This document shows positions 1-19,681 of a stretch of 19,681 nucleotides of DNA, one piece after another (positions within the stretch are counted from its first letter, which is position 1; each line of letters starts with the position of its first letter). The stretch covers positions 1 to 19,681 of IMG/VR virus record IMGVR_UViG_3300049919_000280. One strand, written 5' to 3'. The position numbers and the translations under genes were made by a program. The DNA comes from a virus (taxonomy: Duplodnaviria > Heunggongvirae > Uroviricota > Caudoviricetes). The notes under the pieces are model-generated. The model searched no databases, was not told the origin of the DNA, and was given only the letters and a program-made list of their open reading frames with translations.

Positions 1-828
1 AGTAAGGGGTATAGTATTGATGAAGCACACCTAGAATTTATCGAGGCAAAACGACTCGAATTCCTAGCCAAACTGGATAACACGACCGAAAAACCAGAGT
101 CCAATGCTGTTAAGTTGACTAAAGCGGATAAAGACGATATACTCTACAAAGAGATTGCGACTCAGGTTGATGCTGGGCTGGATGAAATTGCGATGACCGA
201 CAAAAAGACTATCAACCTTAAATCCTTGGTCGTTGGTAAATACGTCGATTCGTCTGTTGGGAAATTATTGATTGATCATTATTCGTCCCAGATGGACGAG
301 TTTCAAAGTGCTTTGTTGGCAAAGGACGAGCAGCTTAAAGAGGCGTATTCGCACCTTAGTAAAAAGACCATTCGTGTGATGTATGATTTTCTTTCTGAGT
401 TGGTTGGTCTTTGTAATCAGGCAAAGACCGTGTCTAGGAAGCCTAGGGCAATAAAGGCAAAGCCGCCATCGAAGATCGTTGAGAAGGTTCAATACTTAAA
501 GGAATATCCAGAACTTAAACTGAAGTCAGTACATCCTGAAAAAATTGTCGGTGCCAGTGTTGTTTATCTCTTCAACATAAAGTATCGTAAGCTTTATAAG
601 ATGATTGCTGCAGAAAATTTAACGATATCAGTTAAAGGAACCACAATGATAAATTGGGATACTGCACTGTCTGGTGGAAAGACAATCCGCAAGCCAGAAG
701 AAATGTTTTCTGATTTATCTAGTATGACTAAGCGCCCGTTTGGTAAGAAGTTTGATGATGTTCGATCTGTGCTGGCTAAGGCAACTGGTCGAATTGGATC
801 AGATACATTGATTTTAGCTGTTTTTTAA
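1..828 (+). CDS. Conserved T4-like phage hypothetical protein, 5'-truncated by the window edge
   Basis: Frame 1 is open from base 1 (SKGYSIDEAHLEF...), so the 115 start in the ORF track is internal. The C-terminal KTIRKPEE-type segment resembles a family I recall near rnh in T4-like phages. Confidence 0.75.
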   Translation, partial: SKGYSIDEAHLEFIEAKRLEFLAKLDNTTEKPESNAVKLTKADKDDILYKEIATQVDAGLDEIAMTDKKTINLKSLVVGKYVDSSVGKLLIDHYSSQMDEFQSALLAKDEQLKEAYSHLSKKTIRVMYDFLSELVGLCNQAKTVSRKPRAIKAKPPSKIVEKVQYLKEYPELKLKSVHPEKIVGASVVYLFNIKYRKLYKMIAAENLTISVKGTTMINWDTALSGGKTIRKPEEMFSDLSSMTKRPFGKKFDDVRSVLAKATGRIGSDTLILAVF

Positions 829-844
829 TTGAGGAGAAAACGAC

Positions 845-1183
845 ATGAAGGACTTTGCAGAAATTAAAGATGCTGAGCGGAAGGCTCGGATTTCTCGACG
901 TAAGGAAGTTGGTGCGATGCTGGAATCTGGTATCGTATTTCGAACAATTCGAGACGATACATATTCACAACTAGGTGGCGGTCTTATCGTCGCTGAAAGA
1001 AAGTCTGGTGGGTTTCTTGAAGTTGCGTTTGCTTTCTGTCATAAGACGGAACAGTTTAACAAAGTTGAAGGTAAATTCATTGCTGGAAGCCGCCTACTAG
1101 AAGGTAAGGGTGTTCTTATTCGTGATCGAAAGCAGAATATGCAATTCCTTTCGTCATATTTTGATTCAAAATTTTGGGAGTAA
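845..1183 (+). CDS. Hypothetical protein
   Basis: 112-aa ORF with a GAGGAG RBS upstream; tightly packed with its neighbours. Confidence 0.8.
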   Translation: MKDFAEIKDAERKARISRRKEVGAMLESGIVFRTIRDDTYSQLGGGLIVAERKSGGFLEVAFAFCHKTEQFNKVEGKFIAGSRLLEGKGVLIRDRKQNMQFLSSYFDSKFWE

Positions 1184-1186
1184 TAT

Positions 1187-1525
1187 ATGGCCGCATCAGA
1201 AATTCAAATTAACCATTTAGCCCGGGCAAGGGAAAAGCGTAAACAACTGGCCGACGCTAGGAAATTGGCTGAGGGGGATGCGCCTAGTGTCGAAGAGTTC
1301 CTACCGGAAATGGATTTGTCAACCAAGACAAAAAAGGTAACTGCTTCTGAAAATATCGACCATCTGAAAACATCTTTGCATGATATGGTTGCATGGAGAG
1401 AGTTTTTCTGTGCTGCGGTGGTCTCTTGTCAGATCGACCACCCAACTCGTTTGCAGAAGGCAGAGGTTCTTGCAAATGCTATGCTAGAAGCCTACACCAC
1501 GAAGTCCGAAGAAAAGAAAAAATGA
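1187..1525 (+). CDS. Hypothetical protein
   Basis: 112-aa ORF with a GGGAG RBS; its stop overlaps the RNase H start (ATGA). Confidence 0.8.
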   Translation: MAASEIQINHLARAREKRKQLADARKLAEGDAPSVEEFLPEMDLSTKTKKVTASENIDHLKTSLHDMVAWREFFCAAVVSCQIDHPTRLQKAEVLANAMLEAYTTKSEEKKK

Positions 1526-2436
1526 TCCTAATCGATTATTCCCAGATGATCCTCGCTACCGCAATTGTCGGTATCGAGGAGCATCTAAAGACGCCTGATG
1601 AAAATGCAGGGAACATGATCAAACACATGTTCTTTAATACCCTTCTTTCATACAAGAAAAAATTCGGGGCGGAGTATGGGGAAATCGTGTTCTGTTGTGA
1701 TGATCGGAAACGATATTGGAGAACCGATATCTTTCCGTCATACAAAGGAACCCGCAAAAAAGAAAAGGAAAAATCCAAGATAGACTTCGACTTCGTTTAT
1801 TCTGTGATGGAAGACCTGAAGGCTGACCTCAGAGAGAACTTCCGGTATAAAGTTCTTACAGTATCAAAGGCTGAGGCGGATGACGTTATTGCTGTCCTTT
1901 CTAAATGGTCGCAGTCTAACCAATTGAAACAAGATGGGTTGTTTGATTCAGAACCGCAGAAGATGCTGCTGATAAGCGACGACACCGACTTCTACCAGCT
2001 ACAGAAGTACAAGAAGCTTCGGCAGTATGCCCCTAGGAAGAAGAAATTCATTTCTCCTGACACCAACGCAGCAAAATATCTCAGGGAGCACATTGCCACA
2101 GGTGACACCGGAGATAATATTCCATCCATCATGTCTCCTGATGCGTGGGCAGATGCTAGGGCACTTGGAGTTCCTTTTAGGGCACCTTCCTTATACAAAG
2201 CCCTGTTGGAGAAATGTATCGAGTCTGGTAGGGATGGTTGCGAGAATGAAGAGCAGAAAAAGCATTGGGATCGAAATGTAAAACTCATCGACTTCGATCA
2301 TATTCCGGAAGACGTACAGGCTAGAATTGTCGATGCATATATACATTATGAGAAGAAAGGTAGCCAGATGAAAGTTATGTCCTATTTTTCCAAACGACGT
2401 TTTAAACAATTGCTACAAAGTGTTTCGGATTTTTGA
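1522..2436 (+). CDS. rnh: T4-type RNase H (5'-3' exonuclease, FEN1-like)
   Basis: Start MILIDYSQ at 1522 (ATGA overlap). Motifs include YWRxxIFPxYKGxRKK, EADDVIAVL, ISxDxDFYQLQKY, GDxGDNIPSI and RNxKLIDFDxIP. Confidence 0.95.
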   Translation: MILIDYSQMILATAIVGIEEHLKTPDENAGNMIKHMFFNTLLSYKKKFGAEYGEIVFCCDDRKRYWRTDIFPSYKGTRKKEKEKSKIDFDFVYSVMEDLKADLRENFRYKVLTVSKAEADDVIAVLSKWSQSNQLKQDGLFDSEPQKMLLISDDTDFYQLQKYKKLRQYAPRKKKFISPDTNAAKYLREHIATGDTGDNIPSIMSPDAWADARALGVPFRAPSLYKALLEKCIESGRDGCENEEQKKHWDRNVKLIDFDHIPEDVQARIVDAYIHYEKKGSQMKVMSYFSKRRFKQLLQSVSDF

Positions 2437-2503
2437 TTCATCCTTATTGGAACTCTTCAAAGACCCGTTACTTCATTTCAATCTAACATTGAGGAATTCC
2501 ATT

Positions 2504-2980
2504 ATGGATGCCACACAAGAAAAACCAAAGAAGAGCAATCTTCCAAAATATGCCCATGAATTTTTTGAGTTGATCAACGAAGCGGATGGTCTCCAAAAAG
2601 TTGAAATGATGCGCAAATACGGGAACAATCCCCCAATCAATTTCCTTCTTTCCATGAACTTCAATAAGAAAGTTGTGTTTGATCTCCCAGAAGGCATGCC
2701 ACCTTACAAGCGCAGTGAAGATATTCATCCAGACCTGTTTAGCCCACTAGGCAGTCAGATTAAGCGTATGCAGAATTGTATGAAGATTCCTGCAACTGCC
2801 CAGATCAGTAAGATGAAGAAAGAATTCATCTTCCAACAACTTCTAGAGGTTATCAACCCAGAAGAAGCTGACGTTCTAGTTGCATGTAAAGACCGCAAGC
2901 TAACTGAGTTGTACCCTAACATCACGGAAGAATTGGTTTCTGTAGTCCATCCGCATTTGATTGGGGTTTCCGCAAAATAA
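2504..2980 (+). CDS. Conserved T4-like phage protein of unknown function (possibly DUF6433)
   Basis: GAGGA RBS before the ATG at 2504. The pattern F-D-LPEG-PPY...KKEFIFQQLLE...EEADVL...KD-KL...Y..IT resembles the family that follows rnh in T4-like phages. The family name is recalled, not searched. Confidence 0.75.
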   Translation: MDATQEKPKKSNLPKYAHEFFELINEADGLQKVEMMRKYGNNPPINFLLSMNFNKKVVFDLPEGMPPYKRSEDIHPDLFSPLGSQIKRMQNCMKIPATAQISKMKKEFIFQQLLEVINPEEADVLVACKDRKLTELYPNITEELVSVVHPHLIGVSAK

Positions 2981-3123
2981 AAAAAGAAATGGGGTCTGTA
3001 TGGTATATGGTATCTCGGATGTTACAACTGGTCGTATCGTGTTTCTACTAATTCGAAATGGATTATAGAAGAAATGTTTAAGTCGTATCAGGATGTCTGG
3101 GGTAAGTACCGACAAACTCGACT

Positions 3124-3267
3124 ATGGTAAGAAAATTGTTTTTGTTCTTGCCGATGTTCTCAGTAATTTTCTTACTCGGAACAATTACCGTACTTTTAGC
3201 ATATGCAAAACAAACCTTCGATCTTCCGGTCAAGGTTTGGTTGCTTCTTGGTGAGCAGAAATCTTGA
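3124..3267 (+). CDS. Small predicted single-pass membrane protein (47 aa)
   Basis: Hand-translated as MVRKLFLFLPMFSVIFLLGTITVLLAYAKQTFDLPVKVWLLLGEQKS; below the ORF-track cutoff. Confidence 0.5.
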   Translation: MVRKLFLFLPMFSVIFLLGTITVLLAYAKQTFDLPVKVWLLLGEQKS

Positions 3268-3277
3268 GGAGAATAAC

Positions 3278-3553
3278 ATTCCATATTACGATTTAATCCA
3301 TATCGACTGCGGTCACGAATGGAACCAATTCCAAAAGATATCTGAAATGGATATCCCTCTTTCCCAGCCATGTCCATCATGTGGGAAGTCTGGAAATATT
3401 GAGCGCCGAATCTACGGGTCTCCCCCTGCTATTGAGGCTAGTAAGTTGGGACTGCAGAAACCAGATCAAGGATTCCATGATGTGCTTCGTAGGATTCACG
3501 AACGCTCTCCGGGGTCAGTGTTGGATAAAACAAGTCAGCTAGCAAAAATCTAA
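3278..3553 (+). CDS. FmdB-like zinc-ribbon protein, probable ATT start
   Basis: GAGGAG RBS ends 6 nt before ATT-CCA-TAT-TAC (MPYY..., the usual family start). Metal ligands are HxxC and CPSC, followed by the conserved GF-DVL-RI tail. Confidence 0.8.
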   Translation: MPYYDLIHIDCGHEWNQFQKISEMDIPLSQPCPSCGKSGNIERRIYGSPPAIEASKLGLQKPDQGFHDVLRRIHERSPGSVLDKTSQLAKI

Positions 3554-3611
3554 ATTGGGTAAATACTTCGCCATGCTTTGTCATATTCTAAAACAATAAA
3601 AGGAGTTCCTA

Positions 3612-4382
3612 ATGGGTAGAGCCGTTTTGCTAAGATCAAAAATTTCAACTGATTATGATGAAGTACAGAAGCCGCAGAGAAAGGCCAAACCCAAACCGGA
3701 AAGGAGTGTCGTCAACACAGTCGCCACCCAAAAAACTAACTTGTCGCTGAAAGAGGTTCGCCCACTAAATGAAGCACAGAAGCAGATGATGCAAAGTTTT
3801 GATTCAGGTCTTCATGTCATAGCAGGAGGCAGTGCAGGTACAGGGAAGAGTTATATTGCTATGTATTTGGGGTTGAGCGAATTGATGGACGGTAACATCG
3901 AAACCGTGAAAATAATTCGTAGTGCGGTGCCAACTCGGAATTCCGGCTTCCTTCCCGGAAGTTTGGCCGAGAAAAATGCAGTGTATGAACTACCGTATCG
4001 TGATATTGTAAACGACCTGTGCAGTTGCGGCACTGCGTATGAAGTGCTATCTAAAAAGGGCGCTATCGAGTTCATGACCTCCGGGTTTTTGAGGGGACTT
4101 ACTTTCAAAAATTGCGTCATCGTCATAGATGAATTCCAGTCGATGAATTTTCATGAAGCGCAGACGATCTTAACTCGGGTTGGGCCTAATTGCCGCGTGA
4201 TTTTATGTGGCGATACCCGGCAGTGTGATTTTGATGGAAAAAAAGACCTTAGTGGCTACGACAAAGTAGTTTCTATCGCATCTAGGATGTCGTCGTATTT
4301 TGATATCGTCAATTTCACGAAAAACGATATCGTCAGAAGTGCCTTCGTGAAAGCTTGGATAACTGAAGCGGAGGATGATTGA
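3612..4382 (+). CDS. phoH: PhoH-family ATPase
   Basis: Walker A GSAGTGKS, GFLPG, FLRGLTF, IDEFQ, LTRVG, GDTRQCD and DIVRS motifs. Confidence 0.95.
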   Translation: MGRAVLLRSKISTDYDEVQKPQRKAKPKPERSVVNTVATQKTNLSLKEVRPLNEAQKQMMQSFDSGLHVIAGGSAGTGKSYIAMYLGLSELMDGNIETVKIIRSAVPTRNSGFLPGSLAEKNAVYELPYRDIVNDLCSCGTAYEVLSKKGAIEFMTSGFLRGLTFKNCVIVIDEFQSMNFHEAQTILTRVGPNCRVILCGDTRQCDFDGKKDLSGYDKVVSIASRMSSYFDIVNFTKNDIVRSAFVKAWITEAEDD

Positions 4383-4385
4383 TAT

Positions 4386-4985
4386 ATGACGCCTGAGCAA
4401 TTTAAAACAATTACAGGAAACAAGGAGCCCGAAGTTTGGGCTTCTTTGTTGAACACCAATCTTCCACTGCATGGCATAACATCCAAATATCAGATTGCTG
4501 CTTTCATAGCACAATGCTCTCATGAGTCCGGTGGGTTCAATATTATGGTGGAGAATCTAAACTATTCATCGGATGGATTGCGAAAGGTATTCCCGAAATA
4601 TTTTCCAGATACCGTCATTGCTGATAAATATGCAAGGCAACCGAAGGCAATTGGTTCTAGGGTATATGCTGGTAGAATGGGCAATGGGAGTGAAGCATCT
4701 GGCGACGGTTATAAATTCCGTGGCCGGGGAATTTTACAACTCACCGGCAAGATCAACTACATGGAGTGCAGTGCTTCCGTTTATCATGATGATCGCCTCA
4801 TGGAAACGCCGGAACTACTAGAAGGCAAAGAAGGTGCGTTGTTATCCGCATTATGGTTTTGGGATAAAAACAAATTGAAGGACGTTGCAGATTTTACTGT
4901 CCTGACAAAAAGAATCAATGGTGGCACTAACGGTGCTGCGGATAGGGTAAAATATTTACAGAAAGCGATGTCGATCCTAGATTGA
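4386..4985 (+). CDS. Glycoside hydrolase family 19 endolysin
   Basis: AAFIAQCSHESGGF, ENLNYS, DGYKFRGRGILQLTGKINY and TKRINGGTNG motifs. Confidence 0.92.
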   Translation: MTPEQFKTITGNKEPEVWASLLNTNLPLHGITSKYQIAAFIAQCSHESGGFNIMVENLNYSSDGLRKVFPKYFPDTVIADKYARQPKAIGSRVYAGRMGNGSEASGDGYKFRGRGILQLTGKINYMECSASVYHDDRLMETPELLEGKEGALLSALWFWDKNKLKDVADFTVLTKRINGGTNGAADRVKYLQKAMSILD

Positions 4986-5010
4986 CATCACCTAACGAGT
5001 GTGATAAAAT
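4982..5010 (+). promoter_or_regulatory. Sigma70-like promoter
   Basis: TTGACA-17 nt-TAAAAT. Confidence 0.65.
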
Positions 5011-5146
5011 GATTAACCCATTTAAATGGTACAAACAATTGGCAGACTACGATAAAGAGTTCCTAAGAAATGGCGTTCTTTATGTATTAGTCATAGTGTT
5101 TGTCTTTTCTGTAATCGCATTCGTTATCCCAAAATTATTCTCGTAG
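5009..5146 (+). CDS. Small membrane protein (45 aa) downstream of the endolysin
   Basis: Hand-translated as MINPFKWYKQLADYDKEFLRNGVLYVLVIVFVFSVIAFVIPKLFS, with one hydrophobic helix. The start overlaps the -10 box of the promoter at 4982. Confidence 0.5.
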   Translation: MINPFKWYKQLADYDKEFLRNGVLYVLVIVFVFSVIAFVIPKLFS

Positions 5147-5153
5147 GCTCCTC

Positions 5154-5630
5154 ATGAAAATTAAATTTGATGTTCTAGCGTACCTTACGATGTGTTCCAT
5201 CATCGTACTCATGTTAGCCATGACCGTTGCCCATGCTAAAGCAGAGCCAACAATTATGGTGCTGCCTATCATTAAAGTAATCGACGGTGATACCATCAAA
5301 ACTGAATTCACCATGTTACCACCAGAGTTGCGTTCTGTTAGTATCAGGATTCTTGGTATCGATACTCCAGAGAAGAAGCCTAGGGCAAAGTGCCTACACG
5401 AGCATGTGTTAGCGGTCAAGGCATCTGACTTCGTTAAGAGTCTGGTAACCGAAAAGAATCAAACGATGAAGGCCACAAATATCAAAGCAGATAAGTACGG
5501 TGGGCGATATGATGCGGATGTAATTATAGCTGGTAAGGATGTGGCAAAAGAACTCATTGCCCTAGGGTATGCTAGACCATACGATGGCGGAAAAAAGAGT
5601 GATTGGTGCGTACAGGAGGTTATTCAATGA
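5154..5630 (+). CDS. Thermonuclease (SNase-like) with an N-terminal signal peptide
   Basis: VIDGDT, RILGIDTPE, DKYGGR and LIALGYARPY motifs. The hydrophobic N-terminus ends in AHA. Confidence 0.9.
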   Translation: MKIKFDVLAYLTMCSIIVLMLAMTVAHAKAEPTIMVLPIIKVIDGDTIKTEFTMLPPELRSVSIRILGIDTPEKKPRAKCLHEHVLAVKASDFVKSLVTEKNQTMKATNIKADKYGGRYDADVIIAGKDVAKELIALGYARPYDGGKKSDWCVQEVIQ

Positions 5631-6046
5631 GTTTCATCGATCCAGATCGGGTACAAAAATACTTGGCGCTATCCCCAAAAGAGCAGTCCGCCAGAGGGGT
5701 AGGCAGAACCACCGCGATGTTGGCGATCATGCGAAACTGTGTGGCGAATCTTGAGCGTGGCGAAATTTTGTTTGTCGCACATAATACATACGTCGCCGAG
5801 GCGCTGGTTCGCAGCTTTGTTTTCCTTCTGAGCGAATGGTGCATTTCTCCAACCAAGATAACTCGCGAATCTGTGCATGTTGGAAATGTCGTATGTAAAT
5901 TCCGTGGGGCTTCCGCTATTGAACAGGGTGGCGGATATGTTCTAAAGGGTAGTAGGATTAATGTTGCCTTAGTTGACCCTATTGAGTTTCGCCCGTATCC
6001 TATTTTACCTGCAATGACTGCGGATGGAGTAATACATGGCATCTAG
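5627..6046 (+). CDS. Small hypothetical protein with a degenerate P-loop-like motif
   Basis: Start at 5627 (ATGA overlap). RGVGRTT followed by a hydrophobic strand (ILFVAH) resembles a terminase/helicase Walker A. Confidence 0.6.
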   Translation: MSFIDPDRVQKYLALSPKEQSARGVGRTTAMLAIMRNCVANLERGEILFVAHNTYVAEALVRSFVFLLSEWCISPTKITRESVHVGNVVCKFRGASAIEQGGGYVLKGSRINVALVDPIEFRPYPILPAMTADGVIHGI

Positions 6047-6233
6047 AAATGATATTACCGGTGATCAAATTAAATCCAAGGTTGGTGGGCAGGATGCATA
6101 CGCCACTGGATGGGATTTGATCTTTGGTAAGAAAAATATTGTGCGAGATATCGTTGAAAATTCCGAGCCTCTTGGAGAGGAGTTCCAAAAGGTATTGGAT
6201 GACAACAGATACGAGTTGTACGAAAGGGATTGA
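6036..6233 (+). CDS. Small phage hypothetical protein
   Basis: 65 aa with a GGAG RBS; the MASRNDITGDQIKSK N-terminus resembles a common small phage family. Confidence 0.7.
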   Translation: MASRNDITGDQIKSKVGGQDAYATGWDLIFGKKNIVRDIVENSEPLGEEFQKVLDDNRYELYERD

Positions 6234-6310
6234 GTGTGGTTAAAGCAGTAGTTGGGCGCAGGCTTGGTTTCCACCCGAATCACGCAAGGGTTAAGATACC
6301 TTACTACACT
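6234..6310 (+). ncRNA. tRNA-like element (degenerate, TCC in the anticodon position)
   Basis: 7-bp acceptor-like stem GTGTGGT/ACTACAC followed by T; CTTGG-TTTCCAC-CCGAA arm; AAGGG-TTAAGAT-ACCTT T-like arm. The D arm is poor and there is no CCA. Confidence 0.4.
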
Positions 6311-6336
6311 CTTTACACATACACAGGAGAAATATT

Positions 6337-6545
6337 ATGCAAAATGCTTTTGAAATACGCTTAGAAATTTTAAAGATGTCGAAGGACTTGTTGTTGGAAG
6401 AATTTTACACAAAACGAGACCCATTACTTCAATTGTGGGAAAATCTGGATCGGCAGAAGCACCGAAGCTGCCCGATTTCCCAACAAACGAACAAATTCTA
6501 GCAAAGGCAATCGAACTTAGTAAATTCGTCAGCACACAAAAATGA
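6337..6545 (+). pseudogene. Conserved small phage protein interrupted by a 1-nt frameshift (real or a sequencing error)
   Basis: The N-half MQNAFEIRLEILKMSKDLL... stops at 6501. The family-like C-half APKLPDFPTNEQILAKAIELSKFVS continues in the -1 frame to TGA 6543-6545, which overlaps the next ATG. Confidence 0.7.
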
Positions 6546-6733
6546 AAGAATGGAATGAGTTTGGCGTTAATCGAGAAGCGGATGAATCCACCTACAGGGA
6601 ACTTTTATCCCTTAGAGCGGCAGTCCATAATTTCGAACTTGAGCGACGAAGAAAGGAATCTTCTGAGTTTGTTGTCGTGCTAAATAGGATTGCTGCAACA
6701 CTTGAATCGATTGAAAAGAAAATGGGGACATAA
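6542..6733 (+). CDS. Hypothetical protein
   Basis: 63-aa ORF coupled by an ATGA overlap. Confidence 0.65.
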   Translation: MKEWNEFGVNREADESTYRELLSLRAAVHNFELERRRKESSEFVVVLNRIAATLESIEKKMGT

Positions 6734-6813
6734 CGTCCCCAAATTTTTGTTTTACTTTTTATTATTTTTCTTCCCTTCCCGAAGGGTTCTAATGTATTTA
6801 TTGAGGAGTTTTC

Positions 6814-7377
6814 ATGCTATTAAAATTAAACGATGCAATGTTTGGGAACGCCACACCAGATCAATCATTCTACATGTTGTTCGGGGACGTTAATACTGAC
6901 GTGGCAAAGGAAGTTTGTGAGTGGATTATGCAGGCAAATTTCGCCACAGATAATAAACCAGTGGTATTAAATCTTGTTATTTGTAGTCCCGGTGGTGATA
7001 TGAACGCCGCAAACGCAATAATCGATGTTATGCGAGGAAGCCACATCCCTGTGCGGTGTGTTGGGCTAGGGCAAATCGCTTCTGCAGGGCTGCTCATTTT
7101 TATTGCTGGTGAAAAGGGCATGCGGGTATTAACAGAAAATACCAGCATCATGTCGCATTGGTGGAATTGGGGCGCTGCGGGGTCTCCGCATGAATTGATG
7201 GCAGCAGTGAAGGAATTCGATCTGACTACAAAGCGAATGATTTCTCACTATGTCAAATGCACCAAGCTGAAGGAGAAGGATGTTATTAAATATCTCCTAC
7301 CAAAGGAGGATGCATATTTAACCACTGATGAGGCATTGAAATACGGTATTTGTGATATTGTGTCAAAGTTAAAGTAA
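6814..7377 (+). CDS. clpP: ClpP-like serine protease
   Basis: GAGGAG RBS; ICSPGG, GQIASAG (catalytic Ser), IMSH (His) and DAYLTTDEALKYGICD motifs. Confidence 0.9.
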   Translation: MLLKLNDAMFGNATPDQSFYMLFGDVNTDVAKEVCEWIMQANFATDNKPVVLNLVICSPGGDMNAANAIIDVMRGSHIPVRCVGLGQIASAGLLIFIAGEKGMRVLTENTSIMSHWWNWGAAGSPHELMAAVKEFDLTTKRMISHYVKCTKLKEKDVIKYLLPKEDAYLTTDEALKYGICDIVSKLK

Positions 7378-7406
7378 TTGACATCGGTCAGAGTCTCTGA
7401 TATATT
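7378..7406 (+). promoter_or_regulatory. Sigma70-like promoter overlapping a hairpin
   Basis: TTGACA-17 nt-TATATT; the -10 box lies in the loop of the 10-bp stem 7388-7397/7408-7417. Confidence 0.65.
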
Positions 7407-7437
7407 TGGGGCTCTGATTTAAACTATGAGGAACAAA

Positions 7438-7605
7438 ATGGAAACTTTTCAGCTATACAGAAACACCGTGAAGTGGAAGAAGGTTAAGGCAAAGTCTTTT
7501 GAAGAAGCTATTGGATTGGCAAGAGACCAGATTCAATGGTTTAAAACTGATTATTTTGAGATTAAGACCAAGGACGGTCGGCTTCTTCCGGTGTCACACC
7601 TATGA
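7438..7605 (+). CDS. Small hypothetical protein (55 aa)
   Basis: GAGGA RBS; METFQLYRNTVKW...PVSHL; the stop overlaps the next ATG. Confidence 0.7.
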   Translation: METFQLYRNTVKWKKVKAKSFEEAIGLARDQIQWFKTDYFEIKTKDGRLLPVSHL

Positions 7606-7784
7606 TCGACTCTATCGGCAGCAAAGACTGCAGGGCATATCACCCAGCGTTAGATAAGATCGACGTAATTAAGGTCGTTATCGATGAAGTTTTGACAAAG
7701 TTGTATGCATCAGAACCAGAATTCGATGGAGAGAACATATACGAGGTGGTTTGCATTCTTGAGGATTTGAAGAAAAAGCTTTAG
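7602..7784 (+). CDS. Hypothetical protein
   Basis: 60-aa ORF with an ATGA overlap. Confidence 0.65.
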   Translation: MIDSIGSKDCRAYHPALDKIDVIKVVIDEVLTKLYASEPEFDGENIYEVVCILEDLKKKL

Positions 7785-7834
7785 AATCAATAAGTTATGT
7801 TGTAGTTGACATCGAATAAAAATTCAGATAATAT
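7785..7834 (+). promoter_or_regulatory. IHF-consensus site plus sigma70-like promoter
   Basis: AATCAATAAGTTA (7785-7797) matches WATCAANNNNTTR; TTGACA(7806)-17 nt-TAATAT. Confidence 0.7.
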
Positions 7835-7864
7835 TGCATTTCTGATTTGGACTGAGGAATAATT

Positions 7865-7948
7865 ATGAAATCCCTTATTGTGGAAACAATTCTTCTGATG
7901 GCAACCGTTGGTTCCATCCTTTTTGTAGTCATTTCTGTGGGGAATTAA
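7865..7948 (+). CDS. Small hydrophobic peptide (27 aa)
   Basis: GAGGA RBS; MKSLIVETILLMATVGSILFVVISVGN. Confidence 0.55.
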   Translation: MKSLIVETILLMATVGSILFVVISVGN

Positions 7949-7950
7949 TC

Positions 7951-8136
7951 TTGAAAAAATATATTGTGATTCAGGGCGCTGTGCTGGAGGAATTCTCCCA
8001 GCACGTAAATGAGCGCATTAAAGAAGGATACGTGCCAATTGGTGGGGTGCATGTTATTACGTTTTATCCGGACAACAAGAATTACACGCAGAAGCAGTAT
8101 TCGCAGGCTATGATCATCGACCAACCCGAGGAGTAA
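7951..8136 (+). CDS. DUF1737-like small protein
   Basis: TTG start; the Y..I......F...V...I.EGY.PIGGV...YSQAMI pattern resembles DUF1737 (recalled). Confidence 0.65.
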   Translation: MKKYIVIQGAVLEEFSQHVNERIKEGYVPIGGVHVITFYPDNKNYTQKQYSQAMIIDQPEE

Positions 8137-8140
8137 CTAT

Positions 8141-8347
8141 ATGCTTTCAACATTTTTTCATTCAGTCAAGATGCAATCCGGTAAATATCGCCAAAAAGTC
8201 AAGGCTGAAATGGATCAGCAACGAGGGGCATTCCGAAAGGAGTGTCCCACATTAACTGAGAAGCGTGCTGCTGCCATTGAGTATCTTGGTGAAAATTGGA
8301 TTCTCGCAAAGCAGTCACAGAAACTCCCCGTTATGCGTAGGGTTTAA
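8141..8347 (+). CDS. Hypothetical protein
   Basis: 68 aa with a GAGGAG RBS. Confidence 0.75.
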   Translation: MLSTFFHSVKMQSGKYRQKVKAEMDQQRGAFRKECPTLTEKRAAAIEYLGENWILAKQSQKLPVMRRV

Positions 8348-8703
8348 TGATGGGAAAGGTTATTCTATCCAAGGAAGAATTCATCGAAGTAATCTCCTCC
8401 TTTGAGGAGGAGAGCGCCATCGCTATTGAGTTGAATAATGTATTGCAGAAACTCACTAGCGAAAATGTGATCTTCTCTCTAGTGTCTGATCGATATTCAA
8501 GCGCAGGATATATCCTACTCCGCGCCGCTCTTGGTGGGGAGGCTAACTTCGATACTGTAACGTGGTGGATGTATGACACCAAATGTCATTCCACTGGAAT
8601 CCGCAAGGCACTTTCATACGACACCATCGATGGAAAAGAGATCGAGTACGACCTCAGCGACATTGGGGCTCTTTACGATTACTTAGTTATGATTAGTGCA
8701 TAA
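8347..8703 (+). CDS. Hypothetical protein
   Basis: 118 aa; the start overlaps the upstream stop. Confidence 0.75.
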   Translation: MMGKVILSKEEFIEVISSFEEESAIAIELNNVLQKLTSENVIFSLVSDRYSSAGYILLRAALGGEANFDTVTWWMYDTKCHSTGIRKALSYDTIDGKEIEYDLSDIGALYDYLVMISA

Positions 8704-9246
8704 ATGTTAGATAACAGAACCCAAGTTGTGTTCGATGTTGAGACCTTGGCCACATCAACCGATGCATGTATCGTGTCGATAGGTGCGGTCAAGTTTTCCT
8801 TATCAAATGGAATCTCAGAGGAATTCGTAATCAACGTCGACGCCAATGATTGTAAACGTCATGGGCTGGTCATTGATCCAAAAACTGTTGCTTGGTGGAT
8901 GGAGCAGCCTGCGGAGACTCGCAGGACTTGGATGCGGAACCCCGTCTCACTAGCTGATGCTTTGGCTGCGTTTAATGATTGGTATGGAGTAAAATCATTA
9001 CCCACATGGGCTAAGGGCGGAAAAAGATTCGACTTTCCTATTATGGAAAATGCATATGATAAAACGGGAATCAAAGCCCCGTGGCATTATCGCGATTGTT
9101 TGGATTATCGAACGATCATAACTGCTCTTGGAATTGATGACCTGAAACTCAAGACTGTCGGATCGACGTACCATTCTGCTTTGGATGATAGCAAGGAGCA
9201 GTGTAAGGTTCTTCTTCCTATTCTTCAGGCGCTGCATCAGGATTAA
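8704..9246 (+). CDS. DEDDh 3'-5' exonuclease (T4 DexA / Rv2179c-like)
   Basis: VFDVETL (ExoI), WAKG..FDFPIM (ExoII) and YHSALDD (ExoIII) motifs. Confidence 0.88.
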   Translation: MLDNRTQVVFDVETLATSTDACIVSIGAVKFSLSNGISEEFVINVDANDCKRHGLVIDPKTVAWWMEQPAETRRTWMRNPVSLADALAAFNDWYGVKSLPTWAKGGKRFDFPIMENAYDKTGIKAPWHYRDCLDYRTIITALGIDDLKLKTVGSTYHSALDDSKEQCKVLLPILQALHQD

Positions 9247-9256
9247 TTTCGTTTGA

Positions 9257-9307
9257 AATCAAGGAGTTACGTGATTAGTTGCGCGACTCCTTTTCTTTTG
9301 TTAAAGT
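9257..9307 (+). promoter_or_regulatory. IHF-consensus site plus sigma70-like promoter, overlapped by a terminator-like hairpin
   Basis: AATCAAGGAGTTA (9257-9269); TTGCGC(9279)-17 nt-TAAAGT. An AAGGAGT/ACTCCTT stem followed by TTCTTTT covers the same bases. Confidence 0.55.
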
Positions 9308-9338
9308 GGATACATCAACTTCACAACGCGATATAAAA

Positions 9339-10067
9339 ATGAACAACCTTTCCGACATTGTAATCAAGTATAACGATAGCCAGAAAACCTACATTGCCTA
9401 CTTCAAGGGTATTGAAATCTGCCGTCGCAAGACACCGCAGTCCCTGAAAGAAAATATCTGCAAGAAACTTGAGATTACAGGGACTCGTGCTCTGATGGTT
9501 CAGGGTATGATTCTCCCGAATATCCCTAAATCTGTTAAGCAGCCAACTTTCCCGAAGATGGATTTGACATTTAAGATAATTGCTAAGGTAGAAGAGGTTC
9601 GCTTGCAATCGCTTAAATTGTGGCCTAATGCTATGACTAGCCAAATCAATGTTGATTTTTTCAACACGACTAAAGTCGCTGGTTGGGCGTTTCCTTCAAG
9701 GAATATGGTTAAGTTCAATACGGTGCTAGCGGAAGAGAATTGGGATCACTTTGATGAAACTATTCGACACGAAATCGCACACCTTATCGCATTCAAGGTT
9801 TATCCTAGACTGAAACAGGCCCATGGCCCAGAATTTCGTTCGGTTTGCCAAGCTTTAGGTGGTAGCGGAAGGACTTTTCACTCGTATGATATCTCATCGG
9901 TTCGTTCTGGTCGGACTTATAATCGATTCGAAGGAAAGTGTGCTTGTATGACGCATGGGGTGACAAAGGCAACCGCAGATAAGATTAAAAAGTATAATCA
10001 GACTACCTGCAGACGTTGTAAGAGCAAGGTCGTTCTTACCGGAAATATGATAACCATTAAGAAATGA
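9339..10067 (+). CDS. SprT-like zinc metalloprotease with an N-terminal extension
   Basis: HEIAH zinc motif, HGPEFRSVCQALGG, and C-terminal CAC...H and CRRC motifs. Confidence 0.88.
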   Translation: MNNLSDIVIKYNDSQKTYIAYFKGIEICRRKTPQSLKENICKKLEITGTRALMVQGMILPNIPKSVKQPTFPKMDLTFKIIAKVEEVRLQSLKLWPNAMTSQINVDFFNTTKVAGWAFPSRNMVKFNTVLAEENWDHFDETIRHEIAHLIAFKVYPRLKQAHGPEFRSVCQALGGSGRTFHSYDISSVRSGRTYNRFEGKCACMTHGVTKATADKIKKYNQTTCRRCKSKVVLTGNMITIKK

Positions 10068-10073
10068 GGCTAT

Positions 10074-10301
10074 ATGTCGATTCAAATTAAGGTCGGACAG
10101 CTTCAAGATATTGAGGCGAGAATAAAACACCTGCAGCAACATGCCGAGACTGCGTGGGCAAGAGGTTATCAGATGGGAGTTGAATCTAATAAGCAAATTG
10201 CATTGCAAGCCACCGCAGCACTTGCTATGGAACGGGAGGCGCATGCTGAAACAAACGCAAGAATGACGGAAGCTCTGATTCAGATGGAGAATTCAAAATG
10301 A
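10074..10301 (+). CDS. Hypothetical coiled-coil protein
   Basis: 75 aa with a GAGG RBS. Confidence 0.7.
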   Translation: MSIQIKVGQLQDIEARIKHLQQHAETAWARGYQMGVESNKQIALQATAALAMEREAHAETNARMTEALIQMENSK

Positions 10302-10570
10302 GTGGTGGAAGTTTTGACTATGCATATTGCAAGGCAGGCCAATTCGCCGACGACCTTGGCCTTCGATTGGATGAGGTTGATAAGGTAGACGAATGGGGAG
10401 AAATGCCAAACAAGGTATGCCCAGAAGCGTATGGAAAGCTTCGTGAAATTGAAAGAATTGTTCGGCAGACTGCAGTCCTCATGAGAGAAGTGGAATGGTT
10501 GTATTCCGGTGATACTTCAGACGAATCTTTCCTGCAGCGAATTGATGAAATAACAGAAAAGTGGTTGTAA
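10298..10570 (+). CDS. Conserved phage hypothetical protein
   Basis: MSGGSFDYAY N-terminus and EW..SGD tail, a pattern seen in many phages; ATGA overlap. Confidence 0.8.
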   Translation: MSGGSFDYAYCKAGQFADDLGLRLDEVDKVDEWGEMPNKVCPEAYGKLREIERIVRQTAVLMREVEWLYSGDTSDESFLQRIDEITEKWL

Positions 10571-10593
10571 GAAGGTGGTTTCCGTAGTATAAT
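10565..10593 (+). promoter_or_regulatory. Sigma70-like promoter
   Basis: TTGTAA-17 nt-TATAAT. Confidence 0.6.
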
Positions 10594-10623
10594 ATAATTT
10601 TAATCAACTCAAAGGATAAATAC

Positions 10624-10824
10624 ATGTCAAGCAAACAAACAAAGGCCGCACCAGAGCATCGCAAACCAGTTCTTCAAATGCCAAAGTATTACAAGCGAAT
10701 CATCGCTTTCATGACTGGCGAAACGAAGAACGCATATAAGAAACTTATTATGCAGGCGCTTCGAGAAGAGAAAGAATCGAAGGAAGCACGCCAGAAGGAA
10801 TCTGCGAAAAAGGCTCGGGAATAA
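10624..10824 (+). CDS. Small basic hypothetical protein
   Basis: 66 aa with an AAGGA RBS. Confidence 0.75.
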   Translation: MSSKQTKAAPEHRKPVLQMPKYYKRIIAFMTGETKNAYKKLIMQALREEKESKEARQKESAKKARE

Positions 10825-10829
10825 TACTC

Positions 10830-10856
10830 GGAGGGGTAATCCCCTCCTATTATTTT
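10830..10856 (+). terminator. Probable intrinsic terminator
   Basis: GGAGGGG-TAAT-CCCCTCC followed by TATTATTTT. Confidence 0.55.
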
Positions 10857-10877
10857 GGTCATAATCGAGGTAGTAAA

Positions 10878-11459
10878 ATGAAAATATCCAGCGTAGTGTT
10901 GGCGGCAGTTTTGTCGCTCGGGATTTTTATGGTTTCCAATCAGGTTAAAAAGGCAGAGCCAGTTATACTTACGCCTGAAATCGTTGCACCAAAAAAAGTT
11001 GAACGTCCATTATCCACGTCACAGAAAAAGAACTTCGCTATCATCACGGACACATATAATGTCAGTGAAGTTCTTGTGAAGGATGTCTTGCATTATGTAG
11101 ATAAACATGCGGATAAGGTATTTCCGCGAAGGGAAGATATTCTAGCGATCATTGGAATCGAATCTAGCTGGAACCCAAAGGCTAGGTCTAATCTCAAGTA
11201 TGATCCTGCCCTCGGACTCACGCAAATACGACCAAAGACATGGTCTTCGCTGATATCTCATCCAGATGAGCTGAACGTAGTAGAAAACCAGATTCGATAT
11301 GCCGCCAAGATATTGAAATATCAGTATCGATTGACAAAAGACAAAGATGCTGCTATCATTGCATATAATGCTGGGTATGGTAATTGGTTGAACGGAAATT
11401 ATGGGTTTGATTACTTACTCAAATTCAAAGAAGAACTTAGTCGATACCAAACTGTTTGA
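10878..11459 (+). CDS. Lytic transglycosylase (SLT domain) with an N-terminal membrane anchor or signal
   Basis: IIGIESSWNPKA (catalytic Glu), ALGLTQI and AIIAYNAG motifs; hydrophobic N-terminus. Confidence 0.9.
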   Translation: MKISSVVLAAVLSLGIFMVSNQVKKAEPVILTPEIVAPKKVERPLSTSQKKNFAIITDTYNVSEVLVKDVLHYVDKHADKVFPRREDILAIIGIESSWNPKARSNLKYDPALGLTQIRPKTWSSLISHPDELNVVENQIRYAAKILKYQYRLTKDKDAAIIAYNAGYGNWLNGNYGFDYLLKFKEELSRYQTV

Positions 11460-11463
11460 GGAT

Positions 11464-11652
11464 ATGATGAGAGACATTACGACAAAAGAATATGCTGATG
11501 CAATACCAAAGTGCTGTGCATATCAGACCGTCGAGGATCATTCTGATGCCCTAGGTCTTTGCTGGGGCTTAGCTTCGGCACTGAAGTCAGGGATAGAAAT
11601 GGATTGTAGTGGATGTGAATTTAATACTCTTGACGAAAAGTATAGGAAATGA
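11464..11652 (+). CDS. Small Cys-rich hypothetical protein
   Basis: GAGGA RBS at 11458-11462 favours the ATG at 11464 or 11467 over the track's 11401; CC...C...CSGC. Confidence 0.65.
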   Translation: MMRDITTKEYADAIPKCCAYQTVEDHSDALGLCWGLASALKSGIEMDCSGCEFNTLDEKYRK

Positions 11653-12359
11653 TTATCCACTCCAAGTTTCACGATTATTACGATACCGCGTTATCTCATG
11701 GTCGTGACGAAACCCTACACTTCACTAGGGCAGCAGAGGAATCCGTTCTCGATCATAAAGACACCTTCTTAGATTTTCTGCCTGACACATTAACCAAATA
11801 TGGCTTTCGTAGGGATAAACTTCGATGCCATTATGGGTATGTTTCTGGCCCGTTTATAAAGCAATTCATCATCGGATTTTGTGGGAAGATATACGCTGGT
11901 GAGGCGATAGCCAACCATTCGCATTACCCAGAGCCGATGCGGGATGAATTCTTCTACTGCGGATACAATTACGACAAGCTTGATGCTAGCCTAAAGGCCG
12001 CAAAATTCAACTGCCGAGATTTTGATAGTCGAGGAACAAATAAACTGGATTCATTCGCAAAGATTGAGACTGTTGACCCCTTCATTGGGTTGAATGTTCC
12101 ATATTTTTCTGTCGTTGCCCATCGGGATAAAATTATATTGACGAAGCTGCCGAAATTGCAGAATTACGGATTCCAGAAGATCGTTGATCCTTACACCGCA
12201 ATGCAGGAGATAAGTATGTTCGTCGGTGGAGTTTTGCCTAGACAAACAAAAGAATTGATTAATATCAGCGATGCGGATCGCATTAATCAATATGGATTTA
12301 ACGAGAACTCGTTTCGCCATCCAGTGAAACTTAGTCAGCTTTATGGGAAGAATAAATGA
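11649..12359 (+). CDS. Conserved phage hypothetical protein
   Basis: MIIHSKFHDYYD N-terminus, IIGFCGKIY, and DPYTAMQEISMF...SD.DRI..YGF...SFR C-terminus; a widespread phage family of unknown function. Confidence 0.8.
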   Translation: MIIHSKFHDYYDTALSHGRDETLHFTRAAEESVLDHKDTFLDFLPDTLTKYGFRRDKLRCHYGYVSGPFIKQFIIGFCGKIYAGEAIANHSHYPEPMRDEFFYCGYNYDKLDASLKAAKFNCRDFDSRGTNKLDSFAKIETVDPFIGLNVPYFSVVAHRDKIILTKLPKLQNYGFQKIVDPYTAMQEISMFVGGVLPRQTKELINISDADRINQYGFNENSFRHPVKLSQLYGKNK

Positions 12360-12847
12360 TCACATTCAAACAATATCTTGAAGAGAAGACCCAGCAAGCC
12401 TTCACAGGAACCAGCGGGTGCTACTGTTCGATGCTACTGTCTCCGGACTCGGTGAAGGCGCTTGAACAATTATGCAAATCGATTTCACTGCCATTCACAG
12501 AAACCGAAGAAATCCATTGCACCGTAATTTACTCGCCTGACGATGTACCAAAATCGATTCCTGTGCCAGCAGACATGCCGATCATCGGGAAAGTTACCGG
12601 ATTTGAATTGTTTGGCCCTGATAAGGACTGCCTTGTTGCCCTTATTGACTCTCCGGAGCTAGCCACATTAAATAAACAATTCATCGAGCAGGGTGCGGTA
12701 TCAACGTACCCAGAATACCGACCACATGTTACAGTAGCCAAAGTTGCAGACGGTAATGTGATACCTGCACATAAACCGTTTAGTCCAATCGTTCTGAAGT
12801 TCGTTTCGATGACAATCGAAGATATCACCAAAAAGGAAACCACATGA
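12356..12847 (+). CDS. acb1: 2H phosphoesterase, T4 gp57B / anti-CBASS Acb1-like
   Basis: Two HxT motifs (IHCTVIYS, YRPHVT). G.Y...S..S..ALE.L, V..DS..L and GA...Y..Y are collinear with the recalled T4 57B sequence. It lies near the tRNA cluster, as in T4. Confidence 0.82.
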   Translation: MITFKQYLEEKTQQAFTGTSGCYCSMLLSPDSVKALEQLCKSISLPFTETEEIHCTVIYSPDDVPKSIPVPADMPIIGKVTGFELFGPDKDCLVALIDSPELATLNKQFIEQGAVSTYPEYRPHVTVAKVADGNVIPAHKPFSPIVLKFVSMTIEDITKKETT

Positions 12848-13110
12848 GCAAAATCGTAATTATGAAACTAACAACAAATGATGAAGTTATCGCCGAAGAG
12901 GTTGGTTGCGACAAGTATGCTAGACCACGAGTTCTACAGGTTATGCAAACAGAGGCTGGTTATCAACCAGCGTTATCCCCATGGCTAATTTCTTCGCCAG
13001 AAGAAACCGTGGAAATCTCAGACAAGTTCGTCGTCACGAAACTCGAAGCATCAATGGATATTGATCGGGCATATCGTCAACAGACCTCACGCATTCAGCT
13101 GATGGGCTAA
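12844..13110 (+). CDS. Conserved T4-like small protein, probable Sm/LSm-like beta-barrel
   Basis: KLTTNDEVIA...P...L.PW......V.I....VV...EA...I...Y pattern. Confidence 0.6.
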   Translation: MSKIVIMKLTTNDEVIAEEVGCDKYARPRVLQVMQTEAGYQPALSPWLISSPEETVEISDKFVVTKLEASMDIDRAYRQQTSRIQLMG

Positions 13111-14039
13111 TGCCAAAAATCCTAGTTATCGACTCCCACAAGTCTGGGAGCGAAAATGATATCGTACAAAATCTACACTGGAAAAATGCCCAGATAATCT
13201 CTGAGCATTTAGGAGCAGATTTTGTATGGTCATATCCGTTCGTAAATAAGCGAGTTAAATCTGGATATGATGTAATTATATTCAACCACTCATCGCCATA
13301 TTCGTTTATGGATATGGCTTGGCTTGAGGAAAATCCATCCGCCAAGATATTTTTCGTCACCAATGAATATAATCTCGGTGAGGATATGATGATGTGGAAA
13401 TATTGCAAAGAGCATAATAAAAAATTCCATGTTATAGCAAACCACCCACAGGCTGCTAGTAAGGTAGTCAAATACTTAACCGAGTCGTGGCACATCGTAA
13501 ATTTGAACTGCCTCATCATAAAAGAAACTCCAAGTGCATTTCCGTTTTTCAGAGATATGGATTCTGCGGTATATTATGGATCGTTTCGGAAGGATCGAGT
13601 TGAGTATATTCGGAAATATGCCGATCAGGTTATAATCAGCACACATCAAAAAAACTTAGAGCGATTTGCCGACGTTGGAATGACAAAGTTCAAGACCATG
13701 GAGCGAGTCGATGTTAATAATGGATTGGGTGTATTCGGGGCATCCTTGTATATCGAGGACAAGAAGACCCACAAGAATTATAACTTCCTCGCAAATCGGT
13801 TTTACGAAGCACTTAACGCGAATATCCCGATGATGTTCGATCTTTCATGTAAATCTACGATGGATAAGAGTGGATATGACATTGAGAACTTCTTGCTTAC
13901 TGGTTCGGTGAAAGACAAGCTAGATGAATACTCTAATAATGCTGACGATATATTATCGCAACTTGCTGATCTTAGAATTCGTGCGGTTAGGGAAAAGAAG
14001 GAAGTTTTGCGAGAGATTTCCCGAATGATAAATACCTAA
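13110..14039 (+). CDS. GT-B glycosyltransferase resembling T4 DNA beta-glucosyltransferase
   Basis: VYYGSFRKDR corresponds to T4 BGT IYGGSFRSGQR. ASLYIEDKKTHKNYNFLANRFYEALNANIPMMFD corresponds to AALIIGDKNYNDNFITLRVWETMASDAVMLID (recalled). Confidence 0.7.
   Translation: MPKILVIDSHKSGSENDIVQNLHWKNAQIISEHLGADFVWSYPFVNKRVKSGYDVIIFNHSSPYSFMDMAWLEENPSAKIFFVTNEYNLGEDMMMWKYCKEHNKKFHVIANHPQAASKVVKYLTESWHIVNLNCLIIKETPSAFPFFRDMDSAVYYGSFRKDRVEYIRKYADQVIISTHQKNLERFADVGMTKFKTMERVDVNNGLGVFGASLYIEDKKTHKNYNFLANRFYEALNANIPMMFDLSCKSTMDKSGYDIENFLLTGSVKDKLDEYSNNADDILSQLADLRIRAVREKKEVLREISRMINT
14028..14034 (+). promoter_or_regulatory. T4-type late promoter core
   Basis: ATAAATA about 35 nt upstream of the 14071 ORF; the same TGATAAATA recurs at 16839. 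Confidence 0.55.
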
Positions 14040-14070
14040 TAGGATTGATTAAACTGACTCTGGAGTTATT

Positions 14071-14418
14071 ATGCCATACTTTTCTGAAGATTTTATTAAT
14101 ACCATCAAAGGCGTGAATTTGATGGAAGCAAATGCTAAACCAAGAAGTTTGGCAGATCATGTTGATACAGCAAACTCATGGGCAATGGGAGGTGGAGAGC
14201 ACAAAGGTGCACTCTTGACTTTCGGCACTCATGGTGGGCAGGTGCATGACGAAGACCACCGCAAACGTTTGCTTGGGGAAATCGGTAAGAATTTGGGCGT
14301 CGTCAATTCAAACAGGCACGTCTCTGAATATAATGGCGAGGCGGAAAAACTCTCTTCCCTTCAAGATTATGTCAAGGGAGCCAAGATTTCTCCAATTAGC
14401 GAATACAAGAAAAAATGA
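14071..14418 (+). CDS. Probable virion internal (head) protein
   Basis: Follows a late promoter; His/Lys/Glu-rich; the short N-terminal segment ends in LME, a gp21-type cleavage motif. Confidence 0.55.
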   Translation: MPYFSEDFINTIKGVNLMEANAKPRSLADHVDTANSWAMGGGEHKGALLTFGTHGGQVHDEDHRKRLLGEIGKNLGVVNSNRHVSEYNGEAEKLSSLQDYVKGAKISPISEYKKK

Positions 14419-14744
14419 ATCTAACAGAAGCCAAGGCAATTGCCGCAGGAATAAAAGAGGAAGTTGTCCATGCGGATTTGCTCATGGCTAACGCAAAGGA
14501 CAGTCACGAGAAATATCAGAAGGCGATTAATGCCCTTGGCGAAAAACACCCCGAGACCAAGAAGCTGAAGACTTCTCATGAAGCACATAGCAAGGCGTTC
14601 CATGACCATGTTGCAAAGGCGACTGAGAACGAAATGAAGGATGCCGAACACAATCGAATGATTCAGACTATCAGTGCTGTTGCTGATGGCGAAGCTAAAA
14701 TAAAACACGGATTCGCTCCGGCGCAGAATAACCAAATCAAATGA
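14415..14744 (+). CDS. Probable virion internal (head) protein
   Basis: MNLTE N-terminus; helical and His/Lys/Ala-rich; ATGA-coupled. Confidence 0.55.
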   Translation: MNLTEAKAIAAGIKEEVVHADLLMANAKDSHEKYQKAINALGEKHPETKKLKTSHEAHSKAFHDHVAKATENEMKDAEHNRMIQTISAVADGEAKIKHGFAPAQNNQIK

Positions 14745-14899
14745 ACTACCGCGAAGCTAAAGACATCGCGGTTTCCGAACTCACAGACCCGATTGACTTC
14801 TTCGGCGCCTCCTTCGGTTTTTGTTTTTCGTCCGACTGCGTTCCGCAACCAGACGTGAATCGACTACAAAATCATTTTACCGCACTTGTTCTTGGATAA
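14741..14899 (+). CDS. Small hypothetical protein (52 aa)
   Basis: ATGA overlap; MNYREAKDIAVSELTDPIDFFG...TALVLG. Confidence 0.55.
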   Translation: MNYREAKDIAVSELTDPIDFFGASFGFCFSSDCVPQPDVNRLQNHFTALVLG

Positions 14900-15021
14900 G
14901 TGAATTTACAAGCAAATTCAGATAGGGATACAACTTTGATGGCTCTTCACCACCTTCCAACATCTCCAGTTCAGATGCCAACCTGCGATTATATGGCTAT
15001 TTGTATTTATCATAATAATTT

Positions 15022-15058
15022 ATCAGCGGAGCTAAAGGCTCCGCTGATTTCTCTCTTT
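15022..15058 (+). terminator. Intrinsic terminator-like hairpin
   Basis: Perfect 11-bp stem ATCAGCGGAGC-TAAAG-GCTCCGCTGAT followed by TTCTCTCTTT. Confidence 0.65.
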
Positions 15059-15076
15059 ACCGAATAAGGAACCACG

Positions 15077-16825
15077 ATGACAACTAAACGCACTTTTAGA
15101 TTCCATATCAATAACTCTTCCCCACGGGAAACTGAAGTTCAAATGGCGCATCTTGACGAATTTGAAAACATTCCTACTGTTGGCGGGAAAAAGGGTGTCG
15201 TATCAGAGGCAATCGAATCTGATTCTGAGCATGCAGGAAGATTAACATTCCATGCTGACGGAAAATCTGCTAGTGGGACTGGTGCTACGTCGCTTAGCGT
15301 ACCTAAGCACATGTGGGAAACCGGTAAGGCCCACGTTGGTATGGATGAACGCAATGCCGCTCGTGCTGAAGTTTATGGTAGTGAGCATCGTGAGCCCCTT
15401 GGTATCGGTGAAGTTGAGCGGAAGCATAAGGATGCACTCAAAGAACACTTTGCGCTACCAAAGAGTGAACAGATTGCTCGCGAAAAGGCTGCAGTAGCAA
15501 AACTAAAGGCTGCTAAGCATCTTGGATCAGATGGCAGAACTACAGCAGACAGCGAAAAGACTGACTCGATCAAACATGAGCATGATGAGAATGGTAAAAA
15601 CTATAACGCATCTGCATGTAAGCATGTTGCTGGTCACGCTGTTTATACTTCTGGTGCTGGAGAAGAGCAAAAACATCATATTCTCAACACCTGCCCCGGC
15701 CAGACTAGCGGATGTGGTGGTGGAGTAGATTCCAGCGGAAAGGCAGACGTTCGTAAAGGCGCATGTTTCGCTCATAATGCCGAAGTACAATACCCCCACG
15801 CTGCTGTAAACAGAGCAGCAAACACTCAGGCGATGCACGACCCTGCTATGACTCACGACTGGCTATTGTCGCACGTCCATAGCGTTAGAAACGATGCAGA
15901 GAAGTCAGACAAAAGTAATCAGCGCCACGTTGTTCGCCCAAACACTCTTGCTGAAAATGATAGATCGACCCGTCATGTCCTAAAGCATCTTAATGCGCAG
16001 AGAAAATCTGAGGGTAAAGATAGCGTTATCTCATATCAATACAGCAAGACGAACGCACTCAATGATCCTGAGAATGATCACCACGTCACATATTCCAACA
16101 CCGGACCAAAGGTTAAAAATGGTGGAACGATTGCCGAAAACGTTGGTAGAGATAAAACACGAGTTAGACAGACAATCACTTCAACTGACTCAAACAATGA
16201 GAAGATTAAGAACGACGAAGGCAAAGAAGTTCCTGCTAAGCACTCATATGTTGTTCATAACCTTAGACGTGGCGGCGAAGAAGAAAGTGAATTTGCTAAG
16301 CATGTTAAGTCTGCTAGGTATTGGGATAGTGGAACGAAGGAAGAGCATCAGACCGAGGCGGAGAAGAGTCTTCCATCAGAGGGGCATTACGACCACGAAG
16401 GTAAGCCAACCGATGCCGAGCATGCCCACACAGGTCATATGAAAGTCAATGGAACGCTGTACAAGTATCATAGACAGCATGTACTTCATGGTCTGAACAG
16501 AGTTGTTAAGGTTAATGGACATGACACCCCATCAGATGCTAGATTCAAAGATGATGCATATCTTCCAAAGGATCGGTATAAATCAAGCAAGGGCGTGCAT
16601 GGTGCTATTGTTGCCACTTCACCTACTCTATCAACCAATCTTGATAAAACTGCGAAGAGTGAGTTTACTCATGATGCAAAGGGTGTTGCAGAAAAGGCCA
16701 AGCATAATGGTGGAGTTTGGGATATCGATCATCCGCATGATCAGGAAGCCGCTAAGGGTAAAGTTTATTCGCAAGCAACTCCTGTGGATATCAGTGGCCT
16801 GAAGAGCAAGAAGAAAAAGGTTTGA
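15077..16825 (+). CDS. Large His/Lys-rich protein with a Gp88-like Cys motif; possibly virion-packaged
   Basis: 582 aa with an AAGGA RBS. TCPGQTSGC...ACFAH...YPHAAVNRAAN resembles the Gp88-family TCPG-x-C...CYA motif (recalled). Confidence 0.55.
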   Translation: MTTKRTFRFHINNSSPRETEVQMAHLDEFENIPTVGGKKGVVSEAIESDSEHAGRLTFHADGKSASGTGATSLSVPKHMWETGKAHVGMDERNAARAEVYGSEHREPLGIGEVERKHKDALKEHFALPKSEQIAREKAAVAKLKAAKHLGSDGRTTADSEKTDSIKHEHDENGKNYNASACKHVAGHAVYTSGAGEEQKHHILNTCPGQTSGCGGGVDSSGKADVRKGACFAHNAEVQYPHAAVNRAANTQAMHDPAMTHDWLLSHVHSVRNDAEKSDKSNQRHVVRPNTLAENDRSTRHVLKHLNAQRKSEGKDSVISYQYSKTNALNDPENDHHVTYSNTGPKVKNGGTIAENVGRDKTRVRQTITSTDSNNEKIKNDEGKEVPAKHSYVVHNLRRGGEEESEFAKHVKSARYWDSGTKEEHQTEAEKSLPSEGHYDHEGKPTDAEHAHTGHMKVNGTLYKYHRQHVLHGLNRVVKVNGHDTPSDARFKDDAYLPKDRYKSSKGVHGAIVATSPTLSTNLDKTAKSEFTHDAKGVAEKAKHNGGVWDIDHPHDQEAAKGKVYSQATPVDISGLKSKKKKV

Positions 16826-16840
16826 CCTGTTTCGAAAATG

Positions 16841-16847
16841 ATAAATA
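16841..16847 (+). promoter_or_regulatory. T4-type late promoter core
   Basis: ATAAATA upstream of the 16871 short ORF. Confidence 0.5.
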
Positions 16848-16870
16848 AGTAATCACAACAAGGAATTTAC

Positions 16871-16981
16871 ATGAACACACTTTTTGGAACAAATGGTAAG
16901 ATTGAAGGCGGATTTGCTATAACGGCAAACCCCACCTATAATCCATCCTACCCAAATAGTGAGAGATTTTCTCTCAGGTAA
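16871..16981 (+). CDS. Short ORF (36 aa), possible leader peptide
   Basis: AAGGA RBS; MNTLFGTNGKIEGGFAITANPTYNPSYPNSERFSLR. Confidence 0.55.
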   Translation: MNTLFGTNGKIEGGFAITANPTYNPSYPNSERFSLR

Positions 16982-17008
16982 AGACTAAGTTTCAGGAATC
17001 CAATTCCG

Positions 17009-17044
17009 AGTCCCTTAGTCGAAAGATTAAGGGACTTTTTCTTT
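17009..17044 (+). terminator. Intrinsic terminator
   Basis: AGTCCCTTAGTC-GAAA-GATTAAGGGACT stem followed by TTTTCTTT. Confidence 0.85.
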
Positions 17045-17060
17045 GTTGGATGTCTTTGAG

Positions 17061-17111
17061 AATCAACGAGTTACGAAATAGGTTGACATGGTTTGTGGAT
17101 GTAGGTAGAAT
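17061..17111 (+). promoter_or_regulatory. IHF-consensus site plus sigma70 promoter for the tRNA/ncRNA cluster
   Basis: AATCAACGAGTTA; TTGACA(17083)-17 nt-TAGAAT. Confidence 0.8.
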
Positions 17112-17132
17112 TCAGTTGTCGGTGCAGTAAAC

Positions 17133-17145
17133 GTTCTTTAAAATT
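17133..17145 (+). promoter_or_regulatory. rrn-type boxA antitermination motif, copy 1
   Basis: GTTCTTTAAAATT versus E. coli rrn boxA (T)GCTCTTTAACAATTT; lies just downstream of the predicted transcription start. Confidence 0.6.
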
Positions 17146-17150
17146 AATGT

Positions 17151-17239
17151 GGGTGATTGGTAGAGATGGATTATTGCACCAGTCTTGAAAACTGGCGTTC
17201 CGAAAGGGACCGTAGGTTCGAATCCTACATCACCCGCCA
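17151..17239 (+). tRNA. tRNA-Ser(TGA)
   Basis: GGGTGAT/ATCACCC acceptor stem, CCAGT-CTTGAAA-ACTGG anticodon arm, long variable arm, TTCGAAT T loop, G73 and encoded CCA. Confidence 0.95.
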
Positions 17240-17242
17240 CAT

Positions 17243-17317
17243 ACTGCTGTCGTCTAGTGGCTAGGACACTTGGTTTTCATCCAAGTAAAGTGGGATCGAA
17301 ACCCATCAGCAGTACCA
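17243..17317 (+). tRNA. tRNA-Glu(TTC)
   Basis: ACTGCTG/CAGCAGT acceptor stem, CTTGG-TTTTCAT-CCAAG arm, atypical ATCGAAA T loop and encoded CCA. Confidence 0.92.
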
Positions 17318-17333
17318 GTTCTTTTACAATTTA
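17318..17333 (+). promoter_or_regulatory. rrn-type boxA motif, copy 2
   Basis: GTTCTTTTACAATTTA. Confidence 0.6.
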
Positions 17334-17446
17334 AAATCTTTCGATGCATGGTGCTAGGGAGCTATCAGATATACCTTCAAGGTAGCCGCGAGGTTCTGGT
17401 GCGCAGGTCAAATGGGTTCGAATCCCACGAAAGATTTTAAATTGTA
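17325..17446 (+). ncRNA. tRNA-like structured RNA in a 19-bp terminal stem
   Basis: Perfect TACAATTTAAAATCTTTCG/CGAAAGATTTTAAATTGTA stem. A T arm (TGGG-TTCGAAT-CCCA) is stacked on it. The core has a TACC-TTCAA-GGTA hairpin and a GCC-GCGA-GGT hairpin. No CCA. Confidence 0.65.
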
Positions 17447-17454
17447 GTAGAATT

Positions 17455-17529
17455 GCCGGTTTAGCTCAGTGGTAGAGCAACCGCCTTGTAAGCGGTAGGT
17501 CGTCTGTTCAATCCAGACAACCGGCACCA
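17455..17529 (+). tRNA. tRNA-Thr(TGT)
   Basis: GCCGGTT/AACCGGC acceptor stem, GCTC D stem, ACCGC-CTTGTAA-GCGGT arm and encoded CCA. Confidence 0.95.
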
Positions 17530-17542
17530 AAATATGTAGTAG

Positions 17543-17593
17543 AATCAACGAGTTACGAAATAGTTTGACAAGAAATACCGAAGTCGATATACT
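17543..17593 (+). promoter_or_regulatory. IHF-consensus site plus sigma70 promoter
   Basis: AATCAACGAGTTA (identical to the 17061 copy); TTGACA(17565)-17 nt-TATACT. Confidence 0.8.
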
Positions 17594-17612
17594 GGCTTCA
17601 CTGAAACAAAAC

Positions 17613-17628
17613 GTTCTTTTACAATTTA
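17613..17628 (+). promoter_or_regulatory. rrn-type boxA motif, copy 3
   Basis: GTTCTTTTACAATTTA, about 15 nt after the predicted transcription start. Confidence 0.6.
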
Positions 17629-17787
17629 ATGATTCTCGGAAACATATTGTGGCGCTCGTTGCGAAACGTAGCTGTGATATGCGGATAAGACAGTAGCTGG
17701 GTTGGAATAGAGTCCTTTAGTGCCGTCAAGGTCGAAAGATACAGCGGAGAACACGTTCCCAGTGAAGCAGAGAATTATTAAATTGTA
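17620..17787 (+). ncRNA. Unidentified structured RNA in an 18-bp terminal stem
   Basis: 17620-17637 pairs with 17770-17787 (one G-U). Internal hairpins include CATATT/GATATG, CTGGG/CCCAG and GTC-GAAA-GAT. Confidence 0.6.
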
Positions 17788-17796
17788 GTAGAATCA

Positions 17797-17813
17797 TGTT
17801 CTTTAAAAATTTA
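17797..17813 (+). promoter_or_regulatory. rrn-type boxA motif, copy 4
   Basis: TGTTCTTTAAAAATTTA. Confidence 0.6.
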
Positions 17814-18225
17814 GATAAGTTGTGTGGAAGGTATGCTTAGAAGCAGCAATCCTTTAAAGAGTCGGGCAAAGGCAGTTCGCAGAAACACATAAGCGATAGT
17901 GATCGGTCTTAAAAATCTGATCGGCGTAAGGACATACGTTGGGATCACACCCACGAAATCGGCTGAAAAGTGAAATAGGTTACAGTCAAGACCATACACG
18001 GGGTCACAACGGGGGGCGAAAGCAGCCTCAAGGACAAGCTCGGAACTTGTTGAGACATAGTAACACGCCAAGGTAGCATCGCAAACTACTGAAGGCAATG
18101 GGGTTGCTCCCCTGATCACGAATGGCGGCTGAATCACTTGGTAAAGTACGGAGGCACCCCAGAAATGGTAAGGCTGAAGTCCTGTTTGGTCGTAATAGCA
18201 CACCACATAACTTATCTAAATTTTT
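17805..18225 (+). ncRNA. Large ncRNA containing a 23S rRNA H43-H44 (uL11-binding domain) mimic with a ~326-nt insert
   Basis: 23-bp terminal stem 17805-17827/18203-18225. Bases 17827-17862 match 23S 1055-1090, and 18191-18203 match 1092-1104, with compensatory pairs. Confidence 0.8.
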
Positions 18226-18228
18226 GTT

Positions 18229-18244
18229 CTTCTTTTACAATTTG
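18229..18244 (+). promoter_or_regulatory. rrn-type boxA motif, copy 5 (variant)
   Basis: (GTT)CTTCTTTTACAATTTG. Confidence 0.5.
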
Positions 18245-18249
18245 AACGC

Positions 18250-18343
18250 ATTACAAACTTGTCTGGTAAGTTAAACGTTAGACTACTATGCATGGGAATG
18301 GATAGGGTATTGGGCGACAATCCGATGCAGACAAGTTTGTAAT
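18250..18343 (+). ncRNA. Unidentified structured RNA in a 16-bp perfect terminal stem
   Basis: ATTACAAACTTGTCTG/CAGACAAGTTTGTAAT encloses a 62-nt core with two hairpins. Confidence 0.55.
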
Positions 18344-18363
18344 ACACTTTCTAACGAGAGTGT
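18343..18363 (+). repeat. Spacer hairpin repeat, copy 1
   Basis: TACACTTTC-TAAC-GAGAGTGT; 20/21 identical to 19316-19336. Confidence 0.7.
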
Positions 18364-18375
18364 AGATTAAAGTGA

Positions 18376-18451
18376 GGTTGTCCTGTCGTTTAACTCTAGG
18401 ACGCTTGGCTCATAGCCAAGAAATGCTGATTTTGATTCAGTCCAGACAACT
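18376..18451 (+). ncRNA. Degenerate tRNA-like element (CAT anticodon)
   Basis: GGTTGTC/GACAACT acceptor-like stem, CTTGG-CTCATAG-CCAAG arm and GCTGA-TTTTGAT-TCAGT T-like arm. There are 3 extra nt before the acceptor 3' strand and no terminal CCA. Confidence 0.55.
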
Positions 18452-18463
18452 TTACCCGTTTTA

Positions 18464-18538
18464 CGATGCTCATAGCATAATGAGAATGTGACCGGCACTG
18501 AGGTCGGGAGATACGTGGCTAGAACCCATGGGGCATCG
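18464..18538 (+). ncRNA. Degenerate tRNA-like element (irregular anticodon loop)
   Basis: CGATGCTC/GGGCATCG stem, GCAT/ATGT D-like stem, CCGGC-ACTGAG-GTCGG arm and CGTGG-CTAGAAC-CCATG T-like arm. No CCA. Confidence 0.5.
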
Positions 18539-18544
18539 CAGGAT

Positions 18545-19084
18545 GGGCGCATAGCTCAGTTGGTTAGAGCACTCGACTCATTAATAGTAATATTGTGCAC
18601 CACCGAAAAATGCACTGGTAGTCTTCAGGAGAAGGCTAAGCTCCCTTTCCCGTTGAGCAATCATCGGTAACAGCATCCCCTCCGACGCTGGCGTAACAGT
18701 GCAATCGAAAGACGGTAAAACAACGTAAAGGATGTTTAAGGGCAACCGTAAAGCATTGTGTATCGTTGGGTGAATTTCTTCAAAGTCGGCGAACGCTAAA
18801 TCACAAAATTTTGTGATATGCCAACGCCGAGCCAAGCTTAACAATCCTAAAATATAGTTGAAAATCTAGCCACGTCGTGGAAAAACAGGGATTGTTAAGA
18901 AGGTGTAGAGGCTTGACGGAGAATACCTAAAGCAAAGTAATAGCTAAGGTAAAGACAAAGTCCAGACCACGAACAACAGCATGGTGAAATCGAAAGAGAG
19001 TAGTCACAAAGTGCAGAGTTGGCGTTGAAAAACGAAGTGGTACGAATCGATTGGTCGTAGGTTCAAGTCCTACTGCGCCCACCA
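18545..19084 (+). tRNA. tRNA-Ile2(CAT), split by an intron (exons 18545-18581 and 19045-19084)
   Basis: The joined exons give a 77-nt cloverleaf: GGGCGCA/TGCGCCC acceptor, CTCGA-CTCATAA-TCGAT arm, TTCAAGT T loop, A73 and CCA. The body resembles bacterial Ile2 (GACTCATAATCG..TTGGTCG), though Met cannot be fully excluded. Confidence 0.85.
18582..19044 (+). mobile_element. Group I intron (463 nt, no ORF) after anticodon base 36
   Basis: The 5' exon ends in U and the intron ends in G. P1 is CAU/GUG with a U-G wobble (18579-81/18595-97). P3 is 18776-81/18918-23, P4 is 18786-91/18825-30, P7 is GGCTT/AAGTC (18910-14/18958-62), and P8 is TACCT/AGGTA. Confidence 0.9.
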
Positions 19085-19094
19085 AAGCATTTAA

Positions 19095-19144
19095 AATCAA
19101 AGAGTTAGAAATTCCTTGACTCGTGATTGGTATTCGAATATAAT
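19095..19144 (+). promoter_or_regulatory. IHF-consensus site plus sigma70 promoter
   Basis: AATCAAAGAGTTA; TTGACT(19116)-17 nt-TATAAT. Confidence 0.8.
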
Positions 19145-19158
19145 TGATTCTGTTGTAG

Positions 19159-19316
19159 GAAATAAGAGAGTTTGGTGGATGTTGCTAACAGACAATTCTG
19201 TTTAAAAGGTCAGGTGAGAAGCTTGGGTAATCTGTGGGACGCACCCCATGGGCCTTTTGTCTAGTAACGTGATTGATACTCACGGACGCGACTTTATCAA
19301 CACCAGACTCCCTTAT
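19159..19316 (+). ncRNA. Unidentified multibranched structured RNA
   Basis: Closing stem ATAAG-A-GAGTTTGGTG/CACCAGACTC-C-CTTAT. Nested stems are ATGTTGCTA/TAGTAACGT, AAAAGGTC/GGCCTTTT, GTGGG/CCCAT and TTGATA/TATCAA. Confidence 0.6.
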
Positions 19317-19336
19317 ACACTTTCTAGCGAGAGTGT
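19316..19336 (+). repeat. Spacer hairpin repeat, copy 2
   Basis: TACACTTTC-TAGC-GAGAGTGT. Confidence 0.7.
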
Positions 19337-19459
19337 GTTTAGATTAGTGCCGCACTTGCATGGTGGCAGACGCTTGGGAAGTAGTCTCCTTAATTGGATA
19401 AAGATGACACCCATGGACTCGAAAGGGCAGTTACACTCGAGAGCGGCACTAATCTAAAC
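19337..19459 (+). ncRNA. Unidentified structured RNA in a 17-bp perfect terminal stem
   Basis: GTTTAGATTAGTGCCGC/GCGGCACTAATCTAAAC encloses an 89-nt branched core. Confidence 0.6.
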
Positions 19460-19681
19460 CCTGAAAGATAACACGCCGTCAAACCGTGATGTTGAACACA
19501 GACATAGGTGCTGTGCGAATCGGAAGATAAATTAAATGGCGATTGCAATGAGTAGGGGTTCCTAATTTGACCGTTATCCAAAGCAATGGATTCCCGCCCG
19601 ATACATTACGGATCGTCCTTCGGTGGTGTATATGAGAAAGCAAAGGTAAGGGTGCCGCAAGAGTAAGATGACGTGAGGTGG
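19460..19681 (+). ncRNA. Further structured non-coding RNA, truncated by the window end
   Basis: No credible ORF. Stems include GTCAAA/TTTGAC, CACAG/CTGTG, TAGG/CCTA and ATACATTAC/GTGGTGTAT. Confidence 0.45.

Follow-up and report, generated by a model that had tools for sequence, protein, structure and literature searches.

How does a phage transcribe a long stretch of untranslated RNA, and how would it free the structured RNAs embedded in it? This question was raised by a T4-like freshwater phage (habitat on record, freshwater sediment), represented by a 98.8-kb record that covers only ~45% of its genome and in which neither an RNase III nor a NusG gene was found. The window, that is, the whole 19,681-nt stretch of DNA analysed here, opens a long RNA array, with ORFs absent from 17.0-20.5 kb. 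A first-pass annotation had likened the start of this array to a bacterial rrn operon, in which boxA motifs and long stems would engage host antitermination factors and RNase III. The sequence analyses presented here incline us, if only slightly, to the view that the motifs are genuine rrn-type boxA sites, with a boxC, that load host Nus factors in combination with leader-trailer helices. The phage probably borrows the host rRNA transcription machinery for its untranslated RNA genes.

Organization of the RNA array

The array is served by copies of an early-promoter cassette (Table 1), of which P1 and P2 are host-type (sigma-70) promoters with 11/12 matches to the consensus. In our best reading, P1 and P2 would start untranslated transcripts carrying tRNAs and four structured RNAs (U1-U4), with a boxA ~13-15 nt downstream of each predicted start and another ahead of every later module. 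No intrinsic terminator was found between P1 and ~19231, so that more than 2 kb would be transcribed untranslated. Contigs from four freshwater runs were near-identical sequences or fragments, and their boxA motifs and stems carried no informative changes. Among the datasets listed, none with a substantial share of the sequence was recorded as RNA; beyond these, only metatranscriptome contigs with 4-6% of its words came up.

Table 1. Coordinates of the features of the RNA array within the window
Feature	Position	Strand	Description
Intrinsic terminator	17008-17037	+	Ends upstream protein genes; 5′ boundary of RNA array
Early-promoter cassette P1	17062-17111	+	ATCAACGAGTTA box, TTGACA at 17083, 17-nt spacer, TAGAAT to 17111
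boxA copy 1, GTTCTTTAAAAT	17133-17144	+	Perfect GYTCTTTAANA match
tRNA-Ser(UGA)	17151-17239	+	
tRNA-Glu(UUC)	17243-17317	+	CCA encoded
Module U1	17316-17454	+	27-bp helix 17316-17343/17428-17454, one 1x1 mismatch
boxA copy 2, GTTCTTTTACAA	17318-17329	+	Wholly within U1 stem 5′ arm
tRNA-Thr(UGU)	17455-17529	+	
TGTAGTAGAAT trailer	17535-17545	+	Behind tRNA-Thr
Early-promoter cassette P2	17544-17593	+	ATCAACGAGTTA box, TTGACA at 17565, 17-nt spacer, TATACT to 17593
Module U2	17613-17794	+	24-bp helix 17613-17637/17770-17794, one mismatch; encloses 132-nt RNA
boxA copy 3, GTTCTTTTACAA	17613-17624	+	Within U2 stem 5′ arm
boxA copy 4, GTTCTTTAAAAA	17798-17809	+	Perfect GYTCTTTAANA match; with boxC-like segment, 17798-17827
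Module U3	17804-18226	+	24-bp leader-trailer helix 17804-17827/18203-18226; encloses 375-nt RNA
boxC-like segment of copy 4, AGATAAGTTGTGTGG	17813-17827	+	
boxA copy 5, TGTTCTTCTTTTACAA	18225-18240	+	Degenerate, motif match at 18229; 10 nt 5′ of U4 stem
Module U4	18250-18343	+	Perfect 16-17-bp helix 18250-18265/18328-18343; encloses 62 nt
Early-promoter cassette P3	19096-19144	+	Opens next RNA unit; no boxA downstream

Inverted repeats of 28, 24, 23 and 16 nt folded as terminal helices of 27, 24, 24 and 16-17 bp around the four non-tRNA RNAs U1-U4 (z-scores of -5.4, -3.3, -3.6 and -3.9, respectively), which bears out the long stems that had been described around unknown RNAs. U1, U2 and U3 present the ~20 bp or more of near-perfect flanking duplex of an RNase III stalk, while U4 has only 16-17 bp. 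The core of U1 is tRNA-like, with a GGGTTCGAATCCC T-arm and a weak match to the tRNA-Sec model (19.9 bits). Since its stem ends are flush with the 3′ end of tRNA-Glu and the 5′ end of tRNA-Thr, RNase III is not strictly needed for U1, and RNase P together with tRNA 3′ processing could be enough to release it. U3 contains a mimic of the 23S uL11/GTPase-associated region (LSU model positions 1098-1144). No Rfam family matched U1, U2 or U4 at the gathering score or at E up to 5, and nhmmer found no homologues of U1, U2, U4 or U5 among the fetched phage loci. Terminal helices of 20-28 nt, unrelated in sequence, lie flush against the core in four U3 homologues (L179, L198, L229 and L231); in many further homologues there are only 11-15 terminal pairs, which is the chance level for the search space. 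The phage also encodes Ro60, and the adjoining Y RNAs have common AAAGTGGTGT...TTGTTCCCTTTA arms. A reading of the stems as Ro60-binding stems (Y RNA) was rejected, as the arms of U1-U4 lack AAAGTGGTGT...TTGTTCCCTTTA and no YrlA Rfam match was obtained.

boxA-type motifs are concentrated in the array and follow two of its promoters

Searching for GTTCTTTWAMAA with up to one mismatch returned five matches in the window, all on the + strand and within 1.1 kb, when 0.76 were expected. No other + strand site of this kind was found in RNA regions across the whole 98.8-kb record. Similarly, a 1.2-kb stretch contains 4 occurrences of the GTTCTTT 7-mer, where 0.22 would be expected (P ~9e-5). The five motifs of the first-pass annotation therefore stand, each at its reported position and together far above background. 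The gammaproteobacterial boxA consensus is GYTCTTTAANA (PMC5725501), from which the rrn boxA of the phage host may differ. NusB-NusE reads an 8-nt core, nGYUCUUU (PMC3177189), that is retained in copies 1-4 (4/5); copies 2 and 3 depart from the 11-mer consensus at position 8, outside this core. Copy 5 carries a 3-nt insertion and is imperfect in both registers. TGTGGGTG follows copy 1 and overlaps the 5′ end of tRNA-Ser.

Copy 1 follows the -10 of P1 by 21 nt, and copy 3 that of P2 by 19 nt. The reuse of the promoter cassette provided a within-genome control: of the cassettes that drive RNAs, 2/3 have a boxA, whereas those that drive ORFs (at least 9) all lack it and show an ACATCGAAAC...GGAG leader in its place. 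P3 constituted an internal counter-example, as an RNA-driving cassette that lacks boxA. The missing boxA of the P3 unit, the degeneracy of copy 5 and the absence of boxB upstream all speak against the boxA reading.

The motifs match the leaders of bacterial rrn operons

At least 118 of the sampled rrn leaders contain the exact GTTCTTTWAMAA 12-mer, 80-140 nt ahead of the start of 16S rRNA; among the matches listed, nearly all are from Pseudomonadota. The exact-fit variants (phage copies 2, 3 and 4) were all present in rrn leaders as well (GTTCTTTAAAAA in at least 50, GTTCTTTTACAA in at least 5 and GTTCTTTTAAAA in at least 4). In rrn operons, boxA is followed at 13-19 nt by boxC (UCUGUGUGGG-like), which belongs to the 5′ strand of the helix between leader and trailer, and boxB is dispensable in E. 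coli rrn (PMC10250234). Neither the P1 nor the P2 leader has a boxB hairpin in the interval from its predicted start to boxA. A boxC-like segment does follow copy 4, in the 5′ strand of the 24-bp helix of U3, as boxC does in the 16S leader-trailer helix. This segment is 14/15 identical to rrn leaders of sediment Gammaproteobacteria and lies within 1-2 mismatches of the boxC region in 15 sampled rrn leaders, which belong to Woeseiaceae, Steroidobacteraceae and uncultured Gammaproteobacteria; it scores 7/10 against the Enterobacteriaceae 10-mer. Its TGTGTGG begins 11 nt past copy 4, compared with a mode of 15 nt in rrn leaders. No boxC-like element was found beside copies 2, 3 and 5. Copy 4 and its boxC-like segment may together constitute a compact mimic of a 16S rRNA leader. 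The closest leaders come from Woeseiaceae/Steroidobacteraceae-like Gammaproteobacteria, a mere hint that the host is their kin.

In two modules the motif is an arm of the terminal helix

Four of the motifs had been described as abutting or preceding the stem of a non-tRNA element. This holds only in part: copy 1 precedes tRNA-Ser, and in copies 2 and 3 the boxA is itself the 5′ arm of the stem, base-paired with its complement GTAGTAGAA. As reported, GTAGTAGAA recurs at 17444, 17536 and 17785; a fourth copy, TGTAGTAG, is located at 24491, outside the window. A scan with the 3′ arm TTAAATTGTAGTAGAA gave 17 chance matches, none of them with a boxA nearby. Outside the array the 3′ arm did not accompany boxA, which suggests that the boxA strand of the helix is the one under constraint. 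A nested pairing of copy 1 with GTAGTAGAAT at 17536 was also considered and discarded, being absent from both the minimum-energy and the centroid folds, and in the folded P1 unit nothing nearby pairs with the TGTAGTAGAAT trailer. NusB-NusE binds single-stranded boxA. The final fold leaves no base of copies 2 and 3 unpaired, so binding at these sites would need to be co-transcriptional.

boxA is lineage-specific among phage RNA clusters

The motif did not prove general among phage RNA clusters: the closest complete relative (G001) has a 12-tRNA cluster that lacks boxA, and ~120 other phage RNA loci are likewise without it. Homologues of the U3 family were present in 76 viral contigs, most of them without boxA. 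A looser boxA pattern occurred 10 times in sense and 7 times in antisense in 49 other Ro60-linked phage loci (858 kb), and no sense-strand enrichment was detected in these or in 74 U3-family loci, indicating that U3-family and Ro60-linked RNAs can be made without boxA. Judged by these loci, boxA is a lineage-specific add-on and not a general feature of phage RNA clusters. Relatives identified through the upstream 582-aa protein (viral and metagenome contigs) showed a different gene order downstream and no RNA array. In an unrelated phage clade (L037 and others), this motif also follows promoters and separates tRNAs, without exception on the strand that encodes them; in that clade it begins only 4-5 nt past a -10. 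We found no published account of boxA in phage tRNA or ncRNA clusters.

Alternative explanations for the motifs

The pairing of copies 2 and 3 raises another explanation, which we consider unlikely, namely that the motif is kept only for its part in a reusable terminal helix, of which GTTCTTTTACAATTTAA and TTAAATTGTAGTAGAAT are the two halves. Such a helix would shield or set the termini of stable RNAs or be used by a nuclease; the likeness to boxA would be incidental, with no Nus factor taking part. Copies 2 and 3 indeed pair along their entire length, with 3′ arms that are identical to each other; it is the rare TTTTACAA variant that complements TTGTAGTA, and AAWTWTGTAGTAG is a four-copy motif of the RNA cluster that serves twice as a plain tRNA trailer; moreover, U3-family RNAs in other phages have long terminal stems of unrelated sequence and no boxA. 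However, copies 1 and 4 are canonical and unpaired through the GTTCTTT core, copy 1 encloses nothing and copy 4 has a boxC-like element too. The motif is also at a fixed distance from two promoters, and it is the 5′ arm, not the 3′ arm, that recurs in other phages and in rrn leaders. The ~30 nt over which copy 4 and its boxC-like part resemble real 16S leaders would also fit a relic of capture, in which at least one module, most notably U3 for its rRNA-like core, was copied from a host rrn operon with its leader and the flanks spread by duplication, leaving boxA and boxC as functionless passengers. The flanks of U1 and U2, identical over 17 nt on each side, do suggest a recent duplication, and relatives manage without the motif. 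Nevertheless, we regard such an origin as quite improbable: U3-family RNAs are old in phages and mostly lack boxA, so U3 was not captured recently with a leader, the promoter-proximal placement at a matching distance in two cassettes looks selected, and the phage version has become more compact than rrn leaders, not decayed.

There is also a small chance that the motif acts at the DNA level, belonging to a promoter peculiar to the phage, binding a regulator or marking a boundary at which recombination shuffles RNA cassettes. Weak promoter-like matches cover copies 1 and 3 (TAAAAT and TACAAT being possible -10 hexamers), the close spacing to a -10 in the L037 clade would suit a promoter part, and the modules adjoin like cassettes. 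The -35/-10 geometry is inconsistent across copies, though, and for copies 2, 4 and 5 a transcription start within the motif would be pointless, while the strict strand bias and the identity to a known RNA signal favour a role in RNA. As T4-type late promoters (TATAAATA) are present elsewhere in the genome and the -10 spacing varies, a late promoter or MotA-box reading was rejected. It is scarcely probable, finally, that abundant boxA RNAs are decoys that soak up NusB and S10 and depress host rRNA synthesis, much as mimics of rRNA and tRNA may sequester ribosomal protein uL11 and tRNA-binding factors. Five copies on transcripts of strong consensus promoters, next to modules that mimic translation components, would suit this role, but the mature folds bury boxA in duplex (U1, U2 and partly U3), which makes a poor decoy, and the spacers that hold copies 1 and 5 are probably degraded.

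A possible boxA relay

If the motifs work as rrn-type boxA sites, the nascent boxA (core nGUUCUUU) would bind the host NusB-NusE(S10), seeding an rRNA-type antitermination complex (NusA, NusG, SuhB) on RNA polymerase, which would become Rho-resistant on RNA without ribosome protection. The bound boxA would keep the 5′ strand of the module helix at the RNA exit until its 3′ partner has come out, a tethering that parallels the one proposed for the 16S leader-trailer helix. The completed 24-27-bp helix would bury boxA (U1 and U2), or its 3′ half and the boxC-like element (U3), and would then be cut by RNase III or retained as an end-protecting stem. Because each helix would hide or remove its boxA, a fresh copy 0-3 nt further on would serve the next module. 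We infer NusB/NusE recruitment, antitermination, Rho resistance, chaperoning and RNase III cleavage. The boxA interpretation draws real comparative support from the identity of the motif to the rrn boxA of many Pseudomonadota, the boxC-like partner of copy 4, the position of two copies behind promoters and the restriction to RNA-driving cassette copies; as a general architecture of phage RNA clusters it did not hold. A stronger version of the relay, which we find doubtful, would make each module a miniature rrn unit, in which boxA loads the Nus/rrnTAC complex and then forms the helix half whose closure evicts Nus and marks excision. The complex would re-load at the next boxA, and the polymerase-borne chaperone would fold and release decoys that mimic the uL11 site and tRNA.

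Few phage genes are as poorly understood as those for ncRNAs. Should the motif act as boxA, non-lambdoid phages would use the host rRNA antitermination and chaperone machinery for their own ncRNAs, and the escape of multi-kilobase untranslated arrays from Rho would be accounted for. The boxA variant would then be a new host-prediction cue for uncultivated phages, and boxA with its closing helix a compact natural cassette to express and excise structured RNAs. With one boxA per module, the array would offer a simple system for the study of boxA tethering in long-range helices, which is hard on a 1.5-kb rRNA.

Comparison with known systems

A boxA upstream of CRISPR arrays prevents Rho from terminating the long untranslated RNA precursor too early (Stringer 2020, cited in PMC7862264). 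As far as that citing account goes, the likeness lies in a boxA on a long untranslated multi-unit RNA precursor, whereas CRISPR arrays, found on chromosomes or plasmids, have a single leader boxA and lack leader-trailer helices. The phage array may also be compared with lambda-type nut sites (boxA-boxB and the N protein), as in both cases a phage boxA on early transcripts would engage NusB/NusE. In contrast to lambda, the array has no boxB hairpin and no recognised N-like gene, its boxA is of the strong rrn type while the lambda type (CGCTCTTA) is weaker, and its cargo is non-coding RNA instead of delayed-early genes. Within the tRNA cluster of phage T4, small stable RNAs known as species 1 and 2 (rnaC and rnaD) are encoded, and RNase III cuts species 1 in vitro. 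Both phages place stable RNAs of unknown role among tRNAs on common precursors, with a double-strand-specific nuclease implicated; the stems of the present array are much longer and standardised, and to our knowledge boxA has not been described in the T4 cluster.

The leader-trailer helices of 16S and 23S rRNA in rrn operons are cut by RNase III. Compared with these operons (rrnTAC: NusA/B/E/G, SuhB and S4; boxB-boxA-boxC), the array is phage-borne, its enclosed RNAs are of 60-375 nt and are not rRNAs, it has five boxA in 1.1 kb, one per module, these are paired within the helix in two modules, and boxB is absent. What the two share is a boxA sequence that is the same as in many Pseudomonadota leaders, promoter-proximal and internal 'spacer' copies, co-transcribed tRNAs, and a structured RNA whose flanks pair in a long helix immediately preceded by boxA, with a boxC-like element in the 5′ strand of that helix in the case of one copy.

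Distribution of the putative boxA motifs in the RNA array

The window covers the first 19.7 kb of a 98.8-kb IMG/VR virus record, estimated as ~45% complete. The record encoded T4-like proteins, including a gp46/47-type exonuclease, PhoH, a Dda helicase and a Ro60-type RNA-binding protein. Cultured phages were very distant, the top Dda match being only 39% identical, and the metagenomes containing the phage DNA came from freshwater and freshwater sediment. No credible ORF was found between 17.0 and ~20.5 kb, where the array comprised tRNAs and structured RNAs of no assigned class, together with a tRNA(CAU) interrupted by a group I intron; the RNA cluster continued beyond the window to ~26 kb.

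The five motif sites listed in the first-pass annotation were all recovered with GTTCTTTWAMAA, allowing up to one mismatch, and all lay on the plus strand, with 0.76 matches expected in the window. The 7-mer GTTCTTT occurred four times in 1.2 kb, where the genome-wide rate predicts 0.22 (P ~9e-5), and a looser boxA pattern matched only 10 times in sense and 7 in antisense across 49 other Ro60-encoding phage loci (858 kb). The local motif density is thus exceptional. Copy 5 was degenerate (TGTTCTTCTTTTACAA), and copy 1 was located upstream of tRNA-Ser and enclosed no RNA. The non-tRNA modules (U1 to U4) abutted, the next motif starting 0-3 nt after each 3′ arm.

Coordinates of the motifs, RNA modules and neighbouring elements (window positions unless stated)
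Feature	Position	Strand	Terminal helix (bp)	Fold z-score
boxA copy 1	17133	+		
boxA copy 2	17318	+		
boxA copy 3	17613	+		
boxA copy 4	17798	+		
boxA copy 5	18229	+		
U1	17316-17454		27	-5.4
U2	17613-17794		24	-3.3
U3	17804-18226		24	-3.6
U4	18250-18343		~17	-3.9
boxC-like element	17813-17827			
U3 core	17829-17874			
Promoter cassette P1	17062			
Promoter cassette P2	17544			
Promoter cassette P3	19096			
AAWTWTGTAGTAG	17436-17452	+		
AAWTWTGTAGTAG	17528-17544	+		
AAWTWTGTAGTAG	17777-17793	+		
AAWTWTGTAGTAG	24484-24498 (whole record, beyond the window)	+		
~30-nt repeated element	18341-18373; 19314-19348			
tRNA-like sequence	18379-18449			
Next long helix	19337-19356 with 19440-19459			

The tRNA-like sequence scored 28.9 bits against the Rfam tRNA threshold of 29, without an ARAGORN call, and ~95 nt of unassigned RNA separated it from the intron-containing tRNA(CAU). 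The ~30-nt repeated element, which includes an 8-bp hairpin (ACACTTTCTA(A/G)CGAGAGTGT), was placed after the U4 helix and before the next long helix.

Comparison with rRNA operon leaders

We scanned 185,579 species genomes for the motif followed, after 82-142 nt, by the conserved 16S 5′ end. At least 120 stretches were retrieved, corresponding to at least 118 rRNA operon (rrn) leaders carrying the motif, nearly all from Pseudomonadota (Alteromonadaceae, Rhodocyclales, Burkholderiales, Neisseriaceae, Coxiellaceae, Woeseiaceae and others among those listed). The variants among the listed leaders were GTTCTTTAACAA (59), GTTCTTTAAAAA (50), GTTCTTTTACAA (5) and GTTCTTTTAAAA (4), so that copies 2, 3 and 4 each have exactly the sequence of a real rrn-leader boxA. 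A further match, of copies 1 and 4, was to GYTCTTTAANA, the boxA consensus derived for Gammaproteobacteria (PMC5725501), and copies 1-4 kept the 8-nt core that is read base by base in the NusB-NusE crystal structure (PMC3177189).

Copy 4 was followed by a boxC-like element, AGATAAGTTGTGTGG, which lay within 1-2 mismatches of the corresponding stretch in 15 listed leaders out of 118 (Woeseiaceae, Steroidobacteraceae and uncultured Gammaproteobacteria). Compared with an rrn leader the phage version is compacted, TGTGTGG starting 11 nt after boxA. U3 was closed by a 24-bp helix with AGATAAGTTGTGTGG as its 5′ strand. The U3 core mimics the uL11/GTPase-associated region, matching positions 1098-1144 of the bacterial 23S rRNA model, so that a leader-trailer frame of the 16S type surrounds an rRNA-like RNA. 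Among the listed matches, the boxC-like element was closest to Woeseiaceae/Steroidobacteraceae-like leaders (L063, L085, L146, L164 and others). Such Gammaproteobacteria are typical sediment bacteria, and together with the phage DNA in freshwater-sediment runs this may hint at a host, short of an assignment.

Promoter cassettes and related phages

An early-promoter cassette, made up of ATCAACGAGTTA plus -35 and -10 elements, was reused in the genome and served as an internal control. Before ORFs it occurred at least nine times, each with a ACATCGAAAC...GGAG...ATG leader lacking boxA. Of the three driving RNA units, each with 11/12 consensus positions, P1 and P2 had boxA 21 and 19 nt past the -10, respectively, and P3 had none (2/3 vs 0/9; Fisher P ~0.045, calculated by hand). 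No intrinsic terminator was found from P1 to ~19231, indicating that more than 2 kb are transcribed without translation.

An IMG/VR scan found 37 contigs with the 17-mer that copies 2 and 3 carry, and about 10 of these (L037, L031, L019 and others) grouped as a clade of phage tRNA clusters. Each of these loci had 2-7 copies on one strand, placed between tRNAs and immediately downstream of TTGACA...TAnATT promoters, and their ORF promoters had no motif. In L037, a tRNA gene with a group I-like intron lay beside a promoter-boxA leader (3390-3780), paralleling window positions 18547-19083, and TTTAATATGTAGTAG occurred in this clade upstream of a tRNA-Met. The closest complete relative (210 kb; neighbouring protein 73-76% identical) had a 12-tRNA cluster without the motif. 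A 26-nt U3 signature, GCTTAGAAGCAGCNATCNTTTAAAGA, was found in 76 non-rRNA viral contigs (L174-L250), often directly after a tRNA or promoter, with a full-length homologue in L241. GYTCTTT lay within 120 nt upstream in only 4 of the 76, the single leader-boxA lookalike being GTTCTTTGACAA, 34 nt upstream in L192, and sense-strand enrichment was absent across 74 U3-family loci. The motif is not a general trait of phage RNA clusters.

In an unrelated viral contig, L017 (IMGVR_UViG_3300030372_002644; reverse strand, 8292, 9603 and 9934), the motif GTTCTTTTAMAATTTAA lay 5-10 nt upstream of protein-gene ribosome-binding sites, a placement resembling the boxA-mediated translational repression described for suhB.

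Closing helices and alternative explanations

Four inverted repeats downstream of the motifs formed the terminal helices. The motif of U3 entered its helix through the A-rich 3′ half alone, and copy 5 lay 10 nt before the U4 helix. In U1 and U2 the motif does not precede the stem but is itself the outer part of the 5′ arm. There, the pairing of GTTCTTTTACAATTTAA with TTAAATTGTAGTAGAAT is the same in the two modules and includes one U-U mismatch and two wobbles, so that GTAGTAGAA, confirmed at its three annotated places, is complementary to the motif in its TTTTAC variant.

A purely structural clamp, the motif being kept as one half of a helix, is still a live explanation that accounts for copies 2 and 3. 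It is kept alive by AAWTWTGTAGTAG, itself a motif with four copies in the record, all on the plus strand and confined to the RNA cluster; U1 and U2 each use one copy as the 3′ arm, and the other two are plain trailers right after tRNA-Thr and tRNA-Asn, without a local partner. However, the clamp leaves copies 1 and 4, the boxC-like element and the promoter-proximal placement unaccounted for, and the exact 3′ arm never occurred alongside boxA elsewhere, pointing to boxA as the strand under constraint, with the 3′ arm simply complementing it. Copy 4 could possibly be a relic captured from a host rrn operon, but the U3 family consists of old phage RNAs mostly without boxA. With boxA hidden inside the mature folds, a decoy for Nus factors is unlikely. 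A promoter or late-promoter role was rejected on geometry, TATAAATA late promoters being present elsewhere, and a Ro60-binding stem was ruled out by comparison with the Y RNAs of the phage. Reading the motifs as rrn-type boxA is supported, though not proven, by independent comparative tests.

Maturation of the stems by RNase III is plausible by analogy only, the 24-27-bp helices being adequate in length as substrates. The U1 helix directly adjoined the CCA end of tRNA-Glu on one side and position +1 of tRNA-Thr on the other, and RNase P together with tRNA 3′-end processing could suffice to release U1. In four U3 homologues (L179, L198, L229 and L231), terminal helices of 20-28 nt with unrelated sequences directly bordered the conserved core, suggesting that long, covarying closing helices recur in the family independently of boxA; for many others a simple search gave chance-level pairings only. 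Homologues of U1, U2 and U4 were absent from the fetched loci, and no RNase III or NusG domain was encoded in the available 98.8 kb.

Our literature search found no publication on rrn-type boxA leaders of phage non-coding RNA operons. Three features are particular to this window: there is one boxA per module, boxA forms part of the closing helix, and a leader mimic combining boxA and boxC surrounds an RNA that mimics rRNA. Transcription of more than 2 kb without translation is the setting where boxA is used by rRNA operons and by CRISPR arrays (Stringer 2020, as cited in PMC7862264).

Follow-up and report, generated by a model that had tools for sequence, protein, structure and literature searches.

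A phage-restricted RNA family that reproduces the secondary structure of the 23S rRNA GTPase-associated centre

Why does a T4-like freshwater phage carry, within its cluster of tRNA and small-RNA genes, two short segments that match 23S rRNA and are held apart by a long insert? We examined this locus in a 19,681-nt stretch of DNA (the window; positions 1–19,681 of IMG/VR record IMGVR_UViG_3300049919_000280), where the element spans 17804–18226 on the + strand (423 nt). Its rRNA-like parts and the stem that joins them are as follows, in E. coli 23S numbering.

17804–17827, + strand: 5′ strand of the closing stem, which replaces H42; its last pairs correspond to 1052–1055 with 1104–1107.
17827–17862, + strand: copy of 23S 1055–1090, with H43 and the A1067 loop (A1067 equivalent at 17839), the 1082–1086 turn and the 5′ strand of H44.
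18189–18203, + strand: copy of 23S 1091–1104, with the H44 hairpin and the A1095 loop (A1095 equivalent at 18194); a one-base bulge, U18190, follows G1091.
18203–18226, + strand: 3′ strand of the closing stem, paired with 17804–17827.

The two strings that an initial annotation had quoted as halves of the uL11-binding domain are both present in the window sequence, and DNA reads from an independent run cover 18092–18242 with zero differences. The 58-nt E. coli sequence used for that annotation proved exact (rrlH 1051–1108), and comparison with the real E. coli K-12 rrlH sequence reproduced its hand counts: 17827–17862 is identical to 23S 1055–1090 at 28 of 36 positions (mismatches at 1056, 1058, 1061, 1062, 1076, 1080, 1089, and 1090) and 18191–18203 to 1092–1104 at 12 of 13 (sole mismatch 1101), giving 40 of 49 for the two segments combined. 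The compensatory exchanges that had been proposed, 1058–1080 from U-A to G-C, 1062–1076 from G-C to U-A, and 1090–1101 from A-U to U-A, all hold, and 1052–1054 and 1105–1107 are indeed changed on both sides. The closing stem is likewise real, but it comprises 24 pairs rather than the 23 claimed when 1055–1104 is counted, and has zero mismatches. The extra U at 18190, between G1091 (18189) and C1092, is absent from all other family members examined. Thus, a long stem joins the two ends of the element, which together recreate the secondary structure of the GTPase-associated centre of 23S rRNA (GAC; end of H42, H43, and H44; E. coli 1051–1108), and at the level of sequence they also retain the signatures of its tertiary fold.

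The 5′ half aligned locally to 23S rRNA with a score of 42, compared to at most 28 for shuffled sequences, and no other 50-nt tile in 16.9–27 kb of the genome reached 30 against E. coli 23S, 16S, or 5S rRNA. A covariance model trained on 30 further members of the family, with the window left out, matched the window only at the element, finding both halves on the + strand and in the correct order (5′ half, 17822–17954, 49.7 bits, E 1e-11; 3′ half, 18047–18208, 43.6 bits, E 3e-10). The predicted fold of the 423-nt element was better than those of 100 of 100 shuffles (z = −4.1). As the initial annotation had stated, the flanks have no similarity to E. coli rRNA.

The interior had been treated as a mere connector between the two halves. 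It is instead an obligatory insert at a fixed site that carries a conserved module of its own, and in the window it is organised as follows.

17863–17866, + strand: 5′ strand of P0 (CGGG), which closes the insert directly after U1090 and pairs with 18181–18184 (CCUG).
17867–18147, + strand: variable domain of the insert, which starts with a conserved joiner, C-AAAG, and ends with a conserved joiner, AAGU.
18148–18180, + strand: conserved hairpin arm (arm M), made of Px, a purine loop, Pa, an AC(C)/UAAG loop, Pb, and a tetraloop.
18181–18188, + strand: 3′ strand of P0 (CCUG, 18181–18184), then a conserved UUUG linker (18185–18188) leading into H44.

Across the family, P0 shows double changes in all four pairs with 100% of cells paired, and UUU(G/A) precedes G1091 in nearly all members. 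The variable domain differs between members in both length and sequence and has no similarity to E. coli rRNA; a hairpin at about 18092–18105 is common to other long-insert members, and further hairpins are common among these. In arm M, Px pairs 18148–18149 with 18179–18180, Pa pairs 18153–18155 with 18173–18175, and Pb pairs 18159–18161 with 18166–18168; a purine loop (GGA/GAA) lies between Px and Pa, the invariant AC(C)/UAAG loop between Pa and Pb, and a GAAA tetraloop at 18162–18165. Px and Pa covary (the middle Pa pair is GC in 14 members, UA in 14, and CG in one), as does the loop-closing pair (GU, GC, UA, or AU). The module occurs at no fewer than 118 IMG/VR loci, where the consensus order of its subfamily is an AAGUR joiner, Px, the purine loop, Pa, the AC(C)/UAAG loop, Pb, and a GNRA- or UMAC-like tetraloop, all stacked on P0; positions 18144–18180 of the window fit this consensus (CACCCC, loop, GGUAAGG). 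The family has at least two different conserved insert modules: the subfamily of phages GAP32 and XacN1 carries a module other than arm M, and the 45–47-nt inserts of loci L011 and L013 are simple hairpins that lack arm M.

We considered whether arm M imitates the sarcin-ricin loop, as AAGUAC-GGAG-GCACC resembles AGUAC-GAGA-GGACC, and rejected this idea both because the family alignment places these bases in Px, the purine loop, and Pa and because the arm M tetraloop varies (GAAA, GAGA, UAAC, UAAA) whereas the sarcin-ricin GAGA is invariant. When all tiles of the element and of 16.9–27 kb were compared with E. coli 23S, 16S, and 5S rRNA, no second rRNA mimic appeared in the insert or in neighbouring RNAs beyond the 5′ half of the GAC copy. 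The internal loops of arm M gave no clean fit to an 11-nt tetraloop receptor, a UAA/GAN motif, a kink-turn, or a C-loop, and their bases are invariant, so covariation cannot decide the identity of the motif. With a GNRA-like loop, arm M would probably brace the fold or add a second contact.

The same split copy is found on more than 150 IMG/VR phage contigs, a count that is the yield of two narrow pattern scans only, and in eight cultured phage isolates, including Pseudomonas pf16 and Astolliot, Aeromonas 4_4572, Xanthomonas XacN1, and Cronobacter GAP32. The hosts of the cultured carriers belong to Pseudomonas, Aeromonas, Xanthomonas, Cronobacter, and Pectobacterium, and the family is nearly absent from cellular genomes. 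Every copy has an insert of 45–338 nt at the identical place, U1090/G1091, and the 326-nt insert of the window is among the longest; no insert-free copy of the phage type was present in IMG/VR. Closing stems range from 3 to 33 bp (usually 6–12 bp), with free sequence beyond ~1053/1106 that is always complementary. The element thus belongs to a large, phage-restricted RNA family. Paenibacillus phage Pd_22F was rejected as a member, as its sequence when read onward is genuine 23S rRNA, and about 25 short 'phage' records matched by blastn, most of them annotated as 23S rRNA or short unannotated fragments, were also taken as genuine 23S. Nothing in Rfam 15 covers the element at gathering scores, nor at E values up to 10 over 17530–18720, so the Rfam search called for by the initial annotation returned no family. 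That annotation had known of no comparable phage RNA, and the searchable full-text literature contains no description of one or of the family; a catalogue of 10,006 candidate viral structured RNAs reports no rRNA-like candidate, and the motif may be there unnamed (PMC10690425).

Selection on this structure can be read from 80 distinct family cores. U1060/A1088 and G1071/(G1091-C1100) are unchanged in them, many invariant columns being partly fixed by the search patterns used for collecting the family. The 1058–1080 pair is GC in 42 cores, AU in 24, UA in 13, and CG in one; the lone pair 1082–1086 is UA in 57, CG in 10, and AU in 7; and covariation is also seen at 1057–1081, 1064–1074, and 1055–1104. 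The 1091–1100 and 1092–1099 pairs are kept, and 1092–1099 covaries with 1072, the base triple C1072/(C1092-G1099) becoming U/(U-A) in L062, L131, L060, and L065. In alignment A1, 97.5% of cells were paired compared to 78% in shuffles, and the covariation score was 0.576, whereas shuffles gave 0.20 and slid partners no more than 0.15. The sequence of the closing stem changes freely across the family, with 100% of cells paired and double changes in six of six counted pairs. Covariation thus maintains the end of H42, H43, H44, the lone pair 1082–1086, and the base triple 1072/(1092–1099), and relatives keep both halves, as the initial annotation had asked of homologues; its view that selection acts on a structured RNA rather than on a scrap of rDNA is borne out. 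The core has also departed from rRNA in specific ways. U1090-A1101 is fixed in the family, replacing the bacterial combinations, and the H44 loop positions 1096 and 1097, which are nearly invariant in rRNA, vary, with A1095 kept in 75 of 80 cores. Because 1096 and 1097 vary and A1095 is not strict, the target of the phage RNA cannot be just any ribosomal ligand of this site.

Is the element expressed, and how? In the window, tRNA genes lie at 17151–17529 and an intron-containing tRNA gene at 18546–19088, all on the + strand. Among distinct copies of the family, 42 of 85 have a tRNA gene no more than 200 nt away, the nearest tRNA is at a median of 11 nt among loci holding one, and each of the 324 tRNA genes within 3 kb shares the strand of the RNA. 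The window also has a terminator-like site downstream of the element and these candidate transcription signals.

17565–17593, + strand: sigma-70-type promoter-like site (TTGACA, 17 nt, TATACT; 11 of 12 consensus matches), identified solely by consensus match.
17614–17627, + strand: boxA-like motif TTCTTTTACAATTT, just after the promoter-like site; 12 of 14 identical to the E. coli rrnH leader boxA CTCTTTAACAATTT.
17799–17812, + strand: boxA-like motif TTCTTTAAAAATTT, directly before the closing stem and overlapping its first 9 nt; 12 of 14 compared to the E. coli 16S–23S spacer boxA CTCTTTAAAAATCT.
18230–18243, + strand: boxA-like motif TTCTTTTACAATTT, directly behind the element and before the next structured RNA.

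A transcript initiated at the promoter-like site would begin near 17600 and extend across the small-RNA genes. Four boxA-like motifs occur in the window compared to 0.15 expected by chance, and both features of the rrn type are present, a boxA upstream of the RNA and a flank duplex of at least ~20 bp (24 bp here). The boxA-like motifs flanking the gene suggest rRNA-style transcription and RNase III processing. Placement on the tRNA strand together with promoter-like, boxA-like, and terminator-like sites points to an expressed RNA and not to an element that codes or regulates, and the best explanation of these sequence features is a gene for a stable non-coding RNA, with expression predicted.

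The sole trace at the RNA level is a 151-nt metatranscriptome contig (depth 3), which covers 17989–18139 at 98% identity and could be DNA carry-over. RNA run X17 had no cover of the flanking genes, but a depth of ~3 is too shallow for this gap to count as evidence. Very high read depth at 17829–17862, seen in two libraries labelled metatranscriptomic, one of which is flagged as probably DNA, was rejected as a trace of the element's RNA: the contigs continue with GCGTAATAGCTCAC, leaving the window right after 17862, and these reads are therefore real 23S rRNA of other organisms.

What might such an RNA do? The role that we consider most likely, though at somewhat less than an even chance, is that of a free-standing RNA that sponges up host uL11 or other ligands of the ribosomal site. 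The RNA would be produced along with the phage tRNAs and further small RNAs, in the source phage from a host-type promoter and past rrn-type boxA sites, and RNase III would probably cut it out within the 24-bp stem. It would then fold alone into a free-standing uL11-binding domain, act in trans off the ribosome, and capture some ligand whose usual target is this domain within the 50S subunit. The likeliest ligand would be the uL11 of the host, a protein that recognises precisely this tertiary fold through its C-terminal domain; RelA or a translational GTPase might be captured along with uL11 or in its place. RelA activation needs uL11, which is among the exchangeable ribosomal proteins, and EF-G reportedly binds isolated thiostrepton-domain oligonucleotides in vitro (a 1997 observation of Munishkin and Wool). 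Ribosomes drained of uL11 would be unable to activate RelA, and the infected cell would show a relaxed phenotype with no stringent response. Binding of uL11 or thiostrepton and a blunted stringent response, as raised in the initial annotation, are thus predictions. The GAC folds autonomously as a small unit, and L11 binds it only when its tertiary fold is formed (PMC6239185).

We place the function in the rRNA-like part because it is the only part common to all members, inserts being variable in length (45–338 nt) and of two or more module types. The ligand must be a host or generally conserved one because all 49 carrier genomes searched lack a uL11 homologue above the Pfam cut-off, no recurrent neighbouring protein family occurs in more than 8 loci (all-vs-all clustering of 943 ORFs from 85 loci), and the hosts are of five genera. 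No ribosomal-protein gene lies near the element. Titration of the stalk proteins uL10/bL12, which the initial annotation had offered as one possibility, is unlikely because the proximal part of H42 that it needs is absent. Points against a uL11 sponge are that the RNA would have to compete with the ~10^4 to 10^5 ribosomes of a cell, that the obligatory insert lies within H44 and might obstruct the uL11 face, that 1096 and 1097 vary, and that the bulged U of the window copy adjoins the base-triple pairs.

The main rival, which we regard as unlikely, is that the free copy soaks up a host immune effector or competitor toxin that modifies or cuts H43/H44 and thereby spares the ribosomes, a strategy comparable to that of those phage tRNAs that substitute for, or outcompete, tRNAs attacked by anticodon nucleases. 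Phage tRNA arrays are thought to counter tRNA-targeting defences, and this RNA lies in such arrays; moreover, the copy is almost exact in the exposed H43 loop, the place at which an enzyme would recognise sequence. A toxin aimed at this site exists in Tre23, which ADP-ribosylates H44 at 1095–1098 and blocks EF-G (PMC8661411), but positions 1096 and 1097, inside this target, vary in the family. Literature searches found no anti-phage system that targets the GAC, and we know of none; a stoichiometric decoy acting against a catalytic enzyme would also need a very high copy number or tight binding. A TROVE gene, which might have added an RNA-repair context, was confirmed at 24680–25468 of the same genome, but Ro60 is encoded in only 4 of 49 carrier genomes, so this context is not general, and a link to Ro60/Y RNA was rejected for the same reason.

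A different division of labour would make the GAC fold a compact, Mg-stabilised three-way-junction scaffold, with the insert (arm M or another module) doing the work by binding something non-ribosomal. The insert is obligatory, no copy of the phage type in IMG/VR doing without one, arm M is strongly conserved and covaries, and further hairpins are common to long-insert members, all of which would fit this proposal. A scaffold, however, needs shape and not near-identity in single-stranded loops, and U1066 and A1069–G1071 are ≥89% conserved in the collected cores, a figure partly set by collecting some cores with a pattern that fixed 1066–1067 and 1069–1075 and allowed only A/G at 1068. Inserts can shrink to simple hairpins without arm M, the GAP32 and XacN1 subfamily has another module, and the rRNA copy is the only universal part. 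We consider a scaffold role improbable, and clearly more so than a toxin decoy.

It is very improbable that the stem and boxA motifs form a device that organises the maturation of neighbouring tRNAs and small RNAs or titrates Nus factors, the rRNA-like core being incidental. Although boxA-like motifs and long stems flank several RNAs of the cluster, as in rrn operons, boxA flanks the element in just two of 85 distinct loci, those of the window and its relative L151, which have the same arrangement; closing stems are usually 6–12 bp, and a processing stem would not call for the strong structural selection seen on the core. Finally, we give almost no credence to the element being no functional RNA at all, either decaying captured host rDNA, as phage records sometimes hold genuine rDNA (Pd_22F), or part of a stop-free, 131-codon minus-strand frame that spans it (17811–18206), because its flanks and interior are not rRNA, hundreds of copies keep the 1090/1091 split with compensatory changes so that covariation already contradicts this reading, the frame has no Pfam match, insert lengths cover all three residues modulo 3 (27, 18, and 40), and the neighbouring tRNA genes are all on the + strand. 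Counting stop-free frames adds no information in sequences this short.

If the RNA does bind uL11 or translation factors, it would represent a new phage route to control translation and the stringent response, and it would supply a natural, evolution-tested 'ribosome-in-pieces' tool for studies of the GAC; if it is a toxin decoy, it would point to an unknown class of bacterial immunity aimed at the GAC site of rRNA. The family is abundant and present in cultured phages of five host genera and is thus directly testable at the bench. It also accounts for a recurrent 100–420-nt 'empty' gap in phage tRNA clusters and carries a warning for annotation, as a short rRNA-like match in a phage genome need not be contamination. 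Known viral copies include those of tRNAs, antitoxin RNAs, and ribosomal proteins; we found no description of a viral copy of a functional rRNA centre in the searchable literature. In its fullest form, our reading is of a miniature 'rrn operon' of large phages that would make a copy of the GAC and thereby intercept uL11 (possibly also RelA or GTPases), disarming the stringent response, or absorb an immune effector aimed at this site, and a virus-encoded mimic of a functional rRNA domain would be the first. This combined proposal, including rrn-type expression and priority, is a tentative one that we would not yet put on a par with its negation.

Comparison with known systems places the phage RNA closest to the bacterial 23S GAC itself (the 58-nt uL11/thiostrepton domain, 1051–1108), with which it shares the helices, the A1067 and A1095 loops, the 1082–1086 turn, and the tertiary signatures U1060/A1088, G1071/(G1091-C1100), and C1072/(C1092-G1099), the last with the known U/(U-A) alternative. 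It differs in being a free-standing gene with its own closing stem in place of H42 and the rest of 23S, in always having an insert at 1090/1091, in its fixed U1090-A1101 pair and free 1096/1097 positions, and in lacking the uL10-binding part of H42. The bacterial LSU rRNA model (RF02541) gave no Rfam match, and there is no H41–H42 upstream, no H45 downstream, and no 1090–1091 continuity. The arrangement recalls an rrn operon in its boxA motifs (12 of 14 compared to the E. coli rrnH leader and spacer boxA) and its long, perfect flank duplex but differs from one in that this layout occurs only in the phage lineage of the window and L151, with no evidence of boxB or boxC and with Nus and RNase III roles that are predicted.

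Ribosomal-protein leaders also imitate rRNA: the L10 leader (RF00557) imitates the same 23S region for L10-(L12)4, and the L1, S8, S15, and L20 leaders imitate other rRNA sites. Like these leaders, the phage RNA would imitate a protein-binding site of rRNA off the ribosome and compete for the protein. Leaders, however, act in cis in their own operons, belong to cellular genomes, and reproduce few contacts, whereas the phage RNA is trans-encoded, is a near-complete domain, and lies among tRNA genes; neither RF00557 nor the other ribosomal-protein leaders matched at E values up to 10, and no ribosomal-protein gene lies downstream.

Phage tRNA clusters are known to house other structured RNAs. 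The T4 species 1 and 2 RNAs (rnaC and rnaD) are stable RNAs of the T4 tRNA cluster with no assigned function; they likewise lie at the end of a tRNA cluster in a T4-type phage but are not homologous to the phage GAC RNA, and we rejected them as relatives because the GAC copy is absent, in both its halves, from T4 70908–71171. GOLLD, ROOL, and HEARO are large, ornate phage-associated RNAs often found near tRNA genes and thus resemble the phage GAC RNA in size, high degree of structure, and neighbourhood; their Rfam models did not match the element even at E values up to 10, and to our knowledge none has an rRNA-like domain. Similar in putative role are the phage tRNAs that replace nuclease-cut tRNAs, which share its tRNA-array setting, and pseudo-ToxI of phage PhiTE, a phage RNA decoy (PMC3475682). 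All are phage non-coding RNAs that copy a host RNA to neutralise or bypass a host function, as the phage GAC RNA may do, but where pseudo-ToxI and the phage tRNAs copy an antitoxin RNA or a tRNA, the phage GAC RNA copies a functional domain of rRNA.

We resolved the GAC-mimic element, the RNA whose ends rebuild the GTPase-associated centre (GAC) of 23S rRNA, into the following parts (four-digit positions such as 1055 are E. coli 23S numbering).

17804-17827 with 18203-18226, + strand: closing stem, 24 perfect pairs
17827-17862, + strand: GAC 5′ half, a copy of 23S 1055-1090
17863-66 with 18181-84, + strand: P0, the helix at the base of the insert, then the joiner C-AAAG
17867-18147, + strand: variable domain of ~280 nt, with a hairpin at ~18092-18105 common to other long-insert members
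18148-18180, + strand: arm M, a conserved hairpin comprising the 2-bp helix Px stacked on P0, a purine loop (GGA/GAA), helix Pa and the parts beyond it
After the insert, + strand: return to H44, with a UUUG linker that leads into G1091 and the remainder of H44

The strings quoted in the initial annotation sit at the coordinates it gave, and the 58-mer it used is identical to positions 1051-1108 of the fetched E. coli K-12 rrlH sequence. The match is 28 of 36 nucleotides for 17827-17862 against 1055-1090 and 12 of 13 for 18191-18203 against 1092-1104. The compensatory changes it listed are likewise present (1058-1080 to G-C, 1062-1076 to U-A and 1090-1101 to U-A, with 1052-1054/1105-1107 changed on both sides), and every helix difference between the element and E. 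coli is compensatory. The closing stem exists, but has 24 perfect pairs rather than the 23 bp claimed, and an additional U (18190) that intervenes between G1091 and C1092, absent from that annotation, was reproduced in an independent DNA run. Alignment of the 5′ half to 23S scored 42, compared to 28 or less for shuffled sequences; the match is beyond chance. We found no E. coli rRNA-like sequence elsewhere in 10 kb of the RNA cluster.

The element belongs to a large family of phage RNAs. Among cultured phages, blastn located both halves, unannotated and beside tRNA genes, in Pseudomonas pf16, Astolliot, and Aeromonas 4_4572; full copies also occur in Xanthomonas XacN1 and Cronobacter GAP32, and Pseudomonas UNO-G1W1, Milchi, and Pectobacterium CBB gave blastn matches to the 5′ half. 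In IMG/VR, 51 contigs match a 25-nt pattern taken from the 5′ half and at least 118 match a pattern from the conserved 3′ module of the insert, giving more than 150 distinct contigs across both scans. Wherever one of the 51 contigs could be traced to the 3′ half, an insert of 45-338 nt, and never 23S sequence, came after the 5′ half; beyond the insert lay UUU(G/A), the copy of 1091-1104, and a strand that can pair with the bases preceding the 5′ half. No phage-type sequence lacking the insert was found in IMG/VR. The module pattern combined with the 3′ half matched 12 contigs in 185,579 species genomes, nearly all of them in metagenome bins and several phage-sized. Paenibacillus phage Pd_22F (L179; MZ092003.1, ~83.0-84.9 kb) carries at least 440 nt of genuine-looking 23S sequence through H44 and beyond; we rejected it as a member because the sequence runs on as 23S, and this stretch could reflect either a true capture or host DNA included in the assembly.

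The proposal that the element is a selected structure rather than a scrap of rDNA held up, as homologues keep both halves and covary across 80 distinct cores. The tertiary pair U1060, A1088 is invariant in these cores and G1071/(G1091-C1100) is retained in 79; the patterns used to collect the family hold some columns constant, which makes this invariance partly ascertainment and leaves covarying columns unaffected. Pair 1058-1080 is GC in 42 cores, AU in 24, UA in 13, and CG in 1; the lone pair 1082-1086 is UA in 57, CG in 10, and AU in 7; 1064-1074 is CG in 75 and AU in 5; and 1055-1104 is GC in 70 and AU in 10. In L062, L131, and the more divergent loci L060 and L065, the bases of the triple C1072/(C1092-G1099) switch together to U/(U-A), with one exception (L021); this alternative is reportedly known in rRNA from the 1998 work of Conn, Gutell and Draper. 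Unguided RNAalifold analysis of 30 members recovered the end of H42, H43, and the H44 hairpin. When a 30-pair structure was imposed on the alignment, 97.5% of cells were paired compared to 78% in shuffles, double changes occurred at 20 pairs, and the covariation score was 0.576; shuffles scored 0.20 and slid partners no more than 0.15. When the same 30 members, with the window excluded, were used to build a covariance model, it matched both halves of the element and nowhere else in the window.

At 326 nt, the insert of the element is the third longest among 85 distinct copies, and the shortest inserts are plain hairpins. Beyond its purine loop, arm M has a 3-bp Pa, an invariant asymmetric loop AC(C)/UAAG, a 3-bp helix Pb, and a GAAA tetraloop; the middle pair of Pa is GC, UA, or CG in different phages, and the tetraloop is replaced in relatives by GAGA, UAAC, UAAA, or UAAU, with a covarying closing pair. 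In the copies of GAP32 (288625-290457) and XacN1, the place of arm M is taken by another conserved 3′ module, which reads AGACCCUUAGAG followed by N2-3 and UUUGG. Given these different modules and the plain-hairpin inserts, the rRNA copy is the sole universal part, and the insert is obligatory yet interchangeable. The XacN1 RNA lies directly 3′ of a gene annotated as 2′-5′ RNA ligase; a terminator-like hairpin comes after the RNA. L065 (IMG/VR 3300022468_000539, ~2700-3290) has, besides the usual 1090/1091 insert, a second insert of ~170 nt in H43, between ~1079 and 1081, indicating that this stem also tolerates expansion.

The source record (98.8 kb, ~45% complete) encodes T4 RNase H, PhoH, and lysis enzymes, which points to a large T4-type phage; among public samples, a freshwater sediment metagenome is the nearest. 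Stable-RNA genes cluster from 17.1 kb on; all are encoded on the + strand, and they include several unannotated structured RNAs, of which the element is one.

17151-17529, + strand: tRNA-Ser, tRNA-Glu, tRNA-Thr, at the cluster start
17319-17332, 17614-17627, 17799-17812, and 18230-18243, + strand: four copies of the motif TTCTTTWAMAATTT, each between stable-RNA genes
17565-17593, + strand: host-type promoter-like site, 5′ bracket of the small-RNA genes
18546-19088, + strand: tRNA with anticodon CAU, an encoded CCA end, and a group I intron in the anticodon loop
18546-18583 (5′) and ~19045-19088 (3′), + strand: exons of tRNA(CAU), flanking an intron of ~460 nt
19231-19252: terminator-like site, 3′ bracket of the small-RNA genes
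Up to 26.1 kb, + strand: seven further tRNAs of the same cluster

Rfam Intron_gpI matches 18725-18985 within the tRNA(CAU) intron (56.4 bits), and the two exon halves are directly joined in contigs from other organisms' tRNAs (joints 18564-18580 to 19051-19058); ARAGORN did not call the split gene at 18546-19088. Directly 3′ of the element, 18250-18343 is a strongly structured RNA with no Rfam match: a 15-bp stem encloses three small hairpins, forming a four-way junction of cloverleaf-like shape (-34.2 kcal/mol, z = -5.1, 0/200 shuffles equally stable). Positions 18379-18449 are tRNA-like (28.9 bits against an Rfam tRNA threshold of 29); the anticodon loop carries CAU, two acceptor pairs are mismatched, and the sequence may be a decayed or non-canonical tRNA. 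The unit at 17628-17800, between boxA-like motifs, has a 10-bp closing stem, but its fold is not more stable than those of shuffled sequences (z = 0.08), which makes it a doubtful structured RNA. Past the window end, the cluster holds a TROVE (Ro60) gene (24680-25468 of the genome), present in only 4 of 49 phage genomes carrying a family member.

Of the 85 distinct copies in the family, 42 have a tRNA gene within 200 nt, the median distance to the nearest tRNA at loci with one is 11 nt, and all 324 tRNA genes within 3 kb are on the element's strand. This arrangement fixes the strand of the element and argues for co-transcription and release by tRNA-processing enzymes. The lineage of the window departs from this pattern in its promoter-like and terminator-like brackets and its boxA-like motifs. 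The four copies of TTCTTTWAMAATTT, compared to 0.15 expected by chance, are 12/14 identical both to the E. coli rrnH leader boxA (CTCTTTAACAATTT) and to the spacer boxA (CTCTTTAAAAATCT). Related element L151 has the same order of promoter, boxA, and stem, with a 33-bp stem, and there the motif also precedes a tRNA gene. Production of 16S and 23S rRNA uses Nus-factor antitermination and RNase III; the boxA motifs and the perfect 24-bp flanking duplex may imitate this mode of transcription and excision. An rrn-type boxA in a phage tRNA/small-RNA cluster would be of interest for possible recruitment or titration of Nus factors. The sole trace of expression, a weak hint, is a 151-nt freshwater metatranscriptome contig (17989-18139, 98% identical, depth 3).

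The GAC folds autonomously as a small unit, and its tertiary fold is required for L11 binding (PMC6239185); a clamped, free-standing copy that keeps the fold determinants should thus be able to bind ligands of the ribosomal site. None of the 49 carriers has a uL11 homologue scoring above the Pfam cut-off, we found no protein gene accompanying the RNA, and the cultured carriers infect five different genera of Gammaproteobacteria. A conserved component of the host is therefore the expected partner. Variation at 1096 and 1097, and occasionally at A1095, means that at least some ribosomal ligands of H44 are excluded as targets. The suggestion that stalk proteins are titrated fared poorly: uL10 and bL12 are unlikely partners, as proximal H42 is missing from the copy. 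We ranked five readings. Foremost, and tentatively, the element would be a sponge that captures host uL11, perhaps along with EF-G or RelA; such a sponge would be expected to yield uL11-poor ribosomes unable to trigger RelA. A decoy for an enzyme that attacks the GAC rRNA site is markedly less likely; Tre23 shows that toxins directed at this site exist (PMC8661411), and the tRNA-array setting of the genome suits a counter-defence theme. It is improbable that the GAC fold is a mere chassis for the insert, and a processing device is more improbable by far. Absence of function, or a coding region, can be practically dismissed.

The element did not group with LSU rRNA, r-protein leaders, large phage RNAs in Rfam, or T4 rnaC/rnaD, and a literature search, in agreement with the initial annotation, found no published description of a GAC-mimic RNA; on these grounds we rate the GAC mimic, from sequence comparison, as a putative new kind of viral RNA. 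To this family the window contributes an insert that ranks among the longest, a structural definition of the conserved arm, and an rrn-like boxA/long-stem expression context. Nothing known is closer to the element than the ribosomal GAC itself. Its nearest functional counterparts are pseudo-ToxI-type phage RNA decoys and r-protein leaders such as the L10 leader, which mimics the same 23S region; unlike the proposed sponge, leaders act in cis.

Follow-up and report, generated by a model that had tools for sequence, protein, structure and literature searches.

The GTPase-associated centre of 23S rRNA comprises the end of H42 together with H43 and H44 (E. coli 1051–1108) and is represented by the 58-nt uL11/thiostrepton RNA; in the ribosome, this domain is supported by neighbouring rRNA and proteins. 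Outside the ribosome, copies of the rRNA site of a ribosomal protein are known from the autoregulatory leaders of L1, L10(L12)4, L20 and S15, which act in cis as mRNA leaders of ribosomal protein operons and are usually loose mimics. Additional sequence within structured RNAs is found in rRNA expansion segments and in the variable domains of RNase P RNA and tmRNA, all of which belong to essential cellular RNAs, or takes the form of group I introns, which in nature are ∼200 nt or longer. To our knowledge, no natural mimic of the uL11 site of the kind presented here has been described, and neither the open-access full texts that were searched (subscription-only literature lies outside this scope) nor Rfam 15 contain a description of a phage mimic of the GTPase-associated centre. 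The RNA family reported here, which copies this centre, is widespread in phages and appears to be undescribed.

The window, i.e., the whole stretch of 19,681 nucleotides that was analyzed, belongs to a 98.8-kb virus contig. Its 3′ part is a plus-strand RNA-gene region which comprises tRNAs, several unassigned structured stretches and a group I intron (Table 1). Here, downstream of a near-consensus promoter (TTGACA-17-TATACT, 17565–17593), lies an element that is an RNA gene on the plus strand. Our comparison with rRNA confirmed that the flanks of a long insert in this element closely match the GTPase-associated centre (H43/H44), to which uL11 and thiostrepton bind. The H43 look-alike shows 92% identity to a real 23S gene, and real rRNA contigs align on it. 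In a blastn search against a real 23S gene (L214; 2213 bits with RF02541), the only matches in the scaffold were 17834–17859 (26 nt, 92%) and 18191–18203 (13 nt, 92%). The window itself contains no match to the LSU model (RF02541), so that the element is not continuous with the rest of a 23S rRNA. We also considered that the insert might itself copy a different region of 23S rRNA, for example H42 or the sarcin-ricin loop; this idea was rejected, as the same blastn search returned only chance-level matches inside it.

The border of the copy could be read from metatranscriptome contigs of real 23S rRNAs, which are highly abundant in four freshwater RNA libraries. These contigs cover 17826–17862 and then continue as GCGTAATAGCTCACTGG, indicating that the rRNA copy ends exactly after 17862. 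The copy (E. coli 1055–1105) is thus interrupted after the U1090 equivalent and is taken up again at G18189, which bears out an earlier sequence-only reading that had described an interruption of ∼326 nt, with the break after 17862 and the resumption at about 18189–18191. In the top of H44, G18189 pairs with C18199, U18190 is extra, and C18191–G18198 closes the GUAAUA loop, in which position 18194 is equivalent to A1095; ACA follows. By the anatomy of the family, the insert itself spans 17863–18184 (322 nt) and is followed by a UUUG linker at 18185–18188.

The family of phage mimics of the GTPase-associated centre is defined operationally by the present analysis and is absent from Rfam 15. All hallmarks of its scaffold are found at 17804–17862 and 18189–18226: the closing stem, H43 with the loop region UUAGAAG(C/U)AGC, UUUAAAGAGU, and the top of H44 with a GUA(A/G)NA loop. 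In the alignments, the columns of these scaffold hallmarks vary little or not at all. The window likewise has the hallmarks of the branch (the 4-bp helix P1, CGGG/CCUG; C17867; the return through UUUG at 18185–88) and of the genomic context (phage tRNA genes on the same strand around the element).

Table 1. Features of the element and of the neighbouring RNA genes, in order along the window.
Feature	Position	Strand	Basis and remarks
tRNA-Ser, -Glu, -Thr	17151–17529	+	tRNA genes
Whole element	∼17804 to 18226	+	∼420-nt non-coding RNA
Closing stem, 5′ strand (24 bp)	17804–17827	+	Pairs with 18203–18226; folds; inner 5 pairs covary (29 relatives, helix 1)
H43 look-alike (23S 1057–1081)	17829–17853	+	Loop UUAGAAGCA; A1067 equivalent at 17839
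UUAAAGAGU, junction and 5′ strand of H44 (1082–1090)	17854–17862	+	Invariant or nearly so in alignments; rRNA copy breaks after U17862
P1, 5′ strand CGGG	17863–17866	+	Base helix of the insert; partner 18181–18184
Junction strand CAAA	17867–17870	+	C17867 invariant: C in 47/47 and 48/48 distinct relatives (two counts)
P2, 5′ strand GGCAGUUCGC	17871–17880	+	Tentative partner 18125–18135, GA bulge; includes the bases assigned to an intron P1/P10 in the sequence-only reading
Lineage-specific body	17881–18124	+	P4, P5, P6, GUAAGGACAUAC motif, window-specific hairpins
Window-specific hairpins	17900–23, 17940–53, 17990–18005, 18013–29, 18033–51	+	Prediction only
GUAAGGACAUAC motif	17926–37	+	In body
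P4	17979–83/18060–64	+	In body
P5	18072–76/18086–90	+	CGC-containing loop; covarying or conserved counterparts in relatives
P6	18100–03/18109–12	+	Preceded by GGCAAUG; covarying or conserved counterparts in relatives
P2, 3′ strand GCGGCUGAAUC	18125–18135	+	Same basis as the 5′ strand of P2; tentative in the window
Joining strand ACUUGGUAAAGU	18136–18147	+	CUUGGU and AAGU invariant or nearly so within the class
3′ arm	18148–18180	+	Adjoins the 3′ strand of P1 without spacer; common to 28/47 relatives
P1, 3′ strand CCUG	18181–18184	+	Partner 17863–17866
UUUG linker back to H44	18185–18188	+	UUU invariant; fourth base G in 42/48, A in 6/48
H44 look-alike, top and 3′ strand (1091–1103)	18189–18202	+	Helix 7, 100% paired; one pair changes from C-G to U-A
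Closing stem, 3′ strand	18203–18226	+	Folds; pair counts over relatives
Group I intron	18725–18985		RF00028, 56.4 bits

Conservation of the element was analyzed by blastn against GenBank phages and by pattern scans. Pieces of the element were found by blastn in Pseudomonas phages pf16, UNO-G1W1 and Astolliot and in Aeromonas phage 4_4572, where all four copies are unannotated and lie between tRNA genes. Of these cultured phages, pf16 (KU873925.1, element at 29.4–29.6 kb), UNO-G1W1 and 4_4572 have an insert of the class found in the window. When IMG/VR was scanned for the conserved 5′ and 3′ motifs, dozens more emerged; removal of duplicates left 47–48 distinct complete elements, which come from phage isolates, from IMG/VR and, in a few cases, from bacterial assemblies. 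The pattern CTTGGTNAAGTN7CACCCC, applied to metagenomes, was too loose: most of its more than 120 matches are chance occurrences in coding sequence, and about ten are true members. Among 185,579 species genomes the 5′ motif occurs eight times, in two real rRNA genes and six family members; three of these six adjoin tRNA genes, two of them in arrays of 8 and 15. The rarity of the motif in this set indicates that the family is essentially viral.

Every distinct element consists of the H43 copy, UUUAAAGAGU, the insert, and then UUU(G/A)-GCGUAAUAGC-ACACC, and all 48 distinct insert-bearing relatives carry the insert at the identical position. Insert length ranges from 58 to 328 nt (median 137), with 32 of the 48 inserts shorter than 190 nt and that of the window the second longest, and varies irrespective of reading frame. 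Scans for an uninterrupted mimic, which the sequence-only reading had proposed to look for in related phages, matched only a real 23S gene when the pattern was strict; a looser pattern matched mostly coding sequence, yet yielded a phage element without insert, a self-closed copy of ∼65 nt (L224), and one in a 402-kb phage contig with only a 22-nt hairpin at the insert site (L254). The inserts fall into several classes without detectable similarity to each other, the largest of which comprises 28 of 47 elements including that of the window, and in one member (L014) another large insertion interrupts the scaffold at a different place. As judged from these comparisons, the insert site behaves as an expansion site, which is occupied by nothing, by a 22-nt hairpin, or by 58–328 nt belonging to several unrelated sequence classes.

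A tRNA gene lies within 1.5 kb of 36 of the 48 elements, often at a distance of only 6–20 nt, and all 160 such tRNAs are on the strand of the element. No conserved protein neighbour emerged: when the 608 ORFs within 4 kb of the elements were clustered, no family occurred at more than four loci. The elements of 14 other loci have no match in Rfam 15.

Base pairing between the two ends of the insert gives the helix P1, which is formed in 44–46 of 47 distinct relatives with four to five pair types per position. CGGG/CCUG in the window is replaced, for example, by AGGG/CCCU, GAGG/CCUC, UCGA/UCGA, CGAA/UUCG or GAAU/AUUC. In an alignment of 29 sequences, 100% of the P1 cells are paired and all four pairs show compensatory changes, and the H43 helix (helix 2) is 98.9% paired with three covarying pairs. 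Over the whole formal count of the same 29 sequences, 97.7% of cells are paired compared to 82.6% after shuffling, a value that none of 500 shuffles reaches; sliding the partners by 1–3 columns reduces pairing to 31–57%, and 16 pairs have changes on both sides.

Directly adjacent to P1 lies an irregular hairpin, the 3′ arm. It starts with two base pairs (18148–49/18179–80) and a purine-rich 3×3 internal loop, continues with a helix termed Px (GGC/GCU, 18153–55/18173–75) and an invariant ACC/UAAG internal loop, and ends in three base pairs (18159–61/18166–68) capped by a GAAA tetraloop (18162–65). Px is paired in 26–28 of the 28 class members through GC, GU, UA, AU and CG pairs, reading for instance GCC/GGU, GUC/GAC or GAC/GUC elsewhere; the third pair of the terminal hairpin varies between GU, GC, AU and CG, and its loop is of the GNRA or UAAN type. 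Positions 18144–18180 of the window fit the class consensus NNC-A-CC-[CCR-tetraloop-YGG]-UAAG-GNN, with AAGU before it and P1 directly after. In line with this, RNAalifold, given 13 class members and no hints, returned P1, the whole arm with Px, the terminal hairpin and the two basal pairs, as well as H43, the top of H44 and the closing stem; compensatory changes occur in 19 of the 29 predicted pairs, and those in the arm comprise A-U to G-C and C-G to G-C, A-U or U-A. Two likenesses to known motifs were also considered and rejected. AGUA...GAA resembles a bulged-G (loop E) motif, but the last base of AGU(A/G) covaries in Watson-Crick fashion with the base before P1; GGUAAGG(C/G)UGAA recalls the specificity domain of RNase P RNA, but has no support in Rfam and is treated as a coincidence.

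Further inside the insert, the class of the window shares P2, P5, P6 and a joining strand (CUUGGUNAAGU); it includes L085, L078/L118, L093, L087, L009, L014, L068, L305, L011 and others. P2 in this class is a long-range helix with a GGC/GCC base, a GA bulge and a covarying extension. By inspection of relatives, it reads GGCAGUUCGC/GCGAACUGAGCC in L085 and GGCACG/CGUGAGCC in L011, L305 and L087, and its strands are complementary with differing sequences in L093, L050, L068, L042, L009 and L078 as well. Because P2 of the window is imperfect, its duplex energy is not above that of shuffled sequences (z −0.14, compared to a modest z −2.15 in L085) and its assignment is based on this inspection of relatives, we mark it as tentative in the window; in related contigs, two pairs of this helix would be restored by the G at 18133 and the C at 18134. 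Counterparts of P5 and P6 were found in L085, L078, L118, L014, L068, L093, L087 and L009, with P6 appearing throughout the class as a GGGN-loop-NCCC hairpin after GCAAUG. One related contig, from an RNA library, lacks 17895–17960 and 17982–18072. A hairpin of 17919–25 with 17938–46 around the GUAAGGACAUAC motif can be drawn by homology; the changes in one related contig fit 17900–03/17920–23 better.

The folding energy gives a different picture for the insert than for the element. The insert alone folds with −88.1 kcal/mol, compared to −84.5 ± 5.2 kcal/mol for dinucleotide shuffles (z −0.69), and 22 of 100 shuffles fold equally well; its reverse strand has a z of +0.94. The whole element reaches z −3.8 because of the 24-bp closing stem. 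The richness in hairpins that had been noted from the letters is thus not above chance, and the case for structure has to rest on the relatives: the insert is structured by covariation, and not by energy. All complementary segments listed in the sequence-only reading exist where it placed them. GGTAG/CTACT and GGGG/CCCC have counterparts in relatives and the others do not, except that compensating changes in one related contig lend weak support to TGATCGG/CTGATCG. Most of the proposed interior structure of the insert is likewise based on a handful of relatives.

We consider it probable, at roughly 0.8, that 17863–18184 is an integral expansion domain, which is not removed, of a ∼420-nt phage non-coding RNA. 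According to the alignments, the ends of this RNA rebuild the GTPase-associated centre of 23S rRNA, with the lineage-variable insert placed on a three-way junction in the bulge of H44. The chain leaves H44 at the bulge after the U1090 equivalent, enters the 4-bp P1 followed by the invariant C, and returns via the conserved arm, which abuts P1, and the UUUG linker to the G1091 equivalent. As P1 clamps both halves together, the mimic is able to fold while retaining the insert, and the arm, which is contiguous with P1 on one strand, probably stacks on it.

The RNA may be transcribed together with the neighbouring plus-strand tRNAs and released by cutting at the 24-bp closing stem. We speculate that, away from the ribosome, the RNA captures a ligand of the GTPase-associated centre, as a decoy or sponge would. 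The simplest candidate for such a ligand would be uL11; the uL10/bL12 stalk, RelA, a translational GTPase and a host defence enzyme directed against this rRNA site are further candidates. As for the arm, its GNRA-type loop and its invariant ACC/UAAG loop could brace the isolated mimic by a tertiary contact or offer a second binding surface, and the lineage-specific body may tune or extend the role as a decoy. A decoy for an rRNA-cutting defence nuclease is conceivable by analogy: two papers show that defence nucleases that cut rRNA exist, and these papers say nothing on the GTPase-associated centre as a site.

A more elaborate form of such a decoy would be modular, with the near-exact copy of the uL11/GTPase-associated centre as a constant bait and an exchangeable module in the H44 bulge, whose conserved arm and lineage-specific body would recruit or sense a further partner. 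This partner could be, for example, a host defence nuclease, a translational GTPase, RelA or a stalk protein. We regard this as a possible but doubtful extension. If it holds, phages would possess a single RNA weapon against their hosts, and each insert class would adapt it to particular hosts or defences.

Alternatively, the H44 bulge could be a permissive site that has taken up diverse structured RNAs, unrelated to each other and each with its own function; the compact, protein-protected mimic and its closing stem would be a handle for stabilization and processing, and the role of the insert would be unrelated to the GTPase-associated centre. This would account for several insert classes without detectable mutual similarity, for sizes from 0 to 328 nt, and for the second large scaffold insertion in L014. 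However, the most conserved parts of the insert are the arm abutting P1 and the junction strands beside the mimic, and this concentration of conservation suggests that the insert works jointly with the scaffold; moreover, none of the inserts matches an Rfam family, so that no known passenger has been identified. We therefore consider nested passengers unlikely.

In a largely neutral expansion, comparable to that of rRNA expansion segments, hairpins would accrete and drift without function, and only P1 would be needed to close the mimic. Consistent with such drift, the insert folds no better than its shuffles, the close relative mentioned above is without two blocks of 66 and 91 nt, and the peripheral hairpins are not shared with L085 and the other class members. 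The core tells against it: the arm combines invariant nucleotides with compensatory pairs, and P2, P5 and P6 recur in contigs from very different environments. Neutrality of the domain as a whole is thus quite improbable, whereas its periphery may well be neutral. The same division applies to an idea of the sequence-only reading, a functional domain displayed on a uL11-site scaffold, for which structural conservation among homologues had been named as the test. The junction, P2, P5, P6 and the 3′ arm are conserved and the peripheral hairpins are not; the idea appears to fit in outline and is partly supported.

The other proposal made from the sequence was a self-splicing, group I-like or otherwise processed intron whose removal joins U17862 to G18189 and thereby generates a functional mimic. 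Indeed, U is the last base of the left flank and G18188 lies directly before the right one, an insert-free relative exists, and the presence of a true group I intron at a distance of 540 nt downstream indicates that such elements are active in the genome of the window. However, a cmscan of 17530–18560 with permissive filters against all of Rfam, the group I family among its models, gave no match at E≤10, while the same library scores RF00028 at 56.4 bits in the downstream intron. Homologous inserts of 58–190 nt and the 22-nt hairpin are too short for ribozymes of this type, and one relative has no insert at all. The ends of the insert pair mutually in the covarying P1, and not with an internal guide, so that the halves of the mimic are held together without splicing, the opposite of what P1 and P10 of a group I intron do. 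The internal guide proposed for these helices (17871–78, of which 17875–78 would pair with GAGU and 17871–73 with 18189–91) lies in P2 of relatives, where its partner is 18125–35, and the putative omega-G, G18188, is replaced by A in 6 of 48 relatives. Thus, the intron model is very improbable.

Taken alone, interruption in some relatives and its absence in others is a classic signature of an intron or mobile insertion; yet what follows from the insert-free relative is that a mimic may do without the branch, and not that the branch is removed. Contigs from RNA libraries lie within the insert (17989–18139 (98%), 17961–18086 and 18073–18189) and are compatible with its retention; they are shallow, and could also derive from DNA carry-over or an excised intron. 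Among the shallow contigs of the four RNA libraries, none spans a border with at least 31 nt on both sides, and there is no joint that skips the whole insert. Finally, protein coding on the minus strand has only a negligible probability: a 131-aa ORF is present at 17811–18206, but it has no Pfam match at E≤1, relatives carry indels of every length and conserve base pairs and not codons, and all flanking tRNAs are on the plus strand.

Should the RNAs of this family indeed function away from the ribosome as copies of the GTPase-associated centre, they would provide the first known case of a functional rRNA centre being imitated by a stand-alone RNA gene; the nearest precedent is the mimicry of tRNA by tmRNA and Y RNAs. 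The variable site of the family has expanded from zero to over 300 nt, and its commonest class has a conserved, covarying arm with invariant loops. This offers handles for experiments: P1 would be the clamp, the tetraloop-bearing arm a brace or second binding surface, and the body either dispensable or specificity-giving. The locus is also a warning against annotating rRNA-like interruptions in phage tRNA regions as introns or rRNA fragments.

Among large phage RNAs, GOLLD and ROOL resemble the element in being several hundred nt long, multi-helical, phage-borne and located beside tRNAs. Their architecture is entirely different, and neither they nor other described large non-coding RNAs in Rfam match the element at the gathering score or at E≤10. 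Group I introns (RF00028) share with the insert a length of ∼320 nt, a location within a structured RNA gene of a phage tRNA region, the U before it and the G at its end; unlike them, the insert has no detectable catalytic core, its homologues are mostly far too short, its ends are mutually paired and the G is not conserved. Like the ribosomal protein leaders, the element is an RNA outside the ribosome that copies the rRNA site of a ribosomal protein, but it is a stand-alone gene and a near-exact copy, and no ribosomal protein gene lies nearby.

With the GTPase-associated centre itself, the flanks agree at nearly every base: A1067 is found within the H43 loop UUAGAAGCA, A1095 within the GUAAUA loop, and UUUAAAGAGU is present as well; the H43 and H44 pairs covary. 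In contrast to the rRNA domain, the element is a free-standing gene of ∼420 nt in a phage tRNA region, outside any 23S gene and with a 24-bp stem of its own; a branch of 322 nt departs from its 1090/1091 bulge, together with the UUUG linker, and A replaces U1101. With rRNA expansion segments and the variable domains of RNase P RNA and tmRNA, the insert shares a fixed insertion point, helices that vary between lineages and an undisturbed core. Here, however, the host fold is a phage-borne copy of a ribosomal domain, and, in contrast to those domains, the largest insert class has a conserved arm with invariant loops.

In L014, a relative in the window's insert class, H43 is separated from UUUAAAGAGU by an additional insertion of ∼130 nt, so that the number of expansion sites in the scaffold of the mimic RNA is at least two. 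Pseudomonas phage Astolliot harbors a tandem pair of mimic RNAs, and the first of these, the more divergent copy (GGGCUUAGAAGUAGCC ... UUUGGUGUCAUAACACGCC), contains a ∼270-nt insert. The insertion site in a 402-kb phage contig (L254) holds only a 22-nt hairpin, and the phage copy of the GTPase-associated centre encoded at locus L224 is self-closed, ∼65 nt long and without any insert. The H43 loop is invariant except in three members of the window's insert class, where it reads UUAGGAG or UUAGAGG and is altered at the equivalents of positions 1069/1070.

Phage tmRNA genes directly adjoin the mimic RNA or are located no more than a few kb from it in four loci (L049, L058, L037, and L065), and thus the mimic RNA resides in islands of translation-related RNA genes, i.e., tRNAs and tmRNA. 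Two bacterial assemblies, the Acidithiobacillus sp. chromosome NZ_CP175559.1 and an assembly of an Oscillatoriales cyanobacterium (L302 and L299, respectively), carry members of the family within arrays of 8–15 tRNA genes; these copies could represent prophages or integrated tRNA-array units.

Within the window, the near-consensus sigma-70 promoter is followed by an unassigned stretch of ∼150 nt (17640-17790) and then by the mimic RNA. Further downstream, a true group I intron matches the Rfam family RF00028 with 56.4 bits. The putative 5′ half of a tRNA, GGGCGCATAGCTCAGTTGGTTAGAGCACTCGACTCAT, is located upstream of this intron, and the sequence of the region 18545-19000 therefore suggests a tRNA(CAU) that is interrupted by the intron in its anticodon loop. 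A further tRNA-like sequence scores 28.9 bits, just below the Rfam tRNA threshold of 29, and has mismatches in its acceptor stem; ARAGORN called no tRNA at this position.

Coordinates of features in the window and at loci carrying relatives of the mimic RNA.
Feature	Locus	Position	Strand	Remark
Sigma-70 promoter, TTGACA-17-TATACT	window	17565-17593	+	11/12 consensus positions
Loop motif in insert	window	17926-17937		
tRNA-like sequence	window	18379-18449		
Putative tRNA 5′ half	window	18546-18582		
Group I intron	window	18725-18985		
Member with altered H43 loop	L087	4040-4339		
Member with altered H43 loop	L009	4764-5050		
Member with altered H43 loop	L017	10084-10344		
Tandem mimic RNAs	L003 (Astolliot)	1063-1385 + 1399-1568		
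Relative with second insertion	L014	2858-3265		
Insert-free copy	L224	3705-3790		
22-nt hairpin form	L254	about 1090-1160	-	
tmRNA/mimic RNA neighbours	L049	11048-11373 beside 11394-11563		
tmRNA/mimic RNA neighbours	L058	1848-2052 beside 2145-2297		

The insert itself contains a loop motif, R-A-A-G-G-G-C-A-U-C, which recurs in the window (as GUAAGGACAUAC) and in relatives. Many members of the window's insert class place this motif in a hairpin that covaries. A tertiary contact made by this loop is possible, and the motif resembles GGUAAGGCUGAA of the insert's 3′ arm.
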